Source of the DNA: a virus
Lineage: Duplodnaviria; Heunggongvirae; Uroviricota; Caudoviricetes
Direction: 5' to 3' (one strand)
Length of the DNA: 44,072 bases
Virus record (IMG/VR): IMGVR_UViG_3300045988_043987
Shown here: in pieces, positions 1 to 44,072 of the stretch
How positions within the stretch are numbered: position 1 is the first letter of the stretch
How the letters are laid out: each line of letters opens with the position of its first letter
The notes under the pieces: model-generated
Told to the model about the DNA's origin: nothing
Seen by the model: the letters and a program-made list of their open reading frames with translations, nothing else
Databases searched by the model: none
Translations under genes and position numbers: made by a program

Positions 1-119
1 ATTTTTTTTATCTATTTTCTATAATGACTAGTTGACTATTATCTACGACCCTACTATATTTACTCCATCGACAACGAGAACGGAGTAGAGAGAAATGATG
101 ACTAAGATTAAGCATACCG
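1..119. repeat. terminal direct repeat, left copy (identical to 43954-44072)
   Basis: bases 1-119 recur exactly at the window end; true terminal repeat or circular-assembly overlap. Confidence 0.9.
32..60 (+). promoter_or_regulatory. sigma70-like promoter (TTGACT - 17 bp - TATATT) for the rightward small-gene cluster
   Basis: -35 TTGACT at 32-37, 17-bp spacer, -10 TATATT at 55-60; lies downstream of the 43934-43962 terminator in circular order. Confidence 0.6.
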
Positions 120-283
120 ATAACTGGGGCGATTTCATGGAGATAGAGAAGTGCCGGGACGGGACATTACTTATAACTTGTACAGACGGAGATAGCGACG
201 AATCGGTTAGTGTTAACGTGAGTATGGGTGATTTTATGATTATTGTTGAGCAAGTGGCGTCTTTTTACGGAGATGATAAATGA
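95..283 (+). CDS. hypothetical protein (62 aa)
   Basis: ORF with GGAG ribosome-binding site 9-12 nt upstream; first gene after promoter. Confidence 0.6.
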   Translation: MMTKIKHTDNWGDFMEIEKCRDGTLLITCTDGDSDESVSVNVSMGDFMIIVEQVASFYGDDK

Positions 284-429
284 AAATCACAGATACCGAA
301 GCATTTGAAGACGCACAACTGATGGCACGTATTGCCGTTAGCAACCTGGGCAGCAATATCCCGTCGGACGCGTTCTGGTCCGCGGCGATGCAGGCACTTA
401 AAGCAGCTTATGCAGGAGAGAAGAAATGA
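280..429 (+). CDS. hypothetical small protein (49 aa)
   Basis: ATGA start/stop overlap with upstream ORF; below ORF-track size cutoff. Confidence 0.35.
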   Translation: MKITDTEAFEDAQLMARIAVSNLGSNIPSDAFWSAAMQALKAAYAGEKK

Positions 430-580
430 GCTAACAAAGTCCAGCAAGCCGGCCATTACGAGTAGGCCGTAAAGTTAGTCACACCCCGTTCCCGACACGC
501 GAGGAACTGATGAAACGTAACAGTTTCCCTGGGCCGGACAAGAACAAGTATCTCAATCGCATGTGGGGAGAGCGTAAAGA

Positions 581-751
581 ATGAAAAAGTTAATTGCAGA
601 CGTTGAGCTTGGCGATGTTATCCGTATTGATGATGACTACGGCGGCTACGACGTAGTGGCGAAGCGCATCGAGTGGGATTTTATGTTGCCGTTTGTCACG
701 ATTAACCGTGAAATCATGTTCGCTAAAACTGATTGGGTAGAGGTTCGATAA
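581..751 (+). CDS. hypothetical small protein (56 aa)
   Basis: ATG ORF whose stop overlaps the next start (TAATG). Confidence 0.35.
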   Translation: MKKLIADVELGDVIRIDDDYGGYDVVAKRIEWDFMLPFVTINREIMFAKTDWVEVR

Positions 752-948
752 TGACTGACCGTGAATACGAAAAGATGATGGTAGAGGCTGTTAACGGCGG
801 TGTAGACATCGGTCACGTGATGCACGTCCTGAATACTAAAATTTCGGTAGCGGAGCAAATGGTTGAGTCGCTTTACGAGACACGCCGCGAACTGATTAAC
901 CGCTTCAACCTGAACAAAGTCTTGGGTGACGGGCATGAAAGCGCCTGA
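751..948 (+). CDS. hypothetical protein (65 aa)
   Basis: ATG at 751 in frame with track ORF 733-948; GGTAGAGG upstream. Confidence 0.55.
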   Translation: MTDREYEKMMVEAVNGGVDIGHVMHVLNTKISVAEQMVESLYETRRELINRFNLNKVLGDGHESA

Positions 949-1117
949 ACCAGTAGTTATCGATGGCGTCCTGTGGAAACCCTACTCTGTTAACCACATA
1001 GACGCTGACGGGAAGAAGTTCAGCTTCTACATTTTTGCAATTAGCCGGGAGCATGCCGCTTGTGTGGTCGACGATATCAGAGAAACGGCGTGGCTCGGTG
1101 ATGAGATAGTGGGGTAG
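935..1117 (+). CDS. hypothetical protein (60 aa)
   Basis: ATG at 935 in frame with track ORF 926-1117. Confidence 0.5.
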   Translation: MKAPEPVVIDGVLWKPYSVNHIDADGKKFSFYIFAISREHAACVVDDIRETAWLGDEIVG

Positions 1118-1119
1118 TT

Positions 1120-1290
1120 ATGTTCAGTGACATCAACGCTGCAATCGAAGAGGCGATATGGCGCCGCTACAACGGTGGGCAACAGCGGCACTTCTGCCTG
1201 GTGCAGCGCGGTAACGTGATTGCCGTGGTACAGGACCGCGATAACAAATATCCGAATGCGATGTGGACAACGAGGAATTTCTTAGGATGA
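1120..1290 (+). CDS. hypothetical small protein (56 aa)
   Basis: ATG ORF filling gap; stop overlaps next start (ATGA). Confidence 0.35.
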   Translation: MFSDINAAIEEAIWRRYNGGQQRHFCLVQRGNVIAVVQDRDNKYPNAMWTTRNFLG

Positions 1291-1523
1291 TTACCAGCAT
1301 TCCGAACCTGATTAAAGAATTTGGCACGATGGCCGAGACATGCCGACAAACCGGCATCAACGAGATGACGATTGCCAAGTACAGCAAAGACGTGGACTGT
1401 GAGCGCCACGTAATTTATAACAACCGTCTGATGACGCATGTTAAGACAAGCCCGGTGTTATTCACGCGCCGGGGCATCACTAAAACTGAGCAACGCATTG
1501 CTAAAGGGGAGAGTGGAGAATGA
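1287..1523 (+). CDS. hypothetical protein (78 aa)
   Basis: ATG at 1287 in frame with track ORF 1263-1523. Confidence 0.55.
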   Translation: MITSIPNLIKEFGTMAETCRQTGINEMTIAKYSKDVDCERHVIYNNRLMTHVKTSPVLFTRRGITKTEQRIAKGESGE

Positions 1524-1702
1524 TTGCGTTTTTGAAGGCACTTGATGCCGCAGGCAACCTGGTGTTTTGGCTGGCCTTTTTAGTTGTGCTGATAAAACAA
1601 CCGACTTTGTTTAACAGTCTTCCTAGCCATCTGTGGTGGCCTATGTTTTTAGGCATGATTGTGTCAGGAGTGGCTGGTATCCTTTTGTGGTTTTTCAAAT
1701 GA
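1520..1702 (+). CDS. small membrane protein (60 aa, 2 predicted TM helices)
   Basis: hydrophobic segments LVFWLAFLVVL and MFLGMIVSGVAGILLWFF; ATGA overlap with upstream gene. Confidence 0.6.
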   Translation: MIAFLKALDAAGNLVFWLAFLVVLIKQPTLFNSLPSHLWWPMFLGMIVSGVAGILLWFFK

Positions 1703-1804
1703 GACTACTAATCATCCCGAACGCCTGGGCTATCGCTGTAGCTAACGACCATTACGGCGGTGATGGTAAAAGAGCACCACGACACGGCCTATATAACTGA
1801 TACA

Positions 1805-1827
1805 AGCCCTCTACGGAGGGCTTTTCT
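1805..1827 (+). terminator. intrinsic terminator
   Basis: hairpin AGCCCTC-TACG-GAGGGCT followed by TTTT. Confidence 0.6.
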
Positions 1828-1921
1828 GTACATCCAGCCCAATCCCCTTATATAATCCCTTTAGACGCGTAGGGCGCGTCTGGTGCGCTCTGATGGTCAG
1901 ACGCATATGCAAGGGGATTCT

Positions 1922-2431
1922 ATGAAGCTGAAACTTAAGCAGCCATCGCCTGAGGTGGTGCAAGCTGCACATGAAGAAGCTGTTAGCGCAAACCGTCGCC
2001 GTAAACGCCCGCGCGGTAAACAGAGCCTTTATCAATCATCCCGTAATTCCGCCGCGTTGTGGGACCCGGACTATTGCGACGAACTGATTCGTTTCTTCGA
2101 CCGCACGTCGTGGGAGCTTGTGCCTACGTCTAAGGGTGGCGAACGCCCCCTTATTCAGGATAAACCGCCATCACTGGCCCGCTTCGCCTTGCACATCGGC
2201 GTCACTATTCCGATTATTAAACTATGGCTGCGCGAGATTCCCGCATTTGCAGAAGCCTATGAAACGGCGCAGGCACTGGAAGAGGCGTACTTCACTGAGA
2301 CAGGGGCCGCGGGCATCTCCGCTACGTTCGCTGCCGCTAAGTTGGGCCTGAATAAAACAGTTGTTGCTGAAGAAGTACGCGACGAGCCAATCAGCGAAGT
2401 AACAATTAAGGTGGTGTCCGGTGAACGTTAA
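1922..2431 (+). CDS. terminase small subunit (putative)
   Basis: position immediately upstream of TerL; basic N-terminus; AAGGGG ribosome-binding site before ATG at 1922. Confidence 0.55.
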   Translation: MKLKLKQPSPEVVQAAHEEAVSANRRRKRPRGKQSLYQSSRNSAALWDPDYCDELIRFFDRTSWELVPTSKGGERPLIQDKPPSLARFALHIGVTIPIIKLWLREIPAFAEAYETAQALEEAYFTETGAAGISATFAAAKLGLNKTVVAEEVRDEPISEVTIKVVSGER

Positions 2432-3692
2432 TATCACGGCGACGGAGCCACAAGGCGCATTTCTAGGTATGCATTGCAAGTTCCCGGCATTCGTGGCAGG
2501 CTTCGGCACCGGGAAGTCAGAGGTTATGTGCAACTCTGCACTACTCGACAGCATGGAAGGTGGTAGCGATTCTATCATCGCCATGTACGAGCCTACCTAT
2601 GACCTGGTGCGCCTCATCCTTGCACCGCGTATGGAAGAAAAGCTGACGGACTGGGGTATCCGATACAAATACAACAAGTCTGACAACATAATCTATACGT
2701 CATCCAGTCAATTTGGGGATTTTGTTCTGCGTACATTGGATAATCCAGCACGAATCGTAGGTTACGAGTCCTTTCGCGCAAAAATCGACGAGTTGGACAC
2801 CCTTAACATGGAACATGCTGAGCACGCGTGGAACAAAGTCATCGCCCGTAACCGCCAGTTGCCGCGGACATATAAACCTATTACGCCCAAACCGGCTAAT
2901 ACCGTTTCCGTGTTCACCACGCCGGAAGGATTCCGTTTCGTACATGACCGCTGGGTTGTTAAAAAGAATCCTGGCTACGAGATGATTCAGGCATCCACCC
3001 TGTCGAACCCGTTCCTGCCGGAAGATTATGTTCAGTCATTGCGCGATACCTACCCGGGTCAGTTGATTGACGCCTACATTAACGGCGAGTTTGTAAACCT
3101 CACGGCTGGGACGGTCTACTACGCTTACGACCGCAGGAAAAATAGTAGTCGTGAAACAATCAAGCCTGGCGAGACTCTGTATATTGGGCAGGACTTTAAC
3201 GTAGGCCACATGGCGAGCACAGTTTACGTGCAACGCGGGAAGGTGTGGCACGCTGTCGCCGAGTTGGTTGATATGTTCGATACCCCCGATGTAGTGCGGG
3301 CTATAACCGAGCGATGGAAAAGTAAGGGTCACTATATCGTTATGTACCCGGACGCCAGCGGCAAAAACCGTAAAAGCAACAACGCCAGTACCTCAGACAT
3401 CGCCCAGCTACAGCAGGCCGGTTTCGAAGTACGCGCTAAATCGACAAACCCACCGGTTAAAGACCGCGTATCTGCGATGAATAAGGCGCTTGAATCTGGT
3501 ATGGTCATGATTAACGAACAGGCTTGCCCAGTTACGGCGCGATGCCTGGAGCAGCAAGCCTACGACAAGAACGGCGAACCGGATAAATCCGGGGGCGTGG
3601 ACCACCAGAATGATGGAACCACATACCCTATCGCGTACGAAATGCCGATTCGCAAACCAGTTATTAACGTCCCGGTGACTTTCGCACTTTAA
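2421..3692 (+). CDS. terminase large subunit
   Basis: N-terminal Walker A-like GFGTGKS, C-terminal nuclease-like region; GTG start with AAGGTGG ribosome-binding site (start uncertain; first ATG at 2469). Confidence 0.8.
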   Translation: MNVNITATEPQGAFLGMHCKFPAFVAGFGTGKSEVMCNSALLDSMEGGSDSIIAMYEPTYDLVRLILAPRMEEKLTDWGIRYKYNKSDNIIYTSSSQFGDFVLRTLDNPARIVGYESFRAKIDELDTLNMEHAEHAWNKVIARNRQLPRTYKPITPKPANTVSVFTTPEGFRFVHDRWVVKKNPGYEMIQASTLSNPFLPEDYVQSLRDTYPGQLIDAYINGEFVNLTAGTVYYAYDRRKNSSRETIKPGETLYIGQDFNVGHMASTVYVQRGKVWHAVAELVDMFDTPDVVRAITERWKSKGHYIVMYPDASGKNRKSNNASTSDIAQLQQAGFEVRAKSTNPPVKDRVSAMNKALESGMVMINEQACPVTARCLEQQAYDKNGEPDKSGGVDHQNDGTTYPIAYEMPIRKPVINVPVTFAL

Positions 3693-3704
3693 GAGGATTA
3701 TTCA

Positions 3705-5186
3705 ATGTTAACTATGAACGGTCAGAATCAGGGTGTTAAGACAAAACACCTGGAATGGCTACATCACTTCGATAAATGGCAGAAGGTACGCCACGCTCTG
3801 GAAGGCGACCTCATCCGTTATCTTCGCAACGTCGGGAAGAACGAGCCGGACCCTAAATATGCAGCACAGCGCCAGGAAGAATACGAGAATGGCGCTATCT
3901 GCTACAACTTCACAAAACGTACCCTGGCGGGGATGGTCGGCAGCGTTATGCGTAAAGACCCTGAGCAAATTATCCCACCTGAAATGGAGTACCTGCTACG
4001 CAACGCGGATGGCTCAGGTGTCGGCTTGTGGCAGCACGCGCAGGACACGCTGATGGAGATTGACTCGGTGGGCCGTGGCGGTTTGCTGGTGGACGCCCCT
4101 GAGACTGCTGCTGCAACGGCGGCAGAACAGAACGCGGGGCTATTAAACCCGGTCATCGCGTTCTACACCGCGGAGAACATCATCAACTGGCGACTTACTC
4201 GCATCGGCTCAGTGAACCGCGTGACGATGGTTGTATTGCGTGAGGTATGGGAATACTCAGAACCTGGTGCAGAGTTCGAAACCAAGTTCGGTGAGCAATA
4301 CCGCGTCCTTGACCTTATTGAAGGCCGTTACCGTCAGCGCATTTACCGCTTCGATGCCGAAGGTGGTGCTCAGGATGAGGTAATCGAAATATTCCCGGAA
4401 CTCGGCGAACAGTTACGCGGCAAAATCCCCTTCACATTCATCGGGGCAAGCAACAACGATGCAACCATCGACGACGCACCTTTGCTGCCGTTGGCTGAAC
4501 TTAATATCGGACATTTCCGCAACAGCGCGGACAATGAGGAGTCCAGCTTCGTTGTAGGCCAACCTACTCTGTTCATCGCCCCGGGAGAGAACATGAGCAT
4601 GGAACAGTGGGCGGAAGCTAACCCGCACGGCGTGCGCATGGGGTCGCGTTCAGGCCATAACATCGGCTACGGCGGCAATGCGTTTCTGGTCCAGGCGGGA
4701 GAGAACAACCTTGCCAAGCAGAACATGCTGGATAAAGAGAATCAGGCAATCCAGATTGGGGCGCAGCTTATCACCCCTACGCAGCAAATCACCGCGGAAT
4801 CGGCCCGCCTGCAACGCGGCGCTGACACCTCAGTTATGGCAACAATCGCACGTAACGTAAGCATGGCGTATACCGATGCGTTGCGCTGGGTAGCGGCGAT
4901 GCTAGGGTTGCGTGAAGGCACAGAGATTGAGTTCAAACTGAACATGGAATTCTTCCTGCAACCGATGACCGCTCAGGACCGTGCACAGTGGATGGCGGAT
5001 ATTAACGCCGGTTTGCTGCCAGCTACTGCTTACTACGCGGCGTTGCGTAAGGCCGGTGTAACCGACTGGACTGACGAGGACATTCAGAACGCTATTGAGG
5101 ATGCACCTCTGCCGAATGCTACGATGGTGCAAGGAGATATTCCGGCATCGGCTAACCCGCAAGACCAACAGAACCCGCCGCAATGA
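3705..5186 (+). CDS. portal protein
   Basis: 493-aa ORF directly after TerL; size and position typical. Confidence 0.75.
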   Translation: MLTMNGQNQGVKTKHLEWLHHFDKWQKVRHALEGDLIRYLRNVGKNEPDPKYAAQRQEEYENGAICYNFTKRTLAGMVGSVMRKDPEQIIPPEMEYLLRNADGSGVGLWQHAQDTLMEIDSVGRGGLLVDAPETAAATAAEQNAGLLNPVIAFYTAENIINWRLTRIGSVNRVTMVVLREVWEYSEPGAEFETKFGEQYRVLDLIEGRYRQRIYRFDAEGGAQDEVIEIFPELGEQLRGKIPFTFIGASNNDATIDDAPLLPLAELNIGHFRNSADNEESSFVVGQPTLFIAPGENMSMEQWAEANPHGVRMGSRSGHNIGYGGNAFLVQAGENNLAKQNMLDKENQAIQIGAQLITPTQQITAESARLQRGADTSVMATIARNVSMAYTDALRWVAAMLGLREGTEIEFKLNMEFFLQPMTAQDRAQWMADINAGLLPATAYYAALRKAGVTDWTDEDIQNAIEDAPLPNATMVQGDIPASANPQDQQNPPQ

Positions 5187-5187
5187 G

Positions 5188-5210
5188 AAAGGCCCCGTGA
5201 GGGGCCTTAA
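5188..5210. terminator. bidirectional hairpin terminator (AAAGGCCCC-GTGA-GGGGCCTT)
   Basis: perfect GC-rich hairpin between convergent genes. Confidence 0.55.
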
Positions 5211-5212
5211 AT

Positions 5213-5398
5213 TTAACAAGCTGATGTTGTCCAGTAATCACCATAATCATTTACGTAAAATTTCTTCATACCAGACCACCCGAAGTTCTTACATGTCTTT
5301 TTGAATCGCTTCATTACCTGTGTTCTTGTCAGCATCAAAACACTACCGTTTCCATCTCTTGCGAAATCTCCGCCGGACTTATATGGTTTCTTTTCCAC
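5213..5398 (-). CDS. hypothetical lysine-rich small protein (61 aa), antisense to late genes
   Basis: GTG start preceded by GGGGG; conserved operator/promoter motif directly upstream at 5424-5456. Confidence 0.4.
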   Translation of the reverse strand: MEKKPYKSGGDFARDGNGSVLMLTRTQVMKRFKKTCKNFGWSGMKKFYVNDYGDYWTTSAC

Positions 5399-5423
5399 TT
5401 TTATGCCCCCTGTTTAAATTAAC

Positions 5424-5456
5424 CGAATAGTACCCTATTATATTGGTGTCTGCAAA
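5424..5456. promoter_or_regulatory. conserved dyad operator/promoter motif, copy 1
   Basis: CGAATAGTACCCTATTATATTGGTGTCTGCAAA; core AATAG-N4-CTATT with TATAAT on the minus strand. Confidence 0.6.
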
Positions 5457-5499
5457 TATTATTTTTATGCGTTACACTGGCGATACTACAGGAGGGCTT

Positions 5500-6543
5500 A
5501 TGAGCTTACTTACATCGCTAATCAGCCACCAGATATGGCTGCAACGCACCGCATCCGGCGAAGTGAAAGACCTTGCACCGTTTATTCAGGAGATGCGGGA
5601 TGAAATCAAACGGCAGGTGCTGTTATTCGGTGACGACGGGCGAAGCACAGCGCGCCTGAATAAACTGTTACGCGACCTCGAAGAAGCATTGACCGGACTT
5701 ACGGGTGACTGGCAGACAAAGCTGACAGAAGACCTTAAGGAACTGGCAGCGTATGAGGCTGAGTGGAACGTAAAGACACTTACCGCCAACGTAAATGCGG
5801 AATTTGTTACACCTACCGCCGAACAGGTGTGGGCCGCCGCCGAGTTTCAACCGCTCTCATTAAGCGACAAACCAGTTGATTTCACCAAGCTGATGTCGGG
5901 CTGGGGTGAAACAGAAGTCGCGCGCCTTGTAACCGGCGTTAAAATGGGTTTCGTACAAGGCCAAACCACACGGCAGATTGTTAAAAGCGTAGTCGGCGCT
6001 GGCGGACTGGCAGACATCTCGGAACGAAACGCAGCTACAGTAATACGTACTGCGCTGTCTCATGTGTCCAACGAAGCCCGTAACGAGACGTACCGCCAGA
6101 ACGACGACATCATTGAGAAATACGAAATAGTCGCCACACTCGACAGCCGTACATCAACAATATGCCGTAGCCTGGACAGGCAGGAATACGAAATCAGCAA
6201 AGGTCCGAGACCCCCTTTCCATCCTAACTGCAGAACGACCACTGCGCCCGTAATCAGTTCCGAGTTCGATTTCCTGGATAAAGGTGCAAAACGCGCGGCT
6301 AAGGGTGCGAACGGCGGTACTCAGGTAAGTGCGGACACCACTTACTACGAGTTCCTCAAACAACAACCGGCGTGGTTTCAGGACCAGGCCCTCGGCCCTG
6401 TTCGCGGTAAGATTTTCCGTAACAGCGGTATATCGCCGGAAGAGTTTCGCGTAATATCTGTAGATGGTTTTGGGAATCCGCTCACGCTTAAGCAGATGGC
6501 GGAACTCGATAAACGTGTCGCTGATTATCTGAAAGGGGAATAA
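5500..6543 (+). CDS. head morphogenesis protein (Mu F / SPP1 gp7-like minor head protein)
   Basis: characteristic C-terminal motif ...STICRSLD...PPFHPNCRTT; ATG at 5500 with AGGAGG. Confidence 0.85.
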   Translation: MSLLTSLISHQIWLQRTASGEVKDLAPFIQEMRDEIKRQVLLFGDDGRSTARLNKLLRDLEEALTGLTGDWQTKLTEDLKELAAYEAEWNVKTLTANVNAEFVTPTAEQVWAAAEFQPLSLSDKPVDFTKLMSGWGETEVARLVTGVKMGFVQGQTTRQIVKSVVGAGGLADISERNAATVIRTALSHVSNEARNETYRQNDDIIEKYEIVATLDSRTSTICRSLDRQEYEISKGPRPPFHPNCRTTTAPVISSEFDFLDKGAKRAAKGANGGTQVSADTTYYEFLKQQPAWFQDQALGPVRGKIFRNSGISPEEFRVISVDGFGNPLTLKQMAELDKRVADYLKGE

Positions 6544-7004
6544 TGATGGGCTTTTTCAAAGTAACTGATGTACCGTCGCGTCGCGTAGTCCAGTACGCCC
6601 GCGTGTCTGGCTCCGGCGAGAACGTAGTATTTATTGAGGATGAAAGTGTACTAGGTACACCAGTAGACGATATGCCGTTTGCGGATAAGACAGGCATCGC
6701 ACTTCCTGCGGCAGGTATGCTTTATGAGATTCCGTATCTGGCTGATGCGGGTGATGTGTATTTCTCCGAGCAACCGAAAGATGCGGAACTGGTAGACGGC
6801 AGCGCAACCCTCACTGTCGAAGTTAAAGCAGGTGAAGCGCCGTATACACTGACCTGGTACAAAGACGGTAAGGAAGTGGTAAACGCCCCGGAAGAGGCCT
6901 TGTCTCTGACGGTCAATGCAGTTGGTGAATACTTCGTTAAGGTTACTGATGCCGATGGTGTAGATGCGGTAAGTAAAGCGGCGAAGGTTACTAAGCCAGA
7001 ATGA
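6543..7004 (+). CDS. Ig-like domain protein (putative capsid decoration)
   Basis: Ig-like beta-sandwich signature TLTVEVKAGEAPYTLTWYKDGKEV. Confidence 0.6.
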   Translation: MMGFFKVTDVPSRRVVQYARVSGSGENVVFIEDESVLGTPVDDMPFADKTGIALPAAGMLYEIPYLADAGDVYFSEQPKDAELVDGSATLTVEVKAGEAPYTLTWYKDGKEVVNAPEEALSLTVNAVGEYFVKVTDADGVDAVSKAAKVTKPE

Positions 7005-7006
7005 TA

Positions 7007-7038
7007 AAAGGCCCCTTATGGGGCCTTAATTTTATTTA
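7007..7038. terminator. bidirectional intrinsic terminator
   Basis: AAAAGGCCCC-TTAT-GGGGCCTT followed by AATTTTATTT. Confidence 0.7.
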
Positions 7039-7553
7039 AATCGCGCTGGCATTAGCACCATAAATGCAGTGTTTGAAAATGATATTTTGCATCCTCTGAT
7101 TTGGTCCTGGAAATCGAAACGAGCGATTTCATTTTTGTATGCCTTAGAAATCTTGTGCGCGTCCGCCAAGTAGCGCAGGGTGAACCCTATGCTGTCAACC
7201 GCCCCCGGCGTGATGTGCGCCACACGTCTCCAGTCAGGAAACCTTCCGTCTACAACATCTACCGGAAGTGTACATATAAGCGCACGACTATCGTCATAGA
7301 AAGAAACGCTGCTGTTGTCGTGGTCTACTTCCGCGTAGTTAAATTTAGAAGGCTCTCTCCCTTTGATGTCTATGAGAACCGCATTCTCAACGTTTGTCTT
7401 AACGTTGTCGCAGAACAATCTATGACCGTCCGTAGACACTATCAATCCCTCCGGGTCTATGTAAAAAGCATTCAAATAATAGCGCACATCATTTTTAGCT
7501 CTGCATATTTTTGCCCCTACATACGCAGGGAAAGTAATTACTGTAGTAGCCAT
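7032..7553 (-). CDS. truncated beta sliding clamp (DnaN)-like protein
   Basis: segments DVRYYLNA, STDGHRLF, VDGRFPDWRRV, SIGFTLRYLADA and C-terminal MVLMPARFK match recalled enterobacterial DnaN domain II and C-terminus; GAGGAGG ribosome-binding site; own promoter motif. Confidence 0.7.
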   Translation of the reverse strand: MATTVITFPAYVGAKICRAKNDVRYYLNAFYIDPEGLIVSTDGHRLFCDNVKTNVENAVLIDIKGREPSKFNYAEVDHDNSSVSFYDDSRALICTLPVDVVDGRFPDWRRVAHITPGAVDSIGFTLRYLADAHKISKAYKNEIARFDFQDQIRGCKISFSNTAFMVLMPARFK

Positions 7554-7578
7554 TTTAACTCCTCCTCGTTTCGATAAC

Positions 7579-7611
7579 TGAATAGTACCCTATTATGTTG
7601 GGGTGTGCAAA
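7579..7611. promoter_or_regulatory. conserved dyad operator/promoter motif, copy 2
   Basis: TGAATAGTACCCTATTATGTTGGGGTGTGCAAA; minus-strand reading precedes the clamp-like gene's ribosome-binding site. Confidence 0.6.
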
Positions 7612-7661
7612 CTATTTATTAGCCTATTCCAGTTATTCCGCTCAATTGTAAATGTTGGAAT

Positions 7662-7704
7662 AAACTATTCGAATAGTTGACTTTTCACTAAAAATATGCT
7701 AAGC
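7662..7704 (+). promoter_or_regulatory. promoter of ncRNA A with upstream perfect palindrome
   Basis: palindrome AACTATTCGAATAGTT (7662-7677) overlapping -35 TTGACT (7676-7681); 17-bp spacer; -10 TAAGCT (7699-7704). Confidence 0.55.
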
Positions 7705-7710
7705 TCCACC

Positions 7711-7910
7711 TGAGCTTGTGAAGTATGAACAAGCGACCGCGGCGCGGGCAGGTAACGGAGCGGGACGTAAGTCCTGAGTGTAGTTACGCTGACGCGTTCG
7801 GAAGGGCCATACTCTATTGCTTGTGTAAAAAGTAACTGGTTTACTGAGATTACGCCGTTTCTATGTTTAAATGATAAGGACTAGCGCCCCGCTTTATGGC
7901 GGGGCTTTAC
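7711..7910 (+). ncRNA. candidate structured small RNA, paralog A
   Basis: own promoter; 5' hairpin GCUUGU-N9-ACAAGC; internal hairpin GGAC-GUAA-GUCC; conserved 3' segment UUCGGAAGGGCCAUA; terminator-like hairpin GCCCCGC-N6-GCGGGGC plus U-rich tail; paralog at 38625. Confidence 0.5.
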
Positions 7911-7929
7911 TTATCGAGAAAGGAGAAAC

Positions 7930-8316
7930 ATGAATCTTAAAGCAACTGTCGTAGCGGGAGCATGTTTCATCATCCTGGCTTACGCACACGGCATCCACCA
8001 GTATCGCAGCGGCTGGCACGAAGGCCGGGCGAATCTCGTTTCGCAGCAACAGCAGAAAGCACAAGCTGAGTTAGCGAAGAAAACACAACGGCAGCAGCAG
8101 GATGAATCAAAGGCCGCAGCCGCTGACAACGAAGGCAAGACGAAATCAGAGGTGATTACCCGTGAAGTCGTTAAGTACATTAAAACGCCTGGCCGCAGCG
8201 TGTGCACTTTTGACCCTGAGCGCGTGCAGCTCAAGTCCCGCGCCGTCGCAAACGCAAATTCCATCCCCGGATATGACGATGATGCAGCCTCCGTGCAAAC
8301 TGGCGCCGCCAAGTAG
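7930..8316 (+). CDS. i-spanin (Rz-like)
   Basis: N-terminal TM helix, Q/K-rich coiled-coil region, o-spanin gene overlapping in another frame. Confidence 0.75.
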   Translation: MNLKATVVAGACFIILAYAHGIHQYRSGWHEGRANLVSQQQQKAQAELAKKTQRQQQDESKAAAADNEGKTKSEVITREVVKYIKTPGRSVCTFDPERVQLKSRAVANANSIPGYDDDAASVQTGAAK

Positions 8317-8425
8317 CGACGCTGACGAGGATTTGGCTATCGACGTTCAGAACGCCGAATGTGTACGGCAACTGAGACTGAAAGTGTTCATGTTGCAGGA
8401 TTACGTGAGGAATATTCTGGAATAG
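8162..8425 (+). CDS. o-spanin (Rz1-like outer-membrane lipoprotein)
   Basis: signal peptide with lipobox LSAC, proline-rich mature part; GTG start with GAGGTGA; begins inside Rz and extends past its stop. Confidence 0.7.
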   Translation: MKSLSTLKRLAAACALLTLSACSSSPAPSQTQIPSPDMTMMQPPCKLAPPSSDADEDLAIDVQNAECVRQLRLKVFMLQDYVRNILE

Positions 8426-8507
8426 TTGCCTTGCATGTTGGAATAATTTATTCTTGACATGTAAATCCGGGTGGCCCGGGTTCCAACGTCCAGGGGACAT
8501 ACTGACT

Positions 8508-9209
8508 ATGAATCGTTTTTTACGTTATCCGTTCCAGGAAGAAGCTGGGGCAGAAGATAAAGCTGGTGGCGGTGACGCGCCGAAAATGTTCACCGCTGAA
8601 GAAGTTCAGGCGCTGATTGAGAAAGAAGTCGCCGGGCTTAAGGCCAATCAGGAAGCGTTGCTGGCGGAGAAGAAAGAAGCCGCTCGCAAAGCAAAAGAGG
8701 CCGAAGAAGAACGGCAGCGCGCACACCAGGAGGCGTTAAAAGCCGCTGGTAAGATGGACGAGTTCGAAAAAACGATTCGTAGCCAGTATGACCCGGTGCT
8801 AGCCGAGAAAGATGGCCGCATCTCCAGAATGGCAGAGCGCATCCTCGGCAGCGAACGTAAAGCGGTGTTAGGCTCTTTCGCAGGTGACTTCATCACCCCG
8901 GAAGCAGTGGACATCCTTGCACCGTTCGTTAAGACTGAGTTCGAAGGTGATGATGTGGTTACTAAGTTTGTCGGTGCAGATGGCAACGTAATCACGACTG
9001 ACCCGGAACAGTTCCGCAAATATCTGCGCGAACACAAAGCGTTTTCGCATTTGATTAAAGCAAATGCAGCTTCCGGCGGCGGGGCTTCCGGTGGCAAAGG
9101 CGGCGGGGCCGCACCAGCGTTTAAAGACATGAGTGAAGCGGAGCGTTTAGCTCTGTATAAATCGAACCCTGCCGAATTTGAACGGCAACTTAAAGCCCTG
9201 AGGAAATAA
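8508..9209 (+). CDS. scaffolding protein
   Basis: charged alpha-helical/coiled-coil sequence with Gly-rich C-terminal region, immediately upstream of major capsid gene. Confidence 0.6.
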   Translation: MNRFLRYPFQEEAGAEDKAGGGDAPKMFTAEEVQALIEKEVAGLKANQEALLAEKKEAARKAKEAEEERQRAHQEALKAAGKMDEFEKTIRSQYDPVLAEKDGRISRMAERILGSERKAVLGSFAGDFITPEAVDILAPFVKTEFEGDDVVTKFVGADGNVITTDPEQFRKYLREHKAFSHLIKANAASGGGASGGKGGGAAPAFKDMSEAERLALYKSNPAEFERQLKALRK

Positions 9210-9211
9210 TA

Positions 9212-10261
9212 ATGGCAATTACCACTATCGGCGATATCGTAACTAGCAACATCCCGGTCTTGGCGTCTTATATGACCGAGGACCCGGTAGAGAAAACCGC
9301 GTTCTTCCAGTCCGGTATTCTGACCCCGACTCCGTACGCCGCAGAGATTGCTCGTGGCCCTTCCAACGTCGCCAACATTCCTTTCTGGAAAGCGATTGAT
9401 GCCTCTATCGAGCCTAACTATTCGAACGACGTGTATCAGGACATCGCTACCCCGCGTAACGTGCAGACCGGTGAGATGATGGCCCGCGTTGCGTACCTGA
9501 ACGAAGGTTTCGGCCAGGCGGACCTGACTGTCGAACTGACCAGTCAGAATCCGCTGCAATCCGTGGCTTCTCGTCTGGATAACTTCTGGCAGCGCCAGGC
9601 ACAACGCCGTCTGATTGCTACCGCGCTGGGTCTGTACAACGACAACGTAGCCGCTACTGATGCTTACCACGAGAAGGATGACATGGTTATCGACGTGTCC
9701 GCTACTCTGGGCTTCGACGCGGGTGCATTCATCGACGCTACCCAGACTATGGGCGACGCTCTGATGGGCAACGGTGGTGAAGTGCTGGGCGCCATTGCTA
9801 TGCACAGCTTCGTTTATGCGCAGGCGCGTAAGCAGCAGCTTATTGACTTCATCAAAGACGCCGACAACGACACCCTGTTTGCCACCTACCAGGGCTACCG
9901 CGTGATTGTTGACGACAGCATGACCGTGGTCGGCACTGGTCCAAGCCGTAAGTTCATCTCCATCATCTTCGGCAACGGCGCTATCGGTTATGGCGAAGGC
10001 AACCCGTCCAACCCGCTGGAATATGAGCGCGAAGCGTCTCGCGGTAACGGCGGTGGCATTGAAACCCTGTGGACCCGTAAGACCTGGCTGTTGCACCCGC
10101 TGGGTTACAGCTTCACCAGCGCAGTAATCACTGGCAACGGCACCGAGACTACCCCGCGCTCTGCTTCATGGCAGGACCTGGCGAACGCCTCCAACTGGAA
10201 CCGTGTTGTTGACCGTAAGCACGTACCGATTGCCTTCCTGGTAACTGGTGTCGGTGCTTAA
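9212..10261 (+). CDS. major capsid protein
   Basis: 349-aa ORF after scaffold gene, GAGGA ribosome-binding site, followed by attenuating terminator. Confidence 0.7.
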   Translation: MAITTIGDIVTSNIPVLASYMTEDPVEKTAFFQSGILTPTPYAAEIARGPSNVANIPFWKAIDASIEPNYSNDVYQDIATPRNVQTGEMMARVAYLNEGFGQADLTVELTSQNPLQSVASRLDNFWQRQAQRRLIATALGLYNDNVAATDAYHEKDDMVIDVSATLGFDAGAFIDATQTMGDALMGNGGEVLGAIAMHSFVYAQARKQQLIDFIKDADNDTLFATYQGYRVIVDDSMTVVGTGPSRKFISIIFGNGAIGYGEGNPSNPLEYEREASRGNGGGIETLWTRKTWLLHPLGYSFTSAVITGNGTETTPRSASWQDLANASNWNRVVDRKHVPIAFLVTGVGA

Positions 10262-10277
10262 GGTTAAGCTATAATCG

Positions 10278-10304
10278 AGAGGGACTTCGGTCCCTCTTTT
10301 CATT
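10278..10304 (+). terminator. intrinsic terminator with UUCG tetraloop
   Basis: AGAGGGAC-UUCG-GUCCCUCU followed by TTTT. Confidence 0.7.
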
Positions 10305-10320
10305 TACTAAGAGGTAAATT

Positions 10321-10620
10321 ATGGCTAAGACCGGAAAAGGCTTGCCGCGCAGCCTTCAGAATGTTGACTTCGGCGACTTTGATATCCCAGTCACGCCTGC
10401 TACTACCAGCGTAGTTGGTGGCGTTAAAAAGTCAGCTACTGTAGCCGCACCAGCCGCCATTACCGCTGGTGAAGGGGCACAGTCTGCGGATGCCCCGACT
10501 AAGATCGAGTTCGACGCCCTTGTAGCGGAGTACAACAAACTCCGAACTGATGTTACCGCGCTGCGCACTACCGTAGCAAATCTATTGACTGCGCTTAAAA
10601 ACGCAGGAACTGTAAGCTAA
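10321..10620 (+). CDS. hypothetical virion protein (99 aa)
   Basis: ORF with AAGAGG ribosome-binding site within head module. Confidence 0.55.
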   Translation: MAKTGKGLPRSLQNVDFGDFDIPVTPATTSVVGGVKKSATVAAPAAITAGEGAQSADAPTKIEFDALVAEYNKLRTDVTALRTTVANLLTALKNAGTVS

Positions 10621-10632
10621 AGGAGCTTAAAA

Positions 10633-10983
10633 ATGGTTGATGTAATCAAACGTCGTATTACCGGTGTTTCTGATGATTCTCCTGCCGATGGTCAGGTTGA
10701 AATCGATATGGCGAATATCTCGCCAGCGTCTTTTTCTACCGCACTCTCGGCTACTACCGCAGTTACAGCAGGGCAGACAATGACTCTGACCGTAGCGGTA
10801 ACTGGCGGTCTGGAGCCGTATTCCTACCAGTGGTATAAGAACAACAACGCCATCGACGGAGCTACCGCAGCTACCTATGCTAAAGCGTCGACCACTACCG
10901 CCGATTCCGGTACGTATAAAGTGGTTGTTCACGATGTATATGGTAATATTATCTCCGGCAGCACTGTAGCAACTGTGTCTTAA
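10633..10983 (+). CDS. Ig-like domain protein (second putative decoration protein)
   Basis: Ig-like signature TLTVAVTGGLEPYSYQWYKNNNAIDGAT. Confidence 0.6.
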   Translation: MVDVIKRRITGVSDDSPADGQVEIDMANISPASFSTALSATTAVTAGQTMTLTVAVTGGLEPYSYQWYKNNNAIDGATAATYAKASTTTADSGTYKVVVHDVYGNIISGSTVATVS

Positions 10984-11019
10984 TACAACGGCCCTTCGGG
11001 GCCGTAATAAGGAAAGGTC

Positions 11020-11199
11020 ATGGCTGATAATTACGTAATCCGCGAAAAGTATACCCACGTTGATGTTGTTGATGGGCAGGTGATGCCGGTTCGCGGTGTT
11101 GTAGAAGCGGATGAACTGGTTGCAACGCAACCGGACAACGAAGAAGCGCACAACAACGGCGGTGGTACTAAGCGTCGTCGCCGTAAGTCAGAGGAATAA
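11020..11199 (+). CDS. hypothetical small protein (59 aa), basic C-terminus
   Basis: ATG ORF preceded by GGAAAGG; below track cutoff. Confidence 0.35.
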   Translation: MADNYVIREKYTHVDVVDGQVMPVRGVVEADELVATQPDNEEAHNNGGGTKRRRRKSEE

Positions 11200-11202
11200 T
11201 CT

Positions 11203-11715
11203 ATGCCGCTAATCGTGGAAACTGGGGCAATCGTCCCGAATGCCGACAGTTACATTAGTCTGGCTGACGCCCGCGCGTTAGCGGCTAATTATGGCCTGGA
11301 GCTGCCGGAAGACGATACCGCAGCAGAGGTGGCCTTGCGCAACGGTGCTACTTATGTCGGGCTTGCAGAGCCGCAGATGTGTGGTCGTCGGGTGTCAGCG
11401 GAACAGTCTCTGGCGTATCCACGCACCGGCGTTGCGTTAAACGGGTTCCCTGTAGCAAACAATGTTATCCCTAAGCAGGTAATTCTTGCGCAGGTAATCG
11501 CCGCCGTTACATATGGCGCAGGTACTGAGGTACGAGCTAACTCAGATGGGCGCGCGGTACAGACCGAGCGCGTAGAGGGCGCAGTAACCGTGACGTACTT
11601 CAACAACGGCAACAGTGGAGCTACAACCGCTATTACCGCCGCGGACGACGCCTTACGCCCGTTACTGTGTGGTGGTCTTAACAATGGCTTCTCGTTTAAC
11701 GTGTACCGGGGTTAA
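11203..11715 (+). CDS. head-tail connector/neck protein (putative)
   Basis: position between head and tail genes. Confidence 0.45.
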   Translation: MPLIVETGAIVPNADSYISLADARALAANYGLELPEDDTAAEVALRNGATYVGLAEPQMCGRRVSAEQSLAYPRTGVALNGFPVANNVIPKQVILAQVIAAVTYGAGTEVRANSDGRAVQTERVEGAVTVTYFNNGNSGATTAITAADDALRPLLCGGLNNGFSFNVYRG

Positions 11716-11717
11716 AA

Positions 11718-12332
11718 ATGGCGAAGACTAAAACAGAGATGTTTACCCTTATCGGTGCAAATCTTCCCGATAACACTACCGGTCTTATCACCCCAGCCGC
11801 ATTGCGCGAGGTAATGACGCAGATGGCCGACTCGCCTATTTACGCCACTCCTGGGGTGAAAGAGGTCGAAGTTCTCCGTGCCGCGTCGACCGTAACACAA
11901 GCGCCTACCGCGGTAGATACGGCGTTGCAGTTAACTTTTGGTTCCGCTCAGGGTAGCGCATCTGACCCGGTAATGATTAATGCCGCCGGGCTGGTTACAT
12001 TCAACACCGCGGGTAACTACGCCGTTCGCATCAAGTTACAAGCTGGGCGCACTGGGGCAAGCGGCACGTCTATCCTGTTATCGCGTATTCTTCTGAACGG
12101 CGCTCAGTACGGCTCGCCAGCAGCTACTAAACTGGTAAACGCTGATATTACAATCCCGATTGAGTCTCGCGTCGTTATTAACCCGACCGCAGGTCAGACG
12201 TTTGCCGTTCAGATTATGCGGGACAGCGCCGGGAGTGACTTCGGCGGAGTATACCCACAAGCAGCTACTGTAACCTCATGGGGTACTGCGCCATCTGCGC
12301 TACTGGTTATTTCGAGACTGGAGGCCGCCTGA
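11718..12332 (+). CDS. hypothetical structural protein (204 aa)
   Basis: ORF in head-tail joining region. Confidence 0.5.
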   Translation: MAKTKTEMFTLIGANLPDNTTGLITPAALREVMTQMADSPIYATPGVKEVEVLRAASTVTQAPTAVDTALQLTFGSAQGSASDPVMINAAGLVTFNTAGNYAVRIKLQAGRTGASGTSILLSRILLNGAQYGSPAATKLVNADITIPIESRVVINPTAGQTFAVQIMRDSAGSDFGGVYPQAATVTSWGTAPSALLVISRLEAA

Positions 12333-12691
12333 TGAGCACCGCTTTCAGTAAACGTATGCAAGGCGTTGGCACGCGCCTGCTAACTAAATTCGGTAGCACG
12401 GTATCTCTGGTTCGTGCTGGCTCGAAAGTGTGGGATGAAGTTCTCGGTGAATACGTCTGGTCCGCGGATGAAGTGCTGCCGTTAAAGGCCGTTCCGGTTC
12501 CTGTTAACGCGGGGCTGGTAAATGGTACGACGATTCAGGCGGGCGACATGATTGTTAAAGCCGATTGCAGTGTCGTTCCTAAGATGGAGGACAAGGTGCA
12601 ATTCGGTGGCGAGCAATGGTCTGTCGTAGCTATTGAGAAGAAGATGGTTAACGATGATGTCGTGGCATATTTTATTCAGGTGAGAAAATGA
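12332..12691 (+). CDS. head-tail adaptor (putative)
   Basis: ATG at 12332 overlapping upstream stop; in frame with track ORF 12278-12691. Confidence 0.5.
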   Translation: MSTAFSKRMQGVGTRLLTKFGSTVSLVRAGSKVWDEVLGEYVWSADEVLPLKAVPVPVNAGLVNGTTIQAGDMIVKADCSVVPKMEDKVQFGGEQWSVVAIEKKMVNDDVVAYFIQVRK

Positions 12692-13086
12692 GTTTCGCGC
12701 TTGATGTCTCTAAGTTCGTGGAAAAGGCGAAGAAGAACCCAGAGAAGGTGATGCGTCAGGTGTCTATCAAGCTGTTTTCCGCTATTATAAAGGCGAGTCC
12801 GGTAGATACGGGTCGCTTTCGTATGAACTGGATGGCGTCTGGCGGCATTCCTGCTTCGGGGATTACAGATGCTACGGATAAATCAGGAAACATAGCAATC
12901 GGAAACGCTACAGGTTTCGTACTGAAAGCCACAGACTGGCACGAGTTCACGCTGACAAATAACCTACCGTATGCCCAACGGCTGGAGTATGGCCATTGGT
13001 CGAAACAGGCCCCACAAGGCATGGTCAGGATAAATGTGTCCCGCTTCCAGCAACTCATTAACGAAGAAGCCAACAAGGTGAAATGA
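12688..13086 (+). CDS. neck/head-closure protein (putative)
   Basis: translationally coupled ORF in neck gene block. Confidence 0.5.
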   Translation: MSFALDVSKFVEKAKKNPEKVMRQVSIKLFSAIIKASPVDTGRFRMNWMASGGIPASGITDATDKSGNIAIGNATGFVLKATDWHEFTLTNNLPYAQRLEYGHWSKQAPQGMVRINVSRFQQLINEEANKVK

Positions 13087-13499
13087 TGGGCTACTTTGAG
13101 GACTTAACCAAAGCGTTCGATGTGCCACTGGTAGCCTTCGGAACCACCAACGGCATCAAGGTCGCGCTTGAAAATATCGACGCGCCAACGTCAACCAATA
13201 CCCCGTATCTGGCAAGTTACATGTTGCTGGCGGATACGGAACAGGCGGATTTGTTCTTCACGGAACAACGCGCCGGTGTTTATCAGGTAGACATTAACTA
13301 CGCATCGGTGAAAGGTAGCGCGCCAATCAATAAAATGGCAGACTTACTTAACACGGCGTTTAAAGCAGGTAAGTCATTTTCGCGTAACGACATCTGCGCC
13401 GAGGTTCAATCGGTTAGCCTGGGGCCGCTAATTGTAGAAAACGGATGGGCCAAACGACCATTGTCAATTAACTTTATTGCATTCACCAAGAGGCTGTGA
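13083..13499 (+). CDS. tail completion/terminator protein (putative)
   Basis: ORF immediately upstream of tail tube gene. Confidence 0.5.
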   Translation: MMGYFEDLTKAFDVPLVAFGTTNGIKVALENIDAPTSTNTPYLASYMLLADTEQADLFFTEQRAGVYQVDINYASVKGSAPINKMADLLNTAFKAGKSFSRNDICAEVQSVSLGPLIVENGWAKRPLSINFIAFTKRL

Positions 13500-13501
13500 A
13501 T

Positions 13502-14668
13502 ATGGCTACAACTCCTTTTAAGGGCGCGACTACCGCGCAATTCTATGTGGCAGAAGTCACCCCGGGCGTAACACCGACTAACCCGGTATGGTCGCCGTTG
13601 CGTAACACAGGTGGCGTCCCCGCTATTACCCGCGACACGCTGACCTCCAACGAGCTGGACGGCAGCCGTGAAACTACGTCCATCCGCACCGGTAACAAGC
13701 AGATTAGCGGGGAATACGCTATTGAGCTTAGCTCGAAAAGCCAGGACGACTGGCTGGCGGGGGCTTTAGGCTCTACGTGGCAATCCGGTAGATCTCTGAC
13801 AGGGCTATCAATTACCGTCGCACCGGCGGGCAAGACGTTCACACGCGCCACTGGCAGCTTCATCACTGACGGCGTTGAAGTTGGCGACCTGATCGCGTTT
13901 ACCGACTTAACAGGCGATAACGCAAAACCATTTATTGTTACTGCAGTAACGGCTACGGTTGTTACTGGTGCAGGTATCCAACACACCCTGACCACCGAGA
14001 CAAAAACCAGTAAGGCTAAAACTGGCGACACGCTGGAAACCGGCAACACGTGTAAGACGTTCTCTATCCTCACCTGGTACAAAGGCCAGTGCGGCGGTAC
14101 TGACGCGTACACGTTAACCAAAGGCGTGGAAGTTTCTGGTTTTACCATCGAACAGGCTGTTAACGCAATGGTAACGGGCAGCTTCCCGTTCATCGGGCGC
14201 AGCCAGGAGATTCTCGCGACGCCGCCGTCTGGTTCCGACTTCTCTTCCGTTACGTTTGGTGACGAGCCGTTCTCTTCGGTTGACGTTTCTGTGTTCGATG
14301 GGTCTACGCCGTTGCGTTGCGACAGCCTGACCATCACCAACGATAACAGCGCGTCTGCGCAGTTCGAACTCGGCAACACTAACGTAGCGTTTGTGGAACG
14401 TAGCCGCGCGGCTAACACCTTCTCCATCTCCGGTAAGCTGTACGACATGGCGATGATTCAGAAGTTTATCAACGAACAGCAGGTAGAGATTAACTCTATT
14501 CTGGCTGGGGTAAACGGGGCTATGTCCTTTAGTCTGAAACGTGCAGAACTTACAGCGGTTACACCAGAGATTGGCGGGCCTGAGTCAATCACTCAGTCTA
14601 TTGAAGGCCAGGCTACGGGCAACCAGTACCAGTCGTCTATTGTTATCCAGCGTATCACCTACGCATAA
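13502..14668 (+). CDS. major tail (tube) protein (putative)
   Basis: large ORF upstream of chaperone/tape-measure genes; AAGAGG ribosome-binding site; followed by strong terminator. Confidence 0.6.
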   Translation: MATTPFKGATTAQFYVAEVTPGVTPTNPVWSPLRNTGGVPAITRDTLTSNELDGSRETTSIRTGNKQISGEYAIELSSKSQDDWLAGALGSTWQSGRSLTGLSITVAPAGKTFTRATGSFITDGVEVGDLIAFTDLTGDNAKPFIVTAVTATVVTGAGIQHTLTTETKTSKAKTGDTLETGNTCKTFSILTWYKGQCGGTDAYTLTKGVEVSGFTIEQAVNAMVTGSFPFIGRSQEILATPPSGSDFSSVTFGDEPFSSVDVSVFDGSTPLRCDSLTITNDNSASAQFELGNTNVAFVERSRAANTFSISGKLYDMAMIQKFINEQQVEINSILAGVNGAMSFSLKRAELTAVTPEIGGPESITQSIEGQATGNQYQSSIVIQRITYA

Positions 14669-14672
14669 AACT

Positions 14673-14697
14673 AAGGCCCCTTTCGGGGCCTTTTTCT
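14673..14697. terminator. bidirectional intrinsic terminator
   Basis: AAGGCCCC-TTTC-GGGGCCTT plus TTTTT. Confidence 0.7.
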
Positions 14698-15251
14698 TAC
14701 AAACCTAATTTTAAAGCAATGTCTATAACGTTCGATTTAACGTCACCTGGTATGATGTAGGTGTCGTAATCTTTTACACCGCTAACATCATACAGATAAC
14801 CACGGCTGTCCCCCTCAAACGTATAGCCGTCGCGATGGAGGCGAACGATTCGCACGTCATGACCCGCGGCGACGATAGGGGCTACTTCGCTGGCGAACCC
14901 GCCGTCGGACACTACAAAAACTTCGTCGCCGTCTGGCAAGTTTTCAGCAAGATACTTACCGAAATAATCACTACCAAGTACCGGTTTAATGAATTGCTCA
15001 GATATAGCAATCATGAACTGACGCCGCGACAAGCCATTAAGGAAGCCTTCTGACTTTTCTTTCCGTGCCCGGTCGTCGTAGCCGTCGATAAACTCGTGGT
15101 AAGCATCCGGGCCTAATGCCGCCAGAGCGATATTGAACATTGGATTCTTGAAACTGGTGATTCCCTTCGCAAAGCCCATTTCTACCAGCGCCATAGCAAG
15201 TGTGTCTTTCCCGCAACCCGCCGGGCCATTAAGAATAATTACCTTAGCCAT
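14697..15251 (-). CDS. deoxynucleoside monophosphate kinase (T4 gp1-like)
   Basis: P-loop NGPAGCGKDT near N-terminus. Confidence 0.7.
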   Translation of the reverse strand: MAKVIILNGPAGCGKDTLAMALVEMGFAKGITSFKNPMFNIALAALGPDAYHEFIDGYDDRARKEKSEGFLNGLSRRQFMIAISEQFIKPVLGSDYFGKYLAENLPDGDEVFVVSDGGFASEVAPIVAAGHDVRIVRLHRDGYTFEGDSRGYLYDVSGVKDYDTYIIPGDVKSNVIDIALKLGL

Positions 15252-15739
15252 TATTTATCGCTCCCGTGTGGTTTTAAGTGTGTAGAGTTCCCGTTACAGT
15301 CGTATTCAGTAACCGCGTGAGTGGTTATACCGAGTCCGCGGAAATGCTTTATTACCGCGGGAGAGTCGTCGAATGCGCACAAGATTCTTTCCAGCCCGAT
15401 AGCACGTAACACCTCTTCTTTAATTACGATGTCTTTTCTGTTGTCGTGTTTGCTGCGCATTATCAGCGTGTCAAACTTAACGTTATTTTCTCGCAACCAT
15501 TTACGAGTCCCATCCTCAGCGTCGTCGCTTCGACCGGTAAGGATGATTACGGTCATCCCGGTATGCCACAGCGTGTTGCACAAGTGAATGTTGTCATATA
15601 TCGGCGCATCATCTTTGCACGCCATGTTAAATGGCCTCCAAGCCCATGTTTCGCCGTAGTTATCTTTCGGCAGCAGGTGCAAACGATGTGTACCATCTGC
15701 TAATGTCCCGTCTAAATCGAAAATTACAATATCTTTCAT
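15251..15739 (-). CDS. HAD-superfamily phosphatase/nucleotidase
   Basis: HAD motif I FDLDGTL at N-terminus. Confidence 0.7.
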   Translation of the reverse strand: MKDIVIFDLDGTLADGTHRLHLLPKDNYGETWAWRPFNMACKDDAPIYDNIHLCNTLWHTGMTVIILTGRSDDAEDGTRKWLRENNVKFDTLIMRSKHDNRKDIVIKEEVLRAIGLERILCAFDDSPAVIKHFRGLGITTHAVTEYDCNGNSTHLKPHGSDK

Positions 15740-16866
15740 CCCAGCATCTCCGGTGAAATAGTTAAACGCGCAACCTCGCCATATTCGGCGCTATATGTAA
15801 TTACGTTTGCACTGCGGCCTGACATCCATCCGCCGCGAGAGGCGTAGGCGTCTTTAGCCGCCAGGGTGCGGTGTTGCTCGACAATCATGTTACGACTTTC
15901 TACAATCTTCTGGTGGTGCAGGTGGCCCACGTGAGCGTAGCTGTAAACACTCTCGCCGAACGCTTTACGGAACTTGGCAATCATAACAGGTTCGATAGCG
16001 TCGAATCGCGCCTTATGGCCGTGATGAAAGAACAGAGTCGTTTTGCCGTGTCGCACCATCTTGTAAACATCCGGCGACGTATCGACGAACACACGCGGCT
16101 CGTTGTCGTACAGCGTGCTAAACATCTCAGCCAACCAAATCATTCCGCTTTCGTCGTGGTTCCCTTGCACGATAAGCAAGCGAACATTTTTATGCTTAAC
16201 AAGGGCCATATCAACAACACGGCGGACCATACGAATCATGTAGCGGACAAGTTTCTGATAACGGGTGTCAGCATCAAGAACATTACCACTCGCCGGTGTA
16301 ACGGCAACCAGACTATCGAAGTGCGCAAGGTCCCCAAGCAGGTTAATAACCCCTGTTCCCGCATCCGGTGCTTTCTGAAACGCGGCATCGAACCAGCGGG
16401 AGAACAGGTCTTCTGCAATCTTCATATCCCAGTCGTCGCCGCTTTCATCGGCCCAGGCCAGCATACCGAGATGGAAATCAGATACCGTGTAAAGATTGAG
16501 TAGTTTATCGTCGCGTTTAGCCCGAACGGCTTTAACAGGAGCAACGGGGGTAATCTCCGACTTCATCCCTTCGATTACGGCTTTCATCAACTCTACCTGA
16601 CGTTCGGCATCGGTGTCGGTCTTAACCCATTGCAGCTTAGTGTTGCCGAACTCGTCCACCAGTGACGACGTGCCTTTAATCTTGTAGCCGTCTGGTACAA
16701 GATGACTGACGTCGCGGCCGTGCCCTACGCCTTTCTTAGCCAGCTTCGCTTTACGGATACGAATAACGCGATCTGAGATGCCATATTTACGGGCTATATC
16801 GATATTCCTCAATCCGGCGTTCAATTCTTCCTGTAACTGTTCGTCGGTTATTTTCTTCCGGGCCAT
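15736..16866 (-). CDS. metallophosphoesterase (SbcD/Mre11-like motifs) with N-terminal helix-turn-helix
   Basis: motifs SDFHLG, GDLAHFD, GNHDE, GHLHH; N-terminal helix-turn-helix ARKYGISDRVIRIRKAKL. Confidence 0.65.
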   Translation of the reverse strand: MARKKITDEQLQEELNAGLRNIDIARKYGISDRVIRIRKAKLAKKGVGHGRDVSHLVPDGYKIKGTSSLVDEFGNTKLQWVKTDTDAERQVELMKAVIEGMKSEITPVAPVKAVRAKRDDKLLNLYTVSDFHLGMLAWADESGDDWDMKIAEDLFSRWFDAAFQKAPDAGTGVINLLGDLAHFDSLVAVTPASGNVLDADTRYQKLVRYMIRMVRRVVDMALVKHKNVRLLIVQGNHDESGMIWLAEMFSTLYDNEPRVFVDTSPDVYKMVRHGKTTLFFHHGHKARFDAIEPVMIAKFRKAFGESVYSYAHVGHLHHQKIVESRNMIVEQHRTLAAKDAYASRGGWMSGRSANVITYSAEYGEVARLTISPEMLG

Positions 16867-16904
16867 GCTTACGTCCTCGTGTTTAGGATTTGTCCTATAC
16901 TAGC

Positions 16905-17096
16905 TCACTTCTCGTTAACATTCGAGTTGCACGCCCAGATTAAAATAAACACCCACGGCAGCAGAACCCATCCGAGAAACAGGTTAGCCATGAATATCGC
17001 TAACTTCGCTTTATGGTTACGGAAGTATGCAACCAGGAAAGGTGCGAAATAGGCGAGCAGTGCAAACAGAATTAAGGAAACTGGTAAACTTGACAT
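16905..17096 (-). CDS. small membrane protein (about 63 aa, 2 TM helices)
   Basis: hydrophobic helices; AAGGGG before ATG at 17096; first gene of antisense operon. Confidence 0.5.
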   Translation of the reverse strand: MSSLPVSLILFALLAYFAPFLVAYFRNHKAKLAIFMANLFLGWVLLPWVFILIWACNSNVNEK

Positions 17097-17122
17097 TTTA
17101 AACCCCTTCATTGTTGGTGTAA

Positions 17123-17156
17123 GTGAATAGTACCCTATTATATTGGGGCGCGCAAG
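17123..17156. promoter_or_regulatory. conserved dyad operator/promoter motif, copy 3
   Basis: GTGAATAGTACCCTATTATATTGGGGCGCGCAAG. Confidence 0.6.
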
Positions 17157-17263
17157 TAGTGTGCTAGAATAAGTTTGCGCCTAGTGTCGCACACGAAAAG
17201 CGGGTGGTTCCCGTCTGGCGCATTTATCGTTAACCTGTAACCTCTTAACCAAAGGATTAAAGA

Positions 17264-17680
17264 ATGAAACTTTCTGATTTTTATTTCGAAGAGAAAGCAC
17301 TGGTAGGCAAGAAGATGCCGATTACGCTGCCGAATGGTGAAGACTCAGGAGAGTGGCTTAACGTTGTAAATACGGATGCGGATGCCGCCGTTAAAGCCGG
17401 GCGTGCTTTCATTATTGCGTACCGCCGTGGGTTGGCGCGTTTCGAAGAACTGGAAAAAGCCGCCAAAGAAACCGGCGACTATACTGAATATAACCTGGCG
17501 GTTAACGAACTGGCGGAAGACCTCAACCGGCAACTCGCGGCAGAAGTCGTAAACGGCTGGAGCTTTGACGAGCCATTCTCTAAGGAAGCGTTTAACAAAT
17601 TGCTCGATCAGTTCAAAGCATTAGGCACACAGGTAGCGGCGTTTCATAACGCTGAACGTAAAGCATTACAGGAAAAGTAG
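17264..17680 (+). CDS. tail assembly chaperone (gpG-like)
   Basis: acidic 138-aa ORF immediately upstream of tape measure gene. Confidence 0.65.
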   Translation: MKLSDFYFEEKALVGKKMPITLPNGEDSGEWLNVVNTDADAAVKAGRAFIIAYRRGLARFEELEKAAKETGDYTEYNLAVNELAEDLNRQLAAEVVNGWSFDEPFSKEAFNKLLDQFKALGTQVAAFHNAERKALQEK

Positions 17681-18045
17681 ACGCGCTGTACAGGTTCGCC
17701 ACCTACGAGTTCGTTGATAAGCATAAAATCAGAGAGTTTGATTCTATAGCTGACGGACACGAACAGGCGCTTATCGCGATGGGTGTAATCGATAAGAAAA
17801 AACGTGCAGCGCGACGGGGTGGGCCGGAATGCCCGCCCCTTTTTATATCCACCTTTGAGACGTATTGCGACATTAAGTTTACGCGACACGTGCGCGAGGA
17901 CGCTGTAGTATTGTTTGCAAGAGAATCCGTTACGTGGCAAGACCTGAAAGCCTATCTCGATGTTACGCAAAAGCAGCTTAGCCTGTTCGAGATAGACATT
18001 ATCATGGGCTTAGAAGCAATCTTTGAAGGTAGAAATCATGGCTGA
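17662..18045 (+). CDS. tail assembly chaperone T-frame extension (putative -1 frameshift product)
   Basis: -1 frame opens at 17662, overlaps last 6 codons of G ORF; slippery-like GGAAAAG at 17671-17677; ends overlapping tape-measure start. Confidence 0.45.
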   Translation, partial: SITGKVDALYRFATYEFVDKHKIREFDSIADGHEQALIAMGVIDKKKRAARRGGPECPPLFISTFETYCDIKFTRHVREDAVVLFARESVTWQDLKAYLDVTQKQLSLFEIDIIMGLEAIFEGRNHG

Positions 18046-20311
18046 TACCGCTAGTTTGATAGTACGAGTATCATCGACCGGCGTCGATAAAACCACATCA
18101 CAACTGAACGGGCTTACTAAGGCGGCGGGGGCCGCAGCAGCCGCCGTTGTCAGTCTGGAAACCGCTAAGCAGGTGTTCAGCGCGCTGGTGGACTCTCAGC
18201 GCAACTTCGACAAGCTAAATTCCGGACTCATCACGATGACCGGGAGCGCGGAGAACGCGGCTAAGGCTTTCAGCGTCCTGCAACAATTCGCAAAAGAAAC
18301 CCCATACGGGCTTAACCAGGCGGTGGAAGGCTTTACTAAACTTGTGGCCCTGGGCCTGAACCCCAGCAAAGAAGCGTTAATCTCCTATGGCAACACCGCC
18401 GCGGCTATGGGTAAAGACCTTAATCAAATGATTGAGGCTGTGGCGGACGCCAGTACCTTTGAGTTTGAGCGCCTAAAAGAGTTCGGCATCAAGTCCTCCC
18501 AACAGGCAGATACAGTGTCGTTCACGTTCCGCGGCGTAACGACTACTGTTAAAAAGAACTCCGAAGAGATTCAGAAATACCTTCTGAACATCGGCAACAC
18601 GGATTTCGCCGGGGCGATGGAGACGCGCTCTAAGACGTTAGACGGCCAGTTATCGAGCCTCGCTGACTCTTTCGACGGCCTTGTTCTTGCGGTAGCGCAA
18701 TCCGGTTTTGGCGACGCGGTAGGTGAACAAGCAGCAACAGCGGAAGATGCCATCACGGCGCTCACCGACGCCATTGCGTCTAATGAGATAGCAGCCACGC
18801 TGCAGGATTGGGTGACACTGTTCAATGAGTCGTTCAAGTTTATCTCCGACGCCTTGAACGACCTGGCATTTGACACCGAGGACAAATCCGCGGATATGTC
18901 CGACTCGCTGGGTACCATACCTGACGCTATCCGTGAGTGGTTGCCCGACATCCAGCAGACATTCCACGAGGTTATCGCGTGGTTCCAGCGCATTGACGAT
19001 TATGCCGTAGCGCTAGGGCAGACCCTTGCCGACGTGTTTGACCCGAGCAAAACGGCAGCGCTCACATTTAAAAACCTGACTGCAGAAGCCGACGCCGCAT
19101 ACGCCGCCAGCATAAAACGCGCAGAGGCAGAATCACAGGCCATTACCAACAGGTCTAAGCAGCGTAAGAAAGAAATTGAGGAGCAACGCAAGCAGTATAA
19201 TGAGCGCAAGAAGCAAGAGATTGACTTAGCCAGCCTTGTTAATAACAAGGGTGGAACTGGTGGGGCGGGAAACACCAACGACAAAGACGCGAAAGCTGCC
19301 GCTAAGAAAGCGGAGCAATTACGTAAACAGGCGCAGGATTACCTCGACACTTTGGCTCGTCAGAACAACGACGAGTTAAAGGCTATTGACGCTCAGGAAC
19401 AGCAGAAACTGGCTAAGGCAAAAGAGTTCTACGGCCAGGGCGCGTTGTCTCTGAAAGAATACGAACAAGCTAAAACGGCTATCGTCCTTGAAGCAGGGCA
19501 AAAACGGCAAGATGAACTGGATAAACGCCAGAAAGAAGCCCAGGAAAAGCAGCAGAAAGGCGACGACTTCATGGCCCAGATTATGGGCCAGAACGCCACT
19601 GAGCTTGAGCTTCTCGATATCCAGGAACAGCAGAAACTGGCTGTCGCCGATAAATACCGCGAACAGGGGCTGATTAAAGAGGAACAGTATCAGGCGGCAC
19701 TTAACGCTATCAATGAGCAGTATGCTACGAAGCGCGCCGACGCAACGGCAACCGCCTTTGGTAACATGGCCTCAAATATCGGGTCTGCGTTGGGCGAGGC
19801 CTCTGGTGCGTATAAGGCATTCGCTATCGTACAGGCCACTATCGCCACGTACACCGCAGCTATTGAGGCGTACAAGTCAACGGCTGCTATCCCTGTAGTT
19901 GGCCCGTTCCTGGCCCCTGTAGCCGCTGCCGCTGCCGTTGGGGCAGGTATGGCGCAGATTTCAGCTATCAGATCCGCACGTGAACAGGGTGGTCAGTTGT
20001 CCGCGGGGCAGGCTTCCACCATCACGGAACGCGATAAACCTGAGGTTATCATGCCGGCGGGTGCATCGCGTGTGCGCACCGCGCAGCAGATGAAAGAAAT
20101 TATGGGGCAAAACGGGTCTTCTTCCGGCCCGTCTAATGTTACTATCGTAAACAACACGAGTTCTCAAATCGGCAAAGTATCCACCGAACAAGATGATGAA
20201 GGCCGTTTGCGAATCATCATTGAAGAACAGGTTGCCGCGTCTTTGCAGAACAGCAACAGTAAGATTAGCAAGGCCCGCAAGGCCACAAGAAATGCGCCGG
20301 GGTTCAAATAA
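18023..20311 (+). CDS. tail tape measure protein
   Basis: 762-aa largely helical, Ala/Gln/Lys-rich protein; position. Confidence 0.85.
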   Translation: MKVEIMADTASLIVRVSSTGVDKTTSQLNGLTKAAGAAAAAVVSLETAKQVFSALVDSQRNFDKLNSGLITMTGSAENAAKAFSVLQQFAKETPYGLNQAVEGFTKLVALGLNPSKEALISYGNTAAAMGKDLNQMIEAVADASTFEFERLKEFGIKSSQQADTVSFTFRGVTTTVKKNSEEIQKYLLNIGNTDFAGAMETRSKTLDGQLSSLADSFDGLVLAVAQSGFGDAVGEQAATAEDAITALTDAIASNEIAATLQDWVTLFNESFKFISDALNDLAFDTEDKSADMSDSLGTIPDAIREWLPDIQQTFHEVIAWFQRIDDYAVALGQTLADVFDPSKTAALTFKNLTAEADAAYAASIKRAEAESQAITNRSKQRKKEIEEQRKQYNERKKQEIDLASLVNNKGGTGGAGNTNDKDAKAAAKKAEQLRKQAQDYLDTLARQNNDELKAIDAQEQQKLAKAKEFYGQGALSLKEYEQAKTAIVLEAGQKRQDELDKRQKEAQEKQQKGDDFMAQIMGQNATELELLDIQEQQKLAVADKYREQGLIKEEQYQAALNAINEQYATKRADATATAFGNMASNIGSALGEASGAYKAFAIVQATIATYTAAIEAYKSTAAIPVVGPFLAPVAAAAAVGAGMAQISAIRSAREQGGQLSAGQASTITERDKPEVIMPAGASRVRTAQQMKEIMGQNGSSSGPSNVTIVNNTSSQIGKVSTEQDDEGRLRIIIEEQVAASLQNSNSKISKARKATRNAPGFK

Positions 20312-20811
20312 TGACTGACTTATATTTCCCACGTAGCCTTAAGCCTATCGTATCAAAAGGCTACTCGATGACCAGACGCAACAACGTCTGGAGTGTCGAT
20401 TTAGCCTGCGTCGGGGTGCGTCAGGGCCGTGACACGTACTACGACGTGTTCCCGATAAGCGTAACCCTGATTACCTCAGCGCTGGGGCGGCAGGCGTTTC
20501 TATCGTTTCTCGAAAAAGTAGACGGCGGTGCGTCAAGTTTCTGGATGGCGCATGACTTCGGCATGGGTATCGAGGATTATCAAGTCACCATCACGTCCAC
20601 CATCGCGGAGTCCACAGAAGACGGCATTAACTGGACGATTACTTTCACGGCAACCGCTGAGAAATCGCCGTTCCAGGATGAGGATAACCAGTGCCTTGTT
20701 AACAATCTGCCGGATTTGTACGGTTGCTATGGTGATGTGCTGGGATGTCTCATTAAAACCTACGGCGCCGCACAATCAACGTTTCCACGAATTTGGGATC
20801 CGATGCAATGA
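20311..20811 (+). CDS. minor tail protein (gpM-like, putative)
   Basis: position directly after tape measure. Confidence 0.55.
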   Translation: MTDLYFPRSLKPIVSKGYSMTRRNNVWSVDLACVGVRQGRDTYYDVFPISVTLITSALGRQAFLSFLEKVDGGASSFWMAHDFGMGIEDYQVTITSTIAESTEDGINWTITFTATAEKSPFQDEDNQCLVNNLPDLYGCYGDVLGCLIKTYGAAQSTFPRIWDPMQ

Positions 20812-21323
20812 GTCAGGAATCAGTAGAAGCCGCCTATCGCCGTAAGCTGGCTTCAAATCCCGACGGCGAGATGGATTACATCACGTTGCAAATCAGCCAC
20901 CCGTTGCTGTCAAAGACGTATTATCTTGTGCGCGGGCTGCAGGAACTTACGGCAACACTGGAGACGGGCGAAACAATCACGTTCGAGCCGACCCCGATGG
21001 AAGCGTCGGGGGCCGCTAACAACAGCGATATGGACCAGACGACCACGTTTACTTTACCGGATATCCTCAATCAACTGGATGATGAGATGGATAAAATCCC
21101 GATGAGTAATACTGAGTTGCCAAAGTTCGTATTCCGCCGTTACGTCAGCACCGACCTGTCTTACCCGGCTGACGGCCCCGTCGTGTATGAGTTGCAGGCC
21201 ATCAACCAGGAGAAAGGTGAGTTCTCTGCAGATGTTGGTACACCTATGCTGAACCAACGAAGCACTGGTATACTGATGACACCTAAAGAGATACCGTTAT
21301 TACGCGGCCTGTTGACCACATGA
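20808..21323 (+). CDS. minor tail protein (gpL-like, putative)
   Basis: ATGA-coupled ORF in tail-tip gene block. Confidence 0.55.
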   Translation: MSQESVEAAYRRKLASNPDGEMDYITLQISHPLLSKTYYLVRGLQELTATLETGETITFEPTPMEASGAANNSDMDQTTTFTLPDILNQLDDEMDKIPMSNTELPKFVFRRYVSTDLSYPADGPVVYELQAINQEKGEFSADVGTPMLNQRSTGILMTPKEIPLLRGLLTT

Positions 21324-21685
21324 ATATTAACGACTACACGGGCATACCTTACGACTTTCGCAAACGCAATTGCTGGCATCACGTGCGCATTGTCCGCGCG
21401 GACGCCGGGTTAGACACCCCGGCGTTCGACGTCACAAGCCCTACGGCAATTAACGAAGCGTTTGACGAAGGTCATCGCAACACAAAGGGGCTTACGAAGA
21501 TTGATAAGCCTGAAAACTTCTGTGCGGTGCTTATGGGGTATCGCCGTGGTGGTCGTATCGTGTGGCACGCAGGAGTTTACTTCGACGGGATGGTGAGTCA
21601 TTGCGAGCTTGCATCCCGTCAGGTACGGCTTGACAGGCTGGCGGATCTCAGAGACACGTACACGGAGATTGAATTTTGGCGATAA
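21320..21685 (+). CDS. tail assembly protein (gpK-like, putative peptidase)
   Basis: position; conserved Cys/His (CWHHVR). Confidence 0.45.
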   Translation: MNINDYTGIPYDFRKRNCWHHVRIVRADAGLDTPAFDVTSPTAINEAFDEGHRNTKGLTKIDKPENFCAVLMGYRRGGRIVWHAGVYFDGMVSHCELASRQVRLDRLADLRDTYTEIEFWR

Positions 21686-24231
21686 TCCTGCACTACACGC
21701 GAAACGCCGACGGCGCTTTCGACCGTACAAAACACGTCGGGATGCCGATGGAGTTTGTCGTTAACCGTATTCCCGACGGCGTGCCTGCGCGAGTCTACCT
21801 CGGTGAGATTGGTGATGATACCGACGTAACCGACGACTTCGATGCGCTTAAAGACGAAGACGCGGTATACCACATTATTGAGGGTGCGGGTAGCGGGGCG
21901 CTTGGTGCCGTTAGTAAGGTGTTCGGTTTTATCCTTAAGCCAATCGCCAAGTTGTTCGGCCTGAACATGTCCGCTAACGCCAACTACACGGCGACTAACA
22001 ATCAGACAACGTCACCGAACAACAGCCTTACCGACCGCTCAAACAAACCACGCCCTTACGAGCGCTCTTATGACATCTGCGGTACTGTGCAGACAATCCC
22101 TAACGACCTTATGCAGACGTATAAGGCGTTCAACTCAACTGGTGCTTTGCTGGAGTATTCGTACTATGACGCGGGACGCGGGCATCTGCATATTGAGGCG
22201 GATGGCGTCACAGAAGGCGACACCCTTATAAGCGACATCACGGGTTCTTCTGTTGCCGTGTACGCGCCGTATACTTCCCCGAACAACACCGCATCTCCCC
22301 AACTACAAATCGGCGACGTCATTGACCAGAAACTCTATGTGACATACTCCAACGACGACGTTGACGGTATTGTACTGAAAGCACCAAACGACATCGGAGC
22401 TAACCCAAGCGCCGACGGCACCGCTAAACGTATTTCAAACACCGGCTACATTTATGACCCGTCAGGCGACTCTGCTTTTTCTGAGTTTCTTAGCGTCGGT
22501 GATGTCGCGGTGCTGAGCAACTTTGACGTTGCTGATGTCACTAACCTGAACGGCTCGTTTGAGGTTTTATACGTTGACGACTTCGAAGTAAGATTAGCCG
22601 TAAACGGTGCGTCTAACTGGACGGCGTTGACCAGCGGACAGACGTACACCCTAACAGAGCGTTCAGATACGTTTATTGGCCCGAGCAACACCTATGACGT
22701 ATCCCTGACAGACTGGTATTACATGGTGCGCGGAGAGGTTGACCGTGTGCTCGCTAACGTAGCCGGGCAGAACGGCCTATACAAATACGACGGCGGCTAT
22801 AACCGCACCAGCGTAACCGTAGAACTCCAGTACCAGATGATTGACTCTCAGCGCAACCCGTTGAGTGATATTTACACGGTACAGGCTACAATTACAGGCA
22901 ACAATACGGATTACGTCGGTACGTCTATCTACGGACAGTTGCCGACAGCATCTCGTTTCCGCGCCCGTATGCGCCGTGTAACTAATTTTGACAAGGGCTA
23001 CGACGGAACGGTAAGTGACGAGATAACCTTCATCAACCTGTACGGGCAGTCGCTGGACACAACCCCACACTACGGCAACCGAACTACCGTGCATTGCGCA
23101 CGTAAACAGACGCCGCGCGCCGCCAGTATCGACAACCCGGAACTACGCATGATTGCTACCGAGATGTGCTACAAATACCTCGGCAATGGGGTGTTCGATA
23201 CGGTAATGACTCCGAACACTCAGGCAGTGCAGTCGCTAATCCGACTGGCCCGAGACCCAGCGGTTGGTAATCTGAAACTGACAACGGTAAACATGGATAA
23301 GTTGCTTGCTGTGCAGGAAGAAATTGAGTCGTATTTCGGAAGTGAATTAGCGGGGCAATTCTGCTACACGTTCGACGACTACGACACCACGATGCAGGAC
23401 ATTGTTCAGACCATAGCGGAAGCCGTTTTCTGTACCGCATACCGTAAAGGCGCGGATATTATGTTGCGGTTTGACCGTCCGGTTGCGGGGCCTGAAATGG
23501 TGTTCACCCACCGCAGCAAAACTACCGGTACGGAGAAATGGACCCGCACGTTCAACGATTCTACGACCTACGATAGCCTGTCGTTCTCGTACATCGACCC
23601 GGATACGAATGTACAGGAAACGATTTATATCCCGGAAGAACTCGGTGCAAATACGGAGGAGTACGAATCGAAGGGCGTGCGCAACTACCAACAGGCATAT
23701 TGGCTGGCGTGGCGTCGCTATCAGCGCAACACGTTAAGTAAAGTTGTCGTAGAGTTCGAAGCTACGGAAGAAGGCGCTCTCGCTACCCCAGGCGGCGTAA
23801 TTAGTGTAGTTAAAGGTTCACGTATTGCACCACAGGACGGCTATATTGTTGCCGTTAATGGGCTTACACTTACGTTATCCCAGCCTGTTACGTTTACTCC
23901 TGGCGATGACCACTCCATCATTCTTAAGAAGCGCGATGGCTCGGTGCAGAGTATCTCCGTTATCAAAGGAAGCCACGACCGCGAAGTGATTATGCTCTCT
24001 GCGCCGGAGGAGGCAATCTACACAGGGAATAGTGCGCTAAAAACTGAGTTTTCATTCGGCAACGAAGCAAGGCATAATGCTCAGAAGATAGTTGTTTCTT
24101 CAATCGACCCGGGCGACGACCGCACGGTCAAGATTACGGGCTACAACTATGATGACGGATTCTATAAATACGACGGCGTCGCGCCATACGGCAGCGGTTT
24201 CTCCGACGGATTCAGCAATGGTTTTAATTAA
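21676..24231 (+). CDS. tail tip / central fibre protein (gpJ-like)
   Basis: 851-aa ORF after gpK-like gene; start uncertain (TTG 21676 or ATG 21742). Confidence 0.7.
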   Translation: MAIILHYTRNADGAFDRTKHVGMPMEFVVNRIPDGVPARVYLGEIGDDTDVTDDFDALKDEDAVYHIIEGAGSGALGAVSKVFGFILKPIAKLFGLNMSANANYTATNNQTTSPNNSLTDRSNKPRPYERSYDICGTVQTIPNDLMQTYKAFNSTGALLEYSYYDAGRGHLHIEADGVTEGDTLISDITGSSVAVYAPYTSPNNTASPQLQIGDVIDQKLYVTYSNDDVDGIVLKAPNDIGANPSADGTAKRISNTGYIYDPSGDSAFSEFLSVGDVAVLSNFDVADVTNLNGSFEVLYVDDFEVRLAVNGASNWTALTSGQTYTLTERSDTFIGPSNTYDVSLTDWYYMVRGEVDRVLANVAGQNGLYKYDGGYNRTSVTVELQYQMIDSQRNPLSDIYTVQATITGNNTDYVGTSIYGQLPTASRFRARMRRVTNFDKGYDGTVSDEITFINLYGQSLDTTPHYGNRTTVHCARKQTPRAASIDNPELRMIATEMCYKYLGNGVFDTVMTPNTQAVQSLIRLARDPAVGNLKLTTVNMDKLLAVQEEIESYFGSELAGQFCYTFDDYDTTMQDIVQTIAEAVFCTAYRKGADIMLRFDRPVAGPEMVFTHRSKTTGTEKWTRTFNDSTTYDSLSFSYIDPDTNVQETIYIPEELGANTEEYESKGVRNYQQAYWLAWRRYQRNTLSKVVVEFEATEEGALATPGGVISVVKGSRIAPQDGYIVAVNGLTLTLSQPVTFTPGDDHSIILKKRDGSVQSISVIKGSHDREVIMLSAPEEAIYTGNSALKTEFSFGNEARHNAQKIVVSSIDPGDDRTVKITGYNYDDGFYKYDGVAPYGSGFSDGFSNGFN

Positions 24232-24243
24232 AGAGGACTCTAT

Positions 24244-26238
24244 ATGTCAAGCGGATGCGGTGACGTTTTAAGCCTGGCGGATTTACAAACCGCCAAGAAA
24301 CACCAGATTTTTGAAGCTGAGGTTATCACCGGCAAGTCCGGCGGTGTCGCTGGCGGTGCTGATATTGATTATGCGACCAATGCGGTTACAGGGCAGACCC
24401 AAAAGACACTACCTGCCGTGTTACGTGACGTGGGCTTCCGCCCGGCGGCATTTACGTTCGCCACTGGAGGTACGCTGGGTGTTAATGACGCAGATTTAGC
24501 GGTTTTATGGCCTATTTCCGATGGTGGCGATGGTAACTATTACGCGTGGAAAGGCGCGCTGCCGAAGGTTGTGCCTGCGGCGTCGACCCCTCTAACCACC
24601 GGCGGCGTTTCCGATGAGGCTTGGATGCCTGTGACAGAGGCCGCCTTACGTAGTGATTTAGCTTCCAGTAGTGGGGCTGGTATGATAGGGACTACCTCAG
24701 GCGCTACGGTGCAAGATACTATTAATCAAACAGGAACCCAGCAAAAGGATTTACATCCATTTGTACCAACAGGTTCTTTCGGTTCTGGTGCTTCTTTCAC
24801 TTCTACACTTCAAGTATTCGAACATAATGGCGAATATTATTCATACAAAGGACCAATTTCACCAGGTTCTACAGTCCCGGCAACACCATCATCCGATGCA
24901 AACTGGAAAAAAGAACCCGTGTCTGACTATATTGAAAATTACGGCGGCGGCGTGCATGTTGCCGACCAAACACCCGCGATATTAAAAGCTATAGATGCTG
25001 GTGTACGACGCATTGTTCTACCCAAGGGTGAGCTTAGGATGTCACCTTGTACCATACCGGGATACACCCAAGGGCTAACTTTTGTAGGTCAAGGTGCTAA
25101 CCAGGCGTACTCAGGTACTACAGTAATAAAACCGTTGAACGATGGTCAGAACTATATTTTTGGCTCTGGTGACACTAATGATGGGCAAGATAGTATTAAG
25201 TTTGAAAACATCCAGTTCGACGGTGAGTGGCGGTGCAACCACGCCATACTGCATACTCGTGGTGCCGGTTGGTACTACGAGAAGTTAACTGGCAAGAGAT
25301 TCAATACGTGGTTTATCTACGACGGTCAAGGACTTGCCAGATTTAGAGATATTTATTGCGAAGCCACTGATGCATCAGATATCTCAATCCGTGCAACGGG
25401 GGGTGGCATACGGGTGTATAGCGACTCTGTCCTGGACACTGTGGAAGTGTACGGAGGAAGCTGCCCATTAAGGTTATCAGCCGGTGGCAATCGAGCTAGC
25501 AATATCTTTTGTAATGGAGGGTATGATATCGGCGCTATAGCTTTAGAGCCACAAGATACTTCAACAAATCATATAAACACGGCGTTAAGTAATATATATA
25601 TAGGTGAGAGTACTAATACATCAGGTGTAGCTATCCCAATTTTAGCACTGTATGGAAACTCCGTAAGAAAAGTAGAATCTGTGCAAATATCTAACGCTCA
25701 TTTTGTTCATGCATCAACCACATTGAATACTAACATGACAGTTATAAGGGCTGATAAAGTTAATGGTTTTGTTATGTCTTCTTTTGATGCACTTGCCATG
25801 GGAGAATACAGCACATCTAGCCGACGTACATATAACTTCCTTAATGCAACTAATTCTACATCTATGTTATTTTCTGCTGGCAGTATTAGAGGCGTAAATA
25901 ATAATCCAATAGTATTGGGTGATGGATGCTCATTGAGCATAGATGCAGTTGAGTTTAATGGCTGGGGTACAAACTCTGATTCTGGCACTGAAAACAAAGC
26001 CGCTATCAGAACCACATCCTCCGATGCAAGGTGCGTGATAGGCTCATCATGTAACTTTACCGCAAGTCAAACAGACTCATACGCCGTTTGTGCTTATAAT
26101 GAGTTTACGGTTAGCGCATCGATACTTAACATAAACTATAGTAGTTCTACAATATTCTACCCTGCTAACGTTAATTACAGTTACATATATAAACGTCCCG
26201 GTGGTAAGATAACTTTAGTTAACACTTTTAGTGCGTAG
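24244..26238 (+). CDS. tailspike / receptor-binding protein (putative beta-helix)
   Basis: 664-aa ORF at end of tail module; N/S/T/G-rich repetitive C-terminal region. Confidence 0.7.
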   Translation: MSSGCGDVLSLADLQTAKKHQIFEAEVITGKSGGVAGGADIDYATNAVTGQTQKTLPAVLRDVGFRPAAFTFATGGTLGVNDADLAVLWPISDGGDGNYYAWKGALPKVVPAASTPLTTGGVSDEAWMPVTEAALRSDLASSSGAGMIGTTSGATVQDTINQTGTQQKDLHPFVPTGSFGSGASFTSTLQVFEHNGEYYSYKGPISPGSTVPATPSSDANWKKEPVSDYIENYGGGVHVADQTPAILKAIDAGVRRIVLPKGELRMSPCTIPGYTQGLTFVGQGANQAYSGTTVIKPLNDGQNYIFGSGDTNDGQDSIKFENIQFDGEWRCNHAILHTRGAGWYYEKLTGKRFNTWFIYDGQGLARFRDIYCEATDASDISIRATGGGIRVYSDSVLDTVEVYGGSCPLRLSAGGNRASNIFCNGGYDIGAIALEPQDTSTNHINTALSNIYIGESTNTSGVAIPILALYGNSVRKVESVQISNAHFVHASTTLNTNMTVIRADKVNGFVMSSFDALAMGEYSTSSRRTYNFLNATNSTSMLFSAGSIRGVNNNPIVLGDGCSLSIDAVEFNGWGTNSDSGTENKAAIRTTSSDARCVIGSSCNFTASQTDSYAVCAYNEFTVSASILNINYSSSTIFYPANVNYSYIYKRPGGKITLVNTFSA

Positions 26239-26242
26239 AAAT

Positions 26243-26268
26243 AAGGCCCCGAAAGGGGCCTTTTCTCT
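26243..26268. terminator. bidirectional intrinsic terminator
   Basis: AAGGCCCC-GAAA-GGGGCCTT plus TTTT. Confidence 0.7.
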
Positions 26269-26404
26269 ACTCTTCTGATACCTTCTCCAGTACAAACGCC
26301 AGTTGCGCATTAGCGGCATCTCTTTGCTGCCGTAGTCGTAGAACCTCTTCTTCAAGTTCCTTGATACGTTTTTGTAATGCCGGAATCGGGGCTATGATGT
26401 TCAT
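26267..26404 (-). CDS. hypothetical coiled-coil micro-protein (45 aa)
   Basis: ATGA coupling to stop of Toprim gene; below track cutoff. Confidence 0.3.
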   Translation of the reverse strand: MNIIAPIPALQKRIKELEEEVLRLRQQRDAANAQLAFVLEKVSEE

Positions 26405-26916
26405 CTGGTAAATTTCCTCGCAAGATACGTTATTTCTTCTTCACAAAGTTCATCAAGGTCATTTGACACAAATCCTCTGGTGAATGTTTTGCTGAACTTT
26501 AAGCCCGCTTTATCATTGTCACCGGCGCACACCCATTCATACGGCAAAAGTGACATTTGCTGCCGTAAGTCCGCTGGTATGTTCGACCCCAATGCGCTAA
26601 CTGCATTAAACCCGCAATTCATCAAAGCAACAGCTTTAAATATGCTTTCGGTAACAAATACCACCCCGCTACTCGGCAAATACTCAAGTCCCCATAAACA
26701 CGGCCTTGTTGTTCGGGTATAGTACCGCGCGTCTTTATGGTTCTTGCAGTTCTTTTCGGCGTGTGGTTTGTAGTGCTGGTACCCGCGAAGCCTACCGTCA
26801 AATCCCCACAGGTAAAACGTAGCTACTCCAGGGCCTAAGACTACACGTAAACGGTCCGCGTCAAAACCTCGTGACAGCAGATGTGCCTTAAGTAGTAACT
26901 CCTCGCTGCCCATCAT
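26401..26916 (-). CDS. Toprim-domain protein (putative)
   Basis: VTESIFKAVAL (Toprim Glu) and CAGDNDKAG (DxD) motifs. Confidence 0.5.
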   Translation of the reverse strand: MMGSEELLLKAHLLSRGFDADRLRVVLGPGVATFYLWGFDGRLRGYQHYKPHAEKNCKNHKDARYYTRTTRPCLWGLEYLPSSGVVFVTESIFKAVALMNCGFNAVSALGSNIPADLRQQMSLLPYEWVCAGDNDKAGLKFSKTFTRGFVSNDLDELCEEEITYLARKFTR

Positions 26917-28337
26917 TTCTTACCTCGTCTCTTCATGTAGTTAAGCAACTCTTCCTGCACCGATTTCTTCTCATCAGTACGCGCGGCAACAACCTCGTCA
27001 AGAGTGTCTTTGGCAACGATATGATAGAGGAACACCGGGCGCTCGTGGCCTGCCTGTTTCTGGCGGACTGGGCCTATGCGCTCGACAACCTGCAAATAGT
27101 GCTCAAGGTTCCACCCTGGCGAAATAAACGCCAGATGATGCCCGCCGTCCTGTAAATTGAGGCCGTGGCCCGCCGACGCAGGATGCACGCATAAGATTTC
27201 GATTTCGCCGCGGTTCCACGCTTCCATCTGCTTATTACCCTTAGCGCCTTTGGCGAACGCCTGCGCCTGCGGGAATCGTTTAAGGATGCGCTCCAGTTCA
27301 TGCTTGAACTGATAGGCGACTAGCAACGGTGCACCCTGCAACTCTTCCACAATGGACTCCAGTGCGTCCAGTTTCGTGTCGTGCACTTTCTCCCAGTCTT
27401 TCGTTGCTTCGCCGTCCGGCCCTGACACATACACGGCACCGGATGCAATCTGAAGGCACTTAGATGTCTTCGCCGCCGCGTTAGCCGCTTCAACTTCCCC
27501 GCTCTCCAGCTCCGCGAATAGCTTCTCCTCCATATCGATGTACGCCTGACGTGCTTTCTTCGGCAGGTCGATTTCAACCGGTACGATAATCGGCGCTTCA
27601 CATCCGAACCACTCGGCGGCGTCAATCGTGAGACTAATGTCCTTCATCTTCTGGTGAATCTCGGTATCCGCCCCCGGGCGGGCATGGTACTCGCGTGCCA
27701 TCGCCGACTTACCTTTCTGTACCGAGTTAAACCAGCGGTCTGTGAATGCCGTGTATGAAGACCCCAAGCGCTCTCCTGCGTCGATAAACCAGTTCTGGCC
27801 CCACAAGTCCTTGAGGCCGTTCGGTGATGGTGTGCCAGTCAGGTTGATAAAACGCTTAACCTTACCGAAAGCAACCTTGCTAAGAGCCTTTGCGCGCTTG
27901 CTTCCACCTGAACGGCTGCGGAACGATTTAAGCTTCGTGCTTTCATCGGCAACGATAACCGTAAAAGGCCAGTCGTCTTTGCCGTAGTAGTCAATCAGCC
28001 ACTCGATAACTTCGTAGTTTGTGCACACCACGTTAGCGTCTGACTCCAGTGCCGCGATGCGACGCCTCTCGCTACCTGTTGCATCTACGACACTCAGGCA
28101 TGGAAATCGCCATTTCTCTTGTTCTGCGGGCCATGTGCCGGATGCGACGCGCAACGGAGCGAGGATTAACACGCGGTCGTCGTCCGTAAGCTGCCCGTTG
28201 CGGAACAGTCTGTTTAACGTCCACAGTACGCTGCCAGTCTTCCCGGCACCCATGCTTGCCCATATGTTGCAGCGATGGTGCCGCAACATGAACGAGGTAA
28301 TGAGCTTCTGGTACTCGCGCCTTTGAAACTTACTCAT
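26913..28337 (-). CDS. SF2 DNA helicase (SNF2/DEAD-like)
   Basis: Walker A MGAGKTG, Walker B/DExx VIVADEST, helicase C-terminal region. Confidence 0.85.
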   Translation of the reverse strand: MSKFQRREYQKLITSFMLRHHRCNIWASMGAGKTGSVLWTLNRLFRNGQLTDDDRVLILAPLRVASGTWPAEQEKWRFPCLSVVDATGSERRRIAALESDANVVCTNYEVIEWLIDYYGKDDWPFTVIVADESTKLKSFRSRSGGSKRAKALSKVAFGKVKRFINLTGTPSPNGLKDLWGQNWFIDAGERLGSSYTAFTDRWFNSVQKGKSAMAREYHARPGADTEIHQKMKDISLTIDAAEWFGCEAPIIVPVEIDLPKKARQAYIDMEEKLFAELESGEVEAANAAAKTSKCLQIASGAVYVSGPDGEATKDWEKVHDTKLDALESIVEELQGAPLLVAYQFKHELERILKRFPQAQAFAKGAKGNKQMEAWNRGEIEILCVHPASAGHGLNLQDGGHHLAFISPGWNLEHYLQVVERIGPVRQKQAGHERPVFLYHIVAKDTLDEVVAARTDEKKSVQEELLNYMKRRGKK

Positions 28338-29254
28338 TTACAGCCCCCATGAACGCCTTTATAAATTCAGCGGCTACTTGCGGGACGATGGCATTGCCGT
28401 AACCGCGCAATCGTCCCACTCTGGCGGGTATCCCATTAGCCAGCGGGAATGTGCCGGGTTCAACTGGCCGGAACTTTCCATCCCTGCATCCGAGCCAGTC
28501 AGCATCCGACCAGAAGCTGCGATTCGGATTGCCCCCACGAGGTAGCATTGATTGTGCAGATTGTTCGGGTCTCTTTTTGTTTCCGCCTCGCTGTAGCTGC
28601 CGTGACGCGAATTCTGAACCGTCGGCGTCCCCCATGCCGCTTTCAGTCCCTGCTCTGTTGAGTAGTCCAGCCTGTCGAATGTTCTGTCCTTCCCGTCCTT
28701 GCGAATCACTGTCTCTCCGCTCCCTTTGTGATCGTTCGCTGTCGGTGTCGGCCAGTTGGTACGCACCAAAGAAGAGTCGTTCTCTTTTATGCGGAGCGCC
28801 GACGCTACAAGCTGGGAGTACGGCAAACCCGACGGCGTAGTCTTCTCCTTCCAGGTGAGTTTGTAAATCGCACATCCACGATTTTGCAATTGCTGGCGCA
28901 ACCTGTTCCCCAAAGAGGACTGGAGGGTGGCACTCGCTGATGAGGTCGAGGAAGACTGGCGCGAGGTGTCTCGGGTCGAACTGTCCGAGTTGTTTTCCTG
29001 CCGCGCTAAACGGTTGGCAAGGCGGGCTTCCCGTCCAGAGAGGCGTATCTTCCGAAACTCCCGCAAGTCTGAGCGCGAGAGGCCAGCCGCCGATGCCAGC
29101 GAAAAAAATGACACTGGGTGAACCCGTCAAGGTCTTCTGGCTTAACTTCGGTAATGCTTCTTTCATCTACAACTCCAAAAGGTATGTGACCCTGTTTTAT
29201 TAATTCACGCAGCCACGCGGCTGCACCTTTATCCCATTCATTGTAATAGTTCAT
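28330..29254 (-). CDS. DNA cytosine-5 methyltransferase, reading frame interrupted at a homopolymer
   Basis: motifs NEWDK, FFAGIGGW, PCQPFSAAGK, GEQV, GNAIVPQVA; N-terminal 82-aa ORF (29254-29006) and catalytic ORF (29166-28330) differ by one base at the A7 run 29102-29108. Confidence 0.75.
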
Positions 29255-29442
29255 TTGGCCACCAGAACTAACTCTTTACGCCCGAACGCCGTAACGTTAC
29301 CTGTTACGTCTTCGATAACCAGTTTGCCGTTCGACTCTACGAACACTGTATCAACGGCAACAGGACGACGGGTCTTAACGTTGAAAATCATGTCGCCCGG
29401 TACGATGTCACGTGCTGGTTTGCGGTCATATTCGTGTTTCAT
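29251..29442 (-). CDS. hypothetical protein (63 aa)
   Basis: AAGGA ribosome-binding site; stop overlaps methyltransferase start (ATGA). Confidence 0.55.
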   Translation of the reverse strand: MKHEYDRKPARDIVPGDMIFNVKTRRPVAVDTVFVESNGKLVIEDVTGNVTAFGRKELVLVAK

Positions 29443-29461
29443 TTCTCAATTCCTTATATTG

Positions 29462-29492
29462 TTGGTGTAGGACTAACTATAGTAGTTCGCTA
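29462..29492 (-). promoter_or_regulatory. sigma70-like promoter (TTGACG-17-TATAGT) with dyad operator in spacer
   Basis: minus-strand TTGACG, 17-bp spacer containing AATAGCGAACTACTAT, -10 TATAGT. Confidence 0.5.
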
Positions 29493-29757
29493 TTAGGTCG
29501 TCAACCTGTTTGAACGAACCAACGACAAAAACATTTGCACCACGTTTGCGCATCCGCTCGTGCTCTCGTAACTGGTGCGGGTCAGGCTTCGTGCTTTCGT
29601 CTTTCTTAACCTCGACGAACCAGATGATGCCGCCGGGGAGAATTACCAGCAGGTCAGGAGCGCCGGAGCGCCCCTCGTAGGAAAGTTTACGAACGAGGCC
29701 ACCAATGGCCTCGAATCGCTCTTTTGCGTATTTCTGTATTTTTCCTTCCGGGGTCAC
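29473..29757 (-). CDS. VRR-NUC domain nuclease
   Basis: PD-(D/E)XK-like pattern GAPDLLVILPGGIIWFVEVKK ... HQLREHERMRKRGANVFVV. Confidence 0.65.
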   Translation of the reverse strand: MTPEGKIQKYAKERFEAIGGLVRKLSYEGRSGAPDLLVILPGGIIWFVEVKKDESTKPDPHQLREHERMRKRGANVFVVGSFKQVDDLIANYYS

Positions 29758-29948
29758 AGCAAAGGCTCCGCATCCGGGTTACGCAGGAAGTACGCTTGAT
29801 AGATGTCGTGTTCTGAATAGTAAACGCCTTTGTGCGTACACCCGGCACAAACGTCACTAAAGAACCCATCACCCATTACCATGATAAATTCCCATTCTGG
29901 CATATCCACCAACGCAGCTAGTTTCTTACTAAATGGTTTGTTGCTCAT
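29754..29948 (-). CDS. hypothetical protein (64 aa)
   Basis: ATG at 29948 preceded by GAGGGG. Confidence 0.5.
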   Translation of the reverse strand: MSNKPFSKKLAALVDMPEWEFIMVMGDGFFSDVCAGCTHKGVYYSEHDIYQAYFLRNPDAEPLL

Positions 29949-30030
29949 AATACGCACCCCTCTCGTTTTGTATGCTCAATACCACAGCGCGGACAGATTC
30001 GGCAGTCTTCTTCATAAAACCAGTAAATTT

Positions 30031-30162
30031 TCATTCCAGCACCCACAGATAAATTGCGATGAACATGCCCAGTACGGCGACAATCATGCCGTATTGGCCC
30101 TCGTGACAGTAGACACCGGCGGCAAATCCCGCCAGTACCGCGATAATCAGTTTACTTAGCAT
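30031..30162 (-). CDS. hypothetical membrane micro-protein (43 aa)
   Basis: ATG overlaps last codons of DNA polymerase gene; single hydrophobic helix pair; below track cutoff. Confidence 0.3.
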   Translation of the reverse strand: MLSKLIIAVLAGFAAGVYCHEGQYGMIVAVLGMFIAIYLWVLE

Positions 30163-32335
30163 AGCGCTTCATCTCCGCACCTTCCGCCACAAGAGGGAAC
30201 CCCTCTGCCCACTCCGGTAATTCGCACATCAACCGCTCAAGCTCTGCAACATTGTATTCCGGTAAATCTGGCGTCTCGCAGATAATCTCATCGTGAACAT
30301 GAAGTACAATCGGGTAGCCGTTTGCCTCTACGTTCAGCAGCGCATTAGCCAGCAAATCACGGCACAGCGCCTGCGTGCAGTTTTCCACCAGTTTACCGGA
30401 GTAGGTGTACTGAAAGCCCCACTGACGGGTTAGCTGATTTTCACCCTGATACTTGATGCGGACGTTAGTAGACACTTTTCCATCTTCGTCTGTCTCTTTC
30501 GACACGCTTAACCCAACACCCGGATAAGACATAACACGACCCGACGGCAGCGTCATACGCAACCACCAACCGGCGACTTTGTTGCCGTTGTTGTCTGTCT
30601 CCACGTTACGCGAAAACTTAACTCCCCGCGGCCCTGCGGTGAACTCTTTACCTGGATTGCGAATAGCTGCCATAGCCGCATCTTCAATATCTCGCCAGAA
30701 AGCTACGGTTTCCGGGTGGGACTCACGCCACATGCGTTTGATAGCGTCACAGGTACGCCACACTTTCTTATCAAGAATATATGATGGTCGGTCATCTTTT
30801 TCACCTGGCCGCGGAGGCCGCTTGGCTTCCTGAATACGCGCCCACTCATATCCACGCGCGGTAGCGGCCCAGATGTGGTCGGGGAAAGTACCGTCCATTG
30901 TTTTAGCCATATCAACAAGGTCAAGGCCGAGGTTCTTAGCAAACTGAACGAAAGCACCTACACCGCCTGCGTAGCCGAGGCCCAATTCGCAGGCTTTACC
31001 AATCTGCCGTAAGTCTTTACGTTCTTTCTTAATGTAATCCGGCTCCATGCCAAACATCTTACCTGCGGTTACGCAGTAAATATCCAGCCCAGCACGGAAC
31101 GTATCTAACGCGGTTTCTTCCCCCGCCAGCCACGCGAGACCGCGGCCTTCAACGTTAGAGTAATCGGCAACGACAAACTTATGCCCGGCTTCCGGGATAA
31201 TGCAGCTACGAACCGTCGATGCCGTCAGCTTGGCTACATCGAAACGGCGGTGCGCGCGGCCCTTAAGTAACGCTGAAATGCCTTTATCCAGTTCATCATC
31301 ATCATGGTAATACCCGCGCGCCAGGTTCTGCGGCTGGAAGCCTTTACCCGCAAACCGTAACGTACGCTTTGCCCCACCGTACTGGATGCAACCGCGGCGT
31401 CGGTCGTCAGAAGAGCGGCCTAACAGCAGCGGGTTATATTTCGTTGACGCCGTGGACGCGGCCCCGAGGCGCATTTCGATAATCGTGCGGGCGTCGTCCG
31501 GTAAATCATCATCCGCCAGCAGGTCATTCAGCGTCGACTTCTGCGCATTGTGGATGCGGTGCGCGGGTGCGAGTTCACGCAGAATCGGAAGGAAGTCTTT
31601 ACCGGTAAGCGAGCCGCCGTATTTGCGCTGTGCTTCTTCCTGTAACTGCGCTTTATGTTTCTCCACGGCTTCAATCGCGGCTTCCGCCAGCGCGACGTCA
31701 ACCTTAAACCCTCGGTCATTGATTAACTGGTCCAGTTCCAGTACGCGGTCCTCGAACTCAGAGTTACCCCACCGCGGTAGCTTATGGAAAACTTCACGCA
31801 TCGCAGTGATGTCGCTCACGGCGTACTTGATGAATAGCGCCCACTCGTCCGGGTGTGTTTCGGCGGTGTAACGGCGGATTTTGTAGTTCTTCGGCGTAGG
31901 TTTAGAAAAACGCTGAATCAGTGCCTTGCCGCGTTTATCTTTCGCGTTGTCCGCGGATACGCCCAGCACTTCGCACAGCGCATCGAGAGAACCCGGCAGC
32001 GCGTGACGAAACGCCCAAATCATCGTATCAATGGTGTTGCTTACCGGAATATCAAAGCCCCAGCAGTGCTTCATGATGAGCCTATCGAAAAGTCCACCGT
32101 TGTGCCACACCATCTTAATTCGGCTGTTTGGCTTCACCAGACGGCGTAACACGCGGTGCAAATCCCCCGGCATGTCGCTGCCGTCCGTGCAATCCCACAC
32201 CTGCACAGGCTCGTCATCGAAAGCATAGGTACAGATTAACACTTCGGTTGACGGGTGTTCGGCGTAAGCGTAGGAACCGACTTTCTTTAAATCGGCTTCG
32301 GAGAATGTTTCAAAGTCTAAGAACAGGTAACTCAT
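30152..32335 (-). CDS. DNA polymerase, family A, with 3'-5' exonuclease domain
   Basis: N-terminal Exo I motif LFLDFETFS; 727 aa; polymerase-domain pattern. Confidence 0.9.
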   Translation of the reverse strand: MSYLFLDFETFSEADLKKVGSYAYAEHPSTEVLICTYAFDDEPVQVWDCTDGSDMPGDLHRVLRRLVKPNSRIKMVWHNGGLFDRLIMKHCWGFDIPVSNTIDTMIWAFRHALPGSLDALCEVLGVSADNAKDKRGKALIQRFSKPTPKNYKIRRYTAETHPDEWALFIKYAVSDITAMREVFHKLPRWGNSEFEDRVLELDQLINDRGFKVDVALAEAAIEAVEKHKAQLQEEAQRKYGGSLTGKDFLPILRELAPAHRIHNAQKSTLNDLLADDDLPDDARTIIEMRLGAASTASTKYNPLLLGRSSDDRRRGCIQYGGAKRTLRFAGKGFQPQNLARGYYHDDDELDKGISALLKGRAHRRFDVAKLTASTVRSCIIPEAGHKFVVADYSNVEGRGLAWLAGEETALDTFRAGLDIYCVTAGKMFGMEPDYIKKERKDLRQIGKACELGLGYAGGVGAFVQFAKNLGLDLVDMAKTMDGTFPDHIWAATARGYEWARIQEAKRPPRPGEKDDRPSYILDKKVWRTCDAIKRMWRESHPETVAFWRDIEDAAMAAIRNPGKEFTAGPRGVKFSRNVETDNNGNKVAGWWLRMTLPSGRVMSYPGVGLSVSKETDEDGKVSTNVRIKYQGENQLTRQWGFQYTYSGKLVENCTQALCRDLLANALLNVEANGYPIVLHVHDEIICETPDLPEYNVAELERLMCELPEWAEGFPLVAEGAEMKRYAK

Positions 32336-32352
32336 TATTTTCGACCCTTAGT

Positions 32353-32377
32353 AAAAAGGCCCAATGAAGGGCCTTAG
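32353..32377 (-). terminator. intrinsic terminator/attenuator between SSB and polymerase genes
   Basis: minus-strand hairpin GGCCC-N6-GGGCC followed by TTTTTA. Confidence 0.55.
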
Positions 32378-32394
32378 TTAAATTGATTCAGATA

Positions 32395-33024
32395 TTAACG
32401 GCGACGACGTTCGCGACGTGGTGCGTCATCTTCTTCGTCGTCTTCAAGGTCGTCGGTGCTCGCTACTACACTGGAGCCTCCGAAGCGTTTACCTTCTCCC
32501 ATATACTTGATACCAAGGATGGTAGCGCACAGGTTTTTCCAATCTTTGTGCCACCATAATTCTACAGATACGTTTGCTACACAACCGCTATAAACCTGCT
32601 CCCCTTCTACTTCCTTCCCGTCGATGTTGAAATCAGGCTCGGTTTGTTTTTCACCTTTAGCCGATGTCATAATCACCGGTTGGCGGTTGTTAGTAGCACG
32701 GAAGTACAGACCTTCTTCAAAATCCTCAATCGGATTGTCGCGCATTGCCAGGTCGCGGACGCAGCATTTGTCTGCGTGGTGGTCTGCACCGTAGTTGGCC
32801 TTCATCCATTTCTCAGCAGCAGCAGCCCCGATTGCCTCTGTTACAACTTCCATAGCGGTATCGTAAAGCGCATCAATTTGAGGATGGTCCGGCTGCATAA
32901 GAACAGTAACCTGATATTTACCCTTAATCAGTTTACCGGTTTTCTTGTCCTCAGAGTCGGCAGCACGTTCAAATACATTAACCCATGCAGTGTTTACTTT
33001 ACGCAGATTCAGCTTAATACCCAT
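32395..33024 (-). CDS. single-stranded DNA-binding protein (T7 gp2.5-like, putative)
   Basis: overall pattern and acidic C-terminal stretch DDLEDDEEDD, here followed by RRERRRR. Confidence 0.5.
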   Translation of the reverse strand: MGIKLNLRKVNTAWVNVFERAADSEDKKTGKLIKGKYQVTVLMQPDHPQIDALYDTAMEVVTEAIGAAAAEKWMKANYGADHHADKCCVRDLAMRDNPIEDFEEGLYFRATNNRQPVIMTSAKGEKQTEPDFNIDGKEVEGEQVYSGCVANVSVELWWHKDWKNLCATILGIKYMGEGKRFGGSSVVASTDDLEDDEEDDAPRRERRRR

Positions 33025-33074
33025 CTTGATTTCTCGCTTTTAAGTTTCGTTTACTCCGGGAACTGCCCGGCCAG

Positions 33075-33106
33075 TGGTTAGAAATATAATAGCTAACTAT
33101 TCAGGT
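33075..33106 (-). promoter_or_regulatory. sigma70-like promoter (TTGACA-17-TATATT) with dyad operator in spacer
   Basis: minus-strand GTGTTGACA, 17-bp spacer containing TGAATAGTTAGCTATT, -10 TATATT; upstream of SSB gene. Confidence 0.6.
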
Positions 33107-33115
33107 GTCAACACT

Positions 33116-34378
33116 TTATTCCAAATCTTCTTCACTAACCCGATTCCACTCAGGCCGTTTGTCGTCGGCTGTTGCGACGCATGGCGCCCCCCGCTTGCGT
33201 GTGATGAAGTCTTTCAGTTCTTCTTCCGGTATTACTTTAACCGCTTCGGTCGGTGTCATGAGCACTACCTTTTGCAGCATAGTACCGTACTTCTCGAATA
33301 CTGCATCGGCATCTTTCCACGCACGATTACCTGGGCGGCCCTCGACCAGCTTGTACCCCGGCACTTTCTTACCGGAATGCAACGCGACCGCCATAGCTTT
33401 CTCAACCTTGTCGATGTGCTGGCGCAACAACGGCAACTTCTCGTACTCAGATACGAGTTGCTCTGGTGTCAGTTCCAGTGCAAAGTCGTCTTCCAGTTCT
33501 TCCGCCAGTACCGCGTTAACTGTTTTTGTACGCGCGGCGCACTGTTCAGAGAAACGACACCACTGACAACCATCGACCGACGGCTTGAAGTCCGACGCTT
33601 TCAGGTTCTTCTTGCCACGGAAATACGCATCAAGAGCCAACAGCGCGCGTTTTTGTGCGAACTTAGCGAACAGTTCCAGACCTTCAACCGAGATATCCCA
33701 CTCCGACGCACCTCCGGCATACGGCTGGAAGATGGCCAGACGAACCATGGTGATGTTATAGCGTCTCTTGAGTCGGCGATAAACACCGAGAGCGTAAAGC
33801 ATAAGCTGCTTGTTTTCTTTCGCTTCGACGCGATGTCTCCCGGTTTTAAGGTCGCCGATAATGAGCATTGCTGAGTTACTTTCACCCGTAAAGCCTTCTA
33901 TAACCGCCACTAAGTCGGCGGTTCCGAACGTCTCAACACCTTCATAGCCCGGATGCAATACCTCAGTAAGATTGACGCGCATTTCCAGCTTAGCGTAAGT
34001 CGCTACATCGATAATAGCTTTGCAGTAGTCGGTGTACTTGCGCACCTGCTCAATCATGTCAGCTGTAATCAGTACCGCGCCTTTCATCGGACTGATTAGC
34101 GCCTTAATATGGCCTTTACCATCATCCAGAACATACGCACCTACTTCACGCTCTAACGGCAGCGCAGTTCCGCGAATATAGGCGTTGAGATGTACCTCAG
34201 CTATGGTGTGGCACGCGGTCCCTGTAACGGCGGCTTTACCCGACGTGTTAGGAATATCTTTTTCACAGGCTAGCGATGCACTGCACGTCAGCCACTTCTT
34301 AGCACCTGACGGCGACAGTAGGGCGTGCACATCGTTATTACCACCGCGTTCTTTTAGAATCATACTCTGCTCTCCCAC
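33116..34378 (-). CDS. PD-(D/E)XK exonuclease, RecB/Cas4-like with Cys cluster
   Basis: nuclease core IIGDLKTG...EAKE...QLMLYALG; N-terminal Cys and C-terminal CQWCRFSEQC. Confidence 0.65.
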   Translation of the reverse strand: MGEQSMILKERGGNNDVHALLSPSGAKKWLTCSASLACEKDIPNTSGKAAVTGTACHTIAEVHLNAYIRGTALPLEREVGAYVLDDGKGHIKALISPMKGAVLITADMIEQVRKYTDYCKAIIDVATYAKLEMRVNLTEVLHPGYEGVETFGTADLVAVIEGFTGESNSAMLIIGDLKTGRHRVEAKENKQLMLYALGVYRRLKRRYNITMVRLAIFQPYAGGASEWDISVEGLELFAKFAQKRALLALDAYFRGKKNLKASDFKPSVDGCQWCRFSEQCAARTKTVNAVLAEELEDDFALELTPEQLVSEYEKLPLLRQHIDKVEKAMAVALHSGKKVPGYKLVEGRPGNRAWKDADAVFEKYGTMLQKVVLMTPTEAVKVIPEEELKDFITRKRGAPCVATADDKRPEWNRVSEEDLE

Positions 34379-34632
34379 TGGTCAATTAAATGTCGCGTCT
34401 TATGGTCGCAGTGCATCGCCCACCCGTACATCGACTCGAAGACATAAAAGTCAGGTTTGGCGAAAGTCGTGCGTTTAATCTGCGACACATGACGGCCTAT
34501 ATCTTTATGCCGTGGTACTTTGCCTAAGTATGCCATCTCTTCCATCTGGTGCGCACCTGACGTCGCACGCAATAGCCACAACGCCTCGGTGTTATCCCGC
34601 CTGTCTACGGCGCGGTAGAGTTGGTAAATCAT
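34360..34632 (-). CDS. hypothetical protein (90 aa)
   Basis: ORF in replication module. Confidence 0.5.
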   Translation of the reverse strand: MIYQLYRAVDRRDNTEALWLLRATSGAHQMEEMAYLGKVPRHKDIGRHVSQIKRTTFAKPDFYVFESMYGWAMHCDHKTRHLIDQWESRV

Positions 34633-34675
34633 AATTCCGACCCTCAGTTAAAGCGGCCCGAAGGCCGCGAGATAG

Positions 34676-35146
34676 TTATTCTTCTTCGAAATACTTGTTC
34701 TTGATTGCTGTCAAGCGTTCCAGGTATTCAGCCAGGTCTTCGTCTTTAATCGCAGCAATCTTCATCTTCTTGCCGGTGAACTCTTCCAGCAGTTCATCTG
34801 AATCATCGCACGCGGCATCGCTAGGACCTTCGTTAATAGCATCGTCGATAGCCTGAATCTGGTCACGCAGAGACTGGTAATCTACCTCTTCCTTCTCTTC
34901 TTCCGGCTCTGGCGTTGGTTCCTCTACTTTAGCTTTACGCGGCTTGCGTTTCGGCTTCTCTTCTTCTGCCGGTTTAGTGTCGACGATGTCTTCACCTTCG
35001 ACCGGGATTTCTTTTGTTGCTTCTTTTACAACATTAGGCTCAATTGTTGCGGTTTCAGCAACGACAACTTGTTTCGCACTGTTCGCAGCAATCAGTTCAT
35101 GTGCAACTACGAAACGTTCCAGTAATACTAAGAATTTCTCTAACAT
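34676..35146 (-). CDS. hypothetical acidic protein (156 aa)
   Basis: Glu/Asp-rich ORF; GAGAGGAGAGA before start. Confidence 0.55.
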   Translation of the reverse strand: MLEKFLVLLERFVVAHELIAANSAKQVVVAETATIEPNVVKEATKEIPVEGEDIVDTKPAEEEKPKRKPRKAKVEEPTPEPEEEKEEVDYQSLRDQIQAIDDAINEGPSDAACDDSDELLEEFTGKKMKIAAIKDEDLAEYLERLTAIKNKYFEEE

Positions 35147-35167
35147 TTGTTTCTCTCCTCTCGTTTG

Positions 35168-35200
35168 GTATGCACTAACTATAATAGCTAACTATTCATT
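35168..35200 (+). promoter_or_regulatory. dyad operator/promoter motif, copy upstream of helix-turn-helix gene (site 1)
   Basis: ATGCAC-TAAC-TATAAT-AGCTAACTATTCA. Confidence 0.55.
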
Positions 35201-35221
35201 ATGTCAATGGGCTTTTCTAAA

Positions 35222-35250
35222 ATAATTAATATGGTACTATTCACATATCA
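35222..35250 (+). promoter_or_regulatory. dyad operator/promoter motif, site 2, about 20 nt before ribosome-binding site of helix-turn-helix gene
   Basis: TAATATGGTACTATTCACAT, one mismatch from canonical copies. Confidence 0.55.
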
Positions 35251-35271
35251 ACTGACTAAGGAGTAATTGAC

Positions 35272-35487
35272 ATGCAACCATCTGAACTAGGCATCCGTGT
35301 AGAACAACGCCGTAAAGAACTCGGTATCTCCCAGCGCCGTCTGGCGGTCCTGGCCGGTGTTTCCCAGGGCGCGATTAACCAGCTGGCACTTGGAGTAACT
35401 CAGGACGTCCGCCCGGCGACGCTGTTCAAGCTGGCGGAAGTGCTGGAAGTAGACGCCAAGTGGCTGGCGTTCGGTGAAGGGGCTTAA
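35272..35487 (+). CDS. XRE-family (Cro/CI-like) helix-turn-helix transcriptional regulator
   Basis: helix-turn-helix signature ISQRRLAVLAGVSQGAINQL; AAGGAG ribosome-binding site; lone plus-strand gene in minus-strand module. Confidence 0.75.
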   Translation: MQPSELGIRVEQRRKELGISQRRLAVLAGVSQGAINQLALGVTQDVRPATLFKLAEVLEVDAKWLAFGEGA

Positions 35488-35503
35488 CGCCCCTTTCTTT
35501 TCA
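35477..35503 (+). terminator. intrinsic terminator
   Basis: GGGGC-TTAAC-GCCCC followed by TTTCTTTTC. Confidence 0.6.
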
Positions 35504-35527
35504 TTCCTCTACGGCTTTCTCGCATAA

Positions 35528-35638
35528 TCACTCGAGAAACGAAACAAGACCGCAGATTAAATCCTCAGAAACAATAAATTGGCCGTCATCTTCCTGTTCG
35601 CACTGCTTCAACTCAGCAATTAACTGTTCAGCGTTCAT
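35528..35638 (-). CDS. hypothetical acidic micro-protein (36 aa)
   Basis: ATGA coupling to primase stop; below track cutoff. Confidence 0.25.
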   Translation of the reverse strand: MNAEQLIAELKQCEQEDDGQFIVSEDLICGLVSFLE

Positions 35639-37896
35639 TCCAAATCCTCATCTGTCACCACCAGCATTTCATTCGGTTCGTATATTGTCTTCGGAATTTT
35701 GTTGTCGTTTATACCCCACGGCAGCCGGTACTGCTTAGGTATAGGTCTGTTGTTGCCATCCAGACCTGAGACGATAACCCCAGCCTCGTGCATCTCTTCC
35801 AGTTTCTTTCTAAGGTCGTTATTGGCGTTAATTGGTACGCCATAACTATCTTCTTTCGCGGCTTTGACGATAGCCGACATAGAGAACCCTCGCTTATCGT
35901 CGCCCTGCTCCTGCAATTTACCCAATGCGTAAATAACCGTAGCCTCTTTGGTGTCCAGTTTCTCGAACTGGCCTACCTTTTCTTTAACGGCTTCCTTCTG
36001 TTCGTCGGTCATACCTTCTACTTTCTTCACGAAGACAGAGAAGGCGTTAAAGTTAACAAAGACATCGATGTGCGGGTTTCCTGCGTCAAAATCGCGGACA
36101 TCATCACTACTGTACCCTTCCGGAAGACCCATGAAGTTGTGAGTTGGCTCTTTCTTTTTCGGTGGCTCCGCTATCTGAATCTTCTGTATTACAAATCCTC
36201 TGGCTTTCTGCCGTTCTCCGTTTCGGTTCTTTATGTGATACAGGTTTATCCCTAAGTTATTGTCGTTGTCAGGCTTATGCAGGAACATCCCGTTATCGAT
36301 GGAGTTGTGAAAGTCACTTCCACCCTTCGGCATCATGCCGTTTTCCGACGGTACTGTTTCGTCGATGTTTTTAGTCGGGTGCACCATAGCACCTACCGCG
36401 GCGTTAAGCGTCGACGCTATTTCGTTAAGTGCCTGCGCCGCTTCTTTCATTGACCTGTTGTCGTTTTCGTCAAAGCCAGGTATGCAAGTTTGCAGGGTAT
36501 CAAACGTAACCTTTACAATTTTCTCTTCACCGGCAACACGGCGCATCATTCTCACCACCTGACGTCGCCATGCTTCGTCGAGTAAGTTACATCCCTCCGC
36601 AACACAATCGATAATGTGCAAGCGGTCCAAGTTATCGCCGAGGGCAATCTGCAAAGATTTTTTATGTCGCTCGAACGACCGCACACCTTCACCCGCAAAA
36701 ATAAACGCATGACCTTCCGCTACCTCAGCCCCGCCGAACGCATATCTTTTTTCGGCAGCAATAGCGGCGTCAATCGCCATACTAAATGTTGACTTACCGG
36801 TATGCGACTTTGCACAAATGTAGAATGATTCGTTAGTCTGCATAAGACCATCTACGACGGAGTATGCAGGTTCTTTTTCTAATTCCGGCTCGTCTTCAAG
36901 GTCTTCCAGCGTGCAAGTTACAGGTTCCTCGTTCTCTGTGCGGTGCAGTTCTTCAATCTCTTCATCAGGTAAATCAGGCAGAGCCGCGCGAATGCTGTTA
37001 ACGCTGATAGGTTGCTTGTCTACGTTAAGCTCGTCAGGTAGACCACACATACGCAGGGCCAAATGCTGCCTACGGTTAAGCTCGGTGCAAGCGCCGTTGT
37101 TTGTATGCTGGCAGACAAAGCGCACTTCTTTACCGTCTAGCATGATGCTGGTGGAGCCTTTGCCTGTGTGCAGATGTTCGTTAGGGCATGGCACTTCGTA
37201 CCCGCGCCCGGAAGATAAAGCATCAAGCCCAAGCTCGGCTTCGCAGAAATGCGCTATATCTGCGTTAAGCCCATGCTCATCGGCAGCAAGTGTCTTGGCT
37301 TCGCGTTTACGCAACCCCATCTCTTCGGCTTTCTTGATGTACCGCTCGGCACGGATAACACGCCCCTCTGTAACCGTTATCTTCGACTCTTTATGCGGCA
37401 GGTAGATAAGGCGGTTGCCATCTTCTGTGCAGTGGTCACGCAGCGATTCATCTATTTCTAACTCTGCACAAATAGCCCGTTGCACCATCCACGCATCGTT
37501 AGAGTTAAACGGAGTGCGAGCCGGAACCAGAACGCGGAATGCGTAATCCCCGTTTTTACACGCGTGCTGATGCGATGCCGTTGTGTGCAGAATATTGAAG
37601 AACGGCGCGTTCTTGAATTTGCGTGTCAGGTCGCGGTACTGAGTACGGTTGAGATGGTCGAAGTCGAACTTAACCACACTGTCTTCCAGAATCGCATTCT
37701 TACGGCGACCGCCAACAGGAGCAATAGCCTTCTGCTTAATCTTAGCCGCGTCGTATTCTTCCTTAGTCCACGACGGGTCCACGGACAAACGCTTCGATGT
37801 ATCGCAGACGTACTCTACAAACTGCTCCAGCGGCATTTCACGTGCTACAGGGTTTTTATCGAATGTGTTACGCAGCGTTGCAAAAACAATATTCAT
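35635..37896 (-). CDS. DNA primase / P-loop ATPase (primase-helicase-like replication protein)
   Basis: Cys/His zinc-binding cluster, Walker A SHTGKST, 753 aa. Confidence 0.75.
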   Translation of the reverse strand: MNIVFATLRNTFDKNPVAREMPLEQFVEYVCDTSKRLSVDPSWTKEEYDAAKIKQKAIAPVGGRRKNAILEDSVVKFDFDHLNRTQYRDLTRKFKNAPFFNILHTTASHQHACKNGDYAFRVLVPARTPFNSNDAWMVQRAICAELEIDESLRDHCTEDGNRLIYLPHKESKITVTEGRVIRAERYIKKAEEMGLRKREAKTLAADEHGLNADIAHFCEAELGLDALSSGRGYEVPCPNEHLHTGKGSTSIMLDGKEVRFVCQHTNNGACTELNRRQHLALRMCGLPDELNVDKQPISVNSIRAALPDLPDEEIEELHRTENEEPVTCTLEDLEDEPELEKEPAYSVVDGLMQTNESFYICAKSHTGKSTFSMAIDAAIAAEKRYAFGGAEVAEGHAFIFAGEGVRSFERHKKSLQIALGDNLDRLHIIDCVAEGCNLLDEAWRRQVVRMMRRVAGEEKIVKVTFDTLQTCIPGFDENDNRSMKEAAQALNEIASTLNAAVGAMVHPTKNIDETVPSENGMMPKGGSDFHNSIDNGMFLHKPDNDNNLGINLYHIKNRNGERQKARGFVIQKIQIAEPPKKKEPTHNFMGLPEGYSSDDVRDFDAGNPHIDVFVNFNAFSVFVKKVEGMTDEQKEAVKEKVGQFEKLDTKEATVIYALGKLQEQGDDKRGFSMSAIVKAAKEDSYGVPINANNDLRKKLEEMHEAGVIVSGLDGNNRPIPKQYRLPWGINDNKIPKTIYEPNEMLVVTDEDLE

Positions 37897-38021
37897 TTCT
37901 TTTTCTCCGCACGTTCTAAGGCTTCCTGCATACGACGCATTGCGCGGTTCATCTTTACCGGTGCGAAGAAATCAGCGCCGTGTTTCTGGCGGCGTAGCTG
38001 TGGAACTATTAACTTCGTCAT
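37893..38021 (-). CDS. hypothetical basic micro-protein (42 aa)
   Basis: AAGGA ribosome-binding site; stop overlaps primase ATG (ATGA); below track cutoff. Confidence 0.3.
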   Translation of the reverse strand: MTKLIVPQLRRQKHGADFFAPVKMNRAMRRMQEALERAEKKK

Positions 38022-38089
38022 TGTATAATCCTTGTGCTTACTTTGATGATTTGTACTTTAACCCCGACGTTCTGGCGTTGGGGTTTCTT

Positions 38090-38302
38090 TTATTTATCGC
38101 CTGCAAACCACGCGTGCGCAGAATCATAGAAACGACATTTACTTAACATGTCTACCGGCATCTTAATAATGCGCGTCGGTTCCGACAAATGATTAGGTTT
38201 ACATATTTCTGCATAGAATCCGCTGTCGGTAATTTCTGACGCAAACTTAAACCAGTATTTAACTTTACCGTTCTCAAAGTAACAACCCATACGCCCAATC
38301 AT
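38090..38302 (-). CDS. hypothetical protein (70 aa)
   Basis: ORF coupled to upstream helix-turn-helix gene. Confidence 0.5.
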   Translation of the reverse strand: MIGRMGCYFENGKVKYWFKFASEITDSGFYAEICKPNHLSEPTRIIKMPVDMLSKCRFYDSAHAWFAGDK

Positions 38303-38481
38303 TTCACGTTCTCCTTAATCCACGCTTCAACTTTATTACGGTCAAATGTTCCAGGTAAACGGCGGCCCATAACCTTAATACAACAGTCGGGGAATTTACC
38401 ACTGCGTAACCAGTTATTAATTGTCTGACGTGTCACCCCAATACGTTCTGCTACTTCATTCTGGGTCATGTAATGTTGCAT
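38299..38481 (-). CDS. helix-turn-helix DNA-binding protein (AlpA/excisionase-like fold)
   Basis: MTQNEVAERIGVTRQTINNWLRSGKFP; AGGAG before ATG at 38481 (track ORF extends to 38553). Confidence 0.65.
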   Translation of the reverse strand: MQHYMTQNEVAERIGVTRQTINNWLRSGKFPDCCIKVMGRRLPGTFDRNKVEAWIKENVK

Positions 38482-38589
38482 TTTTATATCTCCTGTTTGT
38501 TTAGTGAAGCCAAGTATAGGATAGCGTGAATGTAAAAGCAACCAAAACACCACACAAAGTTACTAAGATACAAAAGATGCTACTGGTAT

Positions 38590-38618
38590 TGACTTTTACT
38601 AAGAAATATGCTAAGCTC
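38590..38618 (+). promoter_or_regulatory. promoter of ncRNA B (TTGACT - 17 bp - TAAGCT)
   Basis: same hexamers and spacing as ncRNA A promoter. Confidence 0.55.
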
Positions 38619-38624
38619 GTCCTG

Positions 38625-38836
38625 AGCTTGTGAAGTATGAACAAGCGACCGCGGTGCGCGGCAGGCGAAACGAGCACGTCTCGACGTGTGGAGTGAGTCT
38701 CGCTGGCGCATTCGGAAGGGCCATAGTCTATTGTTATTCCCGCCTAAGTATCTAAGTTACTGATTTGACGTAGGTTAGAACCGCAAGCTCACTCACTCAC
38801 TCTTGGTGCCTTCGGCACCCCGTTCGTTTCGTTTCG
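38625..38836 (+). ncRNA. candidate structured small RNA, paralog B
   Basis: shares 5' 37 nt and 3' UUCGGAAGGGCCAUA segment with paralog A; internal hairpin CACGU-CUCG-ACGUG; terminator-like GGUGCC-UUCG-GCACC plus U-rich tail. Confidence 0.5.
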
Positions 38837-38885
38837 CTCGCTACCCTATTACACGAAAGAATCACAACGGCAACGTAACTATTCT

Positions 38886-38919
38886 CTTGCACACCCCAAT
38901 ATAATAGGATACTATTCAC
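38886..38919 (+). promoter_or_regulatory. conserved dyad operator/promoter motif, copy 4 (TTGCAC-N7-TATAAT-AGGATACTATTCAC)
   Basis: perfect TATAAT at 38900-38905; about 30 nt upstream of ribosome-binding site of 38950 gene. Confidence 0.6.
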
Positions 38920-38949
38920 TTATCGAAACGAGACAGAGGAGTGAGGGTT

Positions 38950-39141
38950 ATGTTTAAAAAGGGTCAGTTGGTTAAATGCGCCGACGGTAAACACGGTGTG
39001 ATTGAATTAAAATCCGCTTTATTTCCGGGAGAGTACGTAGTTACTGTGCAAAAGGTGAGAGGAGTAAATTCGGTGGTATACGTAGCGGAAGAGAATTTAA
39101 AGCTAATCGGCAACAATTTTAAATTCAAAGGGGCGAAGTGA
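38950..39141 (+). CDS. hypothetical protein (63 aa)
   Basis: GAGGAG ribosome-binding site; first gene of rightward early cluster. Confidence 0.6.
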   Translation: MFKKGQLVKCADGKHGVIELKSALFPGEYVVTVQKVRGVNSVVYVAEENLKLIGNNFKFKGAK

Positions 39142-39347
39142 TGGACGAATTATTCGAAGAACTGAAACATCATAAACTGGAGAAAGTGCATTTCCAGGTA
39201 AACAGATACGAGGTTATTTTATTCGACGGCCCAACTATTTCTTCCGGGGTATGGAAGGACCTGCTAAAAGTTTTACGTGCGCTACGAACGGCATCGAATC
39301 ATGATGCCAGTGCCGACGACTCTGAGGGAGTTGCCGTTAATGAATAA
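39138..39347 (+). CDS. hypothetical protein (69 aa)
   Basis: ATGA-coupled ORF. Confidence 0.55.
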   Translation: MMDELFEELKHHKLEKVHFQVNRYEVILFDGPTISSGVWKDLLKVLRALRTASNHDASADDSEGVAVNE

Positions 39348-39606
39348 CGCTGAACTGGAAAAAGTCTCCGACACTCTTCATAAGGTACGGGTCATGCGTC
39401 GGGGTGCTGGGCTGGAGCAGTTTTATAACATGTGGCGCACCGCGACGCGCGACCATGAGTTTCTGCGAACAGGTTATTATTTCACTAAAGGCATTATCCC
39501 GATTCGCGCACGCGGGGATTACGGATGGGTTCGCGAGACACCTAATCTTATGTGGTGCTGGTACTGCGGTGAGTTCTGGGTGCACGTTAAAGAGAAGATG
39601 GGGTGA
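39340..39606 (+). CDS. hypothetical protein (88 aa)
   Basis: ATG at 39340 overlapping upstream stop. Confidence 0.5.
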   Translation: MNNAELEKVSDTLHKVRVMRRGAGLEQFYNMWRTATRDHEFLRTGYYFTKGIIPIRARGDYGWVRETPNLMWCWYCGEFWVHVKEKMG

Positions 39607-39609
39607 GTT

Positions 39610-39864
39610 ATGAGAGAAGCATTCGAACGGTGGGCCGTCGTCGATGGTCTGCCGGTTAACAAGGGTTCGAAGAAAGAGTACCTGAACGTTAAGACGCGTC
39701 TCGCGTGGCGGGCGTGGAAAGCTGGTGTGCAGTACAAATCTCGTGCTGACGAAGTGCTGCTCTCGCGTTCATACAAGAATCAGACACATGAAGCGTTAAA
39801 ATGCGATTCTCCGAAGTCTGATGAATCGATCTTAGATATGCTATCTACTTACTCAGAAAGGTAA
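39610..39864 (+). CDS. hypothetical protein (84 aa)
   Basis: ORF with GGGTGAG upstream. Confidence 0.5.
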   Translation: MREAFERWAVVDGLPVNKGSKKEYLNVKTRLAWRAWKAGVQYKSRADEVLLSRSYKNQTHEALKCDSPKSDESILDMLSTYSER

Positions 39865-39907
39865 GTGGAAAGCTGGTGTGTTGTTTATCGCGAATCAGAG
39901 GTGAGAT

Positions 39908-40111
39908 ATGGGTAAGTGGATTAAGTGTAGTGAGCGGATGCCAGACCATGGCCAGCCAGTTTTGGTTGTCAGTAGTATGGGTGGTGTGGTCCAGAACAAT
40001 GTGTACGAGTGGGATGGGGTAACTTGGTGTGATTTCCGGGCGGACTACGGGGAACACGTGCAGGAAGTGTTTTCTCACTGGATGCCATTACCTGAGCCAC
40101 CAGAAGTGTGA
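39908..40111 (+). CDS. DUF551-like protein
   Basis: W-x-KCSERMP ... HWMPLPEPP pattern typical of DUF551. Confidence 0.55.
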   Translation: MGKWIKCSERMPDHGQPVLVVSSMGGVVQNNVYEWDGVTWCDFRADYGEHVQEVFSHWMPLPEPPEV

Positions 40112-40143
40112 TGTTCAATAGTTTGGGATTTTACTGAGTGACT

Positions 40144-40176
40144 TACGCTGCTACACAGCAGCGTATCATTTTTCTC
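40144..40176 (+). terminator. intrinsic terminator
   Basis: TACGCTGC-N6-GCAGCGTA followed by T-rich tract. Confidence 0.6.
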
Positions 40177-40235
40177 ATTTTTGTTCTATTTCACCAAACG
40201 CAACAATCGAAGCGACTATTGAAGGAGATGCAACA

Positions 40236-40406
40236 ATGAAACTTAATGACATCGTAACCTGGACCGGTAGAAACGGAGAAAAGCGATTCGGGCTTATTGT
40301 TGCATCAAACGGCAACAAGTACCGTGTTATGCGATGGCGTCAGTGGGCGCGACGCCCGAGGCACTACTGGATTAGTAGCGAACGATTATCTTTAAAACAC
40401 CAATAA
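40236..40406 (+). CDS. hypothetical basic small protein (56 aa)
   Basis: strong AAGGAG ribosome-binding site; below track cutoff. Confidence 0.4.
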   Translation: MKLNDIVTWTGRNGEKRFGLIVASNGNKYRVMRWRQWARRPRHYWISSERLSLKHQ

Positions 40407-40412
40407 AATTTA

Positions 40413-40447
40413 CTTGCACGCTAAGATAGAATAGGCTACTATTCACT
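40413..40447 (+). promoter_or_regulatory. conserved dyad operator/promoter motif, copy 5 (TTGCAC-N7-TAGAAT-AGGCTACTATTCAC)
   Basis: same architecture and leader (CACAAACGAGAGGAG) as copy 4. Confidence 0.55.
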
Positions 40448-40473
40448 TACACAAACGAGAGGAGAGACAGAAT

Positions 40474-40614
40474 ATGATTCCCGCAGCAACTTGGATGGAA
40501 GGGTATAGGTCCTGGACTTTAGGCGAACTGGTTGATGCTTACGAGATACTAGGCAGCACTTCGGTGTGTAACGGCGACACGAAAGTGATAACAATGGGGT
40601 TTGATGATGAGTAA
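40474..40614 (+). CDS. hypothetical small protein (46 aa)
   Basis: GAGAGGAG ribosome-binding site; below track cutoff. Confidence 0.4.
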   Translation: MIPAATWMEGYRSWTLGELVDAYEILGSTSVCNGDTKVITMGFDDE

Positions 40615-41275
40615 CAAAAACGAAGTATTCGAGTACCTGATTGACCAGCTACGGCAGCAGCTACCTGTCGTAGATGTAATGGGTGAGATTGAACGGTGGA
40701 GTATCGACCGTAGTATTGCTGGCCGCGGTAACTATACCGACGAGGAAAACGTCATAATCGATGCTTACATCGGCCTGGAGCACAACACATACAAGCAACA
40801 GTGCGAAGACCTGGCACAAGAGGTACAGTCACTCAAGAATCAGTTACGTGATGCGTCTGCACAGATTAAGGAGTTGCAGGAAGACAACATTAGGAAATCC
40901 GAGCACATATCACATATGACCGGGCAATCGTCCGCATATCGTAATGACGCGTTGCGCTTTCAAGCGCAAGTTGATGACCTGGTAAAACGACTGGCTACCG
41001 CTACCGGTGACGTGGAGGCGTACAAACTTATCCGCAAAGGCGGCTACATTTCTGGTGGTCAGCGATACGTAGTAGGTGAACACGGACCTGAGCAATCTGG
41101 TTGCCGCAAAGAAGATACACAAGAATGCAACCATACCTGGAGATTCGTTAATGGTAAGGCTCCCGCCGTTTGTATTAATTGCGGCGTGACTAAATCCAGC
41201 GAGTGTGAACACGAATGGCAATTTTACGGAGTAGGGTTTCCGTGTATGTGCATTAAATGCGGGCTGAAGAAATGA
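40604..41275 (+). CDS. hypothetical protein with coiled-coil and C-terminal Cys-rich zinc-ribbon-like region
   Basis: four CxxC-type pairs near C-terminus. Confidence 0.55.
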   Translation: MMSNKNEVFEYLIDQLRQQLPVVDVMGEIERWSIDRSIAGRGNYTDEENVIIDAYIGLEHNTYKQQCEDLAQEVQSLKNQLRDASAQIKELQEDNIRKSEHISHMTGQSSAYRNDALRFQAQVDDLVKRLATATGDVEAYKLIRKGGYISGGQRYVVGEHGPEQSGCRKEDTQECNHTWRFVNGKAPAVCINCGVTKSSECEHEWQFYGVGFPCMCIKCGLKK

Positions 41276-41475
41276 CCAGCGTCTTATTCATCTGGGTACT
41301 GTCCGCAGGCCAGATGCAACTGGCGGCATCAGAAACGTTCTATTCGATGGAGGCGTGCCAGTCAGCGGCACGCGCCGCAGAGAACGCGCACTTTCTGTTT
41401 CAGGGCGACAAGCCCATCGATTCAGAGGTACGCGCTATCTGCTCACCTAAGCGACTTGGTAAACAGGAGAAGTGA
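41272..41475 (+). CDS. hypothetical small protein with N-terminal signal-peptide-like segment
   Basis: ATGA-coupled; hydrophobic N-terminus MTSVLFIWVLSAG. Confidence 0.45.
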   Translation: MTSVLFIWVLSAGQMQLAASETFYSMEACQSAARAAENAHFLFQGDKPIDSEVRAICSPKRLGKQEK

Positions 41476-41684
41476 TTATGGTGCAGAGATATTTATTACA
41501 AGGCGGTTTAATTGGACCGCACGATGCAGGTGATTGGGTTGGCTATGAAGATTACGCAAAACTTGAGGCCGCCGTTATCGCATTACTTGCGGACATAAAC
41601 CGACGCTACCCTGGAGAAGGGTTTAAGTGTCCGTTAATACTTAAACTCGCGGAGATTGTGGAACATGTGGAAGGGGTGGAGTGA
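41472..41684 (+). CDS. hypothetical protein (paralog 1 of tandem pair)
   Basis: shares MVQRY...YEDYAKLEA pattern with next gene. Confidence 0.5.
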   Translation: MIMVQRYLLQGGLIGPHDAGDWVGYEDYAKLEAAVIALLADINRRYPGEGFKCPLILKLAEIVEHVEGVE

Positions 41685-41878
41685 TGGTACAGAGGTACGA
41701 GGCAAACGCGTGGGGTCTGCCGGAGCCTGAGATGGCTGAGTACGCGTACGGCGATTACGTAGAATATGACGCTTATCTGAAACTCGAAGCAAAGTTACGT
41801 GAATTCGCTGAACAGGTAATGTACGCACCTTGTTCGAAAGTTACAGAAGAAATGGCCCGCGAGATTCTCGGAATATGA
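41681..41878 (+). CDS. hypothetical protein (paralog 2 of tandem pair)
   Basis: MMVQRY...YDAYLKLEA. Confidence 0.5.
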   Translation: MMVQRYEANAWGLPEPEMAEYAYGDYVEYDAYLKLEAKLREFAEQVMYAPCSKVTEEMAREILGI

Positions 41879-42015
41879 GCCTCGCAACTGACATCCTGAA
41901 ACGAAGCGGCCTCGCTCCGCTGTCTCCGAGAGCGAAGACCCGGATACACAAGCGCCGCCGTAACGCGCTGTTCCCGGAGATACAAGAACGCCGTAAAGCT
42001 ATCCGCGCCTGTTGA
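41875..42015 (+). CDS. hypothetical arginine-rich small protein (46 aa)
   Basis: ATGA-coupled ATG in frame with track ORF 41830-42015. Confidence 0.4.
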   Translation: MSLATDILKRSGLAPLSPRAKTRIHKRRRNALFPEIQERRKAIRAC

Positions 42016-42033
42016 TTCCAGAACGGGAAGGCC

Positions 42034-42168
42034 GTGAATCTTGGTGAGTTTAAAACACAGGAACGCGCAGCTATCGCTAATCGACTATTTAACTACTGGA
42101 AATCGCTGGGGTACGAGGATATTCCGACGAAACCTCAGAGACGACAATACATCTGGAGACACAAATGA
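42034..42168 (+). CDS. hypothetical small protein (44 aa, GTG start)
   Basis: gap-filling ORF whose stop overlaps next ATG. Confidence 0.25.
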   Translation: MNLGEFKTQERAAIANRLFNYWKSLGYEDIPTKPQRRQYIWRHK

Positions 42169-42605
42169 CGACTATCGCGTTCGACGGAAAGACAATGGCA
42201 TGTGACACGCGTGTTGTGTGCGGGAGTAACTGTTACAACACAGACACAAAGATATACGAGAATGATTTTGCTGTTATCGGGGTGGCTGGCGATGCCGGAG
42301 TCGGAACTATGCTTATCGATTGTCCGTATATCCTCCAGGCCAGACACTATGACTTCGATTTCGAAGCCCTGGTGTTCGTGAAAGATACAGAAAAAGTGTA
42401 TAAAGTCGCGTTTTATAAATCGTGGGATTGTGCACTAAGTTCGGTTATCCCTGTTGCCGATAGCTTTGCCGCCGTTGGTTCCGGTTCTCCTTATGCACTG
42501 GCGGCCATGGAATGTGGATATTCAGCACATGGAGGTGTGGCCGTTGCCTCGAAGTTCGACACTAACACGGGCGGCAAGATTATTACCAAACAACTATTAG
42601 GATAA
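42165..42605 (+). CDS. HslV/proteasome-beta-like Ntn-hydrolase peptidase (putative)
   Basis: N-terminal MTTIAF (Thr after Met) and GSGSPYALAA motif, as in HslV TTIV... and GSGGPYAQAA. Confidence 0.55.
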   Translation: MTTIAFDGKTMACDTRVVCGSNCYNTDTKIYENDFAVIGVAGDAGVGTMLIDCPYILQARHYDFDFEALVFVKDTEKVYKVAFYKSWDCALSSVIPVADSFAAVGSGSPYALAAMECGYSAHGGVAVASKFDTNTGGKIITKQLLG

Positions 42606-42664
42606 ATCCTACCCGTGGTATCCTCCAGTTACTGCATACTTAATACGCACCTGGAGGATTCATC

Positions 42665-42973
42665 TTGGATAAATTTACCGAAACAGTGACAGGCTGGCTT
42701 CTCGCTGCCGCACTCGCCGGAGGGGTCATCGGACTACGACAACATAAGTCCGTTATTTCTGGCCCTATCGACGGCTTCTGCTTTATCGCAACCGGCTTCA
42801 CTTGCGCCGTATTTGGTGCGCCTCTTGCCGCCCAATGGTTTGGCATTACCGGGGAGCGTGAAATCGCTGGCCTCGGATTTATCATCGCTGTCCTCTGGAT
42901 GCCCATCTATTCCCGCCTTTCTGGCATCGTCGCCGGAGAATACATCGCACGTCGAGGAGGCTCGGATGAATGA
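42665..42973 (+). CDS. holin (putative, 3 TM helices)
   Basis: three hydrophobic helices, charged C-terminus; TTG start with GGAGGA; upstream of endolysin. Confidence 0.55.
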   Translation: MDKFTETVTGWLLAAALAGGVIGLRQHKSVISGPIDGFCFIATGFTCAVFGAPLAAQWFGITGEREIAGLGFIIAVLWMPIYSRLSGIVAGEYIARRGGSDE

Positions 42974-43238
42974 GCTATTCTGGTTCGGCGGTATGCTGGC
43001 AATCGGTGGCGCATCGCTGTTTAATGTGTATCATCCCAGCGTTGACGACGGGTTATTTGGTCGGGTGCTCTATATCCTGACCGCTATTGTCTGCGCCGCC
43101 GGGTGTATCCACCTGTTACAGGGCAGCATGTCACCTACGTTGCCCGAGACGTTAATCACATTAGTCGCGCTGCGTCAGATTCGTCAGGCGTGGCTGTCGT
43201 ACGGAGGACATAAGCGTGTCTCGAAATATTTCAGATAA
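42966..43238 (+). CDS. second lysis-cassette membrane protein (2 TM helices; holin/antiholin-like)
   Basis: ATG at 42966 with GAGGAGG; overlaps holin stop and endolysin start. Confidence 0.45.
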   Translation: MNELFWFGGMLAIGGASLFNVYHPSVDDGLFGRVLYILTAIVCAAGCIHLLQGSMSPTLPETLITLVALRQIRQAWLSYGGHKRVSKYFR

Positions 43239-43719
43239 TGGATTGCAGTTCAAAAAAGCGTGGGAAAAGTTTCGCGGAACTGCGTACAAAGCAACAAAGA
43301 ACGAAAAATACTGGACTATAGGCTGGGGCCATACCGGGCCTGATGTGTACGAAGGGCAGAAGATTACCGAAGGCCAGGGACTTCTGTTACTGAACCGTGA
43401 TATGCAGTGGGCGGTGAAAGCAGTCGATGACGTCGCACATCCCTCCCTGACCCAAGCCCAGTTTGATGCCGTCGTTGACCTGGTGTTCAACGCAGGGACT
43501 GGCGTGATTGCGGCTACGACAGGGACGGGTAAGGCACTACAGCGGGGAGACATCCCTACCCTACGGCACAAGATGAGTCAGTTCATTAACCAGCGCAACC
43601 CTAAGACCGGTAAACTTGAACCTGTTCTGGGCCTGCGCCGTCGCGTAGCGGGTCGTCTGGCGCTGTTCGACGGTAAACCGTGGCGGGAGGCAGAGGCTAT
43701 CGGGAGGGCTGTTAAATGA
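43216..43719 (+). CDS. endolysin, T4-lysozyme-like (GH24)
   Basis: AYKATKNEKYWTIGWGH lysozyme signature with upstream catalytic Glu; GTG start with GGAGGA. Confidence 0.8.
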   Translation: MSRNISDNGLQFKKAWEKFRGTAYKATKNEKYWTIGWGHTGPDVYEGQKITEGQGLLLLNRDMQWAVKAVDDVAHPSLTQAQFDAVVDLVFNAGTGVIAATTGTGKALQRGDIPTLRHKMSQFINQRNPKTGKLEPVLGLRRRVAGRLALFDGKPWREAEAIGRAVK

Positions 43720-43933
43720 TGGACGAATACGAAGGTGTTTAGTATTCTGGTTAGGCCAAGTTTTTCGTATTTGCTAATGGAGGCCGATATGGCACTGCAA
43801 GAGTTCACCAACCCTGTTAAATCGCGCGACGATATTGACGAGTCTGTCGGTTACGGCGAAGGTTGACACCTAAGACTAATCCGACGATACTTAAATCACC
43901 TCCTGTTCCATCCCTCTACTCTCCAGTTTTATC

Positions 43934-43962
43934 CCGGCCCTGACCTAGCCGGGATTTTTTTT
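43934..43962 (+). terminator. intrinsic terminator
   Basis: CCCGGC-N9-GCCGGG followed by T8. Confidence 0.7.
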
Positions 43963-44072
43963 ATCTATTTTCTATAATGACTAGTTGACTATTATCTACG
44001 ACCCTACTATATTTACTCCATCGACAACGAGAACGGAGTAGAGAGAAATGATGACTAAGATTAAGCATACCG
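43954..44072. repeat. terminal direct repeat, right copy (identical to 1-119)
   Basis: exact 119-bp repetition of the window start. Confidence 0.9.

Follow-up and report, generated by a model that had tools for sequence, protein, structure and literature searches.

Promoter-embedded dyads and a candidate 434-Cro-type repressor in the genome of a virulent Kagunavirus phage

Results

Gene context of the XRE regulator

The whole stretch of DNA analysed here (44,072 nucleotides; hereafter the window) is the complete genome of a Kagunavirus (Guernseyvirinae). Its closest relatives are Kagunavirus phages, and its two ends repeat each other in a 119-bp terminal overlap. The source phage is a virulent E. 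coli phage. At positions 35272–35487 (stop codon included), the plus strand carries an ORF for a 71-aa helix-turn-helix protein of the XRE family, while all other long ORFs between 26401 and 38553 are located on the minus strand. This bears out the original prediction of an XRE gene as the only plus-strand gene within a minus-strand replication block. Divergent from the XRE gene runs a leftward operon, which starts with a gene (34676–35146, minus strand) for a 156-aa protein of unknown function (PHROG 3127) and continues with replication and recombination genes. The 156-aa protein was found in 481 phage records, and in every lineage of the same synteny its homologue adjoins the XRE gene. On its other side, the XRE gene of the window is convergent with the primase-helicase operon, whereas in Cornellvirus, Tsm2 and the lineages L052 and L054 it is the first gene of a rightward operon running into the primase-helicase gene. 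The XRE gene is therefore alone on the plus strand because the primase block is here located on the opposite strand. Its position at the head of a replication-gene operon in several related lineages resembles that of cro, which in lambdoid phages likewise sits ahead of replication genes.

Pfam scans of 35 ORFs of the window revealed no integrase, and the divergent partner of the XRE gene is the 156-aa gene in place of a CI-type repressor, so that the locus does not have the make-up of a lambdoid cI-cro immunity region. The earlier statement that integrase and lysogeny module are missing was thus upheld as far as these scans reach; a few large ORFs were identified solely by synteny with annotated relatives. 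Kagunavirus phages have also been described in the literature as lacking lysogeny genes. An Rfam scan of the whole window returned no family at its gathering score.

The XRE protein resembles 434 Cro

The 71-aa protein matched the Pfam family HTH_3 (PF01381) with an E-value of 2.3e-12 and 47.2 bits (cut-off 23) over residues 11–65, a significant profile match over the whole domain that places it in the XRE/HTH_3 family. HTH_19 and HTH_31 were matched as well. When the whole PDB was searched by sequence with phmmer, 434 Cro was the best match (E 5.4e-7) over nearly the full length. An AF2 model, built from the single sequence and with a confidence (pLDDT 84) that was sufficient for a fold search, consists of five helices (residues 5–17, 21–28, 32–39, 48–57 and 62–66), and its top Foldseek match was 2cro. 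With about 70 aa, five helices and neither a C-terminal oligomerisation domain nor a peptidase domain, the protein is of the single-domain type represented by phage 434 Cro (2CRO, 3CRO, 1ZUG), which likewise comprises 71 aa in one five-helix HTH domain. Furthermore, Q28 of 434 Cro aligns with Q32 of the XRE protein at the start of the recognition helix, and this residue is invariant in the five XRE types that were aligned. In GenBank records, the gene carries the loosely applied labels Cro, repressor or DicA.

Lower-ranked sequence and structure matches with the same fold included the XRE antitoxins HipB and HigA and the C-proteins of restriction-modification systems, all of them small autoregulators acting on dyads in their own promoters. 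Unlike these, the XRE gene has no co-transcribed toxin gene or restriction-modification pair; it has its own promoter and terminator, and the corresponding sites are distributed over the genome. A toxin-antitoxin or restriction-modification controller was therefore ruled out on gene context.

Among Kagunavirus variants, 12, 2 and 51 sites of the XRE gene vary at codon positions 1, 2 and 3, respectively, the latter out of 71 third positions, and 45 of the 56 variable codons show synonymous change only. This codon pattern indicates strong purifying selection on the gene. The genomes compared were the same as those used for the dyad footprint described below.

The XRE start codon is preceded at a distance of 8 nt by a Shine-Dalgarno sequence, AAGGAG (35258–35263, plus strand), which was read from the sequence and is mostly conserved across 35 Kagunavirus upstream variants (AAGGAA in one). 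Upstream of it lies a putative promoter with an extended −10 element, TGGTACTAT (35232–35240, plus strand), a weak −35 element and a predicted start near 35247. In the orthologous promoters of Jerseyvirus, Cornellvirus, L052 and L054, the −35 elements read TTGCAC, TTGCGT, TTGTAC and TTGCCG at 17–18 bp from the −10 element. The transcript would end at an intrinsic terminator (35476–35506, plus strand), in which a terminator-like hairpin (35476–35496) that spans the stop codon and has an 8-pair stem with 5 G-C pairs is followed by a T-run (tail CTTTTCATTC). Unlike the gene for 434 Cro, the XRE gene of the window is thus monocistronic and flanked by a promoter and a terminator of its own, with its neighbours on the other strand and the primase-helicase operon in convergent orientation.

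Two dyads lie in the cores of back-to-back promoters

The 125-bp intergenic region 35147–35271 contains two copies of the dyad AATAG-N4-CTATT. The first, O1 (AATAGCTAACTATT; AATAG-CTAA-CTATT), is a perfect dyad with 0 mismatches at 35183–35196, and the second, O2 (AATATGGTACTATT; AATAT-GGTA-CTATT), is an imperfect one with 1 mismatch at 35228–35241. Both had been noticed earlier with padded coordinates, and O2 had been placed about 20 nt before the ribosome-binding site; the measured distance to the Shine-Dalgarno sequence is 16 nt. O1 sits in the 18-bp spacer between the −35 element TTGACA (35207–35202) and the −10 element TATAGT (35183–35178) of a near-consensus leftward promoter (35178–35207, minus strand), while O2 covers the extended −10 element of the XRE promoter. 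The leftward promoter matches the consensus at 11 of 12 positions, has the joint top score within 26–44 kb, and both of its hexamers are invariant in relatives. It is predicted to drive the gene at 34676–35146 and the downstream replication and recombination genes. What had been described as tandem operator copies therefore proved to be dyads of two separate promoters that stand back to back, with one dyad in each promoter core, and this local pair is part of a genome-wide set.

Among 35 variants, both half-sites of O1 were invariant, while its centre read CTAA, CGAA, TGAA, CAAA, CTAG or CGAG. The half-sites of O2 were invariant as well, and the third central base alone varied. The distance between O1 and O2, 45 bp centre to centre in the window, differed between lineages (45, 55, 63, 64 and 65 bp). 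Because this spacing is long and not conserved, a cooperative array in the style of lambda is unsupported, and the three adjacent operators of lambdoid phages are not present either, the region having only two sites 45 bp apart. Of the Cro/CI-type autoregulation that had been proposed for this locus, the array consequently did not stand up, whereas autoregulation as such is plausible because the O2 dyad overlaps the XRE gene's own promoter. The Cro-like character of the gene was upheld, 434 Cro being the best match among solved structures by both sequence and fold.

The dyad occurs at promoters throughout the genome

With at most one mismatch, AATAG-N4-CTATT was found 12 times in the window as compared to 1.03 times expected, and none of 100 shuffles reached 12. 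Since two of the 12 occurrences represent one site repeated by the terminal overlap, there are 11 unique sites. In an unbiased count of exact dyads with two 5-bp halves around a gap, AATAG-4-CTATT was the most frequent one. Non-coding DNA, which makes up 9.9% of the genome, contains nine of the 11 sites in full, and two touch doubtful ends of ORFs from a gene calling that was greedy and crude. Every dyad overlaps an arrangement of −35 and −10 elements spaced by 17–18 bp, and the three best promoter scores in 26–44 kb belong to dyad sites.

As in the case of O1, the dyad AATAGCTAACTATT at 33088–33101 is located in the spacer of a leftward promoter (TTGACA-17-TATATT, 11/12 match), here upstream of the DNA polymerase gene and of a 209-aa gene (32395–33024) whose Cornellvirus counterpart is annotated as DUF2815. 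The dyad at 29481–29494 (1 mismatch) likewise lies in the spacer of a leftward promoter (TTGACG-17-TATAGT) in the helicase/methylase block, and the base of the window at the mismatched position, number 13 of the 14-mer, is shared by few relatives. Other dyads are positioned over −10 elements. This applies to AATAGGATACTATT at 38903–38916 in a rightward promoter of early small genes (TTGCAC-17-TACTAT), where a leftward TCGATA-17-TATATT match runs through the same dyad, and to AATAGGCTACTATT at 40430–40443 in a rightward promoter of repeat family D4 (TTGCAC-17-TACTAT). It also applies to the leftward promoters of repeat family D1, with dyads at 17126–17139 (TTGCGC-17-TACTAT, ahead of an Imm_superinfect/phosphoesterase/PNKP-phosphatase island), 7581–7594 (TTGCAC-17-TACTAT, gene 7032–7553) and 5426–5439 (TTGCAG-17-TACTAT, gene 5213–5398). 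Lastly, a dyad-like site at 7672–7685 (1 mismatch), the weakest of the set, overlaps the −35 element TTGACT of a rightward promoter, and the dyad-like site ACTAGTTGACTATT at 27–40 (= 43980–43993) overlaps the −35 element of TTGACT-17-TATATT, a promoter that precedes the terminase/structural operon. The latter site was invariant at 14 of 14 positions across 26 loci, and the equivalent promoters of L052 and L054 bear the dyad of their own lineage.

Dyads of about 14 bp at 11 promoter positions, with invariant half-sites and variable centres, correspond to operators of the 434 Cro type, in which conserved outer bases likewise flank a free centre and the sites overlap promoter cores. The half-site sequence differs from that of the 434 operator, which is ACAA-N6-TTGT.

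The dyad can be told apart from the promoter

A previous PHIRE analysis listed the motif tgAATAGTa-ccTATTat-T at seven Kagunavirus sites as phage-specific promoters and thereby took it for a 'phage promoter' consensus (PMC9825357). Conceivably, the dyad could be an intrinsic part of a type of phage promoter that involves no repressor, its symmetry being incidental or a consequence of bidirectional use. The overlap of every dyad with a promoter is in line with this idea, as is the frequent position of the right half-site within the −10 element (TACTAT). Moreover, several dyads occupy divergent gene junctions, an opposite-strand promoter-like match runs through some of them, and some of the promoters concerned are duplicated cassettes (family D1). 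Nevertheless, we consider this explanation quite unlikely. No ORF with the size and placement of a phage RNA polymerase was found, with scans that covered part of the ORFs; the five largest ORFs represent the tape measure protein, a tail protein, the tailspike, DNA polymerase and primase-helicase, as identified by synteny with annotated relatives. Instead, the dyad sites fit the sigma-70 spacing of 17–18 bp. The spacer of a promoter is not read by sigma-70, yet the left half-site within the spacer is invariant while its neighbours vary. In addition, the dyad occurs at four registers, with the −10 element starting at dyad position 8, 11 or 14 or with the dyad overlapping the −35 element, whereas the distance from −35 to −10 element stays within 17–18 bp. 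By this variable register at nearly fixed promoter spacing, dyad and promoter can be distinguished as far as sequence comparison can tell. Finally, in other lineages the two half-sites have changed jointly.

In the footprint of the 35 Kagunavirus variants, the half-sites were fixed, but variation, an indel included, occurred in the central 4 bp and in the adjacent spacer. Since some promoters are duplicated cassettes, the dyad sites of one genome do not count as independent, and since every dyad overlaps a promoter, operator constraint and promoter constraint are not fully separable.

Dyads and XRE proteins differ between lineages

Equivalent promoters of other Guernseyvirinae carry lineage-specific dyads, and each group has a different XRE helix 3. 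AATAG-4-CTATT was present at 11 sites in Kagunavirus, 9 in Jerseyvirus and 4 in Tsm2 (1.0, 1.1 and 0.5 expected, respectively). L052 has AATAC-4-GTATT at 4 sites (0.1 expected), and L060 and L064 have TTAGC-2-GCTAA at 5 sites (0.3–0.5 expected). Cornellvirus, with 0 AATAG sites, has ATTAS-4-STAAT at 8–9 sites as compared to about 4 expected, a weak enrichment in which the sites mix ATTA and AATA half-sites. The half-site differences between groups gave Fisher p values of 0.0016 and 0.00012, while the association of helix type with dyad type, judged over about 7 lineages, was statistically not decisive. A residue-to-base recognition code was sought among the seven helix-3 types and abandoned: the groups separate, but no clean code emerges because Kagunavirus and Jerseyvirus share a dyad despite different helix-3 residues and XRE proteins of only 52% identity.

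No HTH gene other than the XRE gene was found in all Guernseyvirinae lineages examined, which agrees with its nomination at the outset as the prime candidate for the factor that reads the motif family. Alternatively, the dyads could be real sites that are read by another phage protein or by a host factor, with the XRE protein acting only on the promoter of its gene or on a different target. One such protein is AlpA-like (gene 38299–38481; HTH_17 match, E 1.6e-8), is common to Kagunavirus and Jerseyvirus (82% identity) and thus to two groups that share the dyad. In RNA-seq data for Kagunavirus K1B4, a helix-turn-helix gene is among only four early genes (PMC12645636). The comparison with the AlpA-like gene had been recommended with the original prediction, and it spoke against this gene as the general binder: a tblastn search (E up to 1) that spanned three complete genomes (L002, L003, L004; VSiA, PhiSTP2 and Tsm2) and partial loci of three further lineages (L052, L054 and L060) gave no match to the AlpA-like protein, although dyad-bearing promoters are present in all of these. 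A NinH-like protein (1263–1523), with a match (E 6e-5) below the Pfam cut-off, was likewise rejected, as it is missing in Tsm2 despite the AATAG dyads of that phage, and is 61–69% identical across lineages with differing dyads. The 156-aa protein encoded at 34676–35146 is present in all lineages, but Pfam detected no DNA-binding domain in it. A shared host factor is disfavoured because the Salmonella phages Jerseyvirus and Cornellvirus use different dyads. We therefore regard a reader other than the XRE protein as rather unlikely.

Discussion

The interpretation that we favour, with moderate confidence, is that the 71-aa protein is a repressor of the 434 Cro type that stands alone in a virulent Kagunavirus and acts globally as well as on its own gene. 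From the sequences compared, we infer that the XRE protein reads the dyads, that its binding represses and that the sites fill in order. The protein would be expressed from the weak extended −10 promoter of its gene, and its dimer would occupy the 14-bp AATAG-N4-CTATT sites in the core (−35 element, spacer or −10 element) of most recognisable sigma-70-type promoters of the phage, where the bound protein would block RNA polymerase. Filling would begin at perfect sites, for instance at O1 in the strong leftward promoter ahead of the replication genes, and the imperfect O2 over the −10 element of the XRE gene would follow later, giving rise to negative autoregulation. Overall, phage transcription would be turned down in a Cro-like manner while the XRE protein accumulates.

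Were the XRE protein to shut almost every promoter, the expression of late genes would be hard to account for, which speaks against this interpretation. In the K1B4 RNA-seq study, which had coarse time points, a 'specific DNA binding' gene next to an AAA gene, equated here with the XRE gene by gene order alone, appears to fall in the middle class (PMC12645636). It is conceivable that the XRE protein does bind the dyads but mainly serves to silence superinfecting phages, or to establish a reversible carrier state with low expression, rather than to time a single infection. The presence of a site in nearly all promoters, including that of the terminase/structural operon, is indeed more reminiscent of whole-genome silencing than of an early-to-late switch. 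Furthermore, dyad specificity is split into several groups among related phages, and the immunity regions of temperate phages are likewise split into specificity groups. Accumulation of the XRE protein would, however, be limited because its promoter is weak and carries an operator. The sequence gave no evidence for maintenance functions, and no report of a carrier state was found in the literature consulted on these phages, so that we deem such a main role very unlikely. A wider proposal, which we put forward as speculation and would ourselves call unlikely, is that a Cro-type 'governor', standing alone and able to silence nearly all promoters, may have been retained by strictly virulent Guernseyvirinae, with an operator specificity that has split into at least four or five groups among the lineages. 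This would amount to heteroimmunity without lysogeny, used in the competition among related phages for silencing superinfecting genomes, or for reversible dormancy, and not for a simple early shut-off.

The favoured 434-Cro-type repressor would differ from the 434 system itself in that no divergent CI repressor, integrase or other lysogeny genes accompany it, and in having one site per promoter over about 11 promoters instead of three tandem sites in two operator regions. Many scattered short sites at or near promoters are known for the P1 C1 repressor, for gp71 of mycobacteriophage L5 with its 'stoperators', and for the phiC31 repressor. These systems share with the present one the use of one small regulator for many sites across the genome. 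They are, however, temperate maintenance repressors of other families or with other site designs, whereas the phage studied here is virulent and its regulator is a minimal Cro-type domain.

The kind of system proposed here is a textbook switch, used genome-wide in a phage without lysogeny genes, and the conceptual surprise is therefore modest. Its dyad-bearing promoters and repressor could serve engineering as compact control parts. Kagunavirus and Jerseyvirus phages have been widely isolated and are proposed for therapy and food safety, while their transcription programme is essentially uncharacterised, and the literature has listed the motif as a 'phage-polymerase promoter' although the phage concerned lacks such a polymerase. 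The lineage-specific operator variants represent a natural series on the change of specificity in a minimal helix-turn-helix protein. For the phages themselves, the link between motif and gene provides a testable map with one small repressor, about 11 operators and the promoters for most operons.

XRE gene and genome context

A 1.1-kb query around the XRE locus matched 435 phage records, the closest being Kagunavirus and K1-type Escherichia phages at ~90-95% identity, and comparison of the window ends showed that positions 1-119 and 43954-44072 are identical. From these identical 119-base ends and Kagunavirus-type matches, the window is judged to be a single complete genome, about 43,953 bp long, from the subfamily Guernseyvirinae. 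The end identity is an assembly overlap or a terminal repeat, so that the dyads counted at 27 and 43980 represent one site. According to published descriptions, these phages carry no lysogeny genes.

As originally predicted, the ORF list contained the XRE gene (35272-35487, plus strand; 71 aa), and all other long ORFs in 26401-38553 are on the minus strand. A Shine-Dalgarno sequence, AAGGAG, was read 8 nt before its ATG, and a terminator-like hairpin with a T-run (35476-35496, plus strand) spans its stop codon. Its variation shows a real gene under constraint: 36 Kagunavirus copies, representing 34 distinct DNA sequences, differ at 56 of the 71 codons, 45 of them only synonymously, and the variable sites are distributed 12/2/51 over codon positions 1/2/3. 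The protein matched Pfam HTH_3 (E 2.3e-12), HTH_19, HTH_31 and PHROG transcription-regulator families. Its best relative of solved structure by sequence was 434 Cro (E 5.4e-7; XRE residues 6-68 against 4-64), and a fold search with a five-helix model (pLDDT 84) returned 2cro as the top match (TM 0.73/0.79, 40% identity). 434 Cro is itself a 71-aa protein that recognizes 14-bp dyad sites in which the outer bases are conserved and the centre varies. The glutamine opening its recognition helix is aligned with one that every XRE type compared retains. GenBank records already name the gene Cro or repressor.

In Cornellvirus, Serratia phage Tsm2 and two further loci (L052 and L054), the XRE gene is followed by the primase-helicase gene on the same strand and heads a rightward replication operon, as cro does in lambdoid phages. 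In Kagunavirus and Jerseyvirus, the block of ~35.5-38.6 kb (primase-helicase, small ORFs and an AlpA-like gene) has the opposite orientation, as compared between the window (35500-38600) and the related loci L002 (34570-37300) and L004 (7030-9570). With the block so oriented, the XRE gene stands as a monocistronic unit that has its own terminator and converges on the block. Between the primase-helicase gene and the XRE terminator, we observed a 37-aa ORF, MNAEQLIAELKQCEQEDDGQFIVSEDLICGLVSFLE (35527-35640, minus strand), which begins at the primase-helicase stop; it is shorter than the ORF-list cut-off and was read from the sequence.

Two dyads in back-to-back promoters

The 125-bp region upstream of the XRE gene indeed holds two copies of the dyad AATAG-N4-CTATT, the perfect AATAGCTAACTATT at 35183-35196 (O1) and AATATGGTACTATT, with one mismatch, at 35228-35241 (O2). 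However, these had been regarded as tandem operators, while each is located in a separate promoter of a back-to-back pair. The leftward promoter (minus strand) consists of TTGACA (35207-35202), an 18-bp spacer and TATAGT (35183-35178), matching 11 of 12 consensus positions, and O1 occupies this spacer, touching the -10. The rightward XRE promoter, assigned from sequence, has an extended -10, TGGTACTAT (35232-35240), overlain by O2, and a weak -35. This assignment is supported by the clear -35 boxes of the equivalent promoters in other lineages (TTGCAC, TTGCGT, TTGTAC and TTGCCG, at 17-18 bp). The O1-O2 spacing is 45 bp in the window, 55 bp in Jerseyvirus, 63 bp in Cornellvirus and 64-65 bp in two other lineages. 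Since the promoters are separate and the spacing is not kept, we rejected a tandem cooperative array in favour of one operator per promoter.

Promoter-like matches on the opposite (minus) strand run through the dyads at 38903 and 35228 (38898-38926, TCGATA-17-TATATT; 35222-35251, TTGATA-18-AATTAT), each scoring 9/12, which taken alone is at chance level. Some dyads may control transcription in both directions.

Genome-wide distribution of the dyad

With at most one mismatch, the dyad occurs 12 times in the window against 1.03 expected, a number reached in none of 100 shuffles; 11 unique sites are left after removal of the terminal overlap. In an unbiased count, AATAG-N4-CTATT was the commonest of all 5-Ng-5 dyads in the genome. 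Nine of the 11 sites lie wholly within the non-coding 9.9% of the genome, a fraction that rests on a crude gene call, and the other two touch the ends of doubtful ORFs.

All remaining sites also showed a promoter-like arrangement with hexamers 17-18 bp apart. In a first class (5426, 7581 and 17126 leftward; 38903 and 40430 rightward), the promoter is TTGCAC-17-TACTAT and the -10 lies inside the right half of the dyad. A second class comprises the leftward promoters of the replication block at 29481, 33088 and 35183, with TTGACR-17/18-TATAGT or TATATT. Here the spacer holds the dyad, displaced 5-6 bp further upstream with respect to the -10, and the top three promoter scores in 26-44 kb belong to these sites. 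At 27 and 7672, the third class, it is the -35 (TTGACT) that the dyad overlaps. Operons under such promoters include those for replication and recombination, the early region of small genes, the operon that runs into terminase and three minus-strand islands within the structural module.

The three leftward promoters of the structural module (5420-5458, 7575-7613 and 17120-17158) form a 39-nt repeat family, 82-85% identical, as though one promoter-plus-operator cassette had been duplicated together with each of the small minus-strand gene islands. The island 14697-17111 (minus strand), driven by the dyad promoter at 17126, encodes an Imm_superinfect superinfection-immunity protein (E 9e-13), a weak metallophosphoesterase-like protein, a PNKP-type HAD phosphatase (E 6e-20) and a 184-aa protein without assigned function; it may be an RNA-repair or counter-defence cassette. 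In addition, two long non-coding gaps, 7677-7860 and 38589-38775, contain copies of one plus-strand element about 200 nt long; at a common offset, 70 nt align at 89% identity and 38 nt at 87%, and the alignment as a whole spans roughly 190 columns. Each copy begins with a promoter-like TTGACT-17-TAAGCT, contains the hairpin AAGCTC-N5-GAGCTT and is followed by a terminator-like hairpin (7886-7905 and 38805-38819). These elements look like paralogous small-RNA genes or leaders, and no Rfam family matched them.

Operator or promoter sequence

In a PHIRE analysis of a Kagunavirus, the same consensus was labelled a phage-polymerase promoter (PMC9825357). Judged by the ORF list and synteny, no ORF in the window has the size and placement expected of a phage RNA polymerase, which speaks against this reading. 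Relative to the -10 and -35, the dyad takes different registers from class to class and from genus to genus, but the distance between the -35 and the -10 is constant. In the XRE upstream region, 35 different Kagunavirus sequences all keep the half-sites of O1 and O2 unchanged. Six forms of the four central O1 bases occur among them, and the stretch from O1 to the -35 is variable, with an indel; as a background to this invariance, 51 of 71 third codon positions vary in the adjacent XRE gene. The pattern of fixed half-sites was repeated at six other dyad sites. Sigma-70 does not read the promoter spacer. In other lineages, the left half-site, which lies in the spacer, changes together with the right one. 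Together, the register shifts, invariant half-sites and concerted half-site changes suggest that the dyad is an operator rather than promoter sequence alone, operator and promoter constraint being confounded.

Candidate readers of the dyad across lineages

Two scans of viral contigs yielded 73 loci; loci with the same neighbouring genes and separately fetched GenBank genomes were compared, and could be sorted by recognition helix into seven XRE types. Motifs were counted with at most one mismatch, expectations being obtained by Markov resimulation. AATAG-4-CTATT accompanies helix 3 SQGAINQL in the Kagunavirus window (11 sites, 1.0 expected) and L040, whose XRE protein is 80% identical (8, 0.5), SQSLITHL in Jerseyvirus (9, 1.1) and SQGMLNHL in Tsm2 (4, 0.5). 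L054 (SQGRVSHI) has AATAG and AATAC forms (4 against 0.7 and 4 against 0.6), and L052 (TQGGIGHI) has AATAC-4-GTATT (4 against 0.1). Cornellvirus (TQSAISHL) carries a mixed ATTAS-4-STAAT (8-9 against about 4), and the loci L060 and L064 (SQGYISHL) carry TTAGC-2-GCTAA (5 against 0.3-0.5), both with zero AATAG sites. The L060-type dyads are found at equivalent promoters, namely upstream of the 32395-33024 ortholog, at early rightward promoters and in the XRE promoter region. Half-site composition differed significantly between Kagunavirus and Cornellvirus at position 2 (p 0.0016) and between Kagunavirus and L052 at position 5 (p 0.00012), with sites within a genome not fully independent. The recognition code linking XRE helix to dyad is imperfect. 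Jerseyvirus and Cornellvirus both infect Salmonella and their dyads differ, which argues for a phage-encoded reader.

Every lineage compared has the XRE gene, with record counts in the phage collection that agree with those for the adjacent 156-aa gene (34676-35146, minus strand). The AlpA-like helix-turn-helix gene (38299-38481) was found only in Kagunavirus and Jerseyvirus; searches of three complete genomes and several loci, all with dyad-bearing promoters, detected no copy, and it was rejected as a general reader. A NinH-like protein (1263-1523) is encoded ahead of the terminase genes (Pfam E 6e-5, below cut-off). It was likewise rejected, being absent from Tsm2 and 61-69% identical in the Jerseyvirus, Cornellvirus and L054 lineages although their dyads differ. 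The XRE protein thus keeps its place as prime candidate by its presence where the other two fail, but the imperfect code weakens the case.

Proposed repression by the XRE protein

The XRE protein shares sequence and fold features, and the design of its predicted operators, with the 434 Cro family. The proposed Cro/CI-type autoregulation is plausible in its Cro half, with a 434-Cro-like protein and O2 over its own promoter, but not in its CI half. In contrast to the lambdoid immunity region, a CI partner, lysogeny genes and a three-site array were all not found here, the Pfam scans having covered 35 ORFs. A toxin-antitoxin or restriction-modification controller was ruled out by gene context.

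The papers available on these phages yielded no link between the XRE gene and the motif, or a regulon, whereas the motif and the Cro/repressor label were each known before.

In the mechanism that we propose, the XRE protein would be made from its own weak, self-limited promoter. From there on we infer that a dimer would bind the dyads and block RNA polymerase, perfect dyads being occupied before the imperfect site of the XRE gene itself. In every lineage the XRE-promoter site is degenerate and the leftward-promoter site perfect or nearly so, which fits such graded occupancy. A weak point is that, with a dyad in most recognisable promoters, the mechanism gives no account of how late genes would escape repression. 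The time points of the one available Kagunavirus RNA-seq study (PMC12645636) are too coarse to help. With moderate confidence, we favour the view that the XRE protein would serve these phages as a self-limited repressor acting via the dyads.

Follow-up and report, generated by a model that had tools for sequence, protein, structure and literature searches.

The window, i.e., the whole stretch of 44,072 nt that was analysed, is a complete Kagunavirus genome (Guernseyvirinae, siphoviruses of E. coli), and the 901 nt around the element considered here, copy B, match 229 phage records, the best of which are Escherichia phages at 92-95% identity. As an earlier note on this DNA had stated, copy B sits in a divergent early control region: Leftward genes for an HTH protein, two small ORFs and a helicase-primase lie on one side, and an array of small rightward early genes lies on the other (Table 1). 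Pfam and PHROGs scans of 15 ORFs (13 from the early region, the Cro-like HTH gene and a clamp-like gene beside copy A) revealed no Q-like, N-like or other RNA-binding protein. The product of the first gene to the right of B (38950-39141) is listed in PHROGs as of unknown function, like most of the early-region proteins scanned, and a KOW-like guess for it is unsupported by Pfam.

Table 1. Features of copies A and B and of their surroundings, in window coordinates
Feature	Position	Strand	Remarks
P_A, promoter of copy A	7665..7705	+	palindrome CTATTCGAATAG (7665-7676) abuts -35 TTGACT (7677-7682)
P_A extended -10, TGcTAAGCT	7697-7705	+	
Copy A core domain	7712..7822	+	P1 7714-7734; long hairpin 7737-7801; tail 7802-7819
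Copy A 3' module	7823..7929	+	hairpin GCCCCGC-TTTATG-GCGGGGC, 7886-7905
i-spanin gene, ATG	7930	+	ribosome-binding site just after copy A hairpin
Cro-like HTH gene	35272-35487		
Helicase-primase gene (753 aa)	ends 37896	leftward	beside B, with two small leftward ORFs
HTH_17 protein gene (60 aa)	38299-38481	leftward	left of B
P_B, promoter of copy B	38589..38617	+	-35 TTGACT 38589-38594; 17-nt spacer; TAAGCT 38612-38617
P_B extended -10, TGcTAAGCT	38609-38617	+	TG 38609-38610
P1 hairpin of B, GCUUGU / 9-nt loop / ACAAGC	38626..38646	+	2 nt past predicted start
Long irregular hairpin of B, 67 nt	38649..38715	+	RNAalifold, pair counts, folds of 11 types
Apical hairpin of B, CACGU-CUCG-ACGUG	38675-38688	+	
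Conserved tail of B, AAGGGCCAUAGUCUAUUG	38716..38733	+	predicted single-stranded
B-type-specific 3' module	38734..38804	+	contains AAGUUACUG
(CACT)3 tract	38790-38801	+	
3' hairpin of B, GGUGCC-UUC-GGCACC	38805-38819	+	element 38805..38836; followed by CCGUUCGUUUCGUUUCG
Second rightward promoter, phage-type, TTGCAC-N7-TATAAT	38879..38917	+	upstream of ATG 38950; repeat families D4, D6
Rightward array of small early genes	first ATG 38950	+	right of B

The two copies and their parts

Transcription of B is predicted to start at G38624, and that of A at G7712, downstream of a promoter with a near-consensus -35 and an extended -10. The hexamers and 17-nt spacing are those of copy A, as the earlier note had it (38589-38617 vs 7677-7705). 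It had also given the first 37 nt of the two transcripts as identical: The identity is real, but the identical block, CCTGAGCTTGTGAAGTATGAACAAGCGACCGCGG, is 34 nt long (7709-7742 = 38621-38654) and about 31 nt of it would be transcribed, so that 37 is slightly high. The shared 3' segment is as described, consisting of TTCGGAAGGGCCATA (7797-7811 = 38711-38725) and TCTATTG (7813-7819 = 38727-38733). With 0.00 chance occurrences of the shared 23-mer expected, the A/B repeat lies far beyond chance; and a search of the window with covariance model R1 returned nothing beyond A and B. A candidate minus-strand promoter inside both copies, TTCACA-18-CATATT, was rejected, its presence in each being due to their homology and the Jersey type lacking it.

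At the base of the long hairpin of B, CCG(C)GG-UGCGC is paired with GCGCA-UU-CGG, and above this base lie a middle helix, a conserved internal loop (GAGC / GAGUGAG) and the apical hairpin. The central regions of the two copies differ in sequence and still pair, as first noticed from the letters alone, with GGGAC-GUAA-GUCCU in A at the place of the apical hairpin of B. The middle helix CGAG/CUCG then drawn for B is a possible register; but the register homologous to that of the other types is GAAAC/GUCUC, which contains one mismatch.

Beyond the tail, the (CACT)3 tract reported for B is present, and it has six units in phage Golestan (L057). The terminal hairpin proposed for B also exists (at the DNA level we write it GGTGCC-TTC-GGCACC), but the U-rich tail said to follow it, CCGTTCGTTTCGTTTCG, is broken by C and G directly 3' of the stem and thus makes a poor U-tract. 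The element at 38805..38836 is probably a weak terminator or a 3' stabiliser. Further downstream, AATAG-N4-CTATT spans the -10/+1 region of the second rightward promoter; a PHIRE motif, tgAATAGTa-ccTATTat-T, has been reported (PMC9825357).

A conserved non-coding RNA structure

Homologs gathered from GenBank phages and IMG/VR, in about 450 related genomes, comprise 42 distinct core sequences of 11 types. A and A' occupy the A site, whereas the B site has B, B2, C, D and E; C2 has been met at both (A in L015, B in L062), and the remaining three types are Jersey-type variants. When folded singly, all 11 types have the same architecture as their minimum-energy fold, i.e., a 5'-terminal hairpin, P1, followed by a 67-nt irregular hairpin closed by ACCG(C)GG / UUCGG. 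The base of this long hairpin pairs ACCG(C)GG-NGC(G) with (C)GCN'-UU-CGG across the family, and above it stand the middle helix, a purine-rich internal loop and an apical hairpin of 5-6 bp, giving about 22-23 bp in all, spread over two or three helices with internal loops between them. The family tail, AAGGGCC..UCUAUUG, comes after the long hairpin.

The earlier note saw compensatory covariation in an RNA family, and this held in the larger alignment of 42 distinct sequences. RNAalifold recovered the base helix from a plain MAFFT alignment, and in this alignment, which was not fitted to any structure, 89.7% of cells were paired under the full structure, compared with 27-40% when partners were slid; its covariation score of 0.137 (0.076 in shuffles) was reached by 0 of 500 shuffles. 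In the model-fitted alignment (77 hits), 92.7% of cells were paired against 25-42% in slid controls, ten pairs were altered on both sides, and the score of 0.179 (0.081 in shuffles) was again reached by 0 of 500. Individual pairs illustrate the exchange: Pair 32-93 of the MAFFT alignment A1 is CG in 13 sequences, UA in 12 and AU in 4, and pair 32-96 of the model-fitted alignment is CG in 18, UA in 17 and AU in 4. The top pair of P1 occurs as U-A or U-G; within the B lineage, a U-A base pair has become C-G in B2, and UUCGG has become UUUGG with retention of a G-U pair. The folding energy of B is by itself unexceptional (z = -0.94 for the core and -1.6 for the full length); the structural case rests on covariation and comparative evidence.

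Two G-U pairs are invariant and the plus strand folds 10-13 kcal/mol better than the minus strand, which together place the RNA on the plus strand. That the region instead holds a small protein gene, or a site acting only as DNA, is scarcely credible. Short annotated CDSs do overlap the element in Sciku, Snoke, Jersey and SETP7, and B contains ORFs of 35-58 aa on both strands; but these disagree in frame, strand and length from record to record, and a ribosome-binding site is lacking. Close variants differ by indels of -1/+1 (the core measures 110-113 nt in the K type and 99-100 nt in the Jersey type), and substitutions occur as compensating pairs. The frame-breaking indels and the inconsistent annotation rule out the small-ORF reading. 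The comparisons thus support copy B as a non-coding element with a conserved RNA secondary structure.

RNase III has little positive sequence specificity, and the early leaders of T7 contain RNase III sites that are irregular hairpins of just over 20 bp with internal loops, repeated within the genome. The present element resembles these signals, with an irregular hairpin of comparable length near the promoter in each of two paralogous copies; and P1 begins at +2/+3, as 5' stabilisers do. The module could accordingly be a processing or stability signal, in which an RNase III-type site of about 23 bp and the 5' hairpin would determine where the downstream mRNA begins and how long it lasts. Unlike in the T7 signals, however, the unpaired nucleotides here are strictly conserved: ACCGCGG, UUCGGAAGG, GAGC/AGUGUA and UAUUG are kept in loops and flanks over three genera, which an enzyme with so little sequence specificity would not be expected to demand, and we regard a processing or stability signal as decidedly improbable.

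Helices that covary around invariant loop and junction nucleotides, under an apical loop that varies freely (GUAA, GUUAA, CUCG, UGUAG, GUCA, UUUA or CUCA), would also suit a binding site for a phage or host factor, with the internal loop and helix base as the pocket; candidates are a nut-like antiterminator site, a riboswitch for a small ligand and an operator that controls translation. Against this stand the ORF scans, in which no candidate N-like, Q-like or other RNA-binding protein emerged from the early genes, and the absence of any Rfam match. By-eye comparison showed that the tail is no boxA, the likeness going no further and being lost in Jersey-type and B copies. For a riboswitch, the 3' hairpin lies 70-90 nt past the domain, and by-eye inspection found no pairing between domain and 3' hairpins common to A and B, and hence no shared alternative pairing of the kind found in expression platforms. 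We therefore consider a factor-binding site improbable. A likeness of the CCCCGC/GCGGGG hairpin to CRISPR repeats was dismissed by eye on the same two grounds.

A family of the Guernseyvirinae and the origin of copy B

The K-type element occupies the A site in 181 records (65 of them from Salmonella phages) at 95-100% identity, and a Jersey-type version occurs in 269. The latter has the promoter TTGACT or TAGACT-17-TGyTACGCT, a P1 that differs at the equivalent place (ACGCU-UUCA-GCGU), ACCGCGG, the helix UGCG..CGCG / CGCG..CGCA, the apical hairpin GGGCGU-CUCA-ACGCCC and the motifs AUUCGGAAGGG..UAUUGCUU; even here, the UAUUG core of the tail is retained. Cornellviruses (VSiP, St162) carry at the equivalent place a strongly structured unit of 278 nt (z = -4.6), which retains CGUAAGGCCUUGAGU and AUAGUCUAUU and a CCG/CGG closing helix; R1 does not detect this unit, which on these motifs is apparently a divergent form of the element. 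The neighbouring scaffold protein is encoded in 496 records, and roughly 450 of these have one form of the element or another. The element is under purifying selection and better conserved than its surroundings: Mean pairwise identity is 0.95-0.98 within it and about 0.86 in adjoining coding sequence, and across homologs the TG and the hexamers of the promoter are kept while the base after TG varies (C/A/G/T).

Copy B fits the definition of this family (P1, the closed hairpin, the ..UAUUG tail and the extended -10 promoter), scoring 94.4 bits with the full model R1 (E ~1e-19) where copy A scores 134.7 bits, which confirms the claim that the two are paralogous. From these comparisons, it is well supported that B is a second, functional copy of a structured RNA module, a sigma-70 extended -10 promoter plus RNA, found throughout the Guernseyvirinae.

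Outside these phages the element was not encountered. Rfam 15 gave no match for the window, the Jersey genome, the K1H B site, the VSiP A site or L029, the best sub-threshold matches reaching 15-16 bits against family thresholds of 35-70 bits. BLAST of copy A against 5,426 E. coli genomes returned no match; and a motif scan of 100,044 bacterial genomes gave 33 matches, of which just two pass the model, both on tiny contigs (6.2 kb and 738 bp) resembling phage contamination. Motif matches in IMG/VR, L070 and L162 were chance occurrences within coding sequence, which either the model or inspection by eye excluded. In the literature searched on Guernseyvirinae RNA and transcription we found no mention of this RNA, just in-silico lists of promoters and terminators. 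The module is a new RNA family of a known general kind, i.e., a phage leader or small RNA.

The B site is never empty. In all subfamily members examined, the rightward early operon is headed by a non-coding unit that measures 250-300 nt, starts from a promoter of host type, closes with a hairpin and precedes a phage-type early promoter. A second copy of the module is found there in about 40 of the 181 K-type records (224 places in 181 records, the second always at the B site), and all 269 Jersey-type records have one match only, at the A site. Since some three quarters of K-type records and every Jersey-type record do without it, copy B itself is dispensable. At the K1H and Jersey B sites the 5' modules are unrelated and unmatched by R1. 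Type C copies share 208 nt with the K1H unit at 96% identity, beginning right after the domain, from which it follows that B-site copies arose when promoter plus domain replaced the resident 5' part. Copy A is the ancestral copy; and the origin of B, in which promoter and domain (about 145 bp) would have displaced the 5' part of an older non-coding unit, is well supported by the shared sequence. L015 carries at its A site the central module that L062 carries at its B site, indicating that the two sites exchange sequence, and B-site copies are far more varied than A-site copies, with pairing nonetheless retained.

This history bears on whether the B-site unit could mark a replication origin, its RNA priming or activating replication. 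The cumulative GC-skew minimum lies at about 38 kb, some 700 bp separate the unit from the helicase-primase gene, and the B site always has a promoter plus short repeated motifs. The skew minimum is not independent evidence, since the switch in skew coincides with the switch in gene orientation. Moreover, the ancestral and universal copy stands at the A site amid late genes, where no origin is expected, and the 5' module of the B site is interchangeable; an origin transcript is consequently very improbable.

Leader or small RNA

The position of copy A narrows the choice further. Its hairpin is followed after only about 25 nt, occupied by the ribosome-binding site, by the spanin ATG; and in Jersey and Sciku the upstream head-gene operon closes with a good terminator, after which come P_A, about 200 nt and the hairpin. 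Given the upstream terminator and so short and filled a gap, the spanin mRNA must start with the copy A RNA. On this layout there would be no space for another promoter, so that copy A would unavoidably form the 5' leader of the late spanin (Rz/Rz1) genes, and it apparently cannot be solely an sRNA gene. Scaffold and capsid genes lie downstream of the spanin genes, and a promoter-like sequence, GAATAG-TTGCCT-17-TATTCT, precedes the scaffold gene; with this site, and with the second promoter after B, read-through is strictly required for the spanins only.

The 3' hairpins are kept as stems but are seldom good terminators. Their stems are followed by CCGUUCGUUUCG in B, UUAGCGUAU in the Jersey type, GCUGCGUUGCG in types C/D/E and UGUUACGAG in the Cornellvirus form, whereas UUUACUUAU occurs in the K-type copy A only; elsewhere U-tracts are poor or absent, the hairpins of types C/D/E, the Jersey type and Cornellviruses having none at all. 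The copy A hairpin shows compensatory changes (CCCAGC/GCTGGG in L001, CCCTGC/GCAGGG in L030), and hairpins of L171 and L173 show such changes too; the hairpins are thus under selection for pairing.

The earlier note called B a small RNA gene. Its conserved non-coding structure stands; that it is a discrete gene ending at 38836 is unestablished, in that its U-tract is poor and copy A is a spanin leader. The main rival to a cis-acting leader is nevertheless a stand-alone, trans-acting sRNA, in which abundant RNAs of about 200 nt from P_A and P_B would act on RNAs or proteins of host or phage through the tail, the P1 loop or the 3' half. We hold this to be a doubtful but serious possibility. Each copy has a strong promoter of its own and a 3' hairpin, with compensatory changes in its stem; the downstream genes have a separate promoter after B; and copy A is nearly invariant across its full length, the unpaired 3' half included. 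There are precedents as well: StxS is the sRNA product of the PR'-tR' leader plus terminator in Stx phages (PMC7547250), and host genes are the targets of an sRNA encoded by lambda (bioRxiv 10.1101/2024.10.31.621285).

Several observations weigh against action in trans. No Rho-independent terminator with a long, Hfq-type U-tail was found at these hairpins, U-tracts being deficient in B, C/D/E, the Jersey type and Cornellviruses alike. As to the suggestion that the shared 3' segment pairs with phage mRNAs, its 23-nt complement matches just the two copies themselves; a 12-mer complement search of the phage genome gave seven matches, including the two copies, where about 2.6 were expected, and neither search revealed a convincing target site in the phage. 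E. coli genomes hold no similarity, although short seeds would be beyond the reach of such a search. Finally, its physical position makes copy A the spanin leader.

Our leading reading, held tentatively and at less than an even chance, is that the module may be a portable cis-acting leader that acts on its own transcription complex or nascent transcript. About half of the weight we give to this reading goes to antitermination resembling that of the put RNA of phage HK022. The module would fold on emerging from RNA polymerase and allow the polymerase past the next hairpin and the later terminators of the long rightward array; RNAs of about 200 nt that stop at the hairpin would be by-products, which could additionally act in trans. 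Because promoter and RNA move as one cassette, phages can place the module before a second operon, as at B. In its fullest form, this would make the module a new class of protein-independent RNA, riding the host RNA polymerase and pushing transcription through the hairpins and terminators of the rightward array, put-like in function and unrelated to put, an outcome that we think rather unlikely. Several points count against the cis model: The second promoter after B could drive the early genes in the absence of B, B is itself dispensable, P_A appears strong and constitutive, such that antitermination would give early spanins unless the P_A palindrome exerts control, and the near-invariant 3' half of copy A is left unexplained.

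Few phages are isolated as often as Kagunaviruses and Jerseyviruses when therapy or biocontrol of E. coli and Salmonella is the aim, and to our knowledge their transcription programme has not been studied. Genome records leave this region blank or fill it with spurious small proteins, an annotation that is corrected by a covariation-supported family, with strand and structure fixed, covering about 450 of some 500 related records; and a promoter plus RNA domain is seen to be exchanged as a cassette, both from operon to operon and from phage to phage. Very few RNA antiterminators are known, and the module, if it modifies RNA polymerase, would be a rare new one, as well as a compact, portable part for synthetic biology. 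If it acts in trans, it would be an abundant RNA of a virulent phage, probably made immediately on infection and acting on a host target.

Among known systems, phage trans-acting sRNAs (lambda LPR1/PreS and StxS) are similarly phage-borne and non-coding, with a host-type promoter and a 3' hairpin; by comparison the present module is larger and more structured, lacks an Hfq-type U-tail and keeps a fixed position relative to downstream genes. Copy A recalls the lambdoid PR'-leader-tR' unit, with its strong promoter of host type, its leader of about 200 nt and its hairpin all standing ahead of lysis genes, and with head genes downstream. This arrangement of constitutive promoter, short leader and terminator directly ahead of lysis and late genes is found at A, whereas B heads early genes. 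The lambdoid unit further has a -10-like pause element in the initially transcribed region. Hexamers resembling a -10 occur near the start here, the K type having TGAGCT (-1..+5) and AAGTAT (+10..+15) and the Jersey type a repeated TACGCT, but they also form the P1 stem. Unlike the lambdoid unit, there is no Q gene among the 15 ORFs scanned, the conserved feature is an RNA structure rather than a DNA element bound by Q, and the hairpins are mostly poor terminators.

The HK022 put RNA binds the beta' zinc-binding domain of RNA polymerase, suppressing pausing and termination. It consists of two stem-loops just after the early promoters, present as two similar copies per genome, and it needs no dedicated protein (PMC9378689). 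R1, applied unfiltered to the whole HK022 genome, found nothing at the put sites and gave an 18-bit partial match at the PR' promoter, covering just a P1-like inverted repeat within promoter DNA, and two matches below 8 bits; the likeness to put is thus one of analogy only. The domain here measures about 92 nt plus a conserved tail as opposed to about 70 nt for put, and it belongs to a virulent siphovirus, in which the second copy is optional, rather than to a lambdoid phage. What the two systems have in common is that no dedicated protein factor is evident among the ORFs scanned, that two bulged stem-loops stand right after a sigma-70 promoter (P1 and the long hairpin starting here at +2/+3), and that two similar copies head two operons, their paired regions differing by compensating changes.

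Phage-type promoters and the possible control of copy A

A promoter-like, phage-specific motif, TTGCAC-N7-TATAAT, occurs in seven copies in the window (Table), and an inverted repeat, AATAG-N4-CTATT, overlies its -10/+1 region. TTGCAC was ruled out as a -35 element, its spacing to the -10 being too short; for this reason, the motif looks, from its layout, like a -10 element joined to an operator or activator site. The motif agrees with the PHIRE motif published for fBC-Eco01 (PMC9825357).

The half-sites of this motif recur at P_A, the promoter of the structured leader RNA that lies ahead of the spanin genes (copy A): a perfect palindrome, CTATTCGAATAG, adjoins the -35 of P_A at 7665-7676, has its centre near -41.5, and is built of AATAG/CTATT halves. 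Because the two kinds of site are made from the same half-sites, their similarity suggests that one DNA-binding protein regulates both P_A and the phage-type promoters. A single half of the palindrome (TTATTC) is present in the Jersey type, one of the two main sequence forms of the leader RNA, and there is no such palindrome at P_B, the promoter of the second copy of the RNA (copy B).

Directly upstream of copy A, and with a phage-type promoter of its own, lies the gene for a 173-aa clamp-like protein. Because phage Sciku has a gene of equal length, annotated as a sliding clamp, that is placed after the portal gene instead, the clamp-like gene may be a mobile 'moron' (i.e., an accessory gene cassette). 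Among phages with the other main form of the leader RNA (K type), the interval between the o-spanin and scaffold genes (8405-8510) is 98-99% conserved; it contains a promoter-like GAATAG-TTGCCT-17-TATTCT, and a hairpin, CCGGG-TGG-CCCGG, stands ahead of the scaffold ATG (8508).

Table. Motif copies, clamp-like gene and alternative B-site units
Feature	Record	Position	Strand	Remark
TTGCAC-N7-TATAAT motif	window	5420-5458	-	
TTGCAC-N7-TATAAT motif	window	7575-7613	-	
TTGCAC-N7-TATAAT motif	window	17120-17158	-	
TTGCAC-N7-TATAAT motif	window	33082-33103	+	
TTGCAC-N7-TATAAT motif	window	35177-35198	+	
TTGCAC-N7-TATAAT motif	window	38897-38918	+	
TTGCAC-N7-TATAAT motif	window	40424-40445	+	
173-aa protein, sliding-clamp-like	window	7032-7553	-	DNA_pol3_beta_2, E = 0.005 (weak similarity)
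B-site non-coding unit, phage K1H	L174	2379-2700		
B-site non-coding unit, phage Jersey	L068	38860-39140		

The early region and the genome ends

At the B site, the divergent early control region, a (CACT)n tract (38790-38801) shortly 5' of the copy B hairpin differs in length among phages, with three units in the window versus six in Golestan (L057), a variation that looks like replication slippage. In phages without copy B, the B site is occupied by a different non-coding unit, about 280-300 nt long. The units of K1H and Jersey, which belong to no Rfam family, each combine GC-rich hairpins that have no U-tract with a promoter resembling the consensus (TTGACA-17-TAAAAT in K1H), and they have short motifs, e.g., AAGUAACUG and UAAGUAUCUAAGU, in common with the 3' halves of copies A and B. 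These units may be further undescribed RNAs.

Two early proteins of unknown function are candidate nucleic-acid binders, judging by their sequences: one of 223 aa (40604-41275), with a coiled-coil-like middle region and two zinc-finger-like Cys clusters at its C-terminus, and one of 56 aa (40236-40406), with an Arg-rich tail (RWRQWARRPRHYW). The two ends of the window (1-119 and 43954-44072) are identical over 119 nt, which indicates that the genome is closed into a circle or terminally redundant; at 32-60 and 43985-44013, one and the same promoter-like site appears.

A possible alternative fold and a probable distant relative

In copy A, the loop of the 5'-terminal hairpin P1 (AGUAUG) has its complement, CAUACU, in the tail, the conserved segment 3' of the long hairpin. 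As a result, the minimum-energy fold of this copy (7712-7822) has a 5'-3' helix that closes the whole domain, and P1 is not formed; in copy B, the tail has a G at the corresponding position, and P1 forms. The modelled closing helix may represent an alternative conformation.

The only notable match in HK022 (L210) to R1, the covariance model of the leader-RNA family, scores 18 bits (36892-36959) and falls at the late promoter PR', which shares TTGACTTTT and a P1-like inverted repeat with a ..UUUGA loop. We read the match as coincidence, because the repeat lies in promoter DNA that is not transcribed.

The Cornellvirus leader at the A site, upstream of the spanin genes (Salmonella virus VSiP, L209 240-545; also St162, L208), is 278 nt long and has a very stable fold (z = -4.6), likewise with a 5'-3' closing helix, and its promoter, TTGACA-N8-TATAAT, is of phage-type geometry. 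This leader is probably distantly related to the family and lies beyond the reach of R1.

What the first reader, a model, noticed from the sequence alone, without database searches (positions are those of the whole stretch)
42165..42605. HslV/proteasome-like Ntn-hydrolase peptidase in the early gene cluster
The 146-aa protein begins MTTIAF..., placing Thr directly after the initiator Met as in HslV (TTIV...), and contains GSGSPYALAA, matching the HslV/proteasome-beta GSGGPYAQAA motif. It is shorter than bacterial HslV (about 176 aa) and there is no HslU-like ATPase in the genome, so it might pair with host HslU or act alone.
Basis: partly seen in the sequence, partly recalled or inferred. Interest (0 to 1): 0.6.

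Follow-up and report, generated by a model that had tools for sequence, protein, structure and literature searches.

The report
Phage proteasome-like peptidase gene (PPH family)
The gene is real and encodes a small proteasome/HslV-like threonine peptidase of an already described phage family (PPH), carried by about a third of related E. coli phages as an optional gene just before the lysis genes; what it does during infection has never been tested.

Summary
ORF 42165-42605 (+) encodes a 146-aa protein starting MTTIAF and containing GSGSPYALAA. The window is a Kagunavirus (Guernseyvirinae) E. coli siphophage.

The protein is a proteasome-like Ntn hydrolase:
- AlphaFold2 model: pLDDT 93.5.
- hhalign: 97.4% to E. 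coli HslV.
- In 146 diverse relatives the catalytic set is nearly invariant: Thr right after Met1, Asp14, Lys29, Gly-Ser-Gly 105-107, Asp132, Thr/Ser135.
- dN/dS is 0.02-0.17.

It is not HslV proper. The NCBIfam HslV model scores 14 bits against a cut-off of 158. Helix H2, which forms part of the HslU docking pocket, is missing, and no Clp/HslU-type ATPase is encoded.

[quoted passage not shown] It also matches PHROG 1040 "peptidase HslV family", and GenBank relatives are already annotated this way.

New here: the gene is a clean presence/absence cassette between a small ORF and the holin gene, present in roughly 30% of Kagunavirus genomes, so it is dispensable.

The most likely mechanism is an unfoldase-independent Thr1 peptidase. 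Its substrate is unknown. The kind is already known, and interest is low to moderate.

The parts
42165..42605 (+). PPH-family proteasome-like Thr-Ntn hydrolase gene (146 aa). Predicted catalytic residues: Thr2 (N-terminal after Met removal), Asp14, Lys29, Gly39/Gly42, Ser106, Asp132, Thr135.
42155..42158 (+). GGAG ribosome-binding site, 6 nt before the ATG. The ATG (42165-42167) overlaps the TGA (42166-42168) of the upstream ORF, which suggests translational coupling.
   Evidence: sequence; the same arrangement is seen in phiEc3 and Snoke
41874..42168 (+). Upstream small ORF (phrog_9632; 98 aa in phiEc3). It forms the left border of the cassette site. In this window it is interrupted by an in-frame TGA at 42013-42015.
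42620..42659 (+). Conserved hairpin (ATCCTCCAG ... CTGGAGGAT) in the 59-nt spacer between the PPH stop and the holin TTG start. Its 3' arm contains the holin Shine-Dalgarno GGAGGA. It forms the right border of the cassette site.
42665..42973 (+). Holin (phrog_2359), immediately downstream.
42966..43238 (+). Second holin/antiholin (phrog_2508).
43216..43719 (+). Endolysin (phrog_7, P22-type lysozyme).
43932..43962 (+). Intrinsic terminator (TCCCGGC-loop-GCCGGGA followed by T8). It closes the unit that contains PPH and the lysis genes.
   Evidence: terminators are annotated at the same place in Snoke and Schulenburg
40144..40165 (+). Terminator-like hairpin upstream. It is the probable left end of the transcription unit holding PPH.
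   Evidence: Schulenburg has an annotated terminator at the equivalent site

Best explanation

Proposed mechanism:
- Host methionine aminopeptidase removes Met1. This is inferred from the fact that E. coli HslV starts with the same MTTI.
- That exposes Thr2 as the N-terminal nucleophile.
- Lys29 and Asp14 correspond to Lys33 and Asp17. The Gly39-x-x-Gly42 loop forms the oxyanion hole. Ser106, Asp132 and Thr135 correspond to Ser129, Asp166 and Ser169. Together these complete a proteasome-type active site.
- By analogy with its closest structural neighbours, the subunit probably assembles into rings through the retained H3/H4 helices. It would then act in the infected cytoplasm as a self-compartmentalised peptidase on peptides or unfolded or specific proteins.
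- It probably does this without a dedicated unfoldase. The phage encodes none, and helix H2 and most of H1, which build part of the HslU tail pocket in HslV, are missing.

In Kagunavirus the gene is an optional cassette inserted between a small ORF and the holin gene, in the same predicted transcription unit as the lysis genes. It is dispensable for lytic growth and is therefore a fitness or accessory function.

Shown here: gene reality, fold, conservation of catalytic residues, absence of a phage ATPase, and cassette polymorphism. Inferred: Met removal, oligomerisation, peptidase activity, HslU independence. The substrate is unknown.
For: - Sequence profile: the family profile hits beta5 (1e-12), HslV (4e-12) and BPH (6.5e-11) chains in the PDB. 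hhalign to E. coli K-12 HslV gives 97.4%, E=1.1e-11. In that alignment MTTI aligns to MTTI, Asp14 to Asp17, Lys29 to Lys33 and Ser106 to Ser124.
- Conservation in 146 diverse representatives: T2 142T+3S, D14 143D+3E, K29 146/146, G42 144, G105/S106/G107 146/135(+7T)/146, D132 140, T135 104T+27S.
- Purifying selection: dN/dS 0.02-0.17.
- PPH features from Fuchs et al. 2021 (PMC8665760): about 140 aa, no propeptide, H2 missing, phage-borne. The model has H1 at residues 44-51 only, no H2, and H3/H4 present.
- HslU pocket: the pocket residues F54, F57, A79, K80 and Q114 are listed in PMC6429459. HslV residues about 62-95, which include A79 and K80, have no counterpart in the alignment.
- No unfoldase: no Clp/HslU-type AAA+ in the window and none near homologues in four other phage groups.
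- Cassette: Schulenburg lacks exactly this ORF between identical flanks. In a 60-record sample, 41 sites were empty and about 18 occupied. About 37 carriers compare with about 120 Kagunavirus-type holin records.
Against: - No biochemical or genetic data exist for any PPH member (literature searches).
- The Pfam Proteasome score of the window protein is just below the gathering threshold (21.9 vs 22.4).
- HslV alone is a poor peptidase and needs allosteric activation by HslU (PMC6429459). A stand-alone homologue might therefore also need an activator.
- The host does have HslU, and the F57-equivalent position remains hydrophobic, so some HslU contact is not excluded.
- Two alignments disagree on whether Gly39 or Gly42 is the Gly47 equivalent.
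Confidence: 0.6

Rival explanations
1. It replaces or competes with host HslV and docks onto host HslU (ClpY). This would form a hybrid ATP-dependent protease that redirects or blocks HslUV proteolysis during infection.
For: It is homologous to HslV, with an identical MTTI N-terminus and the GSG-PYA-AA motif. E. coli encodes HslU. HslV-type peptidases normally need HslU for activation (PMC6429459). Some GenBank records call the protein 'ATP-dependent protease'.
Against: H2 is absent and H1 is only 8 residues long. These helices carry the pocket residues F54/F57 and A79/K80. In the alignment F54 corresponds to Thr48, a variable position. HslV Lys28 corresponds to Tyr24, which is also not conserved. 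HslV residues 62-95 have no counterpart. The HslV equivalog model scores far below its cut-off. The structurally closest protein, BPH, is described as not regulated by an unfoldase (PMC8665760).
Confidence: 0.2
2. It is a sequence-specific processing enzyme or transpeptidase, like the proteasome homologue connectase. It would act on one defined phage or host protein rather than as a general peptidase.
For: The proteasome-like family includes a ligase with the same catalytic set (PMC8665760). The gene is small and stand-alone and has no gating partner. Some family members carry extra C-terminal segments that could bind a partner.
Confidence: 0.12
3. It serves phage morphogenesis or lysis directly, either as a prohead (scaffold/capsid) protease or as a regulator of holin/antiholin timing.
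For: In Kagunavirus and Jerseyvirus it always sits directly upstream of holin-holin-endolysin. In Sinorhizobium phage phiM5 a homologue lies between the large terminase and the portal. No prohead protease is annotated in Kagunavirus.
Against: About 70% of Kagunavirus genomes, including K1G, K1H and three BASEL phages, lack the gene. They keep the same flanks and holin gene at the site, and Schulenburg, which lacks it, has the full head and lysis gene set. In other phage groups the neighbours are unrelated accessory genes.
Confidence: 0.05
4. It is a catalytically dead remnant or decoy, for example a poison subunit for host HslV rings.
For: Its function is untested, and it is dispensable.
Against: All catalytic positions are nearly invariant across very divergent members, and selection is strongly purifying.
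Confidence: 0.03

Closest known systems
[quoted passage not shown]
   Same: About 140 aa with no propeptide. Thr1/Asp17/Lys33 and the oxyanion Gly are present. Helix H2 is missing, and there is no C-terminal S12/H5. It is encoded by tailed phages of Proteobacteria and groups with HslV and BPH.
   Different: Nothing essential differs. The Guernseyvirinae branch has two short insertions (residues 59-64 and 82-91) relative to most members. The fixed insertion site before the lysis cassette and the roughly 30% carriage were not mentioned in the passages of that paper that I read.
BPH (betaproteobacterial proteasome homologue; PDB 5OVS/5OVT)
   Different: BPH is about 185-200 aa. It has both H1 and H2 and a long acidic pore loop, and it is chromosomal.
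HslV (ClpQ), the peptidase of the HslUV ATP-dependent protease
   Different: The protein is 30 residues shorter. H2 and most of H1, which form part of the HslU pocket, are missing. There is no adjacent hslU. The NCBIfam HslV models score 13-14 bits against cut-offs of 137-158. It keeps an Asp166/Ser169-type D-x-x-T motif as in 20S beta subunits, where E. coli HslV has a different sequence.
20S proteasome beta subunits (Pfam PF00227, MEROPS T1)
   Same: Same fold and the full catalytic set, including Ser129, Asp166 and Ser169 equivalents. The family profile hits beta5 at E=1e-12.
   Different: There is no propeptide, no alpha-ring partner and no H2/H5. It is about 60 residues shorter.

Membership tests
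Proteasome-like Ntn hydrolases (PF00227 / MEROPS T1 superfamily) | Alpha-beta-beta-alpha Ntn sandwich superimposable on beta subunits and HslV | tested here: met
Proteasome-like Ntn hydrolases (PF00227 / MEROPS T1 superfamily) | Thr (or Ser) nucleophile at the mature N-terminus | tested here: met
   Thr2 follows Met1. In 146 representatives position 2 is 142 T and 3 S, and nearly all alignments start at residue 1. Removal of Met itself was not testable.
Proteasome-like Ntn hydrolases (PF00227 / MEROPS T1 superfamily) | Asp17, Lys33, oxyanion Gly47, Ser129, Asp166 and Ser169 equivalents | tested here: met
   D14, K29 (146/146), G39/G42, S106, D132 and T135. The register of the Gly47 equivalent is ambiguous between G39 and G42.
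Proteasome-like Ntn hydrolases (PF00227 / MEROPS T1 superfamily) | Reaches the Pfam gathering score | tested here: inconclusive
   21.9 bits against 22.4 for the window protein. 77 of 139 family members hit PF00227, best E=3e-11.
PPH (Fuchs et al. 2021) | About 140 residues, no propeptide, no C-terminal S12/H5 | tested here: met
   146 aa. The Met-Thr start is conserved. The last element of the model is strand 139-143.
PPH (Fuchs et al. 2021) | Second helix (H2) absent | tested here: met
   The model has H1 at 44-51 followed by a loop at 52-65 and then strands, with no second helix before H3. HslV residues about 62-95 are unaligned.
PPH (Fuchs et al. 2021) | Encoded by tailed phages or prophage regions of Proteobacteria; group I, nearest to BPH and HslV | tested here: met
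   The window is a Kagunavirus. Relatives occur in Salmonella, Caulobacter, Sinorhizobium, Pseudomonas and other phages. BPH and HslV are the top structural hits.
PPH (Fuchs et al. 2021) | Clusters with the authors' representative WP_042125023.1 | not testable with these tools
   The representative's sequence is not in the paper text or its supplement.
HslV (ClpQ) proper | Reaches the curated HslV equivalog model cut-off | tested here: not met
   TIGR03692 scores 14.4 bits against 157.75. NF003964 scores 13.5 against 137.
HslV (ClpQ) proper | Partner HslU ATPase encoded alongside | tested here: not met
   No Clp/HslU-type AAA+ in the window or in the fully annotated relative Schulenburg.
HslV (ClpQ) proper | H1/H2 helices forming the HslU C-tail pocket (F54, F57, A79, K80, Q114) | tested here: not met
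   H2 is absent. F54 corresponds to T48, and A79/K80 have no counterpart.
HslV (ClpQ) proper | Dodecamer of two hexameric rings | not testable with these tools
   Only single-chain prediction was available.
Connectase | H1/H2 deleted, two-helix insertion between S3 and S4, close structural similarity | tested here: not met

The most novel reading that the evidence does not exclude
PPH is a minimal threonine protease, or ligase, that needs no unfoldase and adopts a quaternary structure unlike HslV or the proteasome because H2 is missing. The phage would use it against one specific host target, for example a defence or stress-response protein. Under this reading its carriage in only about 30% of Kagunavirus genomes reflects host-strain-specific selection.
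Probability: 0.2. Interest if true: 0.65.

Novelty: already known. Interest (0 to 1): 0.27.

Why it matters
PPH was described in 2021 as the first genuinely viral member of the proteasome family, and I found no experimental study of any member. This window adds no new kind of protein, but the Kagunavirus situation offers a convenient experimental entry point. Closely related phages differ by the clean presence or absence of this one ORF at a fixed site, in a well-studied E. coli host whose hslU and hslV can be deleted. Showing what a phage gains from a 146-residue proteasome homologue, and whether it works without an unfoldase, would bear on how minimal a self-compartmentalising protease can be. 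It would also bear on how phages manipulate host proteostasis.

Tried and rejected
- The search for related loci with the 139-sequence alignment failed because no stretch was conserved enough. I sampled contexts by tblastn and annotated records instead.
- The single-sequence PDB search gave only weak hits, E about 0.1. The family profile was needed.
- The PADLOC defence-system library gave no hit.
- Pfam found nothing in the C-terminal extensions of longer family members. The CxxCxGxG repeats seen in P0244 therefore remain an unverified visual impression.
- The supplement of the PPH paper holds no sequences, so I could not compare directly with the authors' representative.
- Model coordinates are not exposed. 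Distances from Thr2 to Lys29 and Asp14 were not measured, and the Gly39/Gly42 register was left open.
- One metagenomic look-up (P0124) returned only contigs shorter than 2 kb.
- The prohead-protease, lysis-regulator and dead-decoy ideas were considered and given low weight. The reasons are the presence/absence polymorphism and the conserved catalytic residues.
- I did not attempt a genome-wide search for genes that co-vary with PPH among Kagunavirus genomes.

Full report
**1. Observation**

The ORF at 42165-42605 on the + strand is present as described. It has an ATG start and encodes 146 aa, beginning MTTIAFDGKTMACDTR and containing AAVGSGSPYALAAM. A GGAG ribosome-binding site lies 6 nt upstream. 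The ATG overlaps the TGA of the preceding ORF (ATGA).

The ORF is a real gene under purifying selection:
- dN/dS is 0.02 against phage phiEc3 (dS 0.55) and 0.17 against phage Snoke.
- It matches PHROG 1040 'peptidase HslV family' at E=1.5e-34.
- An exhaustive HMMER search of 1.84 billion representatives returned 1529 cluster representatives at E<=1e-3. Almost all are 135-155 aa and align from residue 1.

**2. Genomic setting**

The window is a nearly complete Kagunavirus genome (Guernseyvirinae, E. coli siphophage). It is 85-91% identical to many GenBank phages.

The gene is the last of a run of small + strand ORFs. It is followed by a 59-nt spacer and then by holin (42665-42973), a second holin/antiholin (42966-43238) and endolysin (43216-43719). 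A strong intrinsic terminator follows the endolysin at 43932-43962. A terminator-like hairpin lies at 40144-40165. Curated relatives annotate terminators at the equivalent sites. The gene therefore probably shares a transcription unit with the lysis cassette, and 'early' is not established.

The same order (PPH, holin, holin, endolysin) is found in Jerseyvirus, where the protein is about 60% identical.

No Clp/HslU-type AAA+ protein is encoded. The 20 largest ORFs are terminase, portal, head and tail proteins, an SNF2 helicase, DNA polymerase A, an AAA_25 primase-helicase, a PD-(D/E)XK nuclease, a C5-methylase, an SSB and others. The fully annotated relative Schulenburg has none either.

**3. 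What the protein is**

Structure:
- An AlphaFold2 model built on 139 diverse sequences is confident: pLDDT 93.5, pTM 0.88.
- Connectase and other Ntn hydrolases score 9 or less.
- Foldseek agrees.

Sequence:
- The family profile hits PDB chains of beta5 (1e-12), HslV (4e-12) and BPH (6.5e-11).
- hhalign against E. coli K-12 HslV gives 97.4% probability, E=1.1e-11.

Conservation among 146 representatives, mostly 30-42% identical to the query:

| Position | Counts |
|---|---|
| Met1 | 140 |
| Thr2 | 142 T + 3 S |
| Asp14 | 143 D + 3 E |
| Lys29 | 146/146 |
| Gly39 | 105 G + 29 A |
| Gly42 | 144 |
| Gly105-Ser106-Gly107 | 146 / 135 S + 7 T / 146 |
| Asp132 | 140 |
| Thr135 | 104 T + 27 S |
| Gly136 | 135 |

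The alignments equate these with Thr1, Asp17, Lys33, the Gly47 loop, Ser129, Asp166, Ser169 and Gly170 of the proteasome. The two alignments differ on whether Gly39 or Gly42 is the Gly47 equivalent. Both glycines are present in this protein.

**4. What it is not**

It is not HslV proper:
- The curated HslV equivalog models score 13-14 bits against cut-offs of 137-158.
- The model has only a short H1 (residues 44-51) and no H2. H3 (108-116) and H4 (121-131) are retained.
- In HslV, the pocket that receives the HslU C-terminal tail is lined by F54 and F57 (H1), A79 and K80 (H2) and Q114 (PMC6429459).
- In the alignment F54 corresponds to Thr48, a variable position, and F57 to Ile51. HslV residues about 62-95 have no counterpart.

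Pairing with host HslU is therefore not excluded, but it has lost part of its structural basis.

**5. Comparison with what is known**

[quoted passage not shown] Their description:
- about 140 residues;
- found in Caudovirales and in prophage regions;
- group I, with HslV and BPH;
- no propeptide;
- lacks H2, and lacks the C-terminal S12/H5.
They called it the first truly viral member of the family.

Every one of these features was tested here and met.

GenBank already labels close relatives 'peptidase HslV family', 'protease' or 'putative ATP-dependent protease'. One of these is 97% identical to the window protein. Another carries an HHpred note of 99.66% to H. influenzae HslV.

BFVD holds 41 viral structure clusters with this fold at E<=1e-3. 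tblastn with a distant member finds the family in 407 phage records from many genera.

I found no experimental study of any PPH member.

The kind is therefore already known. The window adds another member.

**6. What this analysis adds**

(a) The gene is a discrete, optional cassette.
- Phage Schulenburg lacks exactly this ORF. The upstream 98-aa ORF and the hairpin-plus-holin flank are otherwise conserved.
- In an evenly spaced sample of 60 of the 119 records matching the empty-site junction, 41 have the empty site. These include K1G, K1H, K1ind1/3 and BASEL phages Bas70, Bas72 and Bas74. About 18 are occupied.
- This agrees with about 37 carriers among about 120 Kagunavirus-type holin records.
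- The gene is therefore dispensable for lytic growth. That argues against an essential role in head maturation or lysis.

(b) In other phage groups the homologue sits in unrelated contexts. Examples are between terminase and portal in phiM5, and among accessory genes in tuntematon, CcrMagneto and Nican01. No recurrent partner and no ATPase is seen.

(c) The Guernseyvirinae branch has two short insertions (residues 59-64 and 82-91) relative to most members.

**7. Mechanism**

The most likely mechanism, at about 0.6 overall, runs as follows:
- Met1 is removed by host methionine aminopeptidase, as for E. coli HslV with the same MTTI start. This step rests on established knowledge and was not tested here.
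- Thr2 acts as the N-terminal nucleophile, with Lys29 and Asp14.
- The subunit oligomerises through H3/H4, like its structural neighbours.
- It cleaves peptides or unfolded or specific proteins in the infected cell without a dedicated unfoldase.

Rivals:
- Recruitment of host HslU: 0.2.
- A connectase-like specific processing or ligase role: 0.12.
- A morphogenesis or lysis role: 0.05.
- A dead decoy: 0.03.

The substrate and the benefit to the phage remain unknown.

**8. Verdict**

The protein is proteasome/HslV-like, specifically PPH, and not HslV. Novelty: already known. Interest is low to moderate (0.27). The family is uncharacterised experimentally, and the natural presence/absence variants make it readily testable. 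A specialist would not be surprised by the gene itself.

Noticed in passing
window 42620-42659: A 9-bp perfect hairpin (ATCCTCCAG / CTGGAGGAT, 22-nt loop) lies between the PPH stop and the holin TTG start at 42665. Its 3' arm contains the holin Shine-Dalgarno GGAGGA. The surrounding 81 nt (42600-42680) fold at -22.1 kcal/mol, z = -3.1. The sequence is invariant in four Kagunavirus genomes, including one without PPH. It may control holin translation.
   Followed up: partly
L002 (Salmonella phage vB_SenS-Ent3) 4474-4510: At the same position Jerseyvirus has a different hairpin (ATCTCCGAA...TTCGGAGAT) followed by a T-run. Again the holin GGAG lies in the 3' arm. The structure is conserved while the sequence has changed, and here it looks like a terminator or attenuator between PPH and the holin.
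   Followed up: no
window 42013-42015 (ORFs 41830-42015 and 42034-42168): The small ORF upstream of PPH (phrog_9632; one 98-aa ORF in phiEc3, Snoke and Schulenburg) is split here by an in-frame TGA where phiEc3 has GGA. It could be a nonsense mutation, a sequencing error, or a case of read-through or re-initiation at the GTG at 42034.
   Followed up: partly
window 43932-43962 and 43985-44013: A clean intrinsic terminator (TCCCGGC-loop-GCCGGGA followed by T8) lies after the endolysin. It is followed by a promoter-like TTGACT-17-TATATT and a new gene starting near 44050.
   Followed up: no
window 40601-41275: A 224-aa ORF of unknown function (phrog_6094) has a central coiled-coil-like segment. 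Its C-terminal part holds two repeats of a Cys/His-rich motif (C-x-H-x-W-x-F ... C-x-x-C-G) that look like zinc ribbons.
   Followed up: no
proteins P0244, P0264, P0147, P0219; L007 2890-3582 (phage tuntematon): Some PPH-family members carry C-terminal extensions of 50-90 residues. P0244 shows several CxxCxGxG-like repeats reminiscent of DnaJ-type zinc fingers. Pfam found no domain in any of the extensions.
   Followed up: partly
L003 851-1668, L004 670-1487, L005 66-883: In three short metagenomic contigs a distant PPH homologue (P0124, 138 aa) is followed by the same 134-aa ORF, which overlaps its stop codon by 4 nt. This may be a conserved gene pair. The second ORF has no Pfam hit.
   Followed up: no
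L006 (Sinorhizobium phage phiM5) 2090-2611: A PPH-like 'putative peptidase' lies between the large terminase and the portal, a position where head-maturation proteases often sit. The record does not flag it as detected in the virion proteome.
   Followed up: no
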